Of a DNA stretch of 64,000 bases, positions 1-64,000 are shown one piece after another. The stretch lies in NCBI GenBank assembly GCA_964342785.1, contig CAYFGI010000001.1:38928-102927 (forward strand). The letters are read 5' to 3'. Each line of letters begins with the position of its first letter. The first letter of the stretch is position 1. Source of the stretch: an uncultured Thermoproteaceae archaeon (GTDB lineage Archaea > Thermoproteota > Thermoprotei > Thermoproteales > Thermoproteaceae). Made by a program: the position numbers and the translations under genes. Under the pieces are notes generated by a model that did no database searches, had not been told where the DNA came from, and saw nothing but the letters and a program-made list of their open reading frames with translations.

Positions 1-1
1 G

Positions 2-550
2 GGCATACCGGTGGTGAAGGTAGCCAAGGCCTCGGCCCCTCGCGCGGCGTTACCTCAGATGTTCACAGCCGCGTTGTGGATAGTGAGGAGGATCTACGGC
101 GTGGATTTCGACGTCCCGCAGACGTTGCCCTACGACCAGAAACTCGTCGAGAGGCTGGAGAAAACGTTAGCGGCGAGGCCGACTATCGTGGCGCCTTCAT
201 CCATGCAGGGAGTAGCCTACAGGGTTAAGAACGAGGCCAACGAGAACGCCAAGATAGATCCCTTGGTGGAGATCCTACCCGAGGCTCACCACAATTGGAT
301 AGAGGGCGCTAGAGGGCCCGTGATGACCTTGACGAGCCCCGATATACCGCTCGAACATAGGCGGCGCGTAGAGCTTACTGCGGAGTTGATCCCAAGCGAG
401 GTATTCGATGTGCCTATGACCGTGAGCGGCATCTTAACGTTCTTAAAACATGTAGGTATAGCGACCGTCAAGATCGCTGAAAGTAAGGGCGTCGATCCCC
501 TCAAGACTCCGAGGATAGACGAGCTCAAGAAGAAGTTGCCCCAAAGCTGA
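2..550 (+). CDS. hypothetical protein, 5' end probably outside the window
   Basis: The frame is open from the window edge through the GTG at 11 to the stop at 548-550. I recognise no motif. Confidence 0.4.
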   Translation, partial: GIPVVKVAKASAPRAALPQMFTAALWIVRRIYGVDFDVPQTLPYDQKLVERLEKTLAARPTIVAPSSMQGVAYRVKNEANENAKIDPLVEILPEAHHNWIEGARGPVMTLTSPDIPLEHRRRVELTAELIPSEVFDVPMTVSGILTFLKHVGIATVKIAESKGVDPLKTPRIDELKKKLPQS

Positions 551-565
551 TATCTCAGCAACTGT

Positions 566-1165
566 ATGGACGTCTTCGTGTTTTTGCTGGGTCTGTCGGA
601 GCTGGCCTTGTTGGGCTACGCGTCATATCAAGATATTAAGAGCAGGGAGATCGATGCATGGATAATCGCCTTGATGTACATCCCAGCCCTCGCCGCCATG
701 TACCTCTCCTGGAGGACGCCTCTATACGTGATGTCGCCTATCTTGGGCTTGATCTTAGCGTTGGCCATGCGCCTGACCGGAAGCGGCTACGCCGATTCCC
801 TCGTCGTGCTGGCTACATCCTTCTTTCCGCCGTTCTTACCGTTCTTGCCGACGCCCGCCGTGGTGATCATCGGCACGAGCATATCGATCCTAGCGACCAT
901 GTTGTGGATCTTCCTATCGAATAGAGGCAAGCCTTGCAGGATGACATTAGCGCAGAAGTTGACCCACGTCTGCGTAACCAAAGAGGAGGCACTTAGAAAT
1001 AGACATAAATATATCATAGGGCAAGTAAAGGATCTAGAGAGGTATAGACCGCCCGAGGATATAAAGGAGGATTACGTTATAGCCAAATACGGAGTGCCGT
1101 ACGTCGCCCATATGACCCTCGGGTTCGCCCTTTACCTAGTACTTTATTCGTTCAGAGTATTTTAA
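566..1165 (+). CDS. A24-family prepilin/preflagellin peptidase-like polytopic membrane protein
   Basis: 199 aa and very hydrophobic. First Asp context is YASYQDIKSREIDAW, which is PibD/FlaK-like. Second Asp lies in TGSGYADSLVV, a G-x-G-x-x-D-like motif. Confidence 0.55.
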   Translation: MDVFVFLLGLSELALLGYASYQDIKSREIDAWIIALMYIPALAAMYLSWRTPLYVMSPILGLILALAMRLTGSGYADSLVVLATSFFPPFLPFLPTPAVVIIGTSISILATMLWIFLSNRGKPCRMTLAQKLTHVCVTKEEALRNRHKYIIGQVKDLERYRPPEDIKEDYVIAKYGVPYVAHMTLGFALYLVLYSFRVF

Positions 1166-1442
1166 AGTCGTCGTATTGCCCCGTGTACTCCTCCTTGACT
1201 ATCTCCACCTCTCTGACCTTAGTCCCCTGAGGGCCCGCGTAGGCCCATCTCAACACGGCATCTACGTCTTTCTCATCGCCTTCGAGCACCGCCTCGACGC
1301 TACCGTCGGGCAGAAAACGAACCCATCCACCCACGTTGTTCCTCCTAGCTACATCGCGCATTATCTGACGGTAAGGCACTCCGGGCAAGTCGAGCTCCCC
1401 TCTTATGAATAGATGTAGCCTCACCTTCCTTCTATTGCTCAT
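1152..1442 (-). CDS. acyP: acylphosphatase-like protein
   Basis: 96 aa. GWVRFLPDGSVEAVLEGDEKDVDAVLRW matches the acylphosphatase core pattern (G.V.N..DGsVe....G). Its ATG overlaps the stop of the upstream PhoH-like gene (ATGA). Confidence 0.65.
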   Translation of the reverse strand: MSNRRKVRLHLFIRGELDLPGVPYRQIMRDVARRNNVGGWVRFLPDGSVEAVLEGDEKDVDAVLRWAYAGPQGTKVREVEIVKEEYTGQYDDFKIL

Positions 1443-2566
1443 TTCTCCTCTTCCTCCGCCTCGACCGCACGAACACCGATAGATAGAAGCCTGCGGAATA
1501 CTCTATCCATTAGTCTCACATAGGCGCCTCTATGGCCGACGAACGCCCCGAACTCGCTACGTCTAACTGTTACGAGCAATTCGGGGCCTGCGAAGTCCGC
1601 GTCCAAGATGTGTTTGACTATCCAGCCGGCGGGGTGGAGCGCCCTCACCCAGTTCTTGAAGTCTAGACTCATCTCGACTAACCTGAGGCGTAGCCCCGTG
1701 TCGTTCTCCACGTTCTTGATGCGCTCCCCTCCTCTCCCCACGGCTCTGCCTAAATGGCCTTCCTTGACGAAGACGAGGGCATCAGGGACGTCTCCCTTGA
1801 TGCCGAGAGAATCCTTATCTGATTTAAACTCTATCGCCGTGATGATATCGGCATCGGGGGCATAGACGCGGAACGAATCTATGACGTAACGCTCTGCGTC
1901 GGAGAGACGTCTTTTCCTCATGCGGAGCTCAAGCGCCAGCTTGATGCCGCGCCGAGCCCCGGGGCGGACTATGTCTTTCACGCCGAGATCCACCACCACG
2001 GCCTTCTCCTCTCCTAGCAGCGCCTCTCTGAGCAAAGTAGCGCCGTCCACCTCCCCGCCGTCCCCTCTGGAGGATTGGAACACGGGATCGCCGGCTACTA
2101 TCAGTTTGCTATTCCTCCCCAACCTCAGCAAGACCTCGGCGGCGCTGTCCGGCTGGACGTTCTGGGCATCATCGAGAAAGATGATCGCATCGTCGAAGGT
2201 CCTGCCTCTCAGGTAGTTCACATCGGTTACTATCACCATCTCCTCTTTCAGCAACTTCTCTATCTCCTCCCGCGTTGCGTATTCGCCCAATATGTCGTAG
2301 AGATATGTCGAGGCCAACTTGTAGTACATCTCGCCGAGCTCCTCCGGAGTTAACGACTTGCCCGTAGAAACATCCACTATAGGCCTCGCTATGATGAACC
2401 GTTTGTACTTCCCGCTCTGAACCGACGATATACCGTAGGCTATCGACAGAAGAGACTTGCCGGTGCCAGTCGGTCCGAACAACCCCACTATCTCGTTCTC
2501 CGGATCGGATAAAGCGTTAAGCGCCCTCTCTTGCCCCACTGTCTGCGGCTTTATCTTCTCGATCAC
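1439..2566 (-). CDS. PhoH-like ATPase with C-terminal KH domain
   Basis: Walker A is GPTGTGKSLL. PhoH-type block is IIFLDDAQNV...KLIVAGDPVFQ. C-terminal KH GxxG motif is GRAVGRGGERIKNVE. Confidence 0.8.
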   Translation of the reverse strand: MIEKIKPQTVGQERALNALSDPENEIVGLFGPTGTGKSLLSIAYGISSVQSGKYKRFIIARPIVDVSTGKSLTPEELGEMYYKLASTYLYDILGEYATREEIEKLLKEEMVIVTDVNYLRGRTFDDAIIFLDDAQNVQPDSAAEVLLRLGRNSKLIVAGDPVFQSSRGDGGEVDGATLLREALLGEEKAVVVDLGVKDIVRPGARRGIKLALELRMRKRRLSDAERYVIDSFRVYAPDADIITAIEFKSDKDSLGIKGDVPDALVFVKEGHLGRAVGRGGERIKNVENDTGLRLRLVEMSLDFKNWVRALHPAGWIVKHILDADFAGPELLVTVRRSEFGAFVGHRGAYVRLMDRVFRRLLSIGVRAVEAEEEEK

Positions 2567-2645
2567 GCATGGGCGAGAGAGGCCATTTAAAAACTATGCT
2601 CGCAAAGGGCATGCGATATTTTAATTCTAGGAGCTTCCGGTTCTC

Positions 2646-5150
2646 ATGGCCAAGTACCTTCTGGGCAGGGACTTCGCCTTCCCCGAGTACATGCCGCGCT
2701 TCCCTCGTCAATACGATTTCCAGGTGGTCAAACTGGAGGCCGATCTAGATATCGACTTGTGGAATAAGGAGGTGAAAGGCGTTGTGAGGTATAGGCTGAG
2801 GGCCTTGAAGGATCTCAGCAACGTGACGCTGGACGCGGTCGAGATGGAGATCCTCGGCGCTTCGACCGGCTATTCCTACGACGGCGAAACCATAACGCTC
2901 GACCTAAGGCTCCAAGCCGGCCAGGAATCCGACGTGGAGATAAGGTACAGGACGAGGCCGAGGAAGGGGATGTACTTCGTCCTCCCCGACAGAAACCACC
3001 CCTATCGAGCCCCGATGGCTTGGACTCAAGGCGAGAGCGAGGATAATAGATACTGGATCCCTCTCCCGGATACGCCTAACATAAAATTCCCCTGGAGGAT
3101 AGCGGTCACGGTTCCCAAGCCCTACATGGCCGGCAGCAACGGCGTGTTGGTTGAGACAAGGGACTCCGGCGATAAGACTACGTATATATGGGAGATGAGA
3201 CATCCGATGTCGCCGTATCTTATCGCCGTCGCCGCCGGCGATTTCGAGATCATAAGGGATAAATGTGGCGAGGTCCTGCTAGAGTATTGGATACCTAAAT
3301 ATCCTAGGCGCGGCGGAGAGAACGTCTGGGTGCCTCCTCCCGATGCCTACCGTTACTCATTCCACCATACATGCGATATAATGAAGTTCTTCGAGGAGTA
3401 CCTAGGCGTCCCCTACCCCTACGGTCGATATGCTCAAGTCGTCGTGCAGGAGTTCGTATACGGCGGTATGGAGAACACGACCTTCACCATCTTGACGGAC
3501 TGGACCTTGCACGACCTCCACGCGCATTGTCCCTACTCGCAGTTCCCCTGCGCCGACGAGGATTTCTCGTCGGATCCGCTGATAGCCCACGAGATGGCGC
3601 ACCAATGGTTCGGCGATCTAGTGACCGCGAAGGATTGGTCGCATATAACTATAAACGAATCCTTTGCAACATTCATAGAGGCGCTTTGGACCGAGCGATC
3701 TAAGGGCAGGGAGGAATACATCTATGAACTTTATTCTAACTTCAAGACGTATTTAAATGAATATAGCTCACGTTACGCTAGACCTATAGTGACTAATCTA
3801 TACTCGATACCTGAGGAGGTCTTTGATAGGCATTCATACGAAAAGGGATCCGTCGTGTTGCATATGATCAGGAGCTTAATAGGCGACGACGCCTTCAGGA
3901 AGGGGCTACGGCTGTTTCTAGAACGGTTCAGATACAGGAACGCGGACGTCGAGGACTTGAGGAAGGCCCTCGAGGAGGCCAGCGGGAGGGATCTCGAATG
4001 GCTATGGCGTCAATTCTTCCACTCGGCGGGCCACCCCGTTGTGAAAGCCTCGTGGAACAAGAACAACGGCGTGAGGCTGACCTTAGAGCAAGCCCAGCCC
4101 GACGACAGCTTCCCGCTGTATACGCTCCCTCTCGAGCTCGACGTAGTGTACGAAGGCGGCAAACGGGAGAGAGTCGTCTTGAATTTCGCAGAGAAGCGTC
4201 TCGACGTCCCGTTGGGCGACAAGGTTAAGTACGTCTGTATAGACCCCGACTTCAAAGTCCTTAAGGTCGTCGAACTGAACTTCCCAGTCGAGATCCTCGG
4301 CGCCATGCTTGACGACGAGCACGTATACTGTCGCCTTCAAGCCATAGAGGCTCTGCGTAAGAACGGTAGCCCGAGGGCCGTCGAATTCTTGTCGAAGGCC
4401 TTGAGGGATAAGTTCTGGGGCGTCGCCGCGGAGGCGGCGCGCGCCCTAGGCGCTATAGGCACAGCGGACGCCGTCAAGGCCTTGATGGAGGCCTACGGTG
4501 AGGTTAAGCACCCGAGGGCGAGGAGAGCGCTCGTGGAGGCCCTCGGAAACGCGCGTAGGAAGGAGGCCGCCGAGTTCCTCGACAAGATCCTACATGATCC
4601 GGGAGAGAGCTACTACGTTAGGTACGAGGCGGCGAGGGCTCTGGGCAAGATAAGGTGGGAATTCGCCGAATATAGCTTGAAGAAAGCTCTGAGCTACGGC
4701 GGCCATGTTGATATCATCACTAGAGGCGCCATTGAGGGCCTCGCCGAGCTCGGCACCGACGAGGCGTTAGACGTAGTGCTACATTACGTCGGCGAGGAGA
4801 ACCCGACGTGGATTAGGATGACGGCGGTGCAATCCTTGTCGAAATTCGGCCCGAGGACGCAAGTGCTCGACGCCTTGAGGCGTGCTCTTCGCGACGAGAA
4901 TTTCCGCGTCCGAGCGGCCGCGGTAACGGCCGCTCTGGACTTAATGGATCCGAGGCTTCTGCCGGATCTACAGGAGAGGGCGGAGCGCGATGTTGACGGC
5001 AGAATCAGAAGGATGGCGCGCGAGGCCGTGGAGAAGATAAGGAAGGCGATGGACCGCGGCGCGGAGTACCAGAGGCTGAGGGAAGAGGTCGAGAAGCTGA
5101 GGGAGGAGCACAGAAAGATACTGGACAGATTGGCGCGCCTCGAGAGGTAG
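2646..5150 (+). CDS. M1-family zinc aminopeptidase with C-terminal HEAT-like repeats and coiled coil
   Basis: GGMENTTF exopeptidase motif, then HEMAHQWFGDLVT...NESFA (HExxH-x18-E). The C-terminal 250 aa has repeated A/L/R-rich HEAT-like units. Confidence 0.9.
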   Translation: MAKYLLGRDFAFPEYMPRFPRQYDFQVVKLEADLDIDLWNKEVKGVVRYRLRALKDLSNVTLDAVEMEILGASTGYSYDGETITLDLRLQAGQESDVEIRYRTRPRKGMYFVLPDRNHPYRAPMAWTQGESEDNRYWIPLPDTPNIKFPWRIAVTVPKPYMAGSNGVLVETRDSGDKTTYIWEMRHPMSPYLIAVAAGDFEIIRDKCGEVLLEYWIPKYPRRGGENVWVPPPDAYRYSFHHTCDIMKFFEEYLGVPYPYGRYAQVVVQEFVYGGMENTTFTILTDWTLHDLHAHCPYSQFPCADEDFSSDPLIAHEMAHQWFGDLVTAKDWSHITINESFATFIEALWTERSKGREEYIYELYSNFKTYLNEYSSRYARPIVTNLYSIPEEVFDRHSYEKGSVVLHMIRSLIGDDAFRKGLRLFLERFRYRNADVEDLRKALEEASGRDLEWLWRQFFHSAGHPVVKASWNKNNGVRLTLEQAQPDDSFPLYTLPLELDVVYEGGKRERVVLNFAEKRLDVPLGDKVKYVCIDPDFKVLKVVELNFPVEILGAMLDDEHVYCRLQAIEALRKNGSPRAVEFLSKALRDKFWGVAAEAARALGAIGTADAVKALMEAYGEVKHPRARRALVEALGNARRKEAAEFLDKILHDPGESYYVRYEAARALGKIRWEFAEYSLKKALSYGGHVDIITRGAIEGLAELGTDEALDVVLHYVGEENPTWIRMTAVQSLSKFGPRTQVLDALRRALRDENFRVRAAAVTAALDLMDPRLLPDLQERAERDVDGRIRRMAREAVEKIRKAMDRGAEYQRLREEVEKLREEHRKILDRLARLER

Positions 5151-5732
5151 TTAAAGCACGAAGGACATATAGGCGGATAACGCGAAGAGCACGGCCCACA
5201 CCGCTATATTCCATCTAAATATCTTGGATCCGTCCAACGGACCTAGCGGCAATAGGTTGAAGAAAGCCACGAAGGCGTTGAGCCGCATCAAGTAGGCCAG
5301 GAACCTCAAGGCGAGTAGATCCATGGGTAGATGTAGCAATGCGAGGGATGCTAGAGATATCGCTATATTCGTCAAGGGGCCTGCGACGGAGATAAGCCCG
5401 TCATCCTCCCTGGTGTAAGAATAACACGATATCAAGGTGTAGCCCGATATGAACAACACGGGCGATCTTATGAGGGCGCCGAGGAGGGCGTTTAGGATAA
5501 GGGTCACGAGGAAGCCCGGCGGGTATAGGACGAAGCGCGACCAACAGCCTCTGCTCCTGGCGATCTGTCTGTGGGCCAGCTCGTGGGGGACTATCGCTAT
5601 GGTGATGGCCAAGGTGGGCAACAACACGCCGACTAGGGGATCGGCGAAGTTAAAGAGATAGGCCACAGCTACCGACAGTATCGCGAGGAGGAACGCGGCG
5701 ACCTCGTTGGTCCTATATAAGGCGTATCCCAT
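5151..5732 (-). CDS. membrane zinc metalloprotease (M50/site-2-protease-like)
   Basis: 193 aa polytopic protein with HELAHRQIA (HExxH) in a hydrophobic segment. Confidence 0.6.
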   Translation of the reverse strand: MGYALYRTNEVAAFLLAILSVAVAYLFNFADPLVGVLLPTLAITIAIVPHELAHRQIARSRGCWSRFVLYPPGFLVTLILNALLGALIRSPVLFISGYTLISCYSYTREDDGLISVAGPLTNIAISLASLALLHLPMDLLALRFLAYLMRLNAFVAFFNLLPLGPLDGSKIFRWNIAVWAVLFALSAYMSFVL

Positions 5733-5841
5733 GACGCCGGCCTCGACGTATATATAAAAGCTTTGAAATCGGGGCGCGAACTATCGTCACCTATCGGGAC
5801 AAGGGCCTATCCTCATTATTTAAACACAGTTAGTTTAGCCC

Positions 5842-6474
5842 ATGCCAGTATATATAATAGATCACCCATACGCCCAACATGTATTAACTAAGCTCAGAGA
5901 CGTCCGCACATCCAGCTTGGAGTTCCGGAAGGGTCTTGTTAAGCTCGGAAGGATTATTGGATACGAGATCGCTAAGACGTTTCCTCGGAGGGAGGTGGTC
6001 GTAAGGACGCCCCTCGGCGAGGCGAAAGGCCTCGTCTTGGAGGATCTGGATAAGGTTATCATCGTCGAGATTCTGAGGGCCGCGATGCCCCTAGTGGAGG
6101 GCCTCTTGAAGGCCTTCCCCGAGGCTAGGATAGGCGTCATAGCGGCCAAGAGGAGGGAGGAAGGAGGCATCATAGATGTAGATATCTATTACGCCAGGAT
6201 TCCAGACGTCGAGAATTCGATCGTCATAGTGGCCGATCCGATGCTGGCTACGGGCGTGACGCTCTCCTCGGCGATAAAGGAAGTGCTTAAACGCGGCATA
6301 CCCAAGAGGCTTTTGACGATATCTGTGATCTCAACGCCTGTAGGCATAGAGAGAGTTCTATCGACGTATCCAAACGCGGAGATATACACCGTGGCTATAG
6401 ACGAGGTTTTAAACAAAGATGGGTTCATAGTGCCCGGCCTCGGCGACGCCGGCGATAGAGCGTTCGGCGGCTAG
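5842..6474 (+). CDS. upp: uracil phosphoribosyltransferase
   Basis: PRPP-binding loop is [14 protein letters not shown]-terminal motif is [18 protein letters not shown]-like ATTATTTAAA lies at 5815-5824. Confidence 0.9.
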
Positions 6475-9341
6475 ATCTTGACGCAGCCCAGAGAGCTGAG
6501 CTCCGTCAGATCGCTGGGACCGCCGACATCGCTGAGAGACCACCAGTTCATAAACGACGACCATAGGGGCACTGGATACTCGACGTAGGAGCCGGATGAT
6601 GAATAATTTATGGCAGGCACTACTCTGGCCGGATCCCAAGGGTATATCTTTAACTTCAAGGCTAAGCTCCAAGGTATATATAAAGAGCGCCCGGGGCAGA
6701 AGTAGCGCAGAACCCATGTGCCGTTTCTACTTAAATAGAAATAGTATCCTTTTATAAATATACTCGAATTACTATCTACATAAATATATATACCACTTAA
6801 GTTTATATATATTTTAGGCTTTATATAAATATATTTGATATCTACACGTAACAACTCGGCCTTGTTCAAACCTACGTCGAAACCTCCGTATGGGCGGAGA
6901 TCGCCGGCTATATACGCGCTTCCGTTTAGACATCCAGCAGTCCAGTACGGATACTGGCCTTGTGATATAACAAGTGGGAGCCAACGCAACAAGAGGCAAG
7001 ACGAGGGGAACCAGCTCGACAGAGCCGGGGGATAGGAGGCACTTCCGTTTAACGACTGACAGAAGAAGGCTGTCATTAAGACGGTTGGCGAGAGTATACG
7101 CGTGAAGAAGTTAGAGAATGTGTAGTTGAGCTCCACCCCCGTCGTATAATAATAGCTCAAGCCCGTGCCTTGCGGCGTGACGAACTCGACCCAGAAGATC
7201 CCGTCTCTAACTGGCGTTAGGAGCCAGCCGGGCGGCGTCGGGACGAACGCGCACCCCGAGGTAGCGTTAGGCAAAGGCACCGCCGAGCCAGGAAGTATCA
7301 AGTAAGGCACATATGGCCTCAACGTAAAGACGCCTAGCGATATGTTGTAAGTAGCCGCTGAAGGCCACGTCGAGCCGGCCCAAGTCCCGTTGACGTACCG
7401 GGCGCCGCTTGCGTTTATATATACGGCCATGTCCACAGGCTCATTGCCTAGCCACATGACGGCTAGACCGTAGGCCGCTCCGCGCAACGCGGCATCGCCG
7501 ACGAACTGCCCGTTCCACCAAGCCTCTCCAGGATCTACGCAGTAGATCGACCTACAGGGTATCAACGGGACCAGAGACCACACCACGACGCCGGACGGCT
7601 TGCCGTTATGGCTGATGAACGTAGAGATGTAGCCGACGGAGCCGCGTTCCGATGGCCACGGCTGTAGCACTGCTACGTATAGATCGGCTGGATAGGCTTG
7701 TCCGCCACCTTGAGGCGATGAAGTGAATACAACTCCCTGCGCGGTCCCTGTGTAGCCCGTCACCGGATCCACGGCTGCCGTCTGCATCGAGTAGTTGCTG
7801 GGTATTAAGGATGCCCATATATAGTCAGGAGAGGAGCGATAGGACCACCTGGAGTACATCATGGCGAGTCCGTAGGTTGACACGCCGTAAGGCGCCGGGA
7901 AGGTCCAGGGGGTTAAAACCGCGGCGGAGCCGAACCCTCCCATCTCAGTCTGTATTAAAGCGCCAGGAAGGTCGCCGTTCCACGCCACGTTATCGCTCGG
8001 CTGAGCCTCCACCACGTATCCACCCGCTCCGTTGTACTTCTCCGGCATGTACTGTATATAATGTCCGCCATATATTAAGTAGCCATATAGAGATGTATAG
8101 AAATCGACGATTCCGCCTTGAGGTATATAGAAATTCAACGAACCTCCTTCCAGCCATATCTCAACGGAGCCTAACCATACGTATGGCTCCCACAAGGCCT
8201 CCGTAGGCAATTCCGCATATGTGTACAGATTGTAGTAATACCATCCGCCGGAGCCCGAGGCCAGAAAAGACAAGGCGAAGGGGCCCATAGAGGGCAGCTC
8301 CTCTGGCATCGCCAAGGCCAGCAGATGGCTTACTGCGGCCGGGAAGTTCCCCCATTGCGATATGTAGGTCTCCGCTATGGTGCGATACGATGCAGGGTCC
8401 AGCAAGGCCACTAAGCCCTCCGAGGTTTGGTTCAACAACACGTAGCTTGTTCTCAACGCGATTACACCGGGGGCATTCGGAGGAGATATAGAGAGCGGCT
8501 TGACCCAATATCTTGGCACGAACCAAGCCTTTAGCTCCACCGAGCTCGGGAAGCCGTTTAGCAAGCTCAAGGAGCCTGAGAGCACGCCGCTAGATCCAGC
8601 CGGGCTCCAGACGAAGTAGCTGGGCGAGTAAGAAGCCTTGAAGGGATTGTCTTGCGGCAAGCCTTGGGCGTCATCGCCTAGGACCAAATCGGTCGAGTTG
8701 ACCTCGGCCTTGACGCCGAGATAACCCTCGTTTATCTGGCCCACCGTAAATCCGCTTAACGTCCTCGGCTCCTTGACGTTCACCGATATATATATGCTAT
8801 CGCTCACGTCGGGGCCTTGAAACCACGTGGTTGGAAGGGAAGGATATGGAGCAGCTAAATCGAGGACCCAGGAGTTGCTCCAGGCGTTATCTATAGGTCC
8901 GCCGTCGCTGACCGAATAGGTTCTTTCGTATATGTTTTTTATAACTGCTAAGGTTCCTTCCTTAATTATTCCAGAACAATTATAAATAACATAGTATTCA
9001 TCATAACTATATTCATAATAATTTATTAATATTGTTATATTAAACATGCCATCTGTCGGCGTTGGATCGCCGGCTATGAACACATCCCCGCCCGTTAGGC
9101 CGTAGCTGGTATGGCCGCCGGATATCGCCACGTAGGTCTCGCCGCCTTCTACATACACCATCGTCTGAGACCCGGCCCTCGGCAAGCCCAGGAAGTTTAA
9201 CGTCACGGCGACGGGCATGGAGACGGCTGGCGGTTGTTGATCTGCCGCCAACAGGGTTGAGTTGATCACAGGACAGGCAGGCGCTTGCACCGCGGCGGTG
9301 ACGATAAGAGATATGCCTAAGAGCAATACCACCCACCTCAT
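6471..9341 (-). CDS. 956-aa secreted, sequon-rich protein, terminal gene of the pilin-like operon (putative filament-associated adhesin)
   Basis: I start the gene at [22 protein letters not shown], a Sec-type signal. Its ATG overlaps the upstream stop (ATGA at 9338-9341). By eye there are at least 15 N-x-S/T sequons, and the protein is W/Y/G/S/P-rich. It has no pilin-type N-terminus and no C-terminal TM segment. Confidence 0.7.
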
Positions 9342-9904
9342 GTAAAACAACTTAGAACAACCGAGACGGGAAAGTCCACAATTTGTATCGCGCGTCCTCT
9401 GAGGACTGCTATTATGTAAACCGCGCTGGGGCTGAGGTAGGAACCTCCCTCCAGCTCGCCCTTCTCCACGCTGGTCGTATTCACGTAAAGCTCCGGTAGA
9501 TAGTCCAGAGTCGACGAGATGGCTATATAGGCTACGTGGACGATCCCTCCGTTGGGAGCCACGGCCGTGGTGCAGTTGATAACGGCTAGGAACAAGGTGT
9601 AGTTCACGGGGCCCCAAACTCTGGAGAGCCTCGCCGCAACGAGGCCGTTGTGGTATATCAAAAACGATCTGTTAACTCCGGTGATGGCGAGAGGAGTGTT
9701 GTTGCAGAATACAGCCCATGGCGTGGCTTGATACTCGGCGCAATATATCGCTACGGCGTTCATGGAGCTGAGTTTAAGTTCGTAAAGTATCTGTGGGTAA
9801 TCTATCTGAGAATAACGCGGCTCTGCCAACGTCACTATGGCGATAGTCCAGGCGACCACGGCTAGCGCCACGAGGGCGTAGGCGATGGACCACTGGGCCT
9901 TCAT
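9338..9904 (-). CDS. pilin-like protein (class III signal peptide candidate)
   Basis: The N-terminus MKAQWSIAYALVALAVVAWTIAIV has K-A at -2/-1 followed by a hydrophobic helix. There are ATGA overlaps at both ends. Confidence 0.55.
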   Translation of the reverse strand: MKAQWSIAYALVALAVVAWTIAIVTLAEPRYSQIDYPQILYELKLSSMNAVAIYCAEYQATPWAVFCNNTPLAITGVNRSFLIYHNGLVAARLSRVWGPVNYTLFLAVINCTTAVAPNGGIVHVAYIAISSTLDYLPELYVNTTSVEKGELEGGSYLSPSAVYIIAVLRGRAIQIVDFPVSVVLSCFT

Positions 9905-10233
9905 GAGCCTATACACGTGGCGTAAGCCACCCCATCGGTGACGTTTAGGCACATAAGGCGTCCACATATTAACCTCTCGCCCGGCGTCAGGGGGCCTCCT
10001 GGTCTATACGCCCAGACATATTGGGCGAGTATTGAGGAGTTGTGTAAGATAAGCCCGCGCACTAAATACGCCGAAGCGTTCATCTGTATTAACGACACGG
10101 GTCCCTTTACGCAAAAGGAGCAGTCGGAGCAAACCGGGGCCTCGGTCTGAGCGGGTATATGGATCAGAAGGACGCTTATTATGATAGATGCTATGGCTAG
10201 GGATATGGCCGCCGTGATCACGTAGAGGTCCAT
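9901..10233 (-). CDS. small membrane-anchored Cys-containing protein of the pilin-like operon
   Basis: MDLYVITAAISLAIASIIISVLLIH has an acidic N-terminus, one TM segment and no K-G/A motif. The gene is coupled to its neighbours. Confidence 0.5.
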   Translation of the reverse strand: MDLYVITAAISLAIASIIISVLLIHIPAQTEAPVCSDCSFCVKGPVSLIQMNASAYLVRGLILHNSSILAQYVWAYRPGGPLTPGERLICGRLMCLNVTDGVAYATCIGS

Positions 10234-10234
10234 A

Positions 10235-11323
10235 TCAGCTCGACGCGATGACTGCGTTGTAGATACGCCAAGCCGCGGCGCAACCGCCGTTGGCGATCCC
10301 TACGGCTATATCGTATTGACCCGCCGACGGTGGGGAGAAGCCAAATGCGGCTAGGTCGTAGCTATAAGATGCGGTAAAGGCTCCTGGCACCTGCCAAATT
10401 ACTTTCAACGTGTCGCTGGACGCGTTGTAGATAACGTAAGTTGTCCAGATGGAGCCCGCCGGCCATATCTTGCCGGAGTTAAAGCCCGTGGGGACGACGG
10501 CGCCGAGCCCGCCCGTCGAGTTCATGATAGCCAGCTCTATCGACCCGTCCTCCTTCCCGTAATCGTAAGGGTTAAACTGGACGAATATCTGTAACGAACT
10601 GCCCGCGGGCACATAATCGGCTCCGCCGAAGGGCAGTATGCGCAGACCTTCGTCCGATGGAGCTACCAACGTCTTGGCGTCTTTCGGCACGAATAAAGAG
10701 ATGTATAGCCCATCTGCGAGACACGTAGATTCGTTGTAGCCCCATTCCACCTCCACGGCAAGGTAGCCTCCTCTCCAGTAGATGGGTATGGTCGTGTAGT
10801 TGTAGGAATTACCTACTGGGCTTAGCGACAAGGGGACTTGCGACGAATATACGTTCCCCGCCGGCATCTGGCCGCCATAGTCGTTCGGCTGAGCGGCCGC
10901 GAGAATTCCGTTCGTTATTCTCACGACGCTCTTCCCGCTTATGCCTAACAACGTAAAGCCGTACTCCCCCCGCGATGGAAACCACAGCTGGAAGGCGCAG
11001 GTGACGACGGATCCGGGGCCATATGGCTTGAGGAACCTAGCCGAGATGACGCCTAGCGATGTATCGCCCAGACAGTATAACGGCTTTGCGTACCATCTGG
11101 ATCCATCGGGCGCATTATACATCAAGGCTACTCCGTCTAAAGAGCCTCTTAGCACAGCGATGGACGCGATCAATACTCCGTTCTGCTCTGTTATAGTCGC
11201 CGAGGCGCTCAACGAGTTCATGCCGCCGATAGCTATGTTTATTACCGCAAACGCTAGGAGGGACGCGACCGCGATCGCCGCCCCTATTACCATGAACGAA
11301 GTTATGGAGATTTCTGCCTTCAT
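10235..11323 (-). CDS. pilin-like protein with C-terminal legume (L-type) lectin-like domain
   Basis: Start is MKAEISITSFMVIGAAIAVASLL, by ATGA overlap with the upstream stop at 11320-11323. Lectin-like blocks are CLADGLYISLFVPKD, LQIFVQFNPYDYGKEDGSIELAIMNS, TTYVIYNASSDTLKVIW and IAVGIANGG..AAWRIYN. Confidence 0.6.
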   Translation of the reverse strand: MKAEISITSFMVIGAAIAVASLLAFAVINIAIGGMNSLSASATITEQNGVLIASIAVLRGSLDGVALMYNAPDGSRWYAKPLYCLGDTSLGVISARFLKPYGPGSVVTCAFQLWFPSRGEYGFTLLGISGKSVVRITNGILAAAQPNDYGGQMPAGNVYSSQVPLSLSPVGNSYNYTTIPIYWRGGYLAVEVEWGYNESTCLADGLYISLFVPKDAKTLVAPSDEGLRILPFGGADYVPAGSSLQIFVQFNPYDYGKEDGSIELAIMNSTGGLGAVVPTGFNSGKIWPAGSIWTTYVIYNASSDTLKVIWQVPGAFTASYSYDLAAFGFSPPSAGQYDIAVGIANGGCAAAWRIYNAVIASS

Positions 11324-11790
11324 GAAATACATCTAACGACTAAGATTCTCCCCATGGATGACAGCACGCCCGTCGCGCAGCCCTTAGCCGCGCTCCAAGG
11401 CGGCGGGCACCAGAGGCCGGTATAGGGATCCGGCCCTATTTTGAGGGGATTCGTCGTCGAGATAGGTTCCCCGTTCAACAAGAAGGAGGAGTTATAGGTA
11501 CAGTTGTATCCTCCTGGCCACAAGTAGAATGTGGCGACCCAAGTGCCGTTTATGTTCCCCATCATGGCTGCGATATAGGGCGAGGGAGTTCCGGCGTCTA
11601 TAGCGATGAAAACGCCGCCAGAGCGGAACACATGTATCCAACGCGATGGGGCTCCCTGCGGTTGAGATAACGGCGCGATCTGCGCCCAATGGGGCAAAGA
11701 ACTTATTTTAAGTAAAGCGAATAGGAACAACACCGTTAATGCCGAGAAGAAGATCGCGGCGGCTACCAATGAAGTCACCTGGCCCTTCAT
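11320..11790 (-). CDS. pilin-like protein (class III signal peptide candidate)
   Basis: Start is MKGQVTSLVAAAIFFSALTVLFLFALL (K-G then a hydrophobic helix). ATGA overlaps lie at 11787-11790 and 11320-11323. The longer ORF-track N-terminus is Arg-rich and overlaps the upstream gene. Confidence 0.55.
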   Translation of the reverse strand: MKGQVTSLVAAAIFFSALTVLFLFALLKISSLPHWAQIAPLSQPQGAPSRWIHVFRSGGVFIAIDAGTPSPYIAAMMGNINGTWVATFYLWPGGYNCTYNSSFLLNGEPISTTNPLKIGPDPYTGLWCPPPWSAAKGCATGVLSSMGRILVVRCIS

Positions 11791-12110
11791 CTCAGAGGCG
11801 TTATATACAACTTCCCGTCTGGCGTGGTCCCTACGATCACCACACCGGGCACGCCCCCCACGGCGGGTCTCCCGCCCACGCGATAAATTCTCGATGCGGG
11901 GACGAAGAGACAGCCTATGACGCAACCGTCGGATGTGCACGAGATCTTCCCGAACGCCACAACGAGGAACGCCGAACCGTTGTGTTGAAGCGCCAACCTA
12001 GTCGCTTCGCATAAACTCCACGAGGTAGAGTTGGCGAGGGATGTAGACGCTAAAAGGATCGCTACGCTTGATATCATCAAGAACACCGCTATCTCTAAGA
12101 GCTCCTCCAT
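11787..12110 (-). CDS. small membrane-anchored protein of the pilin-like operon
   Basis: MEELLEIAVFLMISSVAILLASTSL has an acidic N-terminus and one TM segment. It starts 4 nt after the upstream stop. Confidence 0.5.
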   Translation of the reverse strand: MEELLEIAVFLMISSVAILLASTSLANSTSWSLCEATRLALQHNGSAFLVVAFGKISCTSDGCVIGCLFVPASRIYRVGGRPAVGGVPGVVIVGTTPDGKLYITPLR

Positions 12111-12114
12111 GGAA

Positions 12115-12393
12115 TTATCTACACGTTAGGTTCAACACGTTTATCGAAAGGCCGAAATGTAGCGATCTCGATATCTCGATCCAACTCCCGTTAACATAAA
12201 GCCAGCAGGTCATGCCCACCGTTATGTGCTTAAGGCTATTTAGATCGCCGTGTAGAGTGTAGTTATAGTACTGGGGCCAGTAACGATATATTGCGGATAG
12301 CGATGGCGAGGAGTATGTAACCGGTTGTATCAAGGCCAACACGGCTAACGCCAACGCCGTGATGACCACTATGACGTATACGTCTAGATCCAT
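12115..12393 (-). CDS. small membrane-anchored protein, first gene of the distal pilin-like operon
   Basis: N-terminus is MDLDVYVIVVITALALAVLALIQ. An AGGAGGGG Shine-Dalgarno-like tract lies just upstream of the ATG. Confidence 0.5.
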   Translation of the reverse strand: MDLDVYVIVVITALALAVLALIQPVTYSSPSLSAIYRYWPQYYNYTLHGDLNSLKHITVGMTCWLYVNGSWIEISRSLHFGLSINVLNLTCR

Positions 12394-12417
12394 ACCACCC
12401 CTCCTAGGTTGTTTCTC

Positions 12418-12705
12418 ATGGAAATCAAGGTTAGGTGTTACACGAGTCCTCTAAAGAGGGGCTGGGGGCTTATGTTGCGCAAACCAAAACCCGTCTTGTT
12501 AGTAGGCGTGAACTCCGTGCATGGCTTCTTCATGCTAGAGCCCATCTGGGCCGTGTTTTTAGGGTACGACATGAAGGTAATCGACGTCGTTCTGTTGAGG
12601 CCGTGGAGGCGCCACAAGGAGCCGGAGGCCAGGCACGTGTTAGAGCTACCTGCAGGAGAGAAGCCTCCCAAAAAAGGGGAATTTGTTAGGGTTGTTTGCC
12701 TTTAG
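12418..12705 (+). CDS. DUF192-like protein
   Basis: LKRGWGLMLRKPK...HGFFMLEPIWAVFL...LLRPW...ARHVLELPAGE follows the DUF192 pattern (GLM.R ... FM..P ... P ... A.yVLElpaG). It lies antisense in the gap between two pilin genes. Confidence 0.6.
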   Translation: MEIKVRCYTSPLKRGWGLMLRKPKPVLLVGVNSVHGFFMLEPIWAVFLGYDMKVIDVVLLRPWRRHKEPEARHVLELPAGEKPPKKGEFVRVVCL

Positions 12706-13160
12706 GTCGCGCCTGCCGTGAATATACCTCTAGCCAGCTGTATAGTCCTGCCGCTCGAGTCGACTCCGTATATGACATAGCTGTACTGGACTCCATAAGT
12801 CAGATTGTTAAGCGTGAAGTAGCACACGGCGGACTGACCCGTGTAGAGCTGAAGGCTCGACGAAGGAGATTCCTGTAGCCCGTTGGTGCCGTTATAGTAG
12901 CACGTGCCGTTTATGGGCGGTCCCGGCGTCCCCCCTTGTTGCCAGTATTGTAGATATAACGCGTTGAGCTTGCCGTTAAGCACTTGAACCTCCACCGTCA
13001 TCACCTTACTGCCCACAGTGGCTATCACTTGGGCACGGGTGTTGGCGGAAGCCGATTGGCCCATGCGCATCATCGCCAGAGCTATTATTGCGGCGACCGC
13101 TATCACCACAGCTATTATGATCAACGCATCTATGCCCCCAGCTTGACCTTTTAACTTCAT
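12702..13160 (-). CDS. type IV pilin/archaellin-like protein (candidate major subunit)
   Basis: MKLKGQAGGIDALIIIAVVIAVAAIIAL closely resembles archaellin/archaeal pilin class III signal peptides (K-G-Q then a GI(D/G)xLI hydrophobic helix). An alternative ATG lies at 13175. Confidence 0.7.
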   Translation of the reverse strand: MKLKGQAGGIDALIIIAVVIAVAAIIALAMMRMGQSASANTRAQVIATVGSKVMTVEVQVLNGKLNALYLQYWQQGGTPGPPINGTCYYNGTNGLQESPSSSLQLYTGQSAVCYFTLNNLTYGVQYSYVIYGVDSSGRTIQLARGIFTAGAT

Positions 13161-13165
13161 GTAAG

Positions 13166-13690
13166 TTATGAACATTTCAACAAGATCACAACGACCGGAA
13201 GGGGCGAGCTGTTCATCGAGGTGGAGGTCTCCGAGATCTTATATCCGCCCGAGCAAGTAGGATATACGTAGTACAGAGTCCCGTTCGAGAAATAGGGAGG
13301 GATCACCGCGGCGCTTCCGACGAGCAACGTGTTGTTCTCAGCAGTGTAGTACGCCCCATATACAGGGGAGGCGTTCGCGCCGAGCGAGACGGAGTATAGC
13401 CACCCCTCAGGCGGTATACACATACTACATCCAGGAGGCGAGGGGCCGGGCATTAAGACATAGCTCGTTCCCCTCGCCTCGTAGTGCACCCTCACGGCGT
13501 ATATAGGGGTGTAGTCTGGAAGCGCGATAGGTCTCAATGCCGTGATCGCCGTAGCGGCCTCGAGAGCTGGATACGACGCCCTAGTTCCGTAGAGAACGCG
13601 ATACGAGAATAAAGCCGCCATGGCTATCACGGCCAGCGCAGCGGCCATCGTCACGATCTGTTTTAAGGACCAGTAGCCCTTCACGCCCAT
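13166..13690 (-). CDS. pilin-like protein (class III signal peptide candidate)
   Basis: N-terminus is MGVKGYWSLKQIVTMAAALAVIAMAALF, with N-x-S/T sequons further on. It overlaps the platform gene end by 10 nt. Confidence 0.6.
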   Translation of the reverse strand: MGVKGYWSLKQIVTMAAALAVIAMAALFSYRVLYGTRASYPALEAATAITALRPIALPDYTPIYAVRVHYEARGTSYVLMPGPSPPGCSMCIPPEGWLYSVSLGANASPVYGAYYTAENNTLLVGSAAVIPPYFSNGTLYYVYPTCSGGYKISETSTSMNSSPLPVVVILLKCS

Positions 13691-14904
13691 AGGGACCAGA
13701 GCGATATGACTAAATAGTAAAACGACGTGCCGGCCGCGCCCCCAGCCAGAAGGCCCGCCCAGCTCCCTCTGGACGGCAACAACACGACGGCGATGAAGCT
13801 GGCTACCATAAGGGATAACAACTGGGCGGTTGTGTATTCCACCTCGTAGGGGGGAAGCGGCGATAACACCGTCTGGCCCGTGGAGGGCACTAGCTGCAAC
13901 GCGGCTGTGGATATAGCTAGGGAATAGACCAATATAATCGAGGCGGCTAGATACACGGCGATGAATATAGCGGTCAACGAAGTGACTCTCTTAAGCCCTC
14001 TCTCCCTCTCGCTGAGGAGCGTCTGTATTAGATCGACCGCTTCGAGGCTGGGCCCCGCCCAGCTGATCGCGTTGAACATAGCCCTGGCTAGGTTGAACAT
14101 AAGGGATGGTATCTCGTAGAAATAGGCCACCATCCACGCGGTCTTGTAGGTAGAGGAGACCTCTCTCAGCGCCAAGTCGGCTGGGACTCCTTGCGATATA
14201 CGCGACGCGAAATCTCTCAGCATAGCTGGTATCTCGTGGGGAAGCTTGAACCACCCGATTCGTTTCTTGTACGCCAGCCACGCCAGCAGGACGGCGCCCG
14301 ACACGAGGATCCCCACGGTGAGCGGGAGACCCCAGAGAGACGAGATGTAAACGGCCAGGGAGCCTGCCGCCAAAGCCATCGGCAAGGCGGGGCCGTAGAC
14401 CTTAACCGGCGAGAGATCCTTAGGCATAGCCCTGTATATCAGAAGCCCTACGAGCAACGAGAAGAGACCCGCCATGGCTAACAACGAATACATGTCGATC
14501 GGCAACAAGCCATAGGCGTAGAGGAAAAGAAGTAAAAGCGGCGCGAACATCAAGCTCGATAACGACGAAAAAAGCCCGAGGAATTGCTGCATCGAGGCCT
14601 CGAGGCGGCCCAGCGCTATCGATTTAATCGATTGGAGGAAGGACTGGACTAAGACTTGTTTAGGCACCCCGCCCTCCTCTTGAGATGTCGCGAACCCGTA
14701 CTGCCTCACTACGGCAAGTTTGTCGGAGGAAAGCACCGCAGCTGGATTAGGCGTGAGGCTCGCCAGGAGTAGCTCGCGTGAATGTTTCTCGTCTATATCG
14801 CTGGTGGTCGCCGCCGTACGTCTTAATGCCTCGGCCGAGGAGAGATGTTGGAGATATGTGGCGAAGATAGGGGCTATGTTTATGTAGAATTCCTCTCGGT
14901 TCAT
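13681..14904 (-). CDS. TadC/FlaJ/PilC-like (T2SSF-type) polytopic membrane platform protein
   Basis: 407 aa with multiple TM helices. The cytoplasmic segment EIPAMLRDFASRISQGVPADLALREV resembles the T2SSF domain motif. There is an ATGA overlap with the upstream gene. Confidence 0.7.
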   Translation of the reverse strand: MNREEFYINIAPIFATYLQHLSSAEALRRTAATTSDIDEKHSRELLLASLTPNPAAVLSSDKLAVVRQYGFATSQEEGGVPKQVLVQSFLQSIKSIALGRLEASMQQFLGLFSSLSSLMFAPLLLLFLYAYGLLPIDMYSLLAMAGLFSLLVGLLIYRAMPKDLSPVKVYGPALPMALAAGSLAVYISSLWGLPLTVGILVSGAVLLAWLAYKKRIGWFKLPHEIPAMLRDFASRISQGVPADLALREVSSTYKTAWMVAYFYEIPSLMFNLARAMFNAISWAGPSLEAVDLIQTLLSERERGLKRVTSLTAIFIAVYLAASIILVYSLAISTAALQLVPSTGQTVLSPLPPYEVEYTTAQLLSLMVASFIAVVLLPSRGSWAGLLAGGAAGTSFYYLVISLWSLWA

Positions 14905-15314
14905 CTACGCTTGAATAGTTGCAGTACGCTTTTCTTGGCGCCGTTTTCCTCTACCACGAAGTATTCGGGCGCCTCTAGCACCTTTATGAGGTGACCTAAT
15001 ATGTGGCTTCTTCTGACCGAGTTGTTCGCCGCTATGGGTAATTCCTCCATTATCTGGGACGGCGTCAGACCTGCCTTGTGCCTTTTGATTATATAGTCCA
15101 CGACGGTAGATAGGGAGAAGCCCTTATCCATGACCTCCTTAACCACCAGCCAGTCGGCAGGAGTCAAGGCGATCCCCTCCTTCTCTAGCTTCTTCGCGGC
15201 CGATATAAGCCTCGAGGGCCTTACGCCGATAGTTTTCGCTATATCGCACAACTCCTCCGCCGCCTCTCTTGTGTAGCCCTCCTCTATCAACTTCCTGCAC
15301 TCGTTCATTTGCAT
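14901..15314 (-). CDS. hypothetical soluble helical protein of the filament locus
   Basis: 137 aa with no recognised motif. It is translationally coupled on both sides. Confidence 0.5.
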   Translation of the reverse strand: MQMNECRKLIEEGYTREAAEELCDIAKTIGVRPSRLISAAKKLEKEGIALTPADWLVVKEVMDKGFSLSTVVDYIIKRHKAGLTPSQIMEELPIAANNSVRRSHILGHLIKVLEAPEYFVVEENGAKKSVLQLFKRR

Positions 15315-15568
15315 CTCTCCAGAAGCGATATAGCCAGCCTAGCCACCACGCCGGCATCTCCCTCGGTCTTAGCCACCTCCTTGAGCACTGCCTTCAGAAG
15401 ATCGCCGTTAAGCATATCCACTACCTCGCGGGGCGCCTTCTCCAACGATTTAAGGAACGAGAGAGCCCAATCGTCCTTGTCTATCTTCTCAACGATGGAC
15501 AGGGGTCCGGCTAGATCTAGGCCTAGGTCGTCCTCTCCGTTGTTTTTCTCCTTGACTTTAAGCTTCAT
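15305..15568 (-). CDS. hypothetical small acidic protein of the filament locus
   Basis: I start it at MKLKVKEKNNGEDD (ATG 15568). The upstream ORF-track extension has no support. Confidence 0.4.
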   Translation of the reverse strand: MKLKVKEKNNGEDDLGLDLAGPLSIVEKIDKDDWALSFLKSLEKAPREVVDMLNGDLLKAVLKEVAKTEGDAGVVARLAISLLERCK

Positions 15569-15765
15569 GTAAATTACCTTGCCTCCAGACGGTTGGAGCT
15601 TCCCTTGGGCTTGGCCGGTGTCTGCCCCTAGATGAGGGCTTGCGCCTACACGCCAACAGTTAAGCCACAGAGACAAATATGTGGGTTAAGCGGAGCGGCT
15701 AGGCCAGGAGAGATGAATTTGTTAATGACGAGCCGCTCGATGAAATGAACAAGACGCCAATGCCG

Positions 15766-17343
15766 TCATTTTTCCTGACTGTACCCGAACCTAAGGGCTT
15801 CGTCTACTATCGAGATCTTCCTACGGGAGAATATCTTCAATAAAGCCTCGCGGGCCTCCAGAGGTTCCAGCTCCTTAGAGGCCACGGCCTTGAGGAGGCC
15901 AGCCCTAAGCCTTATCTCGTCGACGATCTTAGTATCGTAGGTCGCCTTGGTGTATACGTTTAGTAACGTCAAGACGTCGGCGGCGGATCCCTCCACGACC
16001 TCGCCTTTTTCTGCTATCAACGCCCTCCATTCCTTCAGGTAACGCACGCCCCCCGAGGCCCCGAGCTGTAGTATCATGGTGTTGGCCAAGGCCTCCACGG
16101 GGGCGCCCGATCTAGTTATACGGAGTAACGCATCGTGTATAGTATCGGCGTGCATAGTCGTGAGACCGCCGTGACCGGTCAGTTTATACGAAACCAACGT
16201 GTTAAGTTCTTGGCTCGTCCTTGCCTCCGCGAGCGCAACCACCGTGGCCATGGTGCCGTATCGAAGGGCTTGATCGAGGGCATCTGCGAGTTTAGACTCG
16301 GAGGGCACCGATATGTGGAGGATCTGGTTCTCCAGAGGAGCCCATATCTCCCTAGCCCCTCTCTCCACGACCACCACTTGGTACCATGGAGGTATGAAGT
16401 AGAGCAATAAATTCAGTTGGGTGGTCTTCCCAGTGCCCATAGCCCCCGAGAAGATGACGGTCCATCGGGCCTCTGCCGCTATGGTGGCTAGGGCGAACAC
16501 CTCGAGACCGGAGAGATAGTACCCCTCCATCCGCTCCGTCGAGGCCTTGGGCCCCTGGGGAGGCTCGTATACGTTTATAAGCCCTCTGGACGGCCGCGGC
16601 GCTTCGCTCATTTTCCTTACGTTGACATTGTACTCAAGTAGATCCGCCGCTATGCGTATCCTGTAGACTGGGTCCTCCCTGGTCTGGAAGGGCCTCTCGA
16701 GAGTCAAGCCTGGTATCAACTTCTTCACCAATATCGGCATGAAGGCCTCGGGGATCACCACGTTGGTGAGCATACGCGCCTCGTTGCGCACCGCAACCAC
16801 GCGCCTAAAACGGCCGAGCTCCACCATCTCGGCGTATATCTTGTCGAGAAGCTCCGTCGGGTTTTTCGGCAACTCCGTCCACCTCCCGGGGGGCGCCAGA
16901 GGCTGAGGTACTACTATCTCGGTCAATAGATCGTCTCTCATCAAGGCCTCCAACACGCCGTAGCCTCCAAAATCGCCATGTCCGGTCCAACGATCCAACA
17001 GGTAATGAACTAACTCTCTGTGCTCTCTATACGTCCTCAAGGCGTTTCTATACCACCGCCATCCCCCGACCCCCCGGCTAGGCGACAGCGCAACTAAGGC
17101 ATCTTTGACGGCCTTGTCGTACTCCCCATAGTCAGGCGGCACCGCGCCGCGCATAACCACCAGCGCTAGGGCTTTTTCCAATAGATCTGGCAATTGGGGA
17201 TCTGCGACAACGTATTCGCCGTCCTCAGTTATACAGAGATCCGTGGCGTAGTTACGGTAGACTATTACCCCTCTCTTGGCTAGAAGACATCTATCCAACA
17301 GAGATCTATCCGTCTTTGCGATTAACGCGCCCGCAAGAGACAT
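15766..17343 (-). CDS. type II/IV secretion-family ATPase (FlaI/VirB11/TadA-like), divergent
   Basis: Walker A is FSGAMGTGKTTQLN. Asp-box-like VVVVERGAREIW, Walker B-like ATVVALAEARTSQE and His-box-like TGHGGLTTMHAD follow. The N-terminal domain of about 290 aa is unassigned. Confidence 0.85.
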   Translation of the reverse strand: MSLAGALIAKTDRSLLDRCLLAKRGVIVYRNYATDLCITEDGEYVVADPQLPDLLEKALALVVMRGAVPPDYGEYDKAVKDALVALSPSRGVGGWRWYRNALRTYREHRELVHYLLDRWTGHGDFGGYGVLEALMRDDLLTEIVVPQPLAPPGRWTELPKNPTELLDKIYAEMVELGRFRRVVAVRNEARMLTNVVIPEAFMPILVKKLIPGLTLERPFQTREDPVYRIRIAADLLEYNVNVRKMSEAPRPSRGLINVYEPPQGPKASTERMEGYYLSGLEVFALATIAAEARWTVIFSGAMGTGKTTQLNLLLYFIPPWYQVVVVERGAREIWAPLENQILHISVPSESKLADALDQALRYGTMATVVALAEARTSQELNTLVSYKLTGHGGLTTMHADTIHDALLRITRSGAPVEALANTMILQLGASGGVRYLKEWRALIAEKGEVVEGSAADVLTLLNVYTKATYDTKIVDEIRLRAGLLKAVASKELEPLEAREALLKIFSRRKISIVDEALRFGYSQEK

Positions 17344-17344
17344 C

Positions 17345-18046
17345 TTACTCCTTTATCCGTTTGACCAGAAGCGAGATGGCCTCCTTGTTCTTCCTATCGC
17401 TGAGGATCGCCTTGTAGATCCCCTCGGCGGAATAATCGGATGGCATCTTAACCCTTGTGAGGAACGCGTTCACCATCTTTATGCCCGGCGTTTTCTCATC
17501 GCCCTTCTCGAGCATATTAGCGACTACGAGAGAAGCGTATCGCATATATCTGCCGTATATCTGCATCTTGATGTCGGCTATCTTCGTGACTATCCTCCTG
17601 TCAGCAACGAAGTACATTAAGGCCTTGAGCTTACGCTGAAAGGCCTCCAACCACGTCAACTGCATGGCCTTAGGAGTATCGACGATTATCGTGTCGACGG
17701 GAAGACGCTCCTCGGCAACGGCGTCCGGAAGAGCCGTGAGTACCTCGAACAAAGCGTCGAAAAGATCCGCGTCGCCTATCTTGCCGGATTGGTAGAGGAC
17801 GGCCGCCTCGTAACCCGGCACCACGTAGAGGTTCGGCTTAACTTTATGCACGTACATATCCTTGCCGTAACTGCCGGCGAGCCATCCGGGCTTCTTGGGG
17901 ACGCTGAATATAGATGAAAGATCCGCCTTCTCCCAATCGGCGTCCACTATTAACACCCTCTCCTTCTCGAAGGCCGTGGCCACGGCCAGCGTGGTCTTCC
18001 CAACGCCGCCGTCCACCGAATAAATGACGGCGAATTTAGTCCTCAT
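17345..18046 (-). CDS. ParA/MinD-family P-loop ATPase (TadZ/FlhG-like role possible)
   Basis: I start it at MRTKFAVIYSVDGGVGKTTLAV. This is a deviant Walker A with Asp where the signature Lys normally sits. VLIVDAD follows. The stop is 1 nt from the ATPase ATG. Confidence 0.75.
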   Translation of the reverse strand: MRTKFAVIYSVDGGVGKTTLAVATAFEKERVLIVDADWEKADLSSIFSVPKKPGWLAGSYGKDMYVHKVKPNLYVVPGYEAAVLYQSGKIGDADLFDALFEVLTALPDAVAEERLPVDTIIVDTPKAMQLTWLEAFQRKLKALMYFVADRRIVTKIADIKMQIYGRYMRYASLVVANMLEKGDEKTPGIKMVNAFLTRVKMPSDYSAEGIYKAILSDRKNKEAISLLVKRIKE

Positions 18047-18383
18047 GGAATAACTTATCCATCGCGTTGAGCCTATAGGCCGCCATGTAGGCCTCGACGA
18101 ATTCAATTATCCTATCGAGCGCAACGCGTAACGTCTCCTCCGACGCTGACGTTATCACGGTCGAGGTCCTCCAGCCTATCTTGGCGGCGACAGGGGGGCT
18201 CATCGATATGTAGACAACGATAGAATCGTCGTACGGGTTCACGGCCATCTTGTAGCCGTCGATATACTCGACGACGGTCCTCTTTAAATGTAGGGGTGAT
18301 CCTCTATATTTGATCTCAGCCTTATATCTTCCCCTCCCGATGCCCACAAGGCGCACCTCGAAGTCGCCTCGTCTATACCTCAT
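18036..18383 (-). CDS. hypothetical protein of the filament locus
   Basis: 115 aa. It overlaps both neighbours by 11 nt. No motif recognised. Confidence 0.45.
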   Translation of the reverse strand: MRYRRGDFEVRLVGIGRGRYKAEIKYRGSPLHLKRTVVEYIDGYKMAVNPYDDSIVVYISMSPPVAAKIGWRTSTVITSASEETLRVALDRIIEFVEAYMAAYRLNAMDKLFHED

Positions 18384-19068
18384 ATCTGTTGAGTAGATCT
18401 ATGAGCTCTCTCCTGAACTCCGGTATAGAGAGACCTCTTATAACCCTCACGACTATCGCCCTATCCTCCTCGTCTAATTCGGCTAGGTTAAAACGACGAG
18501 ATCTCCTCTCTGCGTGTTTCCCCTCCTTGAAGATAGCGAGGGCCAACGAGTCTAGATCGAGCGATTTCTCCTCACATAGGCCGCATAGGCACCTCAAGGA
18601 TCTGGCCGAGGAGCCGGACGGCACAGGCGCGAACCTAGAGATGACGGATTTTATGCTTCTAGCTAGAGGGATGTCGTCTTGCTCGAGAGATCTTAACTCG
18701 GGGCATACGTATTCCTTAAGGAAACGCCCGTTTATGCTGACGCCGAGATCCCTTAGGACCACGCTCACTGCCGTAAAGGGATACTGCGGCTCCCCCGCTA
18801 TATCTATATACAACACCTTAAGGCTGGGCACCAGCTCGGCTAACATCTCGTGTAGCTTCGGAGATAGGACATAGCGAGCGCCCTCCTTTCTGAAGGAGAA
18901 GAGGGGGAGGGGGCTTATACCTCCGTATATAGACGACGTCAGATAAAGCAGTTTGTCCTCCAAGACTGTTGGAACCACCTCGGGGTATGGATCCAACACG
19001 ACGGCATCTTTTAAATCCCTCAGCATATCCCTAAGGCTGGATATATCCAACAGATCGGCTTTTATCAT
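18373..19068 (-). CDS. hypothetical protein of the filament locus
   Basis: I start it at MIKADLLDISS, by ATGA overlap with the upstream stop at 19065-19068. It contains the Cys cluster RCLCGLCEEK. Confidence 0.5.
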   Translation of the reverse strand: MIKADLLDISSLRDMLRDLKDAVVLDPYPEVVPTVLEDKLLYLTSSIYGGISPLPLFSFRKEGARYVLSPKLHEMLAELVPSLKVLYIDIAGEPQYPFTAVSVVLRDLGVSINGRFLKEYVCPELRSLEQDDIPLARSIKSVISRFAPVPSGSSARSLRCLCGLCEEKSLDLDSLALAIFKEGKHAERRSRRFNLAELDEEDRAIVVRVIRGLSIPEFRRELIDLLNRYEV

Positions 19069-19616
19069 ATCTCTACCATCTCGTATTCGCATCGAGGCAT
19101 TATATCTACGAGTATCCTGGACATGAAGGGCTTCCAAGCAAGCTCGCGGAGCTCGATATCTGCGTCGTCGGCCGCCAACAGCCACATATCGGCGTAGGGC
19201 CCCTCCAGCTTGACCCCATAGCGGGAGTAGGCGACGAGGTTTCGCGCCGCTGTGCGCACAGCTTTGGCTCTGATCCTCTCGTCGTAAAACATCCTATATC
19301 CATATTCGGCGCCCCACTCCATCATGAACTTCATGCAGCCAGTGTACCTCAGCTTATCTATCCTCAAGGCGCCTTTAGGCGAACAGGGAGCCCTCACGAC
19401 AGAGGGAGCCCTCAAGGCGTCCCTAGAGAGTTCGAAAAGCTTAACGAAGGCGGCGCAAGCCCTACGCCTAAGGTCGGCCCCCGGAACATCCGACAGAGCT
19501 CTCAGAACCCAGCTATTGGCTATCTTGAAGAAAGCGCTGAGGGCGTACGGTTCATCGTTAAGAGCCAGAAGCGCGTGTACGGCGTCCGCCATCCTGTAGA
19601 TGGATATATGCTCCAT
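19065..19616 (-). CDS. hypothetical protein, first gene of the filament locus
   Basis: 183 aa with an AT-rich spacer upstream. No motif recognised. Confidence 0.5.
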   Translation of the reverse strand: MEHISIYRMADAVHALLALNDEPYALSAFFKIANSWVLRALSDVPGADLRRRACAAFVKLFELSRDALRAPSVVRAPCSPKGALRIDKLRYTGCMKFMMEWGAEYGYRMFYDERIRAKAVRTAARNLVAYSRYGVKLEGPYADMWLLAADDADIELRELAWKPFMSRILVDIMPRCEYEMVEI

Positions 19617-19807
19617 GTCTTTAAGCGATGCTTAAAAACACCTTAGGTTCTAACCAAGACGGTTATTTTGATGAACCAAACTATTGCAAGTATTTATTTT
19701 ATATTTGTATATGGTAAGTCGTGCAGTAGGCGATAGGCTTTCTTGCCTCCTCTCCGCCCTGAGTGACGTGGGGTTCTAAGCTTATAAGTCTATATCCTCA
19801 TCGCTTT

Positions 19808-20215
19808 ATGAAGACGATAGTGGTGGCGTACGACGGTTCCCAACATGCCAAGAAGGCGCTCGAGACGGCAAAGGCTATAGCCGATAGGTTCGGCTCGAAG
19901 ATTTATGTAGTCCACGTCGTGGATACCGCTGTCCTATCGTTGTCGGAAGCCTTCTCGACTCCGAACGTGATCAAGAGCTTGAAAGAAGGCGGCGAGAAGG
20001 CGTTAAGAGAAGCCCTAAGCTTAGCGCCAAACGCCGAGGCGAAATTACTCGAAGGGGATCCAGCCTATGAGATCGCTAAATTCGCAAAGGACGTCAAGGC
20101 GGATCTCGTGGTGGTGGGCAGCAGAGGCCTCTCCACTATTCGTAAGTCGTTTCTAGGTAGCGTTGCGAGCAGGCTGGTCCAGGAAAGCGAGATAAGCGTT
20201 CTTGTAGTGAAATAA
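19808..20215 (+). CDS. universal stress protein (UspA family)
   Basis: N-terminal MKTIVVAYDGSQHAKKALE and C-terminal DLVVVGSRGLS...GSVASRLV. TATA-like CTTATAAG lies about 22 nt upstream. Confidence 0.85.
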   Translation: MKTIVVAYDGSQHAKKALETAKAIADRFGSKIYVVHVVDTAVLSLSEAFSTPNVIKSLKEGGEKALREALSLAPNAEAKLLEGDPAYEIAKFAKDVKADLVVVGSRGLSTIRKSFLGSVASRLVQESEISVLVVK

Positions 20216-20248
20216 CAAATCTTTTTATAGGGCTTCGTATCGACACGC

Positions 20249-20929
20249 ATGGACAGAAACGGCGTACTTATCGCCGTCTCGGTGTTCCTGATCACCGTCG
20301 CCGTGTTGGTCTTCGCCGTAGGGCCCTACAGGAAGGGCCCGGTGTATAAGCCATACTGGGAACAAGTAAACATCACGGCCTTGGCGATACAAGGGCAAAA
20401 GATAGGCGTTGTGGTCTACAGAGGCGAGGGGGGCTGGGCCATATTCGGGTATCAAGATAACGTGACCATGCCGCAAAGAGGGGAGCTATTAAACGTGTTA
20501 AGACAACTAATATCTGAGGCCGAGGCGAGGGGGTATACCGTCATCTTGGCGCCGTGGGGAGCCGACAACAAGACCAACGCGCTTCTAACGGCGCTTTACA
20601 ACGGCGTCATCTCGCCGCAACAATACCTTAACGGCTACACCAATATCTCCAACACGGCTATAAACTCCTCGTCGATACAAGCCGCCAAGAACTACGCGCT
20701 AACCTTGGCCCAAACCCTCGGGTCCTACACGGCGTATCCCGGAATACCGCAAGTGCCCTCAAGCCCACCCATAATCTACGCGTATCTGGTGTGGAAAGGC
20801 TGTTCCTATCCTGTCTATGAGCCCTACGAGCCGCTTAGGGATTCTAACTACACCAGCTGGGCCTTCTGGGTGGGTAACGCCATAGCAAATCTGCCGACCT
20901 TAGTGGGGCAACCCGGCTGTAGTCAATAG
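20249..20929 (+). CDS. membrane-anchored extracellular protein, hypothetical
   Basis: N-terminal TM segment VLIAVSVFLITVAVLVFAV, then several N-x-S/T sequons. Confidence 0.5.
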   Translation: MDRNGVLIAVSVFLITVAVLVFAVGPYRKGPVYKPYWEQVNITALAIQGQKIGVVVYRGEGGWAIFGYQDNVTMPQRGELLNVLRQLISEAEARGYTVILAPWGADNKTNALLTALYNGVISPQQYLNGYTNISNTAINSSSIQAAKNYALTLAQTLGSYTAYPGIPQVPSSPPIIYAYLVWKGCSYPVYEPYEPLRDSNYTSWAFWVGNAIANLPTLVGQPGCSQ

Positions 20930-20966
20930 AAATCTAGCGTTAAAAACTTAGAGACATGAGGACATC

Positions 20967-23346
<2,380 letters not shown>

Positions 23347-23418
23347 GAAACAACGTTGCTCACCCTATATAGGTTTTTATTTGACGATAGAATAATAAAA
23401 TCATTTATTATCCAAAAA

Positions 23419-23940
23419 TTATATTTTAATTTCTTTTTCTTTTATAACATCTATCTTTATTGTAGATCCGATAATTCTATTAAGTATTTCTTGTAATTTC
23501 TCCGGCCGTACGGGCAATCGTCTCAACTCTCTAGACGGGATCTTCACGACGGTCTCGCTCGTGCCGTCGGGTAGCCAAGAGGTGGAGATCGTCAACAGCC
23601 TAGCCGGCGATACGAGCTGCGCTATTATCTCGTTGACGCTACCTTTCTCCACAATCTTCACGTTCCTACCTACAGCCGCCGATAGATCTTTCTCTAGTTG
23701 GATCTGGGCGCCTTTTGGTAACTTCTTATATCCGCGGAGCACCACCACTATGAAGGCATCGGTCTCATAAGCCTTTACATATTCCACGTCGGCAAGATTA
23801 TATTTTTTCTCCAGCTTCATCAAAGCGTCGACGACGTCTACGTCGAGCCAGCTGTATTCACCGCTGTCGATCAGCCCCTGGCACTTAGGGCATAGCACCC
23901 TTGTCTTTATGCAGAAGTCGCAAAACGGCTTCTTCATCAA
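23419..23940 (-). CDS. NusA-like KH-domain RNA-binding protein with N-terminal zinc ribbon
   Basis: CDFC...CPKC at the N-terminus. The NusA-like KH region includes QLVSPARLLTIS. The 3' end is AT-rich. Confidence 0.5.
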   Translation of the reverse strand: MMKKPFCDFCIKTRVLCPKCQGLIDSGEYSWLDVDVVDALMKLEKKYNLADVEYVKAYETDAFIVVVLRGYKKLPKGAQIQLEKDLSAAVGRNVKIVEKGSVNEIIAQLVSPARLLTISTSWLPDGTSETVVKIPSRELRRLPVRPEKLQEILNRIIGSTIKIDVIKEKEIKI

Positions 23941-23981
23941 GCGCCATATTCGTTATGATATTTAAATTTCTTTTAACGGCG

Positions 23982-24368
23982 CTATGAAGAAGCCGTCTTC
24001 TTCCTTCTCTCTATCACCTCTTGACGTCTCTTATCGGAGGTATCGATATTAACGATCATGACCTTGCTCGGATGTATAGGGTAATAGACGGTCTCTCCTC
24101 TGCTGTTAGTCCTAGTGGCGCCCTCCACGTATATACGAACCCTCTTTAGATCGACCCTTACGATCTTCCCCGTGACGCCTTTGAAATCGCCTCTCATTAT
24201 CATCACGGTATCGCCGACCCTCACAGGCAATCTAGCGACGCCTAGCTTTCGGCGTAGGTCGGGGGCCAGCTTGGCGTTAAGCAACTTACGCCTTAGATGT
24301 AGAGGCGCCTCAGCTAGGGCCTTCCTCTGCTTCCTCGGCTGTTTACTTGCCGTGAGCATCGCCTTCAA
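23982..24368 (-). CDS. rpl24: 50S ribosomal protein uL24 (L24P/L26e)
   Basis: [20 protein letters not shown] plus the KOW motif [19 protein letters not shown]. Confidence 0.85.
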
Positions 24369-24378
24369 ACAATCTGCC

Positions 24379-24528
24379 TTATTTATACGTTTTGAGCCGC
24401 TCCTCGGCTTTCCTCAGCTCCTCCAGGGCCGCGTCGAGCGCTCTAGCGGCTTTTTTGATTCCTTCAAGCGATGCATCGATCCTGCGGGGCAATTCCTCCA
24501 GAAGCCTACTTGCGTCGGAGATCTCCAT
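24379..24528 (-). CDS. possible 49-aa coiled-coil protein (below the ORF-track cutoff)
   Basis: My own translation is [49 protein letters not shown]. It sits directly upstream of rpl24. There is no homology support. Confidence 0.25.
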
Positions 24529-24558
24529 GCGAATATTTATGGGTAATAAAGTTATGCC

Positions 24559-25833
24559 GTGAGGATTAAGTTCCTCGGCGGCGCTGGGGAGGTCGGGAGA
24601 GCTGCTGTGCTTGTGAAGACCTCGACAGGATCCGTGTTATTCGACTACGGCGTCAACTTCGACCAGCAGGGAAGGCCTATATTCCCCGAGCATGTACGGC
24701 CCAAGGATCTCGTGGCGGTCGTGTTGAGCCACGCCCATTTAGATCACAGCGGAGCTCTGCCGTCGCTCTACGTATCCTTGAAGCCTCCGATATACGCGAC
24801 GCCGCTCACGATGGAGCTAAGCGATGTGATGTACACAGATATGATAAAGCTCTCGGGCTACTACCTGCCCTACACCCACGAGGAGGTCAAGGCGGCTATG
24901 GAGAGCGCGATACCTTTAACCTACGGCGAGCCCGTGGAGCTCGCGCCCGATATAACGCTCACTGTTTACAACGCTGGCCATGTTCCGGGCAGCGCAATAT
25001 CGGTGCTTGAAGCCGAGGGCAAGGTCGTTGTTTTCACAGGCGATTTCAACTTGAGGGATACTGCGTTGTTAAGAGGGGCCGATATACATAACCTGCCGAA
25101 AAGGCCCGACGTGGTCGTCATGGAGGCTACCTACGCCGCGGCGGATCATCCGCGGAGGGAGGAGCTAGAACGGGAGTTCGTCAAGACCGTGAGGGAGGTG
25201 CTGGAGGGAGGAGGCACCGTGTTGGTGCCGTCGTTCGCGCTCGGGCGGGCGCAGGAGATCATGTTGACCCTAGCCAAATACGAGGTAGGGCCCATATATG
25301 TCGACGGGCTGGCCAGGCAGGTGAACACGATAGTGGGTAAATACCCCTATCTCCTCAACGACTACGATCTCTACAAGAAGGCTATGGATATGTCCGTGGA
25401 GATACCGAACGCTTACGTGAGGAAGAAGGCGGTGGGCCAAGAGCCCTCGGTGATAGTCTCCCCCGCCGGCATGTTGAAAGGAGGGGCCTCTCTTTATTAC
25501 TTCAAGAAACTAGCTGGAGATCCTAAGAACGCCGTAATATTGCCGTCCTTCCAAGCGCCGGATACGCCCGGCTTCGAGGTGCTATCGAGAGGTGAAGCCC
25601 TCGTGGACGGGACGGCGGTGAAGGTGAAGGCGAGGATCGAGTGGTTCGACTTCTCTGCCCACTCGGGGCGCTCGGACTTGGTTGAGTTCATAAACTACTT
25701 CAACGACGACGCCAGGATAGTGTTGTTCCACACCGATCCCTCCTCGGCGTTGCCCTTCGCCAAATGGTTGCAGAGCAAGGGCAAGGAGAACATATACGTG
25801 CCTCTGACGACGGGGGAGGAGCTCGAGCTCTAG
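24559..25833 (+). CDS. beta-CASP metallo-beta-lactamase RNase (aCPSF2-like, no KH domains)
   Basis: MBL motif is VVLSHAHLDHSGALP. Length and later His/Asp blocks are typical of beta-CASP proteins. Confidence 0.8.
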   Translation: MRIKFLGGAGEVGRAAVLVKTSTGSVLFDYGVNFDQQGRPIFPEHVRPKDLVAVVLSHAHLDHSGALPSLYVSLKPPIYATPLTMELSDVMYTDMIKLSGYYLPYTHEEVKAAMESAIPLTYGEPVELAPDITLTVYNAGHVPGSAISVLEAEGKVVVFTGDFNLRDTALLRGADIHNLPKRPDVVVMEATYAAADHPRREELEREFVKTVREVLEGGGTVLVPSFALGRAQEIMLTLAKYEVGPIYVDGLARQVNTIVGKYPYLLNDYDLYKKAMDMSVEIPNAYVRKKAVGQEPSVIVSPAGMLKGGASLYYFKKLAGDPKNAVILPSFQAPDTPGFEVLSRGEALVDGTAVKVKARIEWFDFSAHSGRSDLVEFINYFNDDARIVLFHTDPSSALPFAKWLQSKGKENIYVPLTTGEELEL

Positions 25834-25840
25834 CCGCCAG

Positions 25841-26032
25841 GTGGTTATAAGGCAGCTACCTAACGTGAAGGTGAGGATCTGGATCAAACGTAGATGCGAC
25901 GAAACAGGGCTTTGCCAATATGTCGAGATACCCATAGCGCGCGCTATGCGGATACTCGACAAGGTAAGGCTCGAGGATCTATACATAATCATCGATGATG
26001 TCGATCCAGAGCTTCTCGAAGAATTTATCTAG
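25841..26032 (+). CDS. hypothetical small protein
   Basis: ORF only, with a GTG start. Confidence 0.25.
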   Translation: MVIRQLPNVKVRIWIKRRCDETGLCQYVEIPIARAMRILDKVRLEDLYIIIDDVDPELLEEFI

Positions 26033-26383
26033 GTGGGATATTCCGTGTGCGAGCTCTATTGGCGTCTGGTGGAGATGGGCGTGGAGGTCTTGGGCGGACT
26101 CGCCGCGTGGATACGCGCCTTCGGATGCAACATAGATATAGGTTGCGAGTGCGACGTGGTTATAGCAGAGAGCGACGCCGAGAAGCTCCCCCCTACTCCT
26201 TGCGTCTGGACTATAGACGAGCCGGGCTTCTCACATAGACGCGTATGGATAGGGGGATTGCCCCATATCTCCCTAGAAGATCTGCCGAGAGTGAAAAGCC
26301 CTTATGCCCAAGCCGTCCTAGACTGCATCAGGGATGCGCTTCGTACACGCGCAGTCGGCGGCCATCCTCAGCGGGAAGTATGA
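26033..26383 (+). CDS. hypothetical protein
   Basis: ORF only. Its 3' end overlaps the convergent 26328-26834 ORF. Confidence 0.3.
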   Translation: MGYSVCELYWRLVEMGVEVLGGLAAWIRAFGCNIDIGCECDVVIAESDAEKLPPTPCVWTIDEPGFSHRRVWIGGLPHISLEDLPRVKSPYAQAVLDCIRDALRTRAVGGHPQREV

Positions 26384-26834
26384 AGGTGACCTTGTAGATA
26401 TCGCCGAAGTATATGCCCGCTAGGTCGTCCCCTAGGTGGAACTCGCCGTCGATTCCATGTACAGCGCACTTCTCACAGTTGGATCTGGCGAATTCTATCA
26501 GGTCCCTAAAGGCCTTCATCAAATCCTTGGGGGCGCCCCTTATCACGAAGAGCACCGTGCCGTGATCTCCGTGAAAATGCGGATGCGCATCAGCCTTATA
26601 GGTCTTTATCGCATAATCCATGAGGTCGCTCACCTCCTTCGCGAACTCCTGGTCGCTCGGCATAAGGCCGTGTTCGTGCTCCTCGTGCTCATGTTCCTCC
26701 TCTTCCTCCATCGCGGCGACCAGGGTTAAGTTAAGCAAAAGCTCCAGTTGATCGGAAGCCGCTATGCGGACAAGATCGTTCTCGATCTTACGCCACTCCT
26801 CTAGCCCCAGCTTGAGTTTCCCAACGCCTTGCAC
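26328..26834 (-). CDS. hypothetical His/Glu-rich protein
   Basis: Contains EEEEEHEHEEHEHG, HPHFHGDHG and CEKCAVHG, suggesting metal binding. Confidence 0.45.
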   Translation of the reverse strand: MQGVGKLKLGLEEWRKIENDLVRIAASDQLELLLNLTLVAAMEEEEEHEHEEHEHGLMPSDQEFAKEVSDLMDYAIKTYKADAHPHFHGDHGTVLFVIRGAPKDLMKAFRDLIEFARSNCEKCAVHGIDGEFHLGDDLAGIYFGDIYKVTFILPAEDGRRLRVYEAHP

Positions 26835-26921
26835 GCGAGGATCTATTCACCTCTTTAAAAAGTTATAATTAGCGGAGATAAGGCCGCGAGAAAGCTTAAA
26901 TTCAGCTGATTCAATAGGGCC

Positions 26922-27033
26922 GGGCCCGTAGCTTAGCCAGGTTGGAGCGCCCGTGGGAGATCCGGCGAGGCTGATAAAGGGCTTTGCCCCAGCACCCGGG
27001 AGGTCCCGGGTTCAAATCCCGGCGGGCCCACCA
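26922..27033 (+). tRNA. intron-containing tRNA; anticodon GAU (Ile) under my two-intron splicing model; CCA encoded
   Basis: Acceptor is GGGCCCG/CGGGCCC and D arm is GCTT-AGCCAGGTTG-GAGC. T arm is CCGGG-TTCAAAT-CCCGG, followed by the discriminator A and CCA. The anticodon arm CCCGG-CTGATAA-CCGGG forms only after removing about 26954-26969 and 26978-26995. Confidence 0.75.
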
Positions 27034-27045
27034 CGTTTTAACTTC

Positions 27046-27056
27046 TATACTTTAAA
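27046..27056 (+). promoter_or_regulatory. TATA-like box for nucS
   Basis: TATACTTTAAA lies about 20-25 nt upstream of the GTG at 27076. Confidence 0.4.
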
Positions 27057-27075
27057 CCCGGGGCTTACGGTTATC

Positions 27076-27831
27076 GTGTATCTGGCAAACCCCTCGCCAG
27101 CGGACGCAGCGCGCGCGATAAACTCCGGCAAGAAATCAGGCGTCGTAGTCGTCGTGGGCGTCTGCGAGGTGTCATATAGCGGCAGAGCGGCCGCCAACTT
27201 GAGGCAAGGTAGGAGACTGCTTCTAATAAAAAGAGATGGGACCCTCCTCGTCCATGAGGCCGAGAAGGCGCAGCCCAAGATCTGGAATCCCCCGGGCAGC
27301 TCCACTGCGGCGTACGTCGAGGGGGAGAGGCTGGTGGTGAAGAGCGTGAGACAGAGACCTCTCGAGACTGTGAAGGCCGTCTTCTCGACTATAGATTTCA
27401 TCGGCGTTTTTAACGTAGATGTCGCCGAGCTGAACCTCGTGGGGAGCGAGCGGGATATCGTGCAAGCGTTGGTGGAGTCGCCTTGGCTTATCGAGGAGGG
27501 GTTGAAGGTCGTCGGCGTGGAGGTCCCCACGGAGGCCGGCCATATCGATATACTCGGCGTTGATAAAAACAACGTGTATGTAGTAATCGAAGTTAAGCGC
27601 GATGTAGCCGGGCACGAGGCCGTGTTCCAACTACGTCGCTATGTAGAGGTCGTATCGAGGGCTAGAGGCAAGGCGAGAGGTATCCTCGTGGCGGCCGATA
27701 TAACCCCCTCTGCCTTTAACTACTTAAAGGACTATGGCCTTAAGTTCGTCAAGATAAAGCCTAGGGAGTTGATGGAAAAATCGTTAAATAGAAACCGCTT
27801 CTACGATACGTCTATCGATGTGGATAAGTAG
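27076..27831 (+). CDS. nucS: endonuclease NucS (EndoMS)
   Basis: RecB-like nuclease core is [22 protein letters not shown] moved the start to the GTG at 27076 because the ORF-track start lies inside the tRNA. Confidence 0.85.
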
Positions 27832-28023
27832 TATACTTGTAATACTAAAATAGGAAGTTGATGTTCCCATATTATCTAGGCAATATTTACTAGCAATTAT
27901 GATATAATTATAAATAAACATATATTAAACGCTTTATATATTTCATATTTGACTTTAAGAACGCCGAGGGTTTCGCTTTATGAGATAAAACGCTCTTTTT
28001 TAAAGTAGCATCGATATATCTAC

Positions 28024-28257
28024 ATGTATCGGGTGCTTGTCGACAGGAAGGGGGGCCGGGTCCTCGTGACGGGCCGCCCCTCGGATGTCGAGAAACTGAA
28101 GGATTGGGAGGTGGTGTACGAGGCGGAGAGGTGGGACGAGGCGTATGAGGTGGCACTGCTTATAGCCGACGAGGAAGATTTCGTTCTCGAGTGGTATCTA
28201 GAGGAGGAGATAGGTAGGAAAAAGCGGAGGGCTTTAGTGGGTCTTAAGAACATCTAG
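28024..28257 (+). CDS. hypothetical small acidic protein
   Basis: ORF preceded by an AT-rich spacer. No motif recognised. Confidence 0.35.
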   Translation: MYRVLVDRKGGRVLVTGRPSDVEKLKDWEVVYEAERWDEAYEVALLIADEEDFVLEWYLEEEIGRKKRRALVGLKNI

Positions 28258-29583
28258 CAGTATCTCAGCGCCTTTTAGCGCCATATCTCTAGGTATAACC
28301 AGCGGAGGGGCTATCCTAACGGTCGAAATCCCCGCTCCAATCACCGCAAGGCCGCGCTTAAAGCTTTTGAGCAACACATCCTCTAGGTATCTAGCAGGTT
28401 TTCTATTTTCGTCGAGTAGCTCGACGCCTATCATCAGCCCGAGCCCTCTAACGTCATGCTTGCCCCTTAGTTCCTCGGCCAGCGCCTTTTTGATCTCCTC
28501 GCCTAGACGCGAAGCGTGCTCCAACAAGCCTTCCTCCTCTATCACGTCGAGGGTGGCCAAGGCCGCGGCGGCCGCAACAGGATTGCCTCCAAAGGTGTTG
28601 GCGTGGGACCCCTTGGGCAACGACATGACCTCCTCCCTCCCTATTATGGCGCCCATGGGCAAGCCCGACGCTATGGCCTTCGCCGTGGCGATTATGTCGG
28701 GCTCTACACCGAAATGTTCGACTGCGAACCAACGGCCGGTCCTGCCGAAGCCCGTCTGGACCTCGTCGACAGCCAGAAGTATGCCGTGTTCTTTAGTCAA
28801 CTTACGTAGTCCCTGCATGAATCCGAGGGGCGGGACCACGTAGCCCCCCTCGCCTTGTATCGGCTCTATCAACACCGCCGCTACTTCGTCCGGGCTGACG
28901 AGCCTCTTGAAGACCCACTCCTCTATGAACTCTAGCGCATATTGGCCGCACTCCTCGGGGTCCTTGGCCTTGAAGGGGCAGTGCACCGGGTGCGGATACG
29001 GTACGTGTATGACGTTAGGCATCATGGGCGAGAAGTACTTCCTGTGGATGGGCTTAGACGCCGTAAGCGACATAGAGGCGTAGGTCCTCCCGTGGAATGC
29101 GCCGTAGAACGCGATTATGTAAGGCCTCTGCCCCTTGAAGTATCCCCGCGCTATCTTGACGAGGCCCTCTATCGACTCGGTCCCGCTGTTTGTGAAGAAT
29201 ACTTTCTTCCGCCCCGATATGGGCGCGATCGAGACGAGCCTCTCGGCGAGCCTCACAGCTATCTCGTAGTAGAAGTCGGTGAGGGAATAGTGGAGGAAGA
29301 GCTCGGCTTGTCGTTTTATCGCCTCGACGACCTTAGGGTGGGCGTGCCCCGTCGCGGTGACCGCTATACCTGCGTTGTAATCTATGTACAAGTTCCCGTC
29401 GACGTCCTCCACCACGGGGCCGTAGCCCCTTGCTATCACCAAGGGGTACCATCGGACGAAGGACTGCATCAATACGGCTTCATCCCTCTTGATCACCTCC
29501 ATCGCCTTCGGTCCTGGCGGCTCCACCCTTATCGAGGGCACTTTATCCGGATCCACTTGGGGCCAATGCCATTTGGGCGGCAT
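28234..29583 (-). CDS. class III PLP aminotransferase (4-aminobutyrate/acetylornithine aminotransferase family)
   Basis: FTNSGTESIEGLVKIAR, LLAVDEVQTGFGRTG and TFGGNP are hallmark blocks. The likely PLP lysine is in ATAKAIASG. Confidence 0.9.
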   Translation of the reverse strand: MPPKWHWPQVDPDKVPSIRVEPPGPKAMEVIKRDEAVLMQSFVRWYPLVIARGYGPVVEDVDGNLYIDYNAGIAVTATGHAHPKVVEAIKRQAELFLHYSLTDFYYEIAVRLAERLVSIAPISGRKKVFFTNSGTESIEGLVKIARGYFKGQRPYIIAFYGAFHGRTYASMSLTASKPIHRKYFSPMMPNVIHVPYPHPVHCPFKAKDPEECGQYALEFIEEWVFKRLVSPDEVAAVLIEPIQGEGGYVVPPLGFMQGLRKLTKEHGILLAVDEVQTGFGRTGRWFAVEHFGVEPDIIATAKAIASGLPMGAIIGREEVMSLPKGSHANTFGGNPVAAAAALATLDVIEEEGLLEHASRLGEEIKKALAEELRGKHDVRGLGLMIGVELLDENRKPARYLEDVLLKSFKRGLAVIGAGISTVRIAPPLVIPRDMALKGAEILLDVLKTH

Positions 29584-29784
29584 GTAACAACCTAATACCT
29601 TCTATTAAAGTTATATAGCCCTATTTAGTCACCTGGCTCCTAAGTCGTCATAGGGTCTCGACCCTCCCGCAACCCAGCCCCGATCATCAAGAGCGTAGGT
29701 CTCCGCGAATATAAACGTACCGCCGTCGACGTTCGACAGACGCTGGCCGAAATTAAGTTTTTAAATAGGGCGTAGTGGGGTCCG

Positions 29785-30447
29785 ATGCTGAATCGTGAGA
29801 TCTATCTCATCATCAACAACTTAGGCGGCAAGATAGGGGAATATCTGATAGAGCTGAACTTCGACCAACCCGGCATATTGGCGGCCCTCTCCAACGTCTT
29901 CGCCGACAACAACGCCAATATATTGAACATAGCGCTCGACTCAGGCCGCACCAAGATGCACTTCATAGTCGACGTGACGTCCGTGGATGAACAGGACTTG
30001 GAGGAGCTACCCAAGAGCTTGGGTATGTTCGCCTTCGTCAAGAAGATCCACTACAGGATCTCCTCCAAGAGGATCTTCGTCCCGAGGTGGATCACCCACG
30101 TGATAAATAACGAGCCCGCCTTGGCGATAGAGAGAGATTTCGTGGCTAAATTAGTCGATCTCGATAAGATAGCGCTTGACATGGCCAAGAGGGACGCCGA
30201 GATAATAAAATCGGCCATACAGGACGGCGACGTCGAGGAGCTACACGAGGCGGCTTACGTCGTGCAGCTGAGGGGGCTCGCCACGGTGCAGAACGACGAC
30301 AGCACGAATAACGTCGTGAATATAAAGTACTGTAGAACGGTCTATCCCTTGTTCAGACGTTACATAGACACGTTCATATCCTCTATCTCCAATAGAGGCT
30401 ACAGGCTGGTAGACGAGGGGGGCTGCGTCAGGCTCCAGATAGCTTGA
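29785..30447 (+). CDS. hypothetical protein with N-terminal ACT-like domain
   Basis: IELNFDQPGILAALSNVFADNNANILNI resembles an ACT fold start. Confidence 0.4.
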   Translation: MLNREIYLIINNLGGKIGEYLIELNFDQPGILAALSNVFADNNANILNIALDSGRTKMHFIVDVTSVDEQDLEELPKSLGMFAFVKKIHYRISSKRIFVPRWITHVINNEPALAIERDFVAKLVDLDKIALDMAKRDAEIIKSAIQDGDVEELHEAAYVVQLRGLATVQNDDSTNNVVNIKYCRTVYPLFRRYIDTFISSISNRGYRLVDEGGCVRLQIA

Positions 30448-31400
30448 TGCTTTAAGTACCCCTCGAGAAGACCCGCCTTTTCGAAGATCTCGCAGGTCCT
30501 ACAGATATCCCTCGCCGAGAGAGCTCCACAGTATTTACACCTCTTATAGCTACCCTCCGCCCGCAACACTTCGCCCAACCGTTTCCCTACGCTCACTAAG
30601 TTGTATTTAACATTGGGCATCTTACCCTCGAGCTCCGCCAGGATGAACTTAAGGCCGTACCTGGGGTTGTTATAGACGTAGGGACATTCCAGCTCCATGA
30701 GGGGTATGTCGTGGTAATACGCGTAGATCGCTATCTCCTCCTCCCTTATATATCTCAACGGCTTTATACGCCTTACTAAGTCCTTCTCCTCGGCGTCATC
30801 TAGGTTGAACCACGCGAATCTCCGCAGGTTGCCCATGAGCACGTTTAACAACACGGTCTGGGCCTCGTCGTCGAGGTTGTGAGCAGTAGCTATTTTGGTC
30901 CACCCGCGTCTCCTCCCTATAAGGTTCATGGCCCTCCGCCTCAAGACGCCGTCTATCGTGCACATATGTATATCTACGCCGTTTTTCGAGAGCCTTTCTG
31001 CTATTTCGAGCGCAGAGTAGCCGAATACCTCTTTGAACGTATATACGGAGTACGTCATCCCGTAGCGCTCGGCTAGCTTCCTCACGAAATCCGCCCTCGA
31101 CATACGGTAGAAACAACTATAGGGATGGCCTTCGTTGATCGTGAACGCCTCGAACTCGACGCCCCTAAGGCGGCCTCTTTCCTTCAACCTACCCAGTATA
31201 TCTAAGAGCACTAAGCTGTCCTTACCGCCCGATATGGCTATCGCAACCTTATCGCCAGGTTCTATCATCTTCTCGTCCCGTATGGTACGCCAAACTTTCT
31301 CCTCTATGGATTTAAAGAGACAAGGCAGGCAGAGCTTCTCGCCGCTAGTTCGACGTAGGAACTGCGCAGGCCTTTTGCCGCAGGAGGTGCAGAGGGTCAT
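30399..31400 (-). CDS. PP-loop tRNA 2-thiolation protein (TtuA/Ncs6 family)
   Basis: N-terminal CTSCG...CLPC, PP-loop VAIAISGGKDSLVL, and C-terminal CKYCG...CRTCE. Confidence 0.8.
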   Translation of the reverse strand: MTLCTSCGKRPAQFLRRTSGEKLCLPCLFKSIEEKVWRTIRDEKMIEPGDKVAIAISGGKDSLVLLDILGRLKERGRLRGVEFEAFTINEGHPYSCFYRMSRADFVRKLAERYGMTYSVYTFKEVFGYSALEIAERLSKNGVDIHMCTIDGVLRRRAMNLIGRRRGWTKIATAHNLDDEAQTVLLNVLMGNLRRFAWFNLDDAEEKDLVRRIKPLRYIREEEIAIYAYYHDIPLMELECPYVYNNPRYGLKFILAELEGKMPNVKYNLVSVGKRLGEVLRAEGSYKRCKYCGALSARDICRTCEIFEKAGLLEGYLKHQAIWSLTQPPSSTSL

Positions 31401-31693
31401 TGCAGATGCGGTATCGCCCCGTGTTTTCTCTCCGCTTTCTCTATCTGGATAGTATACGTATCGAATCTGGTCCTGAATATGTAGAACACGGTGCCGCAGT
31501 GCTTACAGCGGGCTATCATCACCGTGTTCTCAGGCCCTTTGTGCCTGTAGGTATGCGGCGGAGGCATGGCCTCCCATTCGGGCAGATTACATACGGGGCA
31601 GACTATAGACACGCCATCCTCTCGAAGCTGGTATAAAACCTTAATGATATGGGAGTCATCCCTGCATCCTTCTTTTCCCTTTATTTTAAGCAT
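31397..31693 (-). CDS. zinc-ribbon protein coupled to the TtuA-like gene
   Basis: CPVCN...CKHCG. Its stop overlaps the downstream ATG (ATGA). Confidence 0.45.
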   Translation of the reverse strand: MLKIKGKEGCRDDSHIIKVLYQLREDGVSIVCPVCNLPEWEAMPPPHTYRHKGPENTVMIARCKHCGTVFYIFRTRFDTYTIQIEKAERKHGAIPHLQ

Positions 31694-31705
31694 AAGATAT
31701 ATTCC

Positions 31706-32437
31706 GTGAAGTTGGTGAGACCTTCGGCCTATCTAATAGGCTCCTGGGGATCCGAGCTTCTCGTGTCTGCTTTCTCCGACGCGCTCTATCGCGGCGTTCC
31801 GTTCGAGGACGCCGTAAAGGCGCAGACGCCCGAGTTAATCGCCAAGAGGATATCGGCTTTCTACCGCCAGGGGCATTGGTCTGTGTTCGAGTTCATGGGG
31901 GCTCAGTTCCTCGTGGAGTGCTCCCGCGCTTGCCACACCCAGTTCATCCGGCACCGCATGGCCTCCTACTGGTCTGAATCCCAGCGCTACGTGGACTACT
32001 CCCGCAGGGAGATCCGGTTCGTGGTGCCCGAGGGCTTCCCGGCCGATCTCCTGAGGAGGGCCTACGAGGACTACCTCAAGCTTAGGGAGTCCTTCAAGCC
32101 CGAGTACGCCCGCATGATCTTGCCCAACGCCGCGGCCGTGAGGTTCGCGGTGCAGATGAACGCCAGGGAGCTCCTCCTCAACTTCGTCCCCCTCAGATGC
32201 GCGACGACGGCGCAAGCCGAGATAAGGCACGTGTGCTGGCAGATGTACGCACAAGCCTGGAGGCTGTGGCCAACCCTCGCGAAGCTCGTCTGGGAGGATC
32301 TGCCGAGCCTCCACCGCGATTTCTGCACCAAGGTGCCGGCCGGCCGGGACTGCCGCCTACACGCCATAGAGGACGCCGAGAGGATACACGGGCCCCTGCC
32401 GGAAAAACCGTGGTTGGAGCAAGCCGTAAGATCCTAA
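31706..32437 (+). CDS. thyX: FAD-dependent thymidylate synthase ThyX
   Basis: ThyX signature is RHRMASYWSESQRY. I chose the GTG at 31706 about 20 nt downstream of TTATTTTAAG, which avoids overlap with the divergent gene. Confidence 0.9.
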   Translation: MKLVRPSAYLIGSWGSELLVSAFSDALYRGVPFEDAVKAQTPELIAKRISAFYRQGHWSVFEFMGAQFLVECSRACHTQFIRHRMASYWSESQRYVDYSRREIRFVVPEGFPADLLRRAYEDYLKLRESFKPEYARMILPNAAAVRFAVQMNARELLLNFVPLRCATTAQAEIRHVCWQMYAQAWRLWPTLAKLVWEDLPSLHRDFCTKVPAGRDCRLHAIEDAERIHGPLPEKPWLEQAVRS

Positions 32438-33309
32438 TAAGAGGGCTGGAGCCCGGCTCAGCCTATCTGGCGTATCTCTTGGCGAAATCCGGCGACCGCG
32501 TATGGATCCAGACGACTGGCCCAAACGACGTGTACCTCTACGATCTGCCTCCCCCCGGCCTCTTCATGAAGCAACGCTTCTTGAGGGATCTGTTGTTAGT
32601 CGAATTCGTCGAATCCGCCGATCCTAACGAGTTCGACTTGGTCATAGACTCCTGCGATGTCGATCAAGAAAGCTTGTTAAGACTTTATGAAGAAAAAGAT
32701 GTTATCTACGTTGAGGGGGATCCTTGGCTTTCCGCCACATTATCGCTTTCTAGAGGACTGCCGGCGCCCGACCCGGTGGATCTGCCTGTAGAGAAGACAT
32801 CAAATTTTAGACGCGTCGAGGTTAAGATAAGCGAATATAGAGGTGCGCCCTACACGCTCTGTAACGCTGTGGACGACGAATCGGGGAGGCCCTACAGGCC
32901 CTTGAGGACTCTGGAGAGGATGTACCTAGCCGCTGATCTGTTCAAAGACATAAAGGGGCTGGGCCCGAGGCCTAGAGCCATCAAGCTCGAATACGCCGTG
33001 GGGCGTGACGTCTTCTTTCTCGCGATGGGCGTGGAGAAAAGGGGCAAGATCTCCCGGATATCTGTCGGCGGTTTCACGGCGTGGGTCTACGGCGAGGGAG
33101 GCAATATGAAGTATGTACTTATCAAAGGCGATAGGAATCGTTTCGGAGACGCCCTTCGTATGTACAACGGGCTCAGGCTCGATAGATACTTCTACCTCTA
33201 CGATTTAGGGCCGGGGAGGGGCGCGCTCAACATAGCGTCGCTAGGCCACTTGACGCGACATGAAAGACGCCACATGGCTACGCGCCAGCGCGGACAAGAG
33301 AAAATATAA
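32410..33309 (+). CDS. hypothetical protein with Rossmann-like N-terminus
   Basis: A GTG start gives VVGASRKILIRGLEPGSAYLAYLLAKSGDRV. It overlaps the thyX 3' end by 28 nt. Confidence 0.4.
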   Translation: MVGASRKILIRGLEPGSAYLAYLLAKSGDRVWIQTTGPNDVYLYDLPPPGLFMKQRFLRDLLLVEFVESADPNEFDLVIDSCDVDQESLLRLYEEKDVIYVEGDPWLSATLSLSRGLPAPDPVDLPVEKTSNFRRVEVKISEYRGAPYTLCNAVDDESGRPYRPLRTLERMYLAADLFKDIKGLGPRPRAIKLEYAVGRDVFFLAMGVEKRGKISRISVGGFTAWVYGEGGNMKYVLIKGDRNRFGDALRMYNGLRLDRYFYLYDLGPGRGALNIASLGHLTRHERRHMATRQRGQEKI

Positions 33310-33332
33310 AAACGCCTTAGTGCTGTGTTGCG

Positions 33333-33905
33333 ATGGCTAAATCGGCATATGCGTACATGGCCATGTGGTACTCGAAGGAGGGTAGGGAGATCGAGGAGAA
33401 GATCTTGAGGGAGAGATTGATCAAATGGCGTAGGGAGCCGGCCATAGTGCGGATCGATAAGCCCACGAGGCTTAATCGAGCCAGGGCTCTGGGCTACAAG
33501 GCTAAACAAGGCGTCGTCGTGGTGAGGGTTAGAGTGAGGAGGGGGCCTTTCAACAGAAGGAGACCTGATTCGGGCAGAAGACCTAAACGCATGGGAGTTT
33601 ACGGCATAACCCTATGGAAGAGTTGGCAACAAGTGGCCGAGGAGAGAGCCGCCCGTCGTTATCCTAACCTCGAAGTGCTGGGCAGCTACTGGGTCGCCGA
33701 CGATGGCATGTATAGATACTTCGAGGTCATCTTGATAGACCCCAACGCCCCCACTATAAGGAGCGATCCCGATTACGCTGGAATAGTCGGCAAGGAGAGT
33801 AAACGTAGGTGGAAGGCCAGGAGGTTGAGACAGAGGCAGAAGAAGCTAATAGAGAAGCTACGCGAGAACTTATTGCCCAGGCTTAAATCCGAGGAGAAGA
33901 GGTGA
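33333..33905 (+). CDS. rpl15e: 50S ribosomal protein eL15 (L15e)
   Basis: AYAYMAMWY...[42 protein letters not shown]. Confidence 0.9.
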
Positions 33906-34240
33906 GATGTTTCGCGGAGATAAGCGTCTTGGTACACGCCACTGAGGATCTAGACAAAGTCGTAGAAACGCTTAGAGCTTTCCTCGGGGATCTCCCCTAC
34001 GTGATCGAGAAGCTAGAGGGACACTATGGGAACCCTATCTATCTAATAACGGCGTTTCTACAGGACTGCCGACCCCTTCTGGAGAAGATATGTCCACACG
34101 TCCAGCCTCCGCAGATGCAGCACGGCGAATGGTATATAAGGCTTGATAAACAGAAGCTCGTCAGAGGCATAATAGCCCAGTCGAGCTCTGACGATGTCGT
34201 TAGGATCAGAATAAGGGGCGGCGGATGTGGAGATAATTAA
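33902..34240 (+). CDS. conserved archaeal protein, possibly the DUF54/COG1931-type RNA-binding protein of the exosome superoperon
   Basis: [15 protein letters not shown] at the start, positioned between L15e and the RNase P subunits. The assignment rests mostly on context. Confidence 0.4.
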
Positions 34241-34751
34241 GATCAAGAGAGGGTTCGTGGAGTGGGATCTCCGAGACCCAACGGCCGAGGATCTACTATG
34301 GGAAGTAGGCGTCAGAGCCGCGTTGGTTAACCGCAACGTCGTGACCGAGAGGATAGCGCCGTTCGTTAGGGGAATCGACGTGAGGATAGCCGAGGTCCCA
34401 AATAGATCTAGGTTTAACGTTCTCGTCCACAGGGAGGATCTCCAGATACTATCGGTGAATCCTCGCGAGGTCTTAACTAGGGATCAGGTGAAGACCGCGC
34501 TTAAGGCGCGGAAATACATAGAGGTGAAGTTAAAGCCTCTATTGAAGGACCTGGAGCTACTCGCCGAGTGGCTCGATGTATTAGAGCCGGAAAATACGTT
34601 GTTCTCAACCCCGGTCGAATCGCCGAGCGATGTAAAGTCGCCGCTAGATGTGGCTAGCTTGCTCGTGGAGATGACCGGCGACAGTGCTTGGGTCGTTCCC
34701 TTTAGGAAAGGGCTAGATGTACTCATCGAGCTTGTGTTAGCACATGCGTAG
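34227..34751 (+). CDS. probable RNase P protein component 3 (Rpp30)
   Basis: [22 protein letters not shown] resembles the Rpp30 SS.A.s..elRsP.D block. It lies immediately upstream of Pop5. Confidence 0.45.
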
Positions 34752-35028
34752 ATATCTTTTGGTCAGAGCCGAGGACGTAATGGCTTGTCTCGAAAATATG
34801 AACAATCTTTTCATCGCGGTGCTCGGCGTCAAGTACAAACTGCTTAAATTCGATATAGTCGGCATATACGACGATGTGATAGTGATAGGCGTGCCTAGAG
34901 AGCTCGCGAGGAGGGCAAGGGCCCTTATAGCTCTTATCGATGGATGTAGAACCGTTAAGGTCAGAGGCACTATTAAGTCCGCCAGAAGGACGGCCGCATC
35001 CATAAGGCGTAGATCGCCAAACGCTTAA
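34744..35028 (+). CDS. probable RNase P protein component 2 (Pop5/Rpp14)
   Basis: [10 protein letters not shown] at the N-terminus and [12 protein letters not shown] near the C-terminus are Pop5-like. Length is 94 aa. Confidence 0.55.
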
Positions 35029-35047
35029 ATATCGAGGCGCCCACGAC

Positions 35048-35108
35048 AATGGTGATGAGGGGTATCAACTCGCGCCATTTATGGCGTGCTCGCGACGGAC
35101 TGATCACC
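35048..35108 (+). ncRNA. weak C/D box sRNA candidate
   Basis: GTGATGA lies at 35052-35058 and CTGA at 35100-35103, a 52-nt span. The internal D'/C' positions (CGCG, ATGGCGT) are degenerate. Confidence 0.3.
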
Positions 35109-36000
35109 TCCTTATCTTCTCTATAAGATGCTCCACTATGTGTTTAGCCGGGTTTATCCCCGTGGCCGCCTTGAAGCCTTGCCACGACATGGTCGGGTTC
35201 ACCTCGAAGATGTAGTACCCCTCCTTCGTCTCGGCTATATCCACGCCGCCGTATTCGAGGCCCAACGCCTCAACGGCTCTCACCGCGAGCTCCTCTAACT
35301 CTCGGCTTGGCTTCACCGGCTCCGGCCTCGCGCCTTGAGCCACGTTGGACTTCCAGCCCTCGGCCCTCCTGAACTCAGCGCCTATCGCCCGCCCACCCAC
35401 CACCACTACTCTATAATCTCCACCGTTTTTCTCTAGATATTTCTGGACGTAGAAAGGCTTGTTGAGATTCGTCAACATGGAGAAGACGTGCATCGCGACG
35501 TCGGGGTCGTCGAGTTTAAACACGCCGTAACCCATGCTCCCTCTGAGCGGTTTAACCACCACATGGCCGAAGGCTGAGACGGCCCTATAGGCCGAGAACA
35601 TGTTCTCGCTCACAACGGTCGGCGGCACCGGCAGGCCGGCTCTGAGCAACACCGCGGCGCTCGCCAGCTTGTCGCTTGCTATCATCCAGTTGATGACGGG
35701 ATTCATGACGAACATCCCGCTTAGCTCCAGGACTCTGGCCGCGAAGATACGGTACGAAAACTGCTCGAAATCTCTAAATATGCCTAGGTGCCTCAATATA
35801 GCGCCAGGCGCTTCTATCTTGACGGGCTCGCTCCTCCCCACGCCTTGCCACACCTCAACTCTTTCCCCGAGTCTAACCTCCAACATGTCTATATAGATCC
35901 GGAGGGGTCTATGCCCCCTCTCGATTATAGCCTCCTCTAAATCCGCCACATCGCCTGGATGGAACTCGACCTCGTAGGGCCTTATTATGCCTATATCCAC
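35104..36000 (-). CDS. ATP-grasp ligase of the RimK/LysX family
   Basis: Length and blocks fit the family: VVKPLRGSMGYGV, DYRVVVVGGRAIGA and GGVDIAETKEGYYIFEVNP. Confidence 0.8.
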   Translation of the reverse strand: MDIGIIRPYEVEFHPGDVADLEEAIIERGHRPLRIYIDMLEVRLGERVEVWQGVGRSEPVKIEAPGAILRHLGIFRDFEQFSYRIFAARVLELSGMFVMNPVINWMIASDKLASAAVLLRAGLPVPPTVVSENMFSAYRAVSAFGHVVVKPLRGSMGYGVFKLDDPDVAMHVFSMLTNLNKPFYVQKYLEKNGGDYRVVVVGGRAIGAEFRRAEGWKSNVAQGARPEPVKPSRELEELAVRAVEALGLEYGGVDIAETKEGYYIFEVNPTMSWQGFKAATGINPAKHIVEHLIEKIRR

Positions 36001-36070
36001 AGTGGCCTGGAAAAAGGCATTTTAAAGGGCTTACTACGTAGGAGCTGCGCTTCGGGCTGTGGAGAACATC

Positions 36071-36700
36071 TCAGAAGAACTCGAAGGCCCCTAGATCTAC
36101 CCCGCGTAGATCCCGGCATAGAGCTGGCAGTAAATACTTGGCCACCAGGTCGGGATCCGCCACCTTCAGCGTTTTTAATTGCGACGCCACTAAAGCGGTG
36201 GGTTGCCCCACGATCTGAAGCGCCGGATTATACAGCTGGCAACCTTGCGGGTGATCGTAGAGCGTTATCGGCTCCGGCGCTATTTCCCTACACGAGCCCG
36301 CCTCGCATAGATAGATACCGGACGGCCTCTGGATCAAGTACCTATCAGGGCCGAAGGGCACTATGGGGCCCACCGGGCAGAGGCACTCGCCGCCAGCAGC
36401 CCTGTAGAGCTCCAGCAACAACTTCACGACGCCGTCTTCGCCCAGCTTCTGCCTATATCGCTCGTAGAAGGTCTGCACAGGCTTCTTTATATTGCCGCTT
36501 ATCCTAAGGCCTAGCGCCCTTTTGGCATCCTCCGGATCTGCGCCGAGAGCCACCAACACGCCTATGAGGTCATAACGGCTGATGCCGTATTTCTCCATGA
36601 GCTTTACGCCGAGATCTAAAAGCGCTGAGGAATTCCTAAGAGGACACTCGAGGCTTATCGTAACCCCCTCACATATCCTAATCGCCGTGGTTTGAGCCAT
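36071..36700 (-). CDS. hypothetical Cys-rich protein downstream of sufCB
   Basis: 209 aa. Contains ICEGVTISLECP and GGECLCPVGP...YLCEAGSCREI. It starts 35 nt after sufB. Confidence 0.5.
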   Translation of the reverse strand: MAQTTAIRICEGVTISLECPLRNSSALLDLGVKLMEKYGISRYDLIGVLVALGADPEDAKRALGLRISGNIKKPVQTFYERYRQKLGEDGVVKLLLELYRAAGGECLCPVGPIVPFGPDRYLIQRPSGIYLCEAGSCREIAPEPITLYDHPQGCQLYNPALQIVGQPTALVASQLKTLKVADPDLVAKYLLPALCRDLRGVDLGAFEFF

Positions 36701-36735
36701 ATAGTAATATCGCCTTATTAAAATATCGATGCCGA

Positions 36736-38163
36736 TCAGCCTACCCTGCCCAGCTTAGAGAACTCGAGCTCCAGAACGCGTTGCAGAACCACGGCGTATT
36801 CGAAGGGCAGATCCTTCACTATATCGGACACGAAGCCGAGCACTATAGACGCCTTGGCCTCGTCCTCCGTGAAGCCCCTCGCCCTTAAGTACATCAACTT
36901 CTCCTCGGAGATGCGGCTCGCAGTAGCCTCGTGCGTGACGACCGCCGTTTCCTCGAACACTTGATCGTGGGGTATAGTTATGTTAGCAGAATCGCCGTCT
37001 AGGACCAACGCATCGCACTGGACGTGGCTCTTCGCGTATTTAGCGCCCTTACTCACGTACACCATTCCTCTATAGACGGAGGTGCCGCCTCTGGCCGAGA
37101 TGCTCTTATTGACTATACGGCTTTTAGTGTCGGGAGCTAAATGCCACACCTTGGCTCCGTTCTCTTTCCATAGCCCTCCGTTGGCGGCCGTTATGCCGTA
37201 TATCTCGGTGGAGGCCCCCTCGCCTCTCAATATCGTGGAGGGGAACGTATATGTGGTCTTGCTCCCTATACTACCCTCAACCCACTGCACGTGGGCGCGG
37301 GCCTCCGCGACCGCCCTCTTGTTGTTGAAGTTGACTATATCGCGGGACCAGTTCTGCACCGTGGTTATCTTGAGGTCGGCGCCTTCGTGGGCGTAGCCCT
37401 CCACCATGCCGTTGTGGAAGCTGTATTTGAGGAGCCTGGGGGCCGAACACGCCTCTATCCAGTGCACGTAGGCGCCCTTGTCGGCCACCACTATGCTGTG
37501 CTCCATCTGGCTCTCCATGGAGCTGCCAATCAAGAAGAAGGTCTCCAGCGGTTGCTCTATTCTGACGCCGGGAGGCACGTAGATGAAGGTCCCGCCCGAC
37601 CATAAGGCTCCATGTAGAGCGGCGAATTTATGCTCAGGCGGGAAGACCCTCATGAAGTATTGCTTCACGAGATCCGGGTACCTCTTGACGGCTTCCTCCA
37701 TGGGGAGCATTATGACTCCTTTCTCTTCGAGCTTCTTCTTGAAGTTGAAATAGACTATCTCGCTGTCGAACTGGGTCGCCAGGCCCAGGAGCGCCTTTGC
37801 TTCCATCTCGGGAAGGCCGAGCTTCTCGTAGTATTCCCTAATCTCCTTCGGTAGCTCGTCCCAGCTTCGGGCGGTTTGGGTCTGAGGCTTTGCATAATGT
37901 ACCAACGCCTCTAGGTCGATCTCGCCTACCCCTCTGACCCACTTGGGCGTCGGGAGCTTCTCGAAGAGCTCCAACATCCTTAACCTCAATCTTCTCATCC
38001 AGTCGGGCTCGCCCTTAAGTCTGCTCACCTCCTCTATCATATCCTTGGTTATCTTGCCCTTCAGCTCGACCGCGTACGGCACAGGCTTCGCCACGCCTAA
38101 TAGCTCCGATACATGTTCGCTTTCTGTTATCATCCCGTGAATCTTAGCTATCTCCTCCTCCAT
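36736..38163 (-). CDS. sufB: Fe-S cluster assembly protein SufB
   Basis: 475 aa. Typical C-terminal beta-helix blocks include KNTLRG-like STILRGEGAS, VQCDALVLD and EATASRISEEKLMYLRARG. Confidence 0.9.
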   Translation of the reverse strand: MEEEIAKIHGMITESEHVSELLGVAKPVPYAVELKGKITKDMIEEVSRLKGEPDWMRRLRLRMLELFEKLPTPKWVRGVGEIDLEALVHYAKPQTQTARSWDELPKEIREYYEKLGLPEMEAKALLGLATQFDSEIVYFNFKKKLEEKGVIMLPMEEAVKRYPDLVKQYFMRVFPPEHKFAALHGALWSGGTFIYVPPGVRIEQPLETFFLIGSSMESQMEHSIVVADKGAYVHWIEACSAPRLLKYSFHNGMVEGYAHEGADLKITTVQNWSRDIVNFNNKRAVAEARAHVQWVEGSIGSKTTYTFPSTILRGEGASTEIYGITAANGGLWKENGAKVWHLAPDTKSRIVNKSISARGGTSVYRGMVYVSKGAKYAKSHVQCDALVLDGDSANITIPHDQVFEETAVVTHEATASRISEEKLMYLRARGFTEDEAKASIVLGFVSDIVKDLPFEYAVVLQRVLELEFSKLGRVG

Positions 38164-38230
38164 TGGAGATTCCTCGTCTCTAGTCTATATTTCTTCCGAA
38201 TTGTCCGTTAGATGGAGGGGCTGGAAATCG

Positions 38231-38983
38231 CTAAGAGATGCCCGCCTCCTTGAACAACTTCTCGTAGCCAGCCTCCTCGACTTTCCTCACTATCTCCGGC
38301 CCGCCCTCGAGGACAAGCCGACCGTCGTACATGACGTATACCCTGCTGGGCTCCAGGAACTTAAGTATCCTAGCGTAATGCGTCGATAACAAGATACCTG
38401 CGTTGCTCTCAGCCAACCGTAGGAGCGCCTTGCTTATAGCAGCCATGCCGTCTATATCCAAGCCGGAGTCGGGCTCGTCTAATATAGCTATGGACGGCCT
38501 CACCATGAGGGCCAGGAGGACCTCAGCCCTTTTGAACTCGCCGCCGCTGAAACCGGCGCCTATGCCTCTATTGAAGACGTCTTGTTTCAACCCCAGCTCT
38601 ACCGCCAGCTTATACGCCTCGGCTATCCTTGGGTTGACGTCGCCTAGCTTCTTCCCGGCCTTTTTATTCAACATAGCTTGTATCAAGAAAGCGAAGCGGA
38701 CCTCCGGCACGGCTATAGGCGATTGGAACCCCACGAACAAGCCCTTCGCGAATCGTTCCTCAGGCGCCAGCTCCTTTATGGAGGCTCCGTCCAATAGTAT
38801 ATCCCCCTCTATTATCTGGTACCGGGGATTGCCTGCTATGGTCTGGAACAAAGTGGACTTCCCCGAGCCGTTAGGTCCCATCAAAGCTACGATCTCCCCT
38901 GATCTTACAGCTAAGGAAACCCCCTTGAGTATTTTCTTCTCGTCGACGACTACATGTAGGTTCCTCACCTCCAACACCGCCAT
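38231..38983 (-). CDS. sufC: Fe-S cluster assembly ATPase SufC
   Basis: Walker A is GPNGSGKSTL, ABC signature FSGGEFKR, Walker B IAILDEPDSGLD. Confidence 0.9.
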   Translation of the reverse strand: MAVLEVRNLHVVVDEKKILKGVSLAVRSGEIVALMGPNGSGKSTLFQTIAGNPRYQIIEGDILLDGASIKELAPEERFAKGLFVGFQSPIAVPEVRFAFLIQAMLNKKAGKKLGDVNPRIAEAYKLAVELGLKQDVFNRGIGAGFSGGEFKRAEVLLALMVRPSIAILDEPDSGLDIDGMAAISKALLRLAESNAGILLSTHYARILKFLEPSRVYVMYDGRLVLEGGPEIVRKVEEAGYEKLFKEAGIS

Positions 38984-39104
38984 GTAGATGCTTTTCGAAT
39001 AGAGCTTATAAATTCAGAAAATCGCGGATATCGTTGGCGTTCATAGAAAAGCCTATGCGAGCACCTAAGCAAGTCATTATTAAAAAGCCCGAATACTTAC
39101 CCTT

Positions 39105-41492
39105 GTGCCGAAGCTCAAGGAGGCCAGATGGCGTCTGGAATGGGAGGAGGATCTCATAAGGACTTGGGAGAGGGAGGGCTTATTTGCGATAAGGATTAAC
39201 TCAGACGGCGACTTTCTCGTGATCGATACGCCGCCGCCTTATCCTTCGGGGCGGCCCCACATAGGCGGCACGGCTCATTACGCCCAGATAGATATGGTCG
39301 CGAGGTTCCACAGGATGAGGGGCTTCAACGTAGTGTTCCCGTTCTATTTAGATCGAAACGGCCTCCCGGTCGAGGTGCAAGTGGAGAAGAAATATGGCGT
39401 GAACGCCCACGAGGTCCCGCGGGAGAAGTTCCTCGAGATGTGTAAAGCCGAGCTCGACGCGCTAGAAAGGGAGTTCGTTTCTATATTCAGACGTTGGGGT
39501 ATGTCGTTCACCTATTGGGATAAGGGAACTGACAGCGAAGAATACCGGGCCATGACGCAGAAAACCTTCATAGAGCTGTGGAGGAGAGGCCTCGTATATG
39601 AGGCCGAGAGGCCGACTCTCTGGTGTCCTAGATGTCGTACAGCATTGGCGGAAGCCGAAGTGGAGTACAAAGAGGAGGATACCCATCTTAACTACATAAA
39701 GTTCAAGGTCAAGGAGACTGGCGAGGATATAATCATAGCGACCACGCGCCCCGAGCTTCTGCCCGCCACGGTGGCCGTTATATTCAATCCGTCGGACGGA
39801 AGGTACAAGAAGCTCGAGGGGCTCCACGCGTTGGTGCCTCCCTTATGGCAAGAGGTGCCCATATTGCCTCACCCGGCCGCCAACCCTAACTTCGGGACGG
39901 GGCTCGTCATGATATCCACGTTCGGCGACACGCGCGACCTAGCTATAGTCAACGAGTTGAGGCTCCCCATCAAGATCATAGTTGACGAGCGGGGGAAGAT
40001 AAAGGAGGGGCCCTACGCCGGCCTATCGGTGAGGGAGGCGAGAACGAAGATAGTCGAAGATCTGGCGAAAGAAGGGCTGATAGTCAAGAGAGAGCCTCTA
40101 CACCACACTGTCCCTGTATGTTGGCGTTGCGGGACTCCTCTGGAGATCATCACTACGAGAGAACTTTTCGTGCATCAGCTTAAGTTCAAGGAGAGGTTGC
40201 TGGAGCTGGCCGACGAGATGGAGTTTAGACCGCCGGAGTTCAAGAACATGTTGAAAGACTGGATCAAATCGCTCGAGCTGGACTGGCCCGTATCGCGTCG
40301 TCGTTATTACGCCACGGAGGTGCCGCTCTGGTACTGCAAGAAGGGCGACGAGATTACGCCTATAGTGCCGGAGGGCGGGCGGTACTACAGACCTTGGCGC
40401 GACGAGCCTCCGCCCGAAGTCAAGGCTAAGTGCCCGGACGGAGAGCTGGTGGGCGACACCAGAGTCCTCGACACGTGGTTCGATTCATCTATAAGCTGGA
40501 TGTACGCCGCAGGTTATACGAAGGGCTTAGGGTTATTCGAGAGGGTATATCCCGACAAGATACTACGGCCTCAAGGCTATGAGATAATCAGGACGTGGCT
40601 CTACTACTCGCTTCTGAGGGCTTTTCTACTTAACAACAACATACCCTTTAAGTACGTCAGGATAAGCGGCATGGGGCTCGACGAAAAAGGCGAAGCTATG
40701 CATAAATCCAAGGGCAACATCATCGACCCGTTGCCGCCCGTCCAGAAGTATGGGGGCGACGCCGTGCGTTTCTGGGCCGCGGCCGCCGCTAAGCTCGGCA
40801 GCGACTACCGCTATATGGAGTCGTTAGTTAAAGAAGGGCGCGATTTCGCCACGAAGATCTGGAACATCTCCAGGTTCGTCTCCTCCTTCGAGGAGCCGAC
40901 GACGTATAAGCTCATGCCGATAGATAAGGCCATGTTGGCTAGGACATATGAGGTAGGACACACCGTGATAAAGGCATACAGCGATTTCGACGTGTACGTC
41001 CCAGCGCTAACCCTTTACGATTTCCTATGGCATGAATTCGCCGACCATTACATAGAGACCGTTAAGAGCAGAGCTTACAATAGGGAGGGTATATTCTCGC
41101 AGGAAGAGCAAAACGGCGCTATATACACTTTATATACTGTGCTTAAATACAGCTTGAAACTACTCGCGCCGATCATGCCTTTCGTCACCGACAAGATATG
41201 GCGCGAGCTCTACGGCAGATCTATACATAAGGAGAGGATAGAGGATCCGCCAGAGGAATGGAAGGGAGATGTCTCTTTGTTCGCCTTGGTCAGGAAGATC
41301 AACAGCGCAGTATGGCGGTATAAGAACAAGATGGGCAAGAGCTTGGCGGACCCGTTAGGAGCGGATCTCTACGTCCCCGAGCCCGCCTTGGAGGCCGCCG
41401 AGGATCTACGTCTAACTCATAAAGCTAATTCGATCAAAGCCGGCAGGGGGAGGGAGCAGATAGACGAAGAGGGGCTCGTCTGGATAGGCTAG
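39105..41492 (+). CDS. valS: valyl-tRNA synthetase (class Ia)
   Basis: PPPYPSGRPHIGG is a HIGH-like motif and MHKSKGN a KMSKS-like motif. A length of 795 aa fits archaeal ValRS rather than IleRS or LeuRS. Confidence 0.8.
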   Translation: MPKLKEARWRLEWEEDLIRTWEREGLFAIRINSDGDFLVIDTPPPYPSGRPHIGGTAHYAQIDMVARFHRMRGFNVVFPFYLDRNGLPVEVQVEKKYGVNAHEVPREKFLEMCKAELDALEREFVSIFRRWGMSFTYWDKGTDSEEYRAMTQKTFIELWRRGLVYEAERPTLWCPRCRTALAEAEVEYKEEDTHLNYIKFKVKETGEDIIIATTRPELLPATVAVIFNPSDGRYKKLEGLHALVPPLWQEVPILPHPAANPNFGTGLVMISTFGDTRDLAIVNELRLPIKIIVDERGKIKEGPYAGLSVREARTKIVEDLAKEGLIVKREPLHHTVPVCWRCGTPLEIITTRELFVHQLKFKERLLELADEMEFRPPEFKNMLKDWIKSLELDWPVSRRRYYATEVPLWYCKKGDEITPIVPEGGRYYRPWRDEPPPEVKAKCPDGELVGDTRVLDTWFDSSISWMYAAGYTKGLGLFERVYPDKILRPQGYEIIRTWLYYSLLRAFLLNNNIPFKYVRISGMGLDEKGEAMHKSKGNIIDPLPPVQKYGGDAVRFWAAAAAKLGSDYRYMESLVKEGRDFATKIWNISRFVSSFEEPTTYKLMPIDKAMLARTYEVGHTVIKAYSDFDVYVPALTLYDFLWHEFADHYIETVKSRAYNREGIFSQEEQNGAIYTLYTVLKYSLKLLAPIMPFVTDKIWRELYGRSIHKERIEDPPEEWKGDVSLFALVRKINSAVWRYKNKMGKSLADPLGADLYVPEPALEAAEDLRLTHKANSIKAGRGREQIDEEGLVWIG

Positions 41493-43720
41493 ACGATACC
41501 CTTGGCTTTAGGTATCTCGCCTACTGCAGGAGCCGCTTCGCCTTTAAGCACGGCCTCCAATATCCTTGCGGCGTTTCTCCGCGATAACATCTTGTTGTTG
41601 TTACCGCAATACGGCGAGAAGACGCACCTAGGACAGCCGTCGACGCAATCACAGCCTCTGACTATCTTGAGGGCTATCTCCAACGCCCTCCTGAAATGCC
41701 TTAAGAGCAAGCGGGAAGTCCCGTTTCCGCCTATATGGGAGTCGTATATTACGATCACGCCGTCTGGATAGCTTATCCCGCCTAGATCTGTCTTCGACGC
41801 GCCTACGGCTATCTCCGACGCCGATATTATGACGTGCTCAGTTGCGTGGTACCCCTTCGCCCTCTCCTCTAAATCCACGGCGTCGTTGGGGCTGAACTTC
41901 AGGGTCGGCATGTAGAGGACGGCCCCCTTTGTGGAGAACTCGTATGAGACGGGATCTATGGGGTATTCGCCCAACGTCTCATCTGTGGTGAAGCGCTTCA
42001 AGGCGTAGCCGTAGACCGTTATCTTTATCTTAAGCCTGCCGAATTGATACGGCACGCCCTCGACCCGCCCCTCCTCCATTACCTCCTCCAGGCGGGGCTC
42101 CATATCCTCAAGAGCTTGCGTGGAAAGATCCTCTGCGTCCACCGGCTCCACATAGGCGATCTTTCTGTTTAGATCCAACGATTTGACCAAATAGGTGATC
42201 CCTCCATGCATGTAGATGGCCTCTGGGTGTAGCTCGTATAGAGCTAGCGGCAACTCCCTATGGCCTATAACCCTCCCATCGGCCGTCTTTATCCTCACGA
42301 TCTGGGGGCTTCCTCTAAGCGAGAGCTCGGCCAACTTCTCGCGTCCTTTCTTCGAGATCCTGTAGAACCTACCCACCTTCTCCAAGTACCCCTCGGCGTG
42401 TAGCCGTCTAAGCAAAGCGTTTTGATACGAATCGAGCTCACCCTCTCTTATCGGTCTATCTAGAGCCATCGCGAGTACGTGCAGAGATGCGACCTCGTCG
42501 TTTTCCCGCTCCAGTCCGAGCGGCTCAGGCTCGCGGGCGAAGAAATCGACTGGGTTATTTCGGTAGTAGTTAGAGATAGGATCGTTGCCCAATATCTGGA
42601 GGACGTACCCGATCTGCCCCCTCCTCCCGACCCTCCCCACCCTCTGGAGGTATCTGTTGAACGTAGGCGGCACCGACGCCAACACGGCCGCGTCTATATC
42701 GCCGATATCTATGCCTAGCTCCAACGTCGGCGTCGCTATCACCACGTTTAAATCGCCTCTCCGAAACGCGTCCTCCACCCAGCTCCTCTCCTCGGCGGCT
42801 AGGCCGGCTCTATGCACCGCGGCTTTATCGCCGAGGCCTTGTAGCTTCAAGGCTCTGTATACCATCTCGCTGTACCTATGGCTGTCCGTGAAGACCAAAC
42901 ACTTCATATCCATATCGATACATAGCTTGGCGAGGGAGGCCGCCTCGGCCCATTTGGATCTAAAACGTGGGCGTAGAAGTATCTGCACGAGCTCGCCTCT
43001 CCTACCCCTAGGGCCTTGTACTACGTTTACCGTCCTATCCAACAAGAGCTGGCCGAACTCAGCCGGGTTTCCCAATGTAGCCGACGTGGCGATGTACTGA
43101 GGCTTCACGAAGCGACCTAATCTTTTCAGGAGGTGGAACATATGGCTGCCGAGAACTCCGCTATAGATGTGGAAATCGTCCAACACGATGTATCTAACCC
43201 GCGAGATAAGCTGGCGGAACCTAGGCACGTACATCAAGGCTTGGCTTACCATATCAGGGTTGGTCACCAATATATGCGGCGGGGTTTGGTACAGTATCCT
43301 CCGTTCCCTGGGGGACGTATCGCCGTCGTAAACCATAGCCCTTACGCCTAACTTGTCCGAAAGAGCTCTTATCCTCGTAAGCTGATCCCTCGCAAGCGCC
43401 TTGGTGGGGTACATGACTAGAGCTACCGGCGTTCTGAACGTATCTAGGCTCTCCTCTACTATAGGCGCCAGGAAGGCCTCAGTCTTGCCCATGCCTGTGC
43501 CGGCTATTATCACCGTGTCTCTCCCAGCCCTTATGCTCTGCACTGCGTCGAATTGAAACTGGTAGAGCTTTTCGATACCCATCTTCCTGAGGGCCTCGGC
43601 CACCTCCGGCCTCAAGACGGATCCTACATCGCAACAAGGCTCCACGGCCTCGGGCCGCTCCGTTTTGACGTAGATAATCTCCCTCCCCGGATCTCCTAGG
43701 ACGCTGGATAAAAACTCCAC
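41489..43720 (-). CDS. DEXH-box helicase with C-terminal DUF1998 zinc domain (MrfA/YprA, COG1205-like)
   Basis: Motif I is AGTGMGKTEA and motif II is VLDDFH. The C-terminal block is CDCVDGCPRCVFSPYCGNNNKMLSRRNA. Confidence 0.85.
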   Translation of the reverse strand: MEFLSSVLGDPGREIIYVKTERPEAVEPCCDVGSVLRPEVAEALRKMGIEKLYQFQFDAVQSIRAGRDTVIIAGTGMGKTEAFLAPIVEESLDTFRTPVALVMYPTKALARDQLTRIRALSDKLGVRAMVYDGDTSPRERRILYQTPPHILVTNPDMVSQALMYVPRFRQLISRVRYIVLDDFHIYSGVLGSHMFHLLKRLGRFVKPQYIATSATLGNPAEFGQLLLDRTVNVVQGPRGRRGELVQILLRPRFRSKWAEAASLAKLCIDMDMKCLVFTDSHRYSEMVYRALKLQGLGDKAAVHRAGLAAEERSWVEDAFRRGDLNVVIATPTLELGIDIGDIDAAVLASVPPTFNRYLQRVGRVGRRGQIGYVLQILGNDPISNYYRNNPVDFFAREPEPLGLERENDEVASLHVLAMALDRPIREGELDSYQNALLRRLHAEGYLEKVGRFYRISKKGREKLAELSLRGSPQIVRIKTADGRVIGHRELPLALYELHPEAIYMHGGITYLVKSLDLNRKIAYVEPVDAEDLSTQALEDMEPRLEEVMEEGRVEGVPYQFGRLKIKITVYGYALKRFTTDETLGEYPIDPVSYEFSTKGAVLYMPTLKFSPNDAVDLEERAKGYHATEHVIISASEIAVGASKTDLGGISYPDGVIVIYDSHIGGNGTSRLLLRHFRRALEIALKIVRGCDCVDGCPRCVFSPYCGNNNKMLSRRNAARILEAVLKGEAAPAVGEIPKAKGIV

Positions 43721-43755
43721 GGACTTGCGCGATATCTTTGCTTAAACCCTTTTCC

Positions 43756-44247
43756 CTACAGCTTATATCCTATCTTCCGCAGGAAGGCCTTCCTCTCCTC
43801 TCTATCGCGATCCCCTTCGACCCCCAGCGGCGAGTGGCCGTCCACGACTCCTATAACGCCGCGTCTCTCCGGCCCGACCTCCGCTACGATAACCATAAGC
43901 GGATTCGCCGTGGCGGCGTATATTCTGACAACCTCGGGGACGTGCTTGATTGCGTTCAACACGTTGATCGGATAGGCGTTACGTATATAGAGGACGAACG
44001 TGTGGCCTGCGCCTATCTTTAAGGCTACATCTATCGCGAGCTTCCGTAGCTCTTCGTCGTTTCCCTCATGCCGTACCAGCCTCTTGCCCGATGCCTCGCA
44101 GAAAGCAAGCCCGAATTTTATGCCCGGCACACTATTGACGAGAGCTTCGTATAGATCCTCGACGGTCTTTATGAAGTGGGCATGTCCTATTATGACGTTG
44201 GCGCCCTCCGGTATGGGGACTTCTACTACTTCGAACTTGAGGGACAT
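43756..44247 (-). CDS. adenosine-specific kinase family protein (PF04008/COG1839-like)
   Basis: [19 protein letters not shown]...[13 protein letters not shown]...[12 protein letters not shown] matches my recollection of this family. Confidence 0.7.
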
Positions 44248-44269
44248 AACAATTCCTTGGTATTTATTT

Positions 44270-44330
44270 AGATCAGTTGTGGATTCTCTCCATCATCTAT
44301 CTGCGGCGCGGTTTACGTCATCATGTAGCC
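44270..44330 (-). ncRNA. C/D box sRNA candidate
   Basis: The minus strand reads ACAUGAUGA-CGUAAACCGCGCCG-CAGA-UAG-AUGAUGG-AGAGAAUCCACAA-CUGA. The C box is at 44324-44318, the D'-like box at 44303-44300, the C'-like box at 44296-44290 and the D box at 44276-44273. Confidence 0.55.
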
Positions 44331-44493
44331 GATCTAATGGTCATGAAAACATGGAGGCGATAATAAAAATGCCGAAATATCACATCCACCCCTCGGAGGC
44401 GTGGAACTTAAGGCACTGATAGCTCCGGAGCCGAGCCGGGGCGAAGATATCACACGGGCTCCCCTCCTTCCGACGTTAAATCTGTCGAAGAAA

Positions 44494-44892
44494 TTATGGT
44501 TGTTTGCCGCAGACGGCTTTCACTACTATCGATACAGGTGAAATCCCCGAGCTCTTCAGATCTTCAAGGACCTTGTCGTTATATACGTCGATTACCTTGC
44601 CGTTGTCGATACAGATCACGTTTATATGAGGCTCGACTTTATCGTAGTAAGTCCTGCCGTTATGCTCAAACGAGACCACCACTCCGTTGTCCTCTAATAA
44701 CTTAAGTATGTTGTAGACAGTGCTGGCGCTAATGCTAGGCATTTTAGATTTCACTTCATTTAATATATCATTAAAGGATGGATGTTCTTTCTTTTCTAGC
44801 TTATCGAGCACTAACTTTATTACCTCTATCCTCTGAGGGGTCAATCTATACCCCCTCTCCTTCAGTATGTTTAACGGAATTAGTTGCTCCAC
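44494..44892 (-). CDS. Fur-family metal-responsive transcriptional regulator
   Basis: RLTPQRIEVIKLVL...HPSFNDILNEV...ISASTVYNILKLLEDNGVV is a winged-helix region of Fur/PerR type. Confidence 0.75.
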   Translation of the reverse strand: MEQLIPLNILKERGYRLTPQRIEVIKLVLDKLEKKEHPSFNDILNEVKSKMPSISASTVYNILKLLEDNGVVVSFEHNGRTYYDKVEPHINVICIDNGKVIDVYNDKVLEDLKSSGISPVSIVVKAVCGKQP

Positions 44893-44938
44893 GCAATAGA
44901 TTTGTATCTAGTATAAAAATGTATTCACTGAGCCGGCA

Positions 44939-44956
44939 GCCTATAGATATATAGGC
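44939..44956. promoter_or_regulatory. inverted repeat in the fur / FAD-oxidoreductase divergent promoter
   Basis: GCCTATA-GATA-TATAGGC has 7-bp arms and a TATA-like content. Confidence 0.35.
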
Positions 44957-44973
44957 CTATTTATCCCTCTGAC

Positions 44974-46218
44974 ATGAAGATAGTCGTAGTGGGCGCAGGG
45001 ATCATAGGCATGTCGACGGCCTACCACATCAAGAGGGCAATGCCCGCAGCAGACGTGTTAGTCCTAGATATGATGTCGGGGGCAGGCATGGGGGACACTG
45101 GCAGATCGGCCGCGGCATTTAGGACTATTTTCACTGCGCGCCTCAACAGGCTACTCGCCAAGACGACCATAGATTTCTACAGGGATGTGCAGAGGAGCGG
45201 CTATAGCCTCTCCATGAGGTTCGTGGGATATCTATTCCTAGCGAGCGAGGCGGAAGCCAACGCGTTGAAGCCTATCGTCAACGAGCTCAGAGCGATGGGA
45301 CTCTCCATAGATTTCGTCGACCCGCCGCGGGGCGTCAGAGCTAAGGTCACAGACGACGAAGAGGCGAGGGAGATGGGGCTTCAAGACATAGAGACGGGGA
45401 TCCTCATCAGAGACGCCGGAATCCTAGACCCGGAGAAGGTGTTGAGATACTACGAGGAGCGGTTCCTTAAGATGGGCGGAAGGACCGCGTATGGGATCAA
45501 GGTCACTGGGCTCGTCCTAAAGCCCAAAAAGCCCCTGGGGATACCCGGCGAGCCCTTCGCGTGGCAGGATTACGAGGTCAAGGGCGTGGTCACAAGCTCA
45601 GGCGATGTCGAGGCCGATGCAGTTATCCTCGCGACAGGGGCTTGGACGGGCGATCTAACGGCTTCACTAGGATATGGGCTACCCCTGAGGCCTAGGAAGA
45701 GGCAGGTGTTTGTCGTGAAGGCCGAGGGCGAGCTGAGGTCTATGCTTTACGACGATTCGTTGACGGGGGAGGGCGCTATGCCGTTCTTGATACTGCCGAG
45801 AGGGATCTACATAAGGCCGGAGCCGGACGAGGGAAACTTCTGGATAGGATTAGCCGATAGAAGGCCCTTCGGCTTCGAAGAGACCGGGGTCGAGGAGGGT
45901 CTGTGGCGCTACGGGATTTACCCCGTCCTCAGCAAATACATACCAGCTTTCGAGGGCAAGACTCCCCAAAACGCTTGGCACGGCTACTACGATGAGAACG
46001 TCGTGGACGAGATGGCTATAGTAGACAAGCTCGCCGACGGGCTCTACGTGGCGGCTGGGACCAGCGGCAGCGGAGTGATGAAGGCCGACGCGATCGGGAG
46101 GATAGCCGCCTCGTTGGTGTTAGGCGAAGACAAGGCGGAGCTCTTCGGAGGGGTGGAGGTGCCGACTAACGCGCTGGCCAAAAATAGATGCCTAGAGCCG
46201 GAGCGCCTCGTGCTTTAA
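44974..46218 (+). CDS. FAD-dependent oxidoreductase (DAO/sarcosine-oxidase-beta-like)
   Basis: N-terminal dinucleotide fold is MKIVVVGAGIIGMSTAYH. Confidence 0.8.
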   Translation: MKIVVVGAGIIGMSTAYHIKRAMPAADVLVLDMMSGAGMGDTGRSAAAFRTIFTARLNRLLAKTTIDFYRDVQRSGYSLSMRFVGYLFLASEAEANALKPIVNELRAMGLSIDFVDPPRGVRAKVTDDEEAREMGLQDIETGILIRDAGILDPEKVLRYYEERFLKMGGRTAYGIKVTGLVLKPKKPLGIPGEPFAWQDYEVKGVVTSSGDVEADAVILATGAWTGDLTASLGYGLPLRPRKRQVFVVKAEGELRSMLYDDSLTGEGAMPFLILPRGIYIRPEPDEGNFWIGLADRRPFGFEETGVEEGLWRYGIYPVLSKYIPAFEGKTPQNAWHGYYDENVVDEMAIVDKLADGLYVAAGTSGSGVMKADAIGRIAASLVLGEDKAELFGGVEVPTNALAKNRCLEPERLVL

Positions 46219-46928
46219 ACCGTGTAGTAAATCCGTTTCTTGTTCCTGCCTCTGTTCTCTATCTTTAATATCCGCACTTGGCCTATCTCGGCGGTGTTCT
46301 TGACGTGAGGACCTCCATCGGCTTGTATATCCACTCCGGGTATCTCCACTATCCTCAACACGGGCAGATCCGGAGGGGCTCTCTCGGCGAGCTTAGTTAT
46401 GCCGGGTATCTTGAGCGCCTCCTCTCTAGGCAACCAGTAGACCTTTACCTCTATCCCCCTCGCGGCGAGTTCGTTGACCTCAGCCACGGCCTCCTCGAAG
46501 GCTCTCCTCACTTGATTCATATCGCCCTCTATGCTGAAGTCATCCCTGGCGTACTCGGGCGTTATATCGCCGCCTGTAATCAAGGCGTTGTATCTTCTGT
46601 ACAACACCGCGGAAAGCATGTGAGCCGCCGTGTGCAACCTCATCTTGCGGTACCGCGGCTCCCAGTCCACCACGCCCTTCACGATATCGCCCGGCTTTAA
46701 CGGATGCTCGCCCTCGATTATATGCACCACCTCGCCCCCTTCCCTCCCCGCCTTGGCTCTATACCTAGCCCCGGAGATCTCCAGGTAGCCTGTATCGGCT
46801 TGTACTCCCCCCTCGCCGTCGTGAAACGCGGTTTTATCCAGGACGACCTTATTGCCTAAAACCTCCAGGACCGTGGCTTCAAACTCCTTGATGTAGCTAT
46901 CCTCTTGATACAATAACTTGGTCCGCAT
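46215..46928 (-). CDS. alaX: alanyl-tRNA editing protein AlaX
   Basis: HTAAHMLSAVLY (HxxxH) and DGGPHVKNTAEIG blocks are present. A length of 237 aa fits AlaX-M. Confidence 0.8.
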   Translation of the reverse strand: MRTKLLYQEDSYIKEFEATVLEVLGNKVVLDKTAFHDGEGGVQADTGYLEISGARYRAKAGREGGEVVHIIEGEHPLKPGDIVKGVVDWEPRYRKMRLHTAAHMLSAVLYRRYNALITGGDITPEYARDDFSIEGDMNQVRRAFEEAVAEVNELAARGIEVKVYWLPREEALKIPGITKLAERAPPDLPVLRIVEIPGVDIQADGGPHVKNTAEIGQVRILKIENRGRNKKRIYYTV

Positions 46929-46967
46929 AATCGGAGATAGATCTCCATTAAATGCTCTTCCCCCTCG

Positions 46968-48179
46968 TCAACGGACGTCGAATTTGAACCCCCTCCTCTC
47001 GAGCTCTCTAAGCACAGATCCTAGATCCAGATCGCCCGGCACCTCCGTCACGAAGACGAGCTCCACATAGTTAGGCCTCTGATGGGGATCGTACCTCTCG
47101 TGGTATACATCGATTATATTAGCGCCGTGCTCGGCAAGCACAGACGCCGCGGCGGCCAGCATGCCCGGCCTATCTGGCACCTCTCCGACGAACTTTACTA
47201 TCCTCCTCTGGCGCGCCATGGCTTTATTGAGAACTCTCACCAAGATAGTCGCGTCTATATTCCCGCCGGAGACCACGGCCACGGCCTTCTTCCCCTTTGT
47301 CTCCACCTTGCCCGTCATGAGGGCCGCCACAGAGGCCGCGCCGGCGCCCTCGGCGATAACCCTGGTCCTCTCGGCGAGTAGATATATCGCGTCGGCTATC
47401 TCGTTGTCGTCCACCAACACGACGTCGTCTACGTACTCCTCTATGAACGACATGGTGAGCTCGCCGGGCCGCTTGACGGCTATCCCGTCCGCGATAGTGT
47501 CCACCTTCTCTAAGGTGACTATCCTACCTTCCCGTAACGATCTATACACAGAGGGAGCCCCCGAGGCTTGCACACCGTAGATCTTGGCGCCAGGCCTCGC
47601 CTTCTTGATCGCATACGCTATCCCCGATATAAGGCCGCCGCCGCCCACCGGGACGACCACGACGTCCACATCGCCGAGATCCTCGAGTATCTCCACGCCG
47701 ATGGTCCCCTGGCCGGCGATAACGTACAGGTCGTTGTAAGCATGTAGGAACTTCGCGTCAGATGTCGCTAACTCTAGCGCTTTCTTCTCGGCCTCGTAGT
47801 AGCTCTCGCCGTATAGGACGACCTCGGCGCCGTAATCCTTAGTTTTCTTCACCTTAAGCCAGGGAGTTGTCGTGGGCATGACGACCGTGGCCTTGACCCG
47901 ATGTAGCTGCGCCGCGTAGGCGACCCCTTGGGCGTGATTTCCTGCAGACGCCGTTATAAACTTCTTGTAGCCCTCCTGTATGTACTTATACATAGCGTAA
48001 TAAGCGCCTCTTATCTTGAAGGAACCTGTTTTCTGCAAGGATTCGAGCTTAAGGAACACCTCGCCTCCCTGGATCCTCGAAAGAGATTCGGATCTAAGTA
48101 GGGGGGTCCTGTGGATAAAACCCCTCTTTTGTTGCTCCCTTATTACCCTTGTAGCCTCCTCAAGCGGCGGTTCGTTCAT
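46968..48179 (-). CDS. threonine ammonia-lyase (threonine dehydratase)
   Basis: PLP lysine block is KLESLQKTGSFKIRGA, followed by GGGGLISG. The C-terminal domain is ACT-like. Confidence 0.9.
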   Translation of the reverse strand: MNEPPLEEATRVIREQQKRGFIHRTPLLRSESLSRIQGGEVFLKLESLQKTGSFKIRGAYYAMYKYIQEGYKKFITASAGNHAQGVAYAAQLHRVKATVVMPTTTPWLKVKKTKDYGAEVVLYGESYYEAEKKALELATSDAKFLHAYNDLYVIAGQGTIGVEILEDLGDVDVVVVPVGGGGLISGIAYAIKKARPGAKIYGVQASGAPSVYRSLREGRIVTLEKVDTIADGIAVKRPGELTMSFIEEYVDDVVLVDDNEIADAIYLLAERTRVIAEGAGAASVAALMTGKVETKGKKAVAVVSGGNIDATILVRVLNKAMARQRRIVKFVGEVPDRPGMLAAAASVLAEHGANIIDVYHERYDPHQRPNYVELVFVTEVPGDLDLGSVLRELERRGFKFDVR

Positions 48180-49378
48180 AAAAATTCGCGTATGGCGTCG
48201 GCGAGACGCCTTATACCGACGTCTATCTGCTCGAACGTGCTGTATGTGAAGTTTAGACGCATCGTGTTTCTACCCTCGCCCTCGTTTATATGGAACCCGT
48301 GGCCCGGCACATACGCGACTTTGTACTTAGTTATCGCGACGTTGAGCATCTCCTTGGTGTCTATCTTCTCGGGCACCTTGACCCAAATGAACATGCCGCC
48401 CGACGGCCTAGTCCACGTCACTCCTCTCGGCATATAGGTCTCCAAGGCGTTTAACATCGCGTCGCGTTTCTTCCTATAGAGCTCCACTATCCTGGGTATA
48501 TTCCGCTGTATTACCCCCCTTCTGAGCCCCTCGAGGAGTAGGTACTGGTTGAGCGTAGGCGTGTTGAGGTTAAGCGCTTGTTTAGCGAGGGCGAACCATC
48601 TGATGAGCTCTTGATCCGCCACGACCCAGCCCAGCCTTAAGCCGGGGCTGAATATCTTAGACGCCGTGGAGAGATATATGACCCTCCCCGACTTGTCCAA
48701 CGCCTTTATCCTCGTCACAGATATGTTGTCGAATATGAAGTAGCCGTAGGGATCGTCCTCGACAACCAGCAGATCGTTCTGTTCCGCTATCTCCAGCAAG
48801 TGCTTCCTCCTGTCGTCGGGCATGGTGACGCCGGTGGGGTTCTGGGCTGTTGGCACGGTGTAGATGAACTTTATCGCGGCGCCTTCCGCCTTCAACCTCC
48901 TTACTTGCTCCTCGAGGACCTCCGTCCTCATTCCATGATCGTCCATAGGTATGCCGACGAGCCTCGGCCTATATACCCGCCAAGATTGCAACGCAGCTAT
49001 GTAGGTGGGGTTCTCGGTGATCACGACAGATTTCTCGTCTAGGAATAACCTGCCTAGAAGCTCCAAGGCCTCCTGGCTACCGACTGTGACTATCACGTTA
49101 TCCGCCGTGGCTCTTATCCCGTTGCTTGCAGCGAATTTAGCGAGCTCTTCCCTCAGCTCGGGGACTCCCTCGGTCTGTCCGTACTGAAGGGCTTTTCCGC
49201 CATATGTCTCCAACACATACGTGCTTATCTTGGCTATCTCGTCCAACGGGAACGTCGAGGGGTCGGGCATCCCTCCTCCGAACGATATCACGTCGGCGGT
49301 AGCCCACTTGAGGAGCTCCCTTATCTCGCTGGCCCTCATGTAGGCGGTTCTACCCGCCAGCAACTTCGACAGGTCCAT
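48176..49378 (-). CDS. class I/II PLP aminotransferase
   Basis: YGQTEGVPELRE, NPTGVTM and YLSTASKIFSPGLRLGW blocks are present. It overlaps the downstream gene by 4 nt. Confidence 0.85.
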   Translation of the reverse strand: MDLSKLLAGRTAYMRASEIRELLKWATADVISFGGGMPDPSTFPLDEIAKISTYVLETYGGKALQYGQTEGVPELREELAKFAASNGIRATADNVIVTVGSQEALELLGRLFLDEKSVVITENPTYIAALQSWRVYRPRLVGIPMDDHGMRTEVLEEQVRRLKAEGAAIKFIYTVPTAQNPTGVTMPDDRRKHLLEIAEQNDLLVVEDDPYGYFIFDNISVTRIKALDKSGRVIYLSTASKIFSPGLRLGWVVADQELIRWFALAKQALNLNTPTLNQYLLLEGLRRGVIQRNIPRIVELYRKKRDAMLNALETYMPRGVTWTRPSGGMFIWVKVPEKIDTKEMLNVAITKYKVAYVPGHGFHINEGEGRNTMRLNFTYSTFEQIDVGIRRLADAIREFL

Positions 49379-49422
49379 ATATAGGCCATAGGGTCACCAA
49401 TAAATATTTTGACATATATAAA

Positions 49423-49686
49423 CTATATACTAGCTCTACCAGCTCTTTCGGCCTTGAGACATTCTGTACATATCCTAAGGAGCCCTCTCCGCACGCTACA
49501 CCTCTCGCACACAAGGCGCCCGCATCTATAACACGTCGATACGGCGTAATTGACTCCGCATAACCTACACAAAGTCTCCTCGCATGCTCTACAGTACCGC
49601 TCACCCATATCGTATCGACATACTCGCCGACCGCACTTAGTGCACACAAACTCGGCGGGTTCCCAGCCACATATCTCGCACAGCAC
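49423..49686 (-). CDS. 87-aa protein with tandem Cys-rich zinc-finger repeats
   Basis: Seven CxxC pairs form two similar halves: CEICG..x..CTKCGRRVC...CRAC and CRLCG..x..CYRCGRLVCERC...CTEC. Confidence 0.5.
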   Translation of the reverse strand: MLCEICGWEPAEFVCTKCGRRVCRYDMGERYCRACEETLCRLCGVNYAVSTCYRCGRLVCERCSVRRGLLRICTECLKAERAGRASI

Positions 49687-49771
49687 CGCCGAATGTCGTG
49701 AACTCTATTTTAAAATAGAACACTTGGCGATAGGGGAAAGGCCTTTGATCTGTTGTATTTGGGAGACAATC

Positions 49772-50653
49772 CTATCTTTTTAGGGCTTTTAGCACTAGCT
49801 GGGGTACCTCCATAGGCGTGTCCGCGACCGGTATCCCCGCCTCTCTGAGCGCCTTGACCTTGCTGTTAGCGTCGCCAGAGCCGAGCATGACTATCGCGCC
49901 GGCGTGCCCCATACGTTTCTCCGGCGGCGCAGTCCTCCCGGCGACGTATCCCACTATCGGTTTCTTGATGACGCCCTCGGCGTATAGCTTGGCTAGCCTC
50001 TCCTCCGCATCGCCTCCGACTTCGCCTATGGCCACTATGGCGTCTATCTCGGGGTCTTGAGCCATCATTAAAGTCGCCTCGACTAGGTCCGTCCCCACTA
50101 TGGGATCGCCGCCGACGCCTATTGCCGTATTTATCCCGAGCCCGGCGCGCGCCAGCTGATAGGATATCTCGTAGGTCAGAGTGCCCGATCTACTGACCAC
50201 GCCGATTCTGCCGGGCGTCTGATAGACCGAGTTGGGCATTATGCCCAGCTTCGTTCTGATCGGCGGCGCGACCAAGCCGGGGCAGTTGGGCCCTATGATC
50301 ACCGCCCCGCGCGATTTGGCGTAGTTGACGAAACGGAGCGTCTCATGGATAGGTATATGTTCCGTGATGACCACTATCAGCTTTATCCCGGCGTCCACCG
50401 CTTCGTAGACCGCCTCGGCCGCGAACTTAGCCGGGACGAACACAACGCTAGCGTTAGCGCCTGTAGCCCTAACGGCCTCCTCGACCGTGTCGAAGACCGG
50501 CACCCCGGCCACCGTGGTGCCGCCCTTGCCGGGCGTCACGCCGCCCACAACCTTGGTCCCGTATTCCAACATCCTCTGCGCGTGGAAGCTACCCTCCTTG
50601 CCGGTTATCCCCTGCACTATAACCTTGGTGTTGGGTCCGACTAGGACGGTCAT
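49772..50653 (-). CDS. sucD: succinyl-CoA synthetase alpha subunit
   Basis: [23 protein letters not shown] and the phosphohistidine loop MGHAGAIV. Confidence 0.95.
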
Positions 50654-51798
50654 GACCTAGCTAACTCAACGGCTTTTTGTGCGGCCTCTTCGGCATTTTC
50701 ATACAACGGTATACCCAACTTGGCCAACATCTGCCTCCCCAGCTCCTCGTTTGTCCCCTTCATCCTAACTATTATCTTCTTGTTGGTCCCGCCGGTTTCG
50801 GCCAACGCCGCCTCTATGCCGGCCGCCACCTCGTCGGCCCGCGTGATCCCGCCGAATATGTTGATGAATATCACCTTCGCGCGGGGGTGCCTCAAGAGCA
50901 CCTTGAGCGCCTCCTTCACTACGTCGCGCGATGCGCCGCCCCCTATGTCGAGGAAGTTGGCCGGCCTCCCGCCGAAGTGGTACACTAGATCCATGGTGCT
51001 CATGGTCAGCCCAGCGCCGTTGCCTATTATCCCGACGTCGCCGTCCAGCTCGACGTAGTTGAAGCCTATCTTCTGGGCGTAGCGCTCGAACTCAGTGACG
51101 TCTCTGGGGTCCTCCTCGTAGGCCTTCTCGAGATCTGGGTGCTTGAAGAGCGCATTGTCGTCCACTATTATCCTGGCGTCGAGCGGCACGACCTCCCCCG
51201 ACTTGGTGACGGCCAAGGGGTTCGACTCAACAAGCTCGGCCTCGAGCTCGGTCATGGCTCTATACATCGCCTTCACTATACTCGAGGCTTGATCCCATTG
51301 GGGAGTCCCTTGCTTGAAGCCCAGCCAAGACACTATCGACCTCACGTGGAAATCCCTGAGCCCCTCGAAGGGGTCTACGTAGACCCTCTTGATCTTCTCC
51401 GGCTCCTTTCTGGCTATCTCCTCGATGTCCACGCCGCCTATGGGCGAGGCCAGAAATAGATAACGCCGCGACGCTCTATCTATAATGAGCGAGAGATACA
51501 TCTCCCTCTCCACCTCCTGGTACTCGGTGACGTATATCTTCTTGACGACGAGGCCCTTTATGGTCATGCCGAACATCTGCTTGGCCAACGCCTCGGCCTC
51601 CTCGGGCGTCTTCGCCACCTTTATGCCGCCCGCCTTCCCGCGGCCAGCCACGGTCACCTGCGCCTTGAGCACCACAGGCTTCCCTATCTCCTCGGCTATC
51701 TTCCTCACCTCTTGAGGAGTGAATGCAAGCTTGCCGAACGGTATCTTTACTCCATATTTGGCCAAGATCTCCTTGGCCTCGTACTCGTACAGCTTCAT
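50650..51798 (-). CDS. sucC: succinyl-CoA synthetase beta subunit
   Basis: [29 protein letters not shown] and [12 protein letters not shown]. There is a 4-nt overlap with sucD. Confidence 0.95.
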
Positions 51799-51952
51799 GA
51801 GGTTTCTGCTATGGCCTTGTTTTTAGCATTACCTACGCAGAAAGTCCTCTTCGTGTTTAGCCAAAGAGCTACTACATCGAATAAGCCTGATCTAAATTTG
51901 CGCCTATCAGCCCTCGGCGGATGGAGATAAAAACAGGCGAACGCAATCACGA

Positions 51953-51980
51953 TTTTTTAGCCTAAGGAAAAATTTATAGA
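51953..51980 (+). promoter_or_regulatory. mntH promoter: DtxR-box-like palindromic core plus TATA-like box
   Basis: In TTTTTTAGCCTAAGGAAAAA, the core TTAGCCTAA at 51957-51965 is a 9-nt palindrome. TTTATAGA follows immediately, about 20 nt upstream of the GTG at 51998. Confidence 0.4.
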
Positions 51981-51997
51981 CGCGAATCTAGAGCTCC

Positions 51998-53113
51998 GTG
52001 GACCTCATTGGGCCGGCTACCGTGGTGAGCGTTGCTTATATCGACCCGGGGAACTTCGGCGCAAATATAGCGGCTGGATCCGCCTACGGTTTGGATCTAC
52101 TCTGGGTCGTATGGCTGTCTGGAGCCTTGGCTATTATGTACCAATACATATCTGGCGTCCTAGGGCTTGGAAGCGGCAGGGGGCTTCTAGATCATATAAA
52201 AACTAGGTTGCCGCGCCTCTGGCCTTTCTACTTGCCTGCCCTCTTCGCCGTAGCTCTCTCGACGGATCTCGCCGAGTTCGTAGGCCTCATAATAGCCTTC
52301 GAGCTGCTGTTAGGTCTCCCGATATATCTAGCGGCTGTACTCGGCTCTATAGATGTGGTTTTGTTGCTCCTCCTGGGGGATAGAGGGAGGATCTACTTCA
52401 TCGCCATAGGCGCGTTGGCGTCTATAGTCGGCTTGAGCTTCCTTCTAGAGCTGTTGTTCATAAGACCGGACCTAGCCCCGGTGCTCTATCATTCGCTCAT
52501 CCCTACCCTGAAGAGCGGAGAGGCGCTGTATGCGGCGTCGATCCTAGGCGCCACCGTGATGCCCCACGCCGTGTTGCTACACTCGCATATAGTCGAGGGG
52601 CTGGATAGGCGAAGCCACAAGATCCAGACCCTCTATAATTTAGGCGTAGCCTCTGCGGTCAATGCGGCTATGCAGGTGGTGGCCGCGTACGCCCTCTACG
52701 GAAAAAACGTCGAGATCTCCACGGTGCCCAAGATCCTAGAGCCCCTATACGGACCTCTCGCCGGCCTCGTCTTCTCCATAGCGTTGCTGTCGGCCGGCCT
52801 CGCCTCGTCGGCGGTTTCCGTCCAGGCAGGGACCTTGATCCTAGAGCGCGCGTTGGGCAGAAAGGTAGCTAAATATAAGGCGAGGTTAGTGTTCAGACTG
52901 GCCAACGTCGTGCCGACCGTCGCCGTGTTGGCGACAGGCTTCAACCCGTTGGAGCTATTGGTCTATACGCAGGTCGTATTAAGCGTGGTGTTGCCCGCGG
53001 TGTTGTTGCCGCTGGTGTTCTACGCCTCTCCGTATATCTCGAGGCGTCTAGCCGTTGCGGCTTATATCTCGACGGCTTTCGTTATCCTTATAGATATACT
53101 GACCTTTGCATAA
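51998..53113 (+). CDS. mntH: NRAMP-family divalent metal (Mn/Fe) transporter
   Basis: VAYIDPGNFGANIAAGS is the NRAMP DPGN motif. The protein is polytopic, with MPHAVLLHS later on. Confidence 0.85.
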   Translation: MDLIGPATVVSVAYIDPGNFGANIAAGSAYGLDLLWVVWLSGALAIMYQYISGVLGLGSGRGLLDHIKTRLPRLWPFYLPALFAVALSTDLAEFVGLIIAFELLLGLPIYLAAVLGSIDVVLLLLLGDRGRIYFIAIGALASIVGLSFLLELLFIRPDLAPVLYHSLIPTLKSGEALYAASILGATVMPHAVLLHSHIVEGLDRRSHKIQTLYNLGVASAVNAAMQVVAAYALYGKNVEISTVPKILEPLYGPLAGLVFSIALLSAGLASSAVSVQAGTLILERALGRKVAKYKARLVFRLANVVPTVAVLATGFNPLELLVYTQVVLSVVLPAVLLPLVFYASPYISRRLAVAAYISTAFVILIDILTFA

Positions 53114-53531
53114 CATGGATATAGCGTCCATGAGGAGAGGCCACGAGATGAAAGACGTCAGACCTGAGCATTATCTTGAGGCTATCTACGCCTTGTCCAA
53201 GGAGGGCAAGGCGACTTTAAGCGCATTGGCGGATGCCTTGGGGGTCAAGCCGAGCTCGGCGCATAAGATGCTACGGAGATTGGACGAGGAGGGGTACATA
53301 ATATATAAGGGACGAGGCGGGATTGAGATAACTGAGCGCGGGCTGGCCCTGCTCGACGCGCTTAATAGATCCCATAAGGTACTCGCCGAGTTTTTCAAGC
53401 TCATAGGCGTAGACGAGGATCTAGCCGAGGCGGAAGCCGAGAAGCTGGAGCATTTAATGAACCCGAAGGTCGTGGAGAGGATCGCTGATCTCACGGAGGC
53501 GTTGAAATCGCTGAAAGGAGTCCTCAAGTGA
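53106..53531 (+). CDS. mntR: DtxR/MntR-family metal-dependent repressor
   Basis: PEHYLEAIYALSKEGKATLSALADALGVKPSSAHKMLRRLDEEGYI is present. The gene overlaps the mntH end by 8 nt. Confidence 0.85.
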   Translation: MHNMDIASMRRGHEMKDVRPEHYLEAIYALSKEGKATLSALADALGVKPSSAHKMLRRLDEEGYIIYKGRGGIEITERGLALLDALNRSHKVLAEFFKLIGVDEDLAEAEAEKLEHLMNPKVVERIADLTEALKSLKGVLK

Positions 53532-54016
53532 TGGAATCACGCTGGATGGACTTAGCGGTGTTTCTAGCCTCTCTGCTCGCGTTAGCCTTGAGGCCGGCCC
53601 TGTGGGGCTATCTTCTGGCCTTAGCGATATCGACCCTCTCCTTCAAAAGGTTGATCTGGATCCGCGCAAACATCGTCTATATATCGATGGCGTTGTTAAT
53701 CTACGCCGTGGCATTCGCCGTAGATCTCCTCACAGGACCCAAGGGGTTGCCCGCTGATCTCCTTGTGGCTGACGTGCTTGCTCCAGTCGTGGAGGAGGTG
53801 GTCTTCAGAGGATTGGCGTTCAAGGTTCTGCCTCGGTGGGGCGCCTTCTTTATCTCTACGGCCGTATTCGCCGTACTTCACCCATATCCTCTTTTAGCTT
53901 TCGTCTACGCGTTGGCGCTTACATTTGCGTATCTGGGAGGCGGGCTGGCCGCCTCCATCGCGCTTCATGCCGCTAATAACATCATCTGGACTGCTATATA
54001 TCTAGGCCTTCTTTAG
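53528..54016 (+). CDS. CPBP-family intramembrane metalloprotease (CAAX protease/Abi-like)
   Basis: Motifs are EEVVFRG, FAVLH and HAANN. The start overlaps the mntR stop. Confidence 0.75.
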   Translation: MMESRWMDLAVFLASLLALALRPALWGYLLALAISTLSFKRLIWIRANIVYISMALLIYAVAFAVDLLTGPKGLPADLLVADVLAPVVEEVVFRGLAFKVLPRWGAFFISTAVFAVLHPYPLLAFVYALALTFAYLGGGLAASIALHAANNIIWTAIYLGLL

Positions 54017-54631
54017 CTCTATACAAACGAAACCGTAATGCTCGGCTTCATCTAATCCGGGGCTCTCCACTGGGTACTCCCTCTCCTCCTCGCCTTTAAG
54101 CGTGGCCGATATCGAGCTCAGCTTCATGCCGGCCCTGGCGCCGAACTGGACGACCTCAGACACTGTGTAGAACCTGGCCCTAGAGTAGAACGGATGCCCT
54201 AACTCGCCCTCGCGTCTATACCGCACGCCCCAAGGCGAGTCCCTGGGGACTATACAGGCGATAACCCGCTCCGCCACTCTCGACGCCTCCGCAATTAACG
54301 CAACTGGATCATCGGCGAAACACAGCGTGACTACGATCAACACACAGGGAAAGGCCCTATCCCTAAACGGAAGGCTCTCGCCTACCGCCGCGACGAGGTC
54401 GAGATCTTTAGGCGCTCGCCTCAACATAGCTGTCGACGGGTCCACCCCAGCCCTCAGCCCTAGAGGAGCGGCGAATCTGCCGGTCCCCACCCCCACCTCT
54501 AGGCCTCCCCTACACTCGAAGGAAGAGGCTGCGTTCAACTCGCTCTTGTATAGAGCCTCGTGCCTTACGTACCAGCCGTCATATTTATCGGCGAGGGCAT
54601 CGAAAAGGCCCTTGGTGCTCATATGCAACAA
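54002..54631 (-). CDS. class I SAM-dependent methyltransferase
   Basis: Motif I is GLEVGVGTGRFAAPLG. Confidence 0.8.
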   Translation of the reverse strand: MLHMSTKGLFDALADKYDGWYVRHEALYKSELNAASSFECRGGLEVGVGTGRFAAPLGLRAGVDPSTAMLRRAPKDLDLVAAVGESLPFRDRAFPCVLIVVTLCFADDPVALIAEASRVAERVIACIVPRDSPWGVRYRREGELGHPFYSRARFYTVSEVVQFGARAGMKLSSISATLKGEEEREYPVESPGLDEAEHYGFVCIELKKA

Positions 54632-54659
54632 TGTTATTTCCCCTTAAATCCCTTCGATT

Positions 54660-55061
54660 ATGGATTACATAAAGTGGCTTAAGTACATCGAGCTTCTGCT
54701 TTACGCCGCGGCGCTTATAGTAACGGCGATTCTAGCCGGCTACTCGTTCTACCTAGTGGCCGAGGGCTTGGTGGGCCTCGCCGGAAATACTAGCGAGTAT
54801 TCTATTTATTTATTATTAAGCAATTTATTTTTATTCATAATATTTATTGAATTACTTGATACATTTATAACATATATACAACATAAGGAGGTTATCGTTT
54901 ATAAGATAATCGACGTCGCGTTGGTCGCGCTCGCGAGAGAGTTGATAGTCTACATGTCTCCTGCTAACAGCTCCTTCGATATAGCCCACGCAAGCGCGTT
55001 AACGGCCGCGACCCTCGTGGTGGGCCTAGTCGATTACCTCCAGCATAGGCGATCCGCGTAA
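54660..55061 (+). CDS. PsiE-like small membrane protein
   Basis: FLFIIFIELLDTFITY...YKIIDVALVALAREL resembles the PsiE family. The central part is encoded by an AT-rich patch. Confidence 0.45.
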   Translation: MDYIKWLKYIELLLYAAALIVTAILAGYSFYLVAEGLVGLAGNTSEYSIYLLLSNLFLFIIFIELLDTFITYIQHKEVIVYKIIDVALVALARELIVYMSPANSSFDIAHASALTAATLVVGLVDYLQHRRSA

Positions 55062-55091
55062 ATCTTTATAAGGCGATTCTATACGGCGCCC

Positions 55092-55463
55092 GTGGATCTC
55101 AGATTGGAGCAGATCAAAGAGAATAAGTTGTTAGCCAGGAGGGAGGTTGTAGCGTTGATAACCCACGAGGGCGGCTCAACCCCGACGCGACAACAAGTAA
55201 GGGAAGCCATAGCGTCCCAACTAGGCGTTAAGCCCGAACTGGTCTTCGTCAGGAGGATCCTCACCGAGTTCGGCAGAGGCGCGTCTAAGGCCGAGGTGCA
55301 TATCTACGACTCCGAGGAGCAAGCCAAGGTCGTGGAGCCTCTATACGTGATAGCTAGGAACCTGCCTGACGGCAAGAAGCTCCTAGAGGAGGTAAAGAAA
55401 AAGAAGGCAGAGATACGCGAGAAGAAACGTAGAAAGAAGAAGGGCGCCTCTAAGAAGAAATGA
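55092..55463 (+). CDS. rps24e: 30S ribosomal protein eS24 (S24e) with Lys-rich tail
   Basis: NKLLARREVVALITHEGGSTPTRQQVREAIA...FGRGASKAEVHIYDS. Confidence 0.9.
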   Translation: MDLRLEQIKENKLLARREVVALITHEGGSTPTRQQVREAIASQLGVKPELVFVRRILTEFGRGASKAEVHIYDSEEQAKVVEPLYVIARNLPDGKKLLEEVKKKKAEIREKKRRKKKGASKKK

Positions 55464-55645
55464 GCGAGGCCAAGAAGCTCCCGAGGGCCGCCACTTGGTA
55501 TCAATACGACTACGAGAAAGGCACCATAAAGTTCCTCAGGAGGCACTGCCCGCGTTGCGGCTCCGTGATGGCGTACCACAAGGAGCCTGTGCCCAGATGG
55601 CATTGCGGCAGATGCGGCATGACGATCTTCGAAACCAAGAAATAG
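55460..55645 (+). CDS. rps27ae: 30S ribosomal protein eS31 (S27ae)
   Basis: Zinc ribbon CPRCGSVMAYH...WHCGRCG. There is a 4-nt overlap with rps24e. Confidence 0.85.
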   Translation: MSEAKKLPRAATWYQYDYEKGTIKFLRRHCPRCGSVMAYHKEPVPRWHCGRCGMTIFETKK

Positions 55646-55649
55646 ATAC

Positions 55650-56648
55650 GTGCTGATCCTCGGCGTTGAGAGCACGGCCCACACCATAGGGATCGGCTTA
55701 GTCGAGGATGGGAAGATCCTCGCCAATGTTAACGACACATATGTGCCTCCCTCGGGCTTTGGGATACACCCGCGGGAGGCGGCGGAGCATCACGCCAAGG
55801 TCGCGGTCTCTTTGCTGAAGAAAGCCCTCAATAGCTCGGGGAAAACCATCGACGAAATAAACGCCATAGCCTACTCGGCAGGCCCCGGGCTGGGTCCCGC
55901 CTTAAGGATAGGGGCAGTTTTAGCGCGTGCCTTATCTATCAAGACAGGCAGGCCGTTGGTGCCTGTACATCACGGCGTGGCTCACGTCGAGATAGCGAGG
56001 GCCTTAACAGGTAGTTGCGATCCGCTCGTGTTGTTGATATCTGGAGGCCACACAATGATAGTAGGGTTCGCTGATGGCAGATATAGGGTCTTCGGCGAGA
56101 CGTTGGACTTAGCCATAGGTAACGCGATAGATAAATTCGCCAGAGAGGCGGGGCTCGGCTATCCCGGCGTCCCCGCCGTCGAGAAATGCGCCGAAAACGC
56201 TAAGTCCGTCTTACCGCTGCCTATGAACATAATCGGGCAGGATCTGGCCTTCTCAGGCTTAGTCACGAGAGCTATAGAGCTATATAGGCGCGGCGAGGCC
56301 GATCTCCCCACTTTATGTAAATCCCTCATAGAGACCGCTTATTATATGCTTGCCGAGGTCCTCGAGAGGGCGTTGGCTTATACGGGGAAACGAGAGCTGG
56401 TCGTCGCCGGCGGGGTCGCGAGAAGCGCTAGGCTTAGGCGGATACTTGAAACCATAGCGGCCGATAGAGGGGTTTCGCTCAAGATAGTGCCGCCTGAATA
56501 CGCAGGAGATAACGGCGCTATGATAGCCCTCACGGGATATTACGCCTTCAGGAGGGGCGTGAAGACGCCGGTCGAGGAGAGCTTCGTGAGACAAAGATGG
56601 CGTTTAGATCAAGTCGACGTGCCTTGGTTTTACGATATATGTACCTAG
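55650..56648 (+). CDS. kae1: tRNA N6-adenosine threonylcarbamoyltransferase Kae1 (not fused to Bud32)
   Basis: ILGVESTAHTIGIGLV, VPVHHGVAHVE, LLISGGHT and AGDNGAMIA. Confidence 0.9.
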   Translation: MLILGVESTAHTIGIGLVEDGKILANVNDTYVPPSGFGIHPREAAEHHAKVAVSLLKKALNSSGKTIDEINAIAYSAGPGLGPALRIGAVLARALSIKTGRPLVPVHHGVAHVEIARALTGSCDPLVLLISGGHTMIVGFADGRYRVFGETLDLAIGNAIDKFAREAGLGYPGVPAVEKCAENAKSVLPLPMNIIGQDLAFSGLVTRAIELYRRGEADLPTLCKSLIETAYYMLAEVLERALAYTGKRELVVAGGVARSARLRRILETIAADRGVSLKIVPPEYAGDNGAMIALTGYYAFRRGVKTPVEESFVRQRWRLDQVDVPWFYDICT

Positions 56649-59068
56649 TACCTCAAGCGGCCAAACACCTTCTTCACGATCTCGGCGAATTCCTCGTCTT
56701 CGTCGATCTTATAGAGAGCCTTATAGACGGCGTCTAGCTTCTCCCTCAACACCTTCATCTCTATGGAGGCCACGAGCACCCTCGTGTTCAACACGGCATC
56801 GGGATTCACGGAGATACTATCTATGCCCGCCCTCACCAAGAACTCGACCATCTGGGGGTAGACCGACGGCCCTTGGCCGCATATAGACACCGTAAGCCCG
56901 TGTTTATGCGCCTTGTTTATCAGCTCGTGTATGGCCTTGAGCACAGGGGCCTCCCTCTCGTCGAAATACTTCGGGTTTATCCTAACGAGGAAGTCGTTGT
57001 CGCGGTCAACCCCCAGCGTGAGCTGCGTGAGGTCGTTGGAGCCCACCGAGAAGCCGTCGAAATACGGCGCGAACTCCTCGGCCATGAACACTATTGAGGG
57101 CACCTCGGCCATGGCCCAGACCTTGAAGTCACGATCGCGGTAGAGACCCTCCTCCTCTAGTAGCCGCGAGAACCTTTCGGCCTCCCACACGGTCCTCACG
57201 AAGGGCGCCATGACCCAGATGTTAGTGAGGCCCAGCTCCTCGCGCGCCTTCTTGACTGCCTTCAGCTCCAACCTAAATGCCTTCTCGTACTGCGGCGATA
57301 CGTACCTCGACACGCCGCGCCAGCCCAACATGGGGTTCCTCTCCTCGGGCTCGAACTTCTCCCCACCTCTTAGGCTTCTATATTCGTTGGTCTTGAAGTC
57401 AGAGAACCTCACCACCACAGGCCTCGGATATATAGCGGAGGCCACTTTGGCTATGCCCTCGGCCATCTTATCGATGAATTTCTGCTCCTGCCCTATAGAC
57501 AGGAGGTAAAGCGGGTGTTCTCCCACCCAACTCGATATGACGAACTCTATCCTCATCAAGCCTATCCCGTCGAAGGGGAGATCCTTATATTCGTCTATCT
57601 TCTCCGGCTCGCCTAGGTTCATATAGACCTTAGTCCCCGTCGGGATTGCGCGGTAGATATGAACTATTATCTCGGGGCTCGCCCTAGGCGCCTCCGCGAC
57701 CTTGGCCTCGGCCTTGCCTCCGGCCTCCACGGCGCCCAGCAGGACGACGCCCTTGGTGCCGTCCACCGTGTATACCTCCCCGTCCTTGAGCACTTGCGTC
57801 GCGTTGCCCGTGCCAACGACGGCCGGTATGCCCAGCTCGCGGCTGACTATCGCAGCGTGGCTGGTCCTCCCGCCCTCATCGGTCACTATAGCCGACGCTA
57901 TGCGCATGTAGGGAACCCAGTCTGGATCCGTCATCTTGGTCACCAGGATATCCCCCTTCTGTAGTTTCCTCTTAGCGTCCTCTAGAGTTAAGCAGATCTT
58001 GGCTCTGCCGGTGGCCACGCCCGGGCTGGCCGCTATTCCCTTCACGACGACGGTGCCGCCCTTTGCCTCCTCCGTCCGTCCTCTCTCCTTTCTGCTCCAC
58101 ACGGTCTCCGGCCTGACCTGCACCACGAAGAGGTTCTCGGGGAATTTCATGTCTGCATCAACCGAGAACTCTATGTCGAGAGGATGCCCGTAGTGGCGCT
58201 CCAGAGCCAGCGCCATCTTGGCGTATTCAAGCACCTCATCGTCGCTGAGAGAGGGGGCCACGGCCTTATCCTCAGGCAACTCCACCTCCTTGGTCAAGCC
58301 CTCTTCGTTCTTGACGACGGCCACCTTCTTCCTAGATATGCGCCTATCTATGATCTTCAACGTCGATTTATCCACTACGAATTCGTCCGGCGTCACTATC
58401 CCTCTGACGACCCCCTCGCCGAGCCCCCACCCTGCCTCTATCACTATCTTCGATGTATCTCCGTTGGTGGGATCTAATGTAAACATCACGCCTGCAGATC
58501 TTGCATTAACGAGCTTCTGAACTACGACGGCTATAGCGACGTCGTCATGCGGTATGCCCATCTGCTCTCTATAGTAGATGGCGCGCGCGGTGTAGAGAGA
58601 GGCCCATACTCTTTTTACGTAATCGATTACGTTCTCCGCGCCCTTCACGTTGAGATACGTGTCTTGCTGTCCGGCGAACGACGCCTCTTGTATATCCTCG
58701 GCTGTTGCCGAGGAGCGCACGGCGACGGCCACGTCCTTGACGCCGATAAGCTCGGAAAGCCGTTGATACGCAGCAACTATCTCGTCGGCTATATCCTTGG
58801 GCATGGGCGTGGCTTCCATCAAGCCCCTTATAGCGCTGGAAGCCTTCTCGTAATCCTCGGGCGAGCCGCCCTTAACCGCCTTAAGGATTTCTAATATCTT
58901 GGGGCGTATACCTGTGACCTCTATAAAACGGCGAAAAGCCTCGGCGGTCACGACGAAGCCGGGCGGAATCCTCGCTATCCTCGAGATCTCGCCTAGATTC
59001 GCCGCCTTCCCGCCGACTAGGTTATGATCTTTGCGCGAAACCTCGTGTAGCCATAGAATAAGCCCCAT
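56645..59068 (-). CDS. ppsA: phosphoenolpyruvate synthase (pyruvate, water dikinase)
   Basis: I start it at MGLILWLHEV..VGGKAANLGE. Phosphohistidine block is GGRTSHAAIVSRELGIPAVVG and the C-terminal PEP-utilising block is SVGSNDLTQ. Confidence 0.95.
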   Translation of the reverse strand: MGLILWLHEVSRKDHNLVGGKAANLGEISRIARIPPGFVVTAEAFRRFIEVTGIRPKILEILKAVKGGSPEDYEKASSAIRGLMEATPMPKDIADEIVAAYQRLSELIGVKDVAVAVRSSATAEDIQEASFAGQQDTYLNVKGAENVIDYVKRVWASLYTARAIYYREQMGIPHDDVAIAVVVQKLVNARSAGVMFTLDPTNGDTSKIVIEAGWGLGEGVVRGIVTPDEFVVDKSTLKIIDRRISRKKVAVVKNEEGLTKEVELPEDKAVAPSLSDDEVLEYAKMALALERHYGHPLDIEFSVDADMKFPENLFVVQVRPETVWSRKERGRTEEAKGGTVVVKGIAASPGVATGRAKICLTLEDAKRKLQKGDILVTKMTDPDWVPYMRIASAIVTDEGGRTSHAAIVSRELGIPAVVGTGNATQVLKDGEVYTVDGTKGVVLLGAVEAGGKAEAKVAEAPRASPEIIVHIYRAIPTGTKVYMNLGEPEKIDEYKDLPFDGIGLMRIEFVISSWVGEHPLYLLSIGQEQKFIDKMAEGIAKVASAIYPRPVVVRFSDFKTNEYRSLRGGEKFEPEERNPMLGWRGVSRYVSPQYEKAFRLELKAVKKAREELGLTNIWVMAPFVRTVWEAERFSRLLEEEGLYRDRDFKVWAMAEVPSIVFMAEEFAPYFDGFSVGSNDLTQLTLGVDRDNDFLVRINPKYFDEREAPVLKAIHELINKAHKHGLTVSICGQGPSVYPQMVEFLVRAGIDSISVNPDAVLNTRVLVASIEMKVLREKLDAVYKALYKIDEDEEFAEIVKKVFGRLRY

Positions 59069-59081
59069 ATGCGGTATTATG

Positions 59082-59099
59082 AGTGTTATTAATAACACT
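59082..59099. promoter_or_regulatory. 18-bp perfect palindrome over the ppsA core promoter
   Basis: AGTGTTATTAATAACACT lies 14-31 nt upstream of the ppsA ATG and includes the TATA-like TTATTAATAA. Confidence 0.5.
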
Positions 59100-59162
59100 T
59101 GTTCTACTTGCGAAGATCTACGCAACGTCTTCTGTCGATTATAGGCCTTATCTATAATTAGG

Positions 59163-59867
59163 CTAAACTACGACAAGCTTGTTGGGAAGCGCGTTCGATG
59201 CGAGCTTCCTATGGATAGCCCGTAGGATCTCCGGCTTGAGCATCGGTTTATGTTGAGTCAAAACTTTCCGTAAAGCCCGCCCGCAGTAAATACATCTGGA
59301 GATCCTAGCGCCGTACATCAAGAAATCCACGCCGCAGTGAGTGCACCTGCCTATCTCGGGCAACGCCGATGTTGCCTCGAAGGCCGCCAGATCGGGGGGC
59401 CCCCTCAGGACGACGCCGGATGCATAGGGGCCTAGCCTAAGCGCCTTATCTAAGTCGGCTAGCAACAAGACCTCGATTTGTCTCCTATACACCTCGCCGG
59501 CCCGCCTCAACGCCCTCCTGACTTCGTGCTCCTCGTCGGCTTCAACTACGATGAACGACGCATCGTCTGGAGCTTCGGGCACGCCGAACCTATATTTCAC
59601 TTCGTCTAAAACGCCGTCGGCTCCGCCAGCATAAGCCGCTAGCTTCTCCTCCGGATCCCTACCCCCGTAAAAGACCTTGATGCCCTTATTCTTCAGCAGG
59701 AACACAGCCGTGGCAATCGAGGTCAGCCGGGCCAGCTTTTCCGGCGATGAGCAATCGCCCACGGGCTCCCCCAACGCTATCGGCGTTCCGTCAACCGGCG
59801 AGCGGGAGCAGAGCCAGGATCCCGCGAACACCGCCACCGGAGGTCCCCTCGCGTATGCCACTATCAC
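59163..59867 (-). CDS. hypothetical protein with C-terminal zinc ribbon
   Basis: Contains CTHCGVDFLMYGARISRCIYCG. The true start is uncertain because the 5' part overlaps the divergent radical SAM ORF region. Confidence 0.4.
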   Translation of the reverse strand: MIVAYARGPPVAVFAGSWLCSRSPVDGTPIALGEPVGDCSSPEKLARLTSIATAVFLLKNKGIKVFYGGRDPEEKLAAYAGGADGVLDEVKYRFGVPEAPDDASFIVVEADEEHEVRRALRRAGEVYRRQIEVLLLADLDKALRLGPYASGVVLRGPPDLAAFEATSALPEIGRCTHCGVDFLMYGARISRCIYCGRALRKVLTQHKPMLKPEILRAIHRKLASNALPNKLVVV

Positions 59868-59884
59868 GCGGCGAAATCGCTGAG

Positions 59885-61150
59885 ATGTTTTTAAGATCTG
59901 CCCCCGTAGTTCGCGTGCTGATAGCCAGAGAGCTACCGGGCGCGCGCAACGGCTTGGCCTATGCGCTAGCCGCCGTGGAGGATAGGGAGAGGGTCTTGGT
60001 CGTGAGGAGCCGCGAAGAGCTCCTGGCCGCCATAGGCAAATCGGAGCGGCCTCTGGTGCTCTACAGCCTATCCACGCCCTCCTTCGTGGAGCATTGGCGT
60101 GAAATCACCGAGGTGGCCTCCAAGGCGGTAGTCGTCGCTGGAGGCCCGCAAGCAGTCGGCGATCCCGTGATCTTGCTGAGGCTCGGCGTCAAGTACGCCG
60201 TAATAGGCGACGGCGAGGTCGCGCTCCCTGCGATTGTGGAGAGAGAGCTGGGCGAGTCTAACGCGGCGCCGCCTAACACGATTTACCTCGACGGCGGAAT
60301 AAAGGCCGGGCCGAGGATCTACGTGAACTTGGACGACTACAGGACCTACAGCCTCGCGCTGGACGCCTACCCGCCCATAGAGATCATGAGGGGTTGCCCC
60401 TATAGGTGCTCCTTCTGCTCGACGTGGCGCCTCGGGCCCGTGAGGTACAGATCGGCCGACTCCGTGGCGGAGATCGCGAGGATCTACGTCGGCAAGGGCA
60501 TAACAGACATAAGGTTCATAGCGCCGGTGGGCTTCCTGTACGGCTCTCGCGACGGCAGATCCCCCAACGTGGAGGCGCTCGTGGAGTTGTTGGAGTCCGT
60601 CAGAAAGGCGGGCGGTAGGCCTTATTTGGGCACATTCCCCAGCGAGACCAGGCCCGAGACCGTCACCGATGAGGTGCTCAGAGCCATCAAGGGCCTTGTG
60701 GCTAACAGAAAGATCTCCCTCGGCCTACAGACCGGCTCGGAGAAGCTCTTGAGGGCGGCCAAGAGGGGGCACGACGTCGAGGCGGCCCTGGAGGCGGCCG
60801 AGATCGCGAGGAGACACGGCTTCATGCCCATAGTGGACATCATAGCCGGTCTGCCCGGAGAGGACGAGGAGGACGTCAAGGCCACGATCGCCGCCATGGA
60901 GCGCCTCGTGAGCCTGGGGGCAAAGATACGGCTCCACTACTTTATACCTCTGCCGGGCACGCCCATGTGGGGCATGAGGCCCGCGCCGCTGCACAAGGCG
61001 TATCTGGAGTTCGTTAAGAGGCATGCGCCCTATGTGGAGGGCTACTGGGCCGAGCAGGTGGAGCTCTCGCAGAGGATCTATGAGGCCTATCGCGAGATAC
61101 ATAGATATCTATCCAAGCTCGATGACGCCAAGCTCTTGGGCGAGCCTTAA
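59885..61150 (+). CDS. radical SAM protein with N-terminal B12-binding-like domain
   Basis: The CxxxCxxC cluster is RGCPYRCSFCSTW. I start it at MFLRSAPVVRVLIA (ATG 59885). Confidence 0.85.
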   Translation: MFLRSAPVVRVLIARELPGARNGLAYALAAVEDRERVLVVRSREELLAAIGKSERPLVLYSLSTPSFVEHWREITEVASKAVVVAGGPQAVGDPVILLRLGVKYAVIGDGEVALPAIVERELGESNAAPPNTIYLDGGIKAGPRIYVNLDDYRTYSLALDAYPPIEIMRGCPYRCSFCSTWRLGPVRYRSADSVAEIARIYVGKGITDIRFIAPVGFLYGSRDGRSPNVEALVELLESVRKAGGRPYLGTFPSETRPETVTDEVLRAIKGLVANRKISLGLQTGSEKLLRAAKRGHDVEAALEAAEIARRHGFMPIVDIIAGLPGEDEEDVKATIAAMERLVSLGAKIRLHYFIPLPGTPMWGMRPAPLHKAYLEFVKRHAPYVEGYWAEQVELSQRIYEAYREIHRYLSKLDDAKLLGEP

Positions 61151-61429
61151 GTACCACATGGCTACGTGTCTCGCCAACGATCTGACCGCAAGCCTCTCGT
61201 CGTAAACCCCTGTTAACTCCGCGTATGCTTGGGTCGCCGCCTCTCTGTCCAACTTGCCCTCAACTAAATTAGTCAGTCTCTCTAGAGCGTCAGCGGCGTT
61301 CGCGCCCGCCATAGAGGCTATGAGGTCTATGACGGCTCGATCGGGGACCAGAACTTCTAAAAGTTCTAATCGCCCTTTCTTTAGTAAAATATCTCTATAT
61401 TTAATTATTAAGGGATCAGTTAACTCCAT
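61109..61429 (-). CDS. hypothetical helical protein
   Basis: I start it at MELTDPLIIKY. It overlaps the upstream SDR gene by 10 nt and the convergent radical SAM gene by 42 nt. Confidence 0.35.
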   Translation of the reverse strand: MELTDPLIIKYRDILLKKGRLELLEVLVPDRAVIDLIASMAGANAADALERLTNLVEGKLDREAATQAYAELTGVYDERLAVRSLARHVAMWYLRLAQELGVIELG

Positions 61430-62316
61430 AGCATCTTGAACATCTGCACCATATCGTTTCTCCTGAAGGAGGCCTCGTAGCCGATCACGTTTTTCATCTT
61501 CTCGCAAGAGAACTCGACCCCCATGAATTTGAGCAAGCCCCTCACCGAGGAGGGGGCCAGGGCCTTGGCCAACGCCACGGGTAGGGGCAATTTAGCCAGC
61601 CTTCTGCCGGCCGCCTCCTCAAGCGCCTCAACCACTAGGTCGAAATCAACGGGCTTGCACTCAGTGGCGAAGAAATATTGACGCGACGGCGCTATGATCG
61701 CCGCCCTCTCTACGACCGCAGAGAGGTCGCTTACAGATATCGCGGAGAACTTGATCTTTATGCGGGGGGCTAGGCCCAGCTTAGCTACGCGCACCAAGGC
61801 GGCCCACTCGGGGTGATCGTTATATGGACCGTAGACGGCGGTGGGCCTTACGATAACCCAATCGTCGAAACAAGAAGCCACTGCGCGCTCCCCCTCGGCC
61901 TTCGTCTTATCGAAATAGGTGATCGGATCTATGCCCTCTAGGTGTCTTTCTTCCTCTCTAGTTCTACCCGGCCCGACCACGGTGGCTCCCGATATATGTA
62001 CGACGCGCCCGCGCCAGCCGACCCTCCGCGAGGCGTCGCATAGAGAGCGCGGGAAATCCGCGTTAGCTCTCCGTATTTCTTCGCGCGATCCATGCAACAC
62101 GGCCACTAGATTTACTACGACGTCGGGCGCGGCTTCTTCGATCAACGCGGCCGGGTCCGAGTATTCGCGTGCTTCAAGCCCGGCGAGGGCTTCAGCTATC
62201 AGTGGGCGTGGGGCGGCGCCTCTCCTTTTGCCGATAATAACCTCGTGTCCTTTAGATCTAAGATATCGGGCTAGGTTCACGCCTATGAACCCGGCGCCGC
62301 CGAAGAGCAAAAACTT
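61420..62316 (-). CDS. NAD-dependent epimerase/dehydratase-family (extended SDR) protein
   Basis: A GTG start gives VKFLLFGGAGFIGVNLARYL. Confidence 0.8.
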   Translation of the reverse strand, partial: KFLLFGGAGFIGVNLARYLRSKGHEVIIGKRRGAAPRPLIAEALAGLEAREYSDPAALIEEAAPDVVVNLVAVLHGSREEIRRANADFPRSLCDASRRVGWRGRVVHISGATVVGPGRTREEERHLEGIDPITYFDKTKAEGERAVASCFDDWVIVRPTAVYGPYNDHPEWAALVRVAKLGLAPRIKIKFSAISVSDLSAVVERAAIIAPSRQYFFATECKPVDFDLVVEALEEAAGRRLAKLPLPVALAKALAPSSVRGLLKFMGVEFSCEKMKNVIGYEASFRRNDMVQMFKMLWS

Positions 62317-62327
62317 CACGTAATGTT

Positions 62328-62936
62328 TCAACTGTTTATTATTATGCCTCCCGACATGAGGTAGTTGACGTCGCAAGGAACCACGGGATCCTCGTGGGAG
62401 ACGTAGCCTATAACCATATCGTCGGAGATCTCGCGGAGAGCATCGGCGAGGAGCCCTCTGCCCTCTTCATCTAGATGAGACTCGGGCTCGTCTAGCAACA
62501 AGGCGTCTTTAGCGCATGAAAATGCCAAGGCGAGCTGGATCCTACGTCTGACGCCAGGCGACAACGACGCCGCATTTCTATTCAAGACGTCGAATACGCC
62601 GAAATGTTTAATCCACCTCATGGCCATGTCTCTCCTGCAGAGAGAAAACAGAGACCGCACGGGCACCGAGAACAGCTCAGCGGTTTGAGGCAGATATACG
62701 ACCTTCCCCCTAAGCTTCTCCGCCTTACGCCAAGAGCCGGCGTCCACCCTTTCGCCGAAAAACACCAGGACGCCTTTATCGGGCCGTTCTAGAAACGCTA
62801 AAATCTTCAACAAAGTGCTTTTCCCCGCGCCGTTGGGGCCCCTTATGCAATTCACGCCGCTACGTAGTGTTATGTACACGCCCTTTAGGGCAGGCGTAGA
62901 GCCGAAAGATTTCCAAATATCCAAGCCTTGAATCAC
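62328..62936 (-). CDS. ABC transporter ATP-binding protein
   Basis: Walker A is GPNGAGKSTLLK, signature LSPGVRRR, Walker B LLLDEPESHLD. Confidence 0.85.
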   Translation of the reverse strand: MIQGLDIWKSFGSTPALKGVYITLRSGVNCIRGPNGAGKSTLLKILAFLERPDKGVLVFFGERVDAGSWRKAEKLRGKVVYLPQTAELFSVPVRSLFSLCRRDMAMRWIKHFGVFDVLNRNAASLSPGVRRRIQLALAFSCAKDALLLDEPESHLDEEGRGLLADALREISDDMVIGYVSHEDPVVPCDVNYLMSGGIIINS

Positions 62937-62959
62937 GCCCCCAACGCCGCGATGAGCTT

Positions 62960-63140
62960 AAAGACTTTAAATATATTTATTATTTATGATACATATAATA
63001 ACATAATATCATAATAAATTATCATTATAATTAATGTTTTAATAAAATTTATAATATATCAAATTAAACAATATTTTTGTTAAATAACATCTATTTCTCT
63101 TATTAAATAATAAAGATAACATTACATAATACATCAGGAC
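62960..63140. other. extremely AT-rich intergenic block (divergent promoter region)
   Basis: About 180 nt consist almost entirely of A/T, between the ABC ATPase gene (minus) and the binding-protein gene (plus). This contrasts sharply with the flanking GC-rich DNA. Confidence 0.8.
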
Positions 63141-63171
63141 AAGCCGTAAAGCTATTCGAGATCTCCTCCGC

Positions 63172-64000
63172 ATGGGCCGGGCCTTATACGCCGTAGCGGC
63201 CGTCGCCGTCGCGGCGTTGCTACTCGGCACATATATCTTCCTCACGATGCAACATGGGCGAACCAAGACCTCCATTGTTTTATGCATAGCGGGAGCTTAC
63301 GCGTCGGAAGGCCACGAGCTCGCCGATATGTTCAGCAACTTGACCGGATCGCAGGTCGTTGTGAAGCCGGGCGGCTCCTTCGCCCTGGCCCACGAGATCG
63401 CGTTGGGGAGCCCTTGCGATGTGTTCATGCCTGTAGCCTTCAGGCAAGCCGTCGTCGGCATGGGCGCATATAACCCGGGTTGGGCGATAGCTCTAGCCGC
63501 CGACAGCAACGTGATAGTTTACTCCAACGCCTCCATCAAGGCGTTTCCCGGCATGGCCGATCTAATATCGCTCTACGAGAGCGCATACACGACTAACGAC
63601 AGCAAGCTCTGGTATAGATTCTTCTACGAGCTGACGTCGGGAAGATATCCTCTGGGCGTCGCGAACCCGGCCACGGACCCCGAGGGACTCTACGCCATGT
63701 TGATCCTGGAGGCCGCGGGCGAGCTTTACGCTGGCGACGAAAGCTTCTTCATAGCGAGGATGGCGCAAAACCACGCGAATATAACTAGGAGTAGTACGTT
63801 CTACTACGTCGTGCCCCTCGAGGAAGGCCAGATAGCCTTCGTGTTCTCGTATAAATCGTACGCAGTGGCCAACAAGCTCCTATACCTAGAGCTACCGCCT
63901 TGGCTTAACTTCGGCGATATGAGTTATTCAAGCTGGTACTCGAGGTTCTCGTGGACGATACCGATAGGAGGCAACGCGACCTCTATCGAGGGGGCCCCAG
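63172..64000 (+). CDS. membrane-anchored ABC substrate-binding protein, tungstate/molybdate (WtpA/ModA)-like, 3' partial
   Basis: My own translation from ATG 63172 is MGRALYAVAAVAVAALLLG...IVLCIAGAYASEG...VVVKPGGSFALAHEIALGSPCDVFMPVA...LGVANPATDPEGLYAML. The frame is open to the window end and is absent from the ORF track. Confidence 0.6.
   Translation, partial: MGRALYAVAAVAVAALLLGTYIFLTMQHGRTKTSIVLCIAGAYASEGHELADMFSNLTGSQVVVKPGGSFALAHEIALGSPCDVFMPVAFRQAVVGMGAYNPGWAIALAADSNVIVYSNASIKAFPGMADLISLYESAYTTNDSKLWYRFFYELTSGRYPLGVANPATDPEGLYAMLILEAAGELYAGDESFFIARMAQNHANITRSSTFYYVVPLEEGQIAFVFSYKSYAVANKLLYLELPPWLNFGDMSYSSWYSRFSWTIPIGGNATSIEGAP

Follow-up and report, generated by a model that had tools for sequence, protein, structure and literature searches.

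Does a 17-gene locus that combines a secretion-family ATPase, a MinD-like ATPase and a series of pilin-like proteins encode an undescribed type IV filament machine, as was suggested when its DNA was first read without database searches (hereafter the sequence-only reading), or does it belong to a known class, and what would it build? The locus occupies positions 19616-6471, on the minus strand, of the 64-kb stretch of DNA analysed here (the window). The operon is real, type IV pilus-like and from a Thermoproteus archaeon; rather than an undescribed machine, it is a further member of a class that has been catalogued and is known from genes alone.

Gene content and organisation of the locus

The products of the 17 tightly packed genes are two ATPases (one MinD-like, the other a divergent member of the PilB/FlaI family), a polytopic membrane protein, one conserved pilin, seven more pilin-like proteins, a Sec-secreted protein of 956 aa and five cytosolic proteins without family assignment (Table 1). 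All 17 open reading frames were found where the sequence-only reading had placed them, with the N-termini that it gave. Its description of the junctions as mostly ATGA or short overlaps also holds, as six of the 16 are 4-nt ATGA overlaps and four overlap by 10–11 nt. The remaining junctions are four gaps of 1–5 nt and two larger gaps, of 197 nt (g5-g6) and 308 nt (g10-g11). The last of these is filled by a conserved DUF192-like gene in antisense orientation, so that the locus is not wholly one-stranded; this gene had been overlooked. The extracellular proteins of the locus all have even numbers of cysteines and all carry N-glycosylation sequons.

Table 1. Features of the locus and of a peptidase candidate outside it, in window coordinates (↓, putative cleavage site)
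Feature	Coordinates	Strand	Length (aa)	Description	Match or remark
g1	19065..19616	-	183	Cytosolic protein, first operon gene	No family match
g2	18373..19068	-	231	Cytosolic orphan protein	ATGA overlap with g1
g3	18036..18383	-	115	Cytosolic protein	11-nt overlaps with both g2 and g4
g4	17345..18046	-	233	MinD/FleN-like P-loop ATPase, Walker A DGGVGKTT	arCOG05608 ortholog
g5	15766..17343	-		Divergent PilB/FlaI/GspE-family assembly ATPase	arCOG05609 clade; Pfam T2SSE
g6	15305..15568	-	87	Small acidic cytosolic protein	55-57% identity in Thermoproteus
g7	14901..15314	-	137	Cytosolic protein	arCOG05610 ortholog (phmmer)
g8	13681..14904	-	407	Polytopic membrane protein, presumed platform	arCOG05611 ortholog
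g9	13166..13690	-	174	Pilin-like	arCOG05617 ortholog; hhalign 97.4% to Pyrobaculum 146-170-aa family
g10	12702..13160	-	152	Predicted major pilin, PilA family	arCOG05612; TUZN_0635 ortholog (T. uzoniensis)
DUF192-like	12409-12705	antisense to operon	98	Conserved gene	Fills g10-g11 gap
g11	12115..12393	-	92	Leaderless pilin-like, acidic N-terminus	arCOG05618 ortholog
g12	11787..12110	-	107	Leaderless pilin-like, acidic N-terminus	arCOG05619 ortholog
g13	11320..11790	-	156	Pilin-like, start MKG↓Q	arCOG05614 ortholog; phmmer 1e-18 to 4e-13
g14	10235..11323	-	362	Pilin-like (MKA↓E), large C-terminal domain	
g15	9901..10233	-	110	Leaderless pilin-like, 6 Cys	
g16	9338..9904	-	188	Pilin-like, start MKA↓QWS	
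g17	6471..9341	-	956	Sec-secreted protein	arCOG05616 ortholog; hhalign 95.9% to Pyrobaculum 949-1032-aa proteins
ORF	566..1165	+		Class III signal (prepilin) peptidase candidate	Sub-threshold profile matches

Subclade 4G and other type IV filament systems

Makarova, Koonin and Albers (2016) defined Pyrobaculum genes arCOG05608-05619 as type IV pilus ‘subclade 4G’, and a recent preprint (bioRxiv 10.64898/2026.04.22.720090) names the same class ‘subsystem 4G’. The P. oguniense ortholog adjoins GI 379003561 (arCOG05608), and the neighbouring GI 379003562 is listed among the 4G ATPases. Because the ATPase orthologs adjoin arCOG05608 MinD genes and the same accessory set recurs, the locus is, by sequence comparison, the Thermoproteus version of this Thermoproteaceae-specific pilus-like (TFF) system, and both published descriptions agree with it gene for gene. 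The clade was catalogued by comparative genomics and not by experiment; the literature holds no experiment on any 4G system and no filament assigned to 4G. One of the putative type IV pilus operons listed in the T. tenax genome paper (2011) is probably this locus. Among cultured relatives, T. uzoniensis is the closest.

All 17 genes are collinear in three Thermoproteus MAGs, at 50–90% identity. With phmmer and hhalign, Pyrobaculum counterparts were obtained for g4, g5, g7-g13 and g15-g17, and for g6 weakly and by position. Pyrobaculum has the same block, in which a MinD-like ATPase and a divergent ATPase are accompanied by two small proteins of the cytosol and a divergent TadC-like protein, and it also has the PilA-family pilin, the pilin-like proteins rich in cysteine and the secreted protein of ~950–1030 aa. 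The Thermoproteus locus differs in that g9, g11 and g12, whose Pyrobaculum counterparts stand at the 3' end, directly follow the platform or pilin genes, g14 has no match to Pyrobaculum arCOG05613 by hhalign, g1-g3 lack detectable homology to the Pyrobaculum upstream trio, and the DUF192-like gene is embedded. Five points go beyond the published accounts consulted, namely the invariable Asp at the MinD signature Lys, minor-subunit orthologs with or without a leader, the lineage-specific g1-g3 trio, an ATPase gene broken in two related genomes, and the prepilin peptidase candidate.

The assignment of g5 to the secretion ATPases is borne out by Pfam T2SSE, which scores 45.7 bits (cutoff 24.9) over residues 285-424. 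Profile matches were also obtained with AfGspE 2oap (1.6e-9) and FlaI (6e-7), and Walker A, the Walker B Glu and the His box all aligned. The NCBIfam models for FlaI (29.7 bits, cutoff 550) and BasE (32.3 bits, cutoff 1000) scored far below cutoff. This supports the earlier view of a type IV filament locus that is neither an archaellum nor a Sulfolobus Aap or Ups system, and it sets the locus apart from Bas as well. Aap, Ups and Bas of Sulfolobus share its superfamily (clade 4 of the archaeal pilus ATPases of Makarova), but they are simple loci of three to five genes without a MinD-like gene, and none of their accessory genes is found in this locus. Bacterial Tad/Flp (type IVc) systems are alike in that a ParA/MinD-family ATPase with atypical Walker A adjoins the assembly ATPase, the longest matches that g5 gives in plasmid tblastn are to CpaF, several pseudopilin-like genes are present, and the Pyrobaculum major pilin (RG↓LTTVE) has Glu at +5. 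However, g10 of the window has Asp at +6 instead, the platform is a single gene and not a TadB/TadC pair, g4 is too short for the TadZ N-terminal receiver-like domain, TadA-family scores in NCBIfam are far under cutoffs, and no secretin genes were found in a search made without specific RcpA/TadD family models.

With the archaellum (Arl/Fla) the locus shares the ATPase family, a presumed platform and a pilin-type subunit made of an N-terminal helix and a beta-sandwich. The sequence-only reading had raised the idea of a motility or positioning-dependent filament. Such an apparatus could underlie the movement of Pyrobaculum species without arl genes, with g4 providing polar placement: P. aerophilum and P. 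calidifontis are reported to be motile yet lack archaellum operons, a 4G locus is present in P. aerophilum or a close relative, and MinD-type ATPases position the archaella of Haloferax. We regard this as quite improbable, since profile searches gave no homolog of ArlH/FlaH, ArlF/G (FlaF/G), ArlX/FlaX or ArlCDE/FlaCDE (the absence of archaellum accessory genes had been noted before), the FlaI score is so low, and the structure-based tree of the 2026 preprint sets the 4G ATPases apart from those of archaella. In addition, the flagellar-like P. calidifontis filament is the product of another, KaiC-containing locus. The idea has gained no positive support, and the preprint calls such systems ‘likely unrelated to motility’.

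Cytosolic proteins and the presumed platform

Among 77 homologs of g5, all named ones are from Thermoproteus or Pyrobaculum except one partial sequence labelled Thermofilum; over its full length g5 is 53–54% identical to its counterparts in P. oguniense and P. neutrophilum. In a related Thermoproteus MAG the ATPase gene is split by a ~7.4-kb insert with TnpB-like genes, and in the P. arsenaticum type-strain genome the 4G ATPase is truncated before Walker B. The system is therefore dispensable, at least there. These disruptions, and the very fast evolution of most components, would also fit a decaying relic without present function in this organism. That the window holds such a relic is very hard to credit, as its 17 reading frames are all unbroken and meet at translationally coupled junctions, the ATPase retains its motifs, and g4, g5, g7 and g10 are 76–90% identical between Thermoproteus genomes.

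As a single sequence g4 falls below threshold (CbiA 22.3 against 25.4), while a profile of eight orthologs matches P. furiosus MinD (1g3q) at 4e-5; by this comparison g4 belongs to the MinD superfamily, as the ParA/MinD-like label had implied. It shares 44–47% identity with the MinD-like genes that immediately precede the 4G ATPase in Pyrobaculum. In 8/8 orthologs the signature Lys of MinD has given way to Asp12. Published HMM-HMM comparison found significant similarity between TadZ and arCOG05608.

The membrane protein g8 is 36–38% identical to Pyrobaculum genes of 398 aa. Its transmembrane segments were taken from a hydropathy scan, and the AF2 model (pLDDT 87.6) has two repeats, each a helical bundle, a ~50-residue helix and at least two further helices. 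The label ‘T2SSF/TadC-like’ given to it at first is not upheld by any of the profile or fold searches made, with no T2SSF signal in Pfam, NCBIfam, a PDB profile search, Foldseek or hhalign. The label is based on topology, position and the literature annotation of arCOG05611 as ‘diverged TadC’, and g8 is presumed to be the platform.

The five soluble proteins (g1, g2, g3, g6 and g7) that had been left unassigned could still not be placed by family searches. Neither g1 nor g2 has a match in Pfam, NCBIfam, PHROG or PADLOC, and family searches with g3 likewise gave none. In two Thermoproteus loci (L001, L002) g1 is 63–66% identical, and hhalign weakly suggests (42.8%) a link with the gene that opens the upstream trio in Pyrobaculum; g2 has three true relatives among 1.84 billion cluster representatives, and g3 is conserved in Thermoproteus only (50–57% identity). 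As judged from these comparisons the trio is lineage-specific. A TATA-like TTTTTAA lies ~25 nt upstream of the g1 ATG. The positional equivalent of g6 is a Pyrobaculum gene of 72-108 aa (weak hhalign signal, 39%), and g6 probably corresponds to one of a pair of ‘small alpha-helical intracellular proteins’ that Makarova 2016 describes. For g7, Pyrobaculum genes of 109-112 aa match by phmmer (E 8e-19 to 9e-14); weak hits to Pfam HTH_24/HTH_7 (E 0.02–0.07) and of the ortholog profile to Lrp/AsnC regulators (E ~0.03) suggest a possible N-terminal helix-turn-helix.

Pilin-like and secreted proteins and their proposed working

The most conserved extracellular gene is g10 (88–90% identity), whose leader, [KR]LKG↓QAGGIDALII, is invariant across orthologs. 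The K-G/K-A starts and three acidic N-termini described by the sequence-only reading are as it gave them, but a conserved canonical class III leader is found in g10 only; the MKG and MKA starts of g13, g14 and g16 would be 2-residue leaders with putative cleavage. In the AF2 model of g10 (pLDDT 82.9) an N-terminal helix at 9-33 is followed by an 8-strand beta-sandwich, for which Foldseek returned generic FnIII/Ig-like folds and singled out no solved archaeal pilin.

Orthologous minor subunits alternate between leader and leaderless forms across genomes. The MGVKG start of g9 (one N-terminal TM segment, 4 Cys, 4 NxS/T sequons) is not conserved, as orthologs in L001 and L007 appear to begin MSFAMRQ and MFAIRQ. 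Orthologs of g13 have a 17-aa leader ending ..KLRG in P. oguniense versus a leaderless MED.. start in other Pyrobaculum, and in the four Pyrobaculum genomes with a g16 ortholog listed the protein begins at once with MWS.AYG and has no alternative upstream start. For g11 (2 Cys, 3 sequons; phmmer E ~2e-9 to Pyrobaculum 89-93-aa genes) an ORF check excluded an upstream in-frame start. Matches to g12 (4 Cys) are Pyrobaculum genes of 98-99 aa (phmmer E 1e-8), and those to g15, which has a conserved CSDC motif, are Pyrobaculum genes of 106-365 aa (2e-15 to 5e-12). The N-terminus of g14 is similar to g10-type pilins (phmmer ~4e-6), and its residues 156-354 match phrog_17320 at 5e-8. The 956-aa protein g17 is secreted as had been proposed, with a Sec-type N-terminus ending ..AVQA↓P, 17 sequons, 10 Cys and weak Ig-like matches at residues 681-745. 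Its family is described as Ig-rich and adhesin-like in the 2026 preprint, making g17 a candidate adhesin.

As argued from homology and anatomy, the locus is likely to be a Thermoproteus 4G system in which an adhesive pilus is built of g10, primed by the minor subunits, which also present g17. The hexameric PilB/FlaI-type ATPase g5 would dock on the g8 membrane platform and power polymerisation of g10, after a PibD-like peptidase had cut off the 5-residue basic leader of this pilin. The low-abundance subunits g9 and g11-g16 may serve to prime assembly and make up a complex at the tip or base. As adhesins this complex would bear Sec-exported g17 as well as g14, whose C-terminal domain is large. 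With its signature Lys changed to Asp, g4 would probably bind ATP but hydrolyse it poorly, and may serve as a scaffold of the TadZ kind for positioning or licensing the machine; g6, g7 and g1-g3 could be cytosolic accessory or regulatory factors.

In the minor-pilin/PilY1 tip of bacterial T4aP and the GspH-K tip of T2SS, several low-abundance pilin-like subunits are encoded with the machine, as is a large Sec-exported non-pilin. The proposed adhesin-bearing complex would be analogous in functional logic, with no sequence relationship.

A short pseudopilus or bindosome-like assembly at the surface, without a long fibre and resembling T2SS pseudopili or the Sulfolobus bindosome, would use the same parts differently. 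ATPase and platform would insert pilin-like proteins into the wide quasi-periplasm and array them there, or would expel or display g17 and g14. Such an assembly would suit the presence of a large Sec-exported partner and of eight pilin-like genes for a single machine, several of whose products carry bulky C-terminal domains (g14, and in Pyrobaculum the orthologs of g15/g16, which reach 365 aa), and 4G has no assigned filament though Pyrobaculum preparations gave solved filaments from other loci; these preparations include P. arsenaticum, with its truncated type-strain ATPase. Even so we think it unlikely, because g10 is small, highly conserved and PilA-like, fitting a polymerising major pilin, the locus has no linked genes for substrate-binding proteins or ABC transporters, and the BasE score is far from its cutoff.

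For the adhesive pilus a processing enzyme may lie in the same window, outside the operon. The candidate peptidase is below cutoff in Pfam (Peptidase_A24 17.8 against 26.5 bits, Arc_PepC_II 18.1 against 29.9) and matches NCBIfam FlaK at 3.2e-6, with every curated threshold missed. It has Asp23 in YQDIKSREID and Asp77 in GSGYAD, and its distance from the locus, counted in genes, appears to equal that of TTX_0979 in T. tenax.

Organization of the filament locus

The sequence-only reading had described a type IV filament locus here, and that observation is real and accurate: the 17 ORFs (g1 to g17, g1 being the first), the junctions between them and the shared N-terminal features of their products were all found. 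The genes run head-to-tail. Of the 16 junctions, 6 are ATGA overlaps, 4 are overlaps of 10–11 nt and 4 are gaps of 1–5 nt, and the two large gaps lie between g5 and g6 (197 nt) and between g10 and g11 (308 nt). The gene set is complete, intact and translationally coupled, and that it represents a relic is extremely unlikely. A TATA-like TTTTTAA precedes the g1 ATG by ~25 nt, a position that fits a leaderless crenarchaeal first gene.

All 17 genes are indeed on the minus strand; an embedded plus-strand ORF had been overlooked, however. This antisense ORF fills the 308-nt gap, is convergent (tail-to-tail) with g10, and is DUF192-like over profile positions 1–82 of 96 with a sub-threshold score (20.5 vs 27 bits). 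It is intact in all three related Thermoproteus loci and may divide the locus into two transcription units. The non-coding spacer between the ATPase gene g5 and g6 is specific to this genome: the counterparts in the three other Thermoproteus loci abut or overlap, no second copy turned up elsewhere in the window or among the loci retrieved for comparison, and Rfam models run over the full window, spacer included, gave zero RNA families.

Features of the filament locus, its surroundings and the comparison loci (positions are those of the window unless another locus is named)
Feature	Position (strand)	Length	Description
g1–g17	19616-6471 (-)		type IV filament locus
g1		183 aa	cytosolic
g2		231 aa	cytosolic
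g3		115 aa	cytosolic
g4		233 aa	P-loop DGGVGKTT
g5		525 aa	GAMGTGKTT ... TGHGGLTTMHAD
Spacer g5-g6	15569-15765	197 nt	non-coding
g6		87 aa	cytosolic
g7		137 aa	cytosolic
g8		407 aa	polytopic membrane protein
g9		174 aa	N-terminus MGVKG..
g10		152 aa	N-terminus MKLKGQAGG..
Antisense ORF	12409-12705 (+)	98 aa	DUF192-like, sub-threshold
g11		92 aa	N-terminus MDLDV..
g12		107 aa	N-terminus MEELLE..
g13		156 aa	N-terminus MKGQ..
g14	10235-11323 (-)	362 aa	N-terminus MKAE..
g15		110 aa	N-terminus MDLYV..
g16		188 aa	N-terminus MKAQWS..
g17		956 aa	Sec-type signal, end ..AVQA|P
Candidate prepilin peptidase	566-1165 (+)	199 aa	membrane protein
Protein beyond Usp gene	20249-20929 (+)	226 aa	N-terminus MDRNGVLIAVSVFLITVAVLVFAV.., single N-terminal hydrophobic segment
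P. oguniense upstream genes	L003 6213-9261		six genes before MinD-like gene
P. oguniense RHH gene	L003 14978-15220		antisense, inside pilin block
Split ATPase gene, Thermoproteus MAG JAVZXD010000001	L007 1983-11119		211-aa and 372-aa pieces
Decayed locus, P. arsenaticum DSM 13514 (CP000660)	L010 10001-21284		truncated ATPase

ATPases, platform and cytosolic proteins

As the sequence-only reading had proposed for this secretion-type ATPase, g5 passes the Pfam T2SSE cutoff (45.7 vs 24.9 bits), the match covering residues 285–424 only. Among solved structures, A. fulgidus GspE (2oap, 1.6e-9) and FlaI are the best matches. When g5 is aligned to 2oap, GAMGTGKTT (Walker A Lys), AEAR (Walker B Glu) and TGHGGLTTMHA (His box) are in register, and the Asp box is partly degenerate (ERGAREI vs EDTREI in AfGspE). 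These motifs make g5 plausible as an active PilB-type ATPase of the PilB/GspE/FlaI family of hexameric secretion ATPases, as expected of a type IV filament superfamily (TFF) system. Against the NCBIfam equivalogs VirB11, TrbB, BasE, ComGA, FlaI and TadA it scores 12–39 bits (cutoffs 250–1000), which makes it a divergent member outside all curated NCBIfam models matched. Among 77 homologs, the named ones are from Thermoproteus (72–83% identity) or Pyrobaculum (about 52–55%), except for a partial sequence with the label Thermofilum sp.; those of P. oguniense and P. neutrophilum align over 98% of the length at 53–54% identity. A search of genome contigs for related loci, with the single ATPase as query, returned just two close Thermoproteus MAGs.

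The gene g4, 1 nt upstream of g5, had been read as a ParA/MinD-like ATPase. As a single sequence it is sub-threshold against Pfam CbiA (22.3 vs 25.4), yet a profile of eight g4 orthologs matches the archaeal MinD structures 1g3q (4e-5) and 1ion (1e-4), which bears the reading out and places g4, by sequence, in the MinD superfamily with a degenerate signature residue. The ‘signature’ lysine of GKGGxGKT is replaced by Asp in all eight orthologs. In MinD/ParA proteins this lysine contributes to ATP hydrolysis from across the dimer, and because it is Asp here, g4 is probably an ATP-binding, weakly hydrolysing scaffold, by analogy with what is reported for TadZ. Denise et al. (2019, PMC6668835) reported that bacterial TadZ and arCOG05608 are significantly similar in HMM-HMM comparison. 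Unlike TadZ with its N-terminal receiver-like domain, g4 comprises the ATPase domain only. A Rhizobium ‘AAA family ATPase’ adjoining CpaF was dropped as a comparator for g4, not being of the TadZ type.

The assignment of g8 as a T2SSF/TadC-like platform protein is tentative. No T2SSF signal was obtained in Pfam, NCBIfam or a PDB search with an 8-sequence profile, Foldseek of the AF2 model against the PDB gave no significant T2SSF match, hhalign probabilities against a haloarchaeal T2SSF protein and Rhizobium TadC were below 1%, and a comparison of the N- and C-terminal halves detected no internal sequence repeat. The AF2 model (pLDDT 87.6) consists of two successive units, each with 4–5 short helices, one helix of ~50 residues and at least 2 further helices, the latter marked as TM by a hydropathy scan. 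A duplicated platform protein could have such a modelled layout. The position beside the ATPase, the two-repeat helical architecture and the published ‘TadC’ annotation of arCOG05611 speak for platform membership. Where Tad/Flp systems have split TadB and TadC and a CpaF/TadA ATPase, a single presumed platform gene is present here, and g5 reaches only 29.6 bits against the TadA-family model TIGR03819 (cutoff 373).

The products of g1, g2, g3 and g6 have no match in Pfam, NCBIfam, PHROGs or PADLOC, and g7 gives only weak helix-turn-helix hints. A HMMER scan of 1.84 billion cluster representatives found 3 true relatives of g2. Pyrobaculum loci carry an upstream trio of about 222, 195 and 99 aa; by hhalign, g1–g3 have no reliable similarity to the Pyrobaculum and P. 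oguniense upstream genes, apart from one weak hint between g1 and the trio's first gene. A separate defence or toxin-antitoxin module made up of g1–g3 is therefore unsupported. In P. oguniense, six genes (289, 251, 117, 117, 119 and 120 aa), several of them Cys-rich, stand in for the three-gene set of other Pyrobaculum.

Pilin-like subunits and their leaders

Each of g9–g17 has one N-terminal hydrophobic segment, an even Cys count (2–10) and 2–17 NxS/T sequons. The class III signal pattern noted in the sequence-only reading holds for g10, whose leader is invariant ([KR]LKG|QAGGIDALIIIAVV..); the other pilin-like genes have putative M[KR][GA] leaders only, or are leaderless. The g10 pilin is conserved and bears the class III-type leader expected of a TFF pilin; it is 90% identical to its T. 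uzoniensis ortholog TUZN_0635. Its AF2 model (pLDDT 82.9) has an N-terminal helix (residues 9–33) and an 8-strand beta-sandwich, predicting the archaeal pilin/archaellin body plan; Foldseek with the model gave generic FnIII/Ig folds only, and phmmer against PDB sequences found nothing significant. The major pilin N-terminus is RG|LTTVE, with Glu at +5, in Pyrobaculum, in contrast to KG|QAGGID in the window.

Orthologs of the minor subunits differ in whether a leader is present. The g13 family begins M[KR]GQ.. in Thermoproteus, carries a basic leader of 17 residues that ends KLRG|VED.. in P. oguniense, and starts directly, leaderless, with ME[DH].. in three other Pyrobaculum genomes. For the g16 family the Thermoproteus N-terminus is M[KR][AG]QWS..; four Pyrobaculum genomes have MWS.. 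instead and no alternative start upstream, and for g9 the toggling appears to occur even within Thermoproteus. The best reading of the ‘acidic N-terminus’ products g11, g12 and g15 is thus that they are pilin-like subunits made leaderless from the outset. Alternation among orthologs, ‘leader + G|mature’ in some and ‘Met + mature’ in others, would be unusual as a rule of type IV filament assembly. The remaining extracellular genes (g9, g11–g17) encode predicted pilin-like or Sec-exported proteins.

The C-terminal domain of g14 (residues 156–354) matches the C-terminal end of phrog_17320, a 1373-position viral family (E 5e-8); despite this match, a tblastn search of phage records with g14 gave no hit. 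The P. oguniense pilin block contains an antisense RHH gene.

Relatives, classification and proposed function

Three Thermoproteus MAG loci (L001, L002 and L007) contain all 17 genes in unchanged order. Identity to the window in L001 and L002 is 88–90% for g10, 85–87% for g4, 80–83% for g5, 76–81% for g7, 74–75% for g8 and 50–73% for the rest. Five Pyrobaculum loci were found, and the gene-level comparison covered four of them (P. oguniense L003, P. neutrophilum L004, aerophilum-like L005 and MAG L006); the fifth, from P. arsenaticum, is decayed. They share a block of MinD-like gene, ATPase, small protein, 109–112-aa protein, 398-aa membrane protein and then pilin, followed by pilin-like genes and a 949–1032-aa secreted protein. 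Through phmmer or hhalign, g4, g5, g7–g13 and g15–g17 could be linked to Pyrobaculum genes: g4 at 44–47% identity to the MinD-like genes, g8 by phmmer at 2e-68 to 6e-78, g10 at 4e-18 to 2e-26, g11, g12, g13, g15 and g16 at 4e-4 to 1e-18, and g9 and g17 with hhalign probabilities of 97.4% and 95.9%. The counterparts of g9, g11 and g12 differ in order, being at the 3' end in Pyrobaculum, and g14 has no counterpart in the Pyrobaculum 304–326-aa gene. The same accessory set in both genera speaks against the suggestion that the machine was possibly undescribed.

Makarova, Koonin and Albers (2016, PMC4858521) delineated subclade 4G of archaeal T4P, a Pyrobaculum-Thermoproteus group that has a divergent ATPase of its own (arCOG05609), a divergent TadC (arCOG05611), major pilins of the PilA family (arCOG05612), numerous predicted minor pilins rich in Cys (arCOG05613-05619), a large protein with a signal peptide (arCOG05616), a FleN/MinD ATPase (arCOG05608) and two small intracellular proteins of alpha-helical type. 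By homology, g5 is the arCOG05609-clade ATPase and g4 the arCOG05608 ATPase encoded with the system, and equivalents of arCOG05611, arCOG05612 and arCOG05616 are present together with several Cys-rich pilin-like proteins. In the tables of that study the 237-aa P. oguniense MinD-like protein GI 379003561 is arCOG05608, and GI 379003562 is among the ATPases grouped with those of T. tenax and T. uzoniensis in the 4G list (Table S2). In the P. oguniense locus, a 237-aa CbiA-like gene is directly upstream of the 510-aa ATPase P0020, which is 54% identical to g5; taking the GIs to map to proteins by consecutive numbering, we infer that the adjoining GI 379003561 ties the P. oguniense and P. neutrophilum ATPases to the 4G list. 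A 2026 preprint (10.64898/2026.04.22.720090) describes arCOG05609 as specific to ‘subsystem 4G’, notes MinD co-occurrence and calls arCOG05616 an Ig-rich adhesin-like protein, with no function assigned to the subsystem. The T. tenax genome paper (PMC3189178) gives three operons, including TTX_0962-0973, as putative T4P systems.

We are highly confident that the locus is a 4G TFF system. The sequence-only reading was right as to kind and wrong as to novelty, the class having been catalogued since 2016; the locus is a further example of a known, bioinformatically catalogued class, to which it adds a complete, intact Thermoproteus member. A full-text literature search found no experimental paper on the 4G arCOGs, and the literature reports no 4G filament, function or structure. 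Beyond the 4G descriptions cited here are the leader toggling, the contrast in pilin N-termini, the disrupted ATPase genes and the 197-nt spacer. The degenerate MinD Walker A, the leaders that come and go in minor subunits, the lineage-specific cytosolic trio, the recurrent ATPase gene disruption and the nearby peptidase candidate offer handles for future 4G work, and none of these details changes the classification.

An adhesive pilus is the reading we lean towards, with moderate confidence. Once its leader is removed, g10 would be polymerised by g5 on g8. The products of g9 and g11–g16 would serve as minor subunits, priming assembly and bearing g17 and the g14 C-terminal domain as adhesins, an arrangement analogous to the bacterial minor-pilin/PilY1 tip complex. 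The TadZ-like g4 may position or license the machine, and g6, g7 and g1–g3 may be cytosolic accessory or regulatory factors. A short pseudopilus or bindosome-like device for display or secretion is unlikely. A motility apparatus, raised in the sequence-only reading, would tie in with the motility reported for arl-less Pyrobaculum, but is very improbable: as that reading had also noted, archaellum accessories are absent, with none of the 17 products matching ArlH/FlaH (KaiC-like), the ArlF/G stator, ArlX or ArlCDE in Pfam or NCBIfam, and 4G ATPases are separate from archaellum ATPases (10.64898/2026.04.22.720090). Quite improbable, too, is a version in which 4G is a polar, MinD-positioned filament behind that Pyrobaculum motility, with several natively leaderless subunits assembled without prepilin-peptidase processing. 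Thermoproteaceae have the most diverse T4P repertoire known among archaea.

The 4G ATPase gene is broken in two of the comparison loci, and some lineages therefore do without the system or select against it. In one Thermoproteus MAG (L007) the gene is split by an insert of ~7.4 kb that bears TnpB/Cas12f-like ORFs along with several genes on the minus strand; the locus is otherwise intact. In P. arsenaticum it is truncated after the equivalent of g5 residue ~365, at about residue 350 of the 427-aa product and before Walker B, with loss of Walker B and the His box. Downstream are unrelated minus-strand genes, among them a 1437-aa ORF and Rad51/KaiC-like fragments, and the upstream trio and MinD-like gene are still present.

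For leader removal in the adhesive-pilus reading, a candidate PibD-like prepilin peptidase is encoded by the sixth gene beyond g17. It is sub-threshold against Peptidase_A24 (17.8 vs 26.5) and Arc_PepC_II (18.1 vs 29.9), scores 26.9 bits against NCBIfam FlaK (cutoff 330) and has no PDB match; Asp23 and Asp77 have plausible spacing. TTX_0979 has been given as a possible prepilin peptidase in T. tenax (PMC3189178), and if TTX_0973 is the g17 ortholog, we infer by gene count that the two candidates have the same offset. On the other side of the locus, just past a Usp gene oriented divergently to the operon, the 226-aa protein without a family match could be another surface protein.
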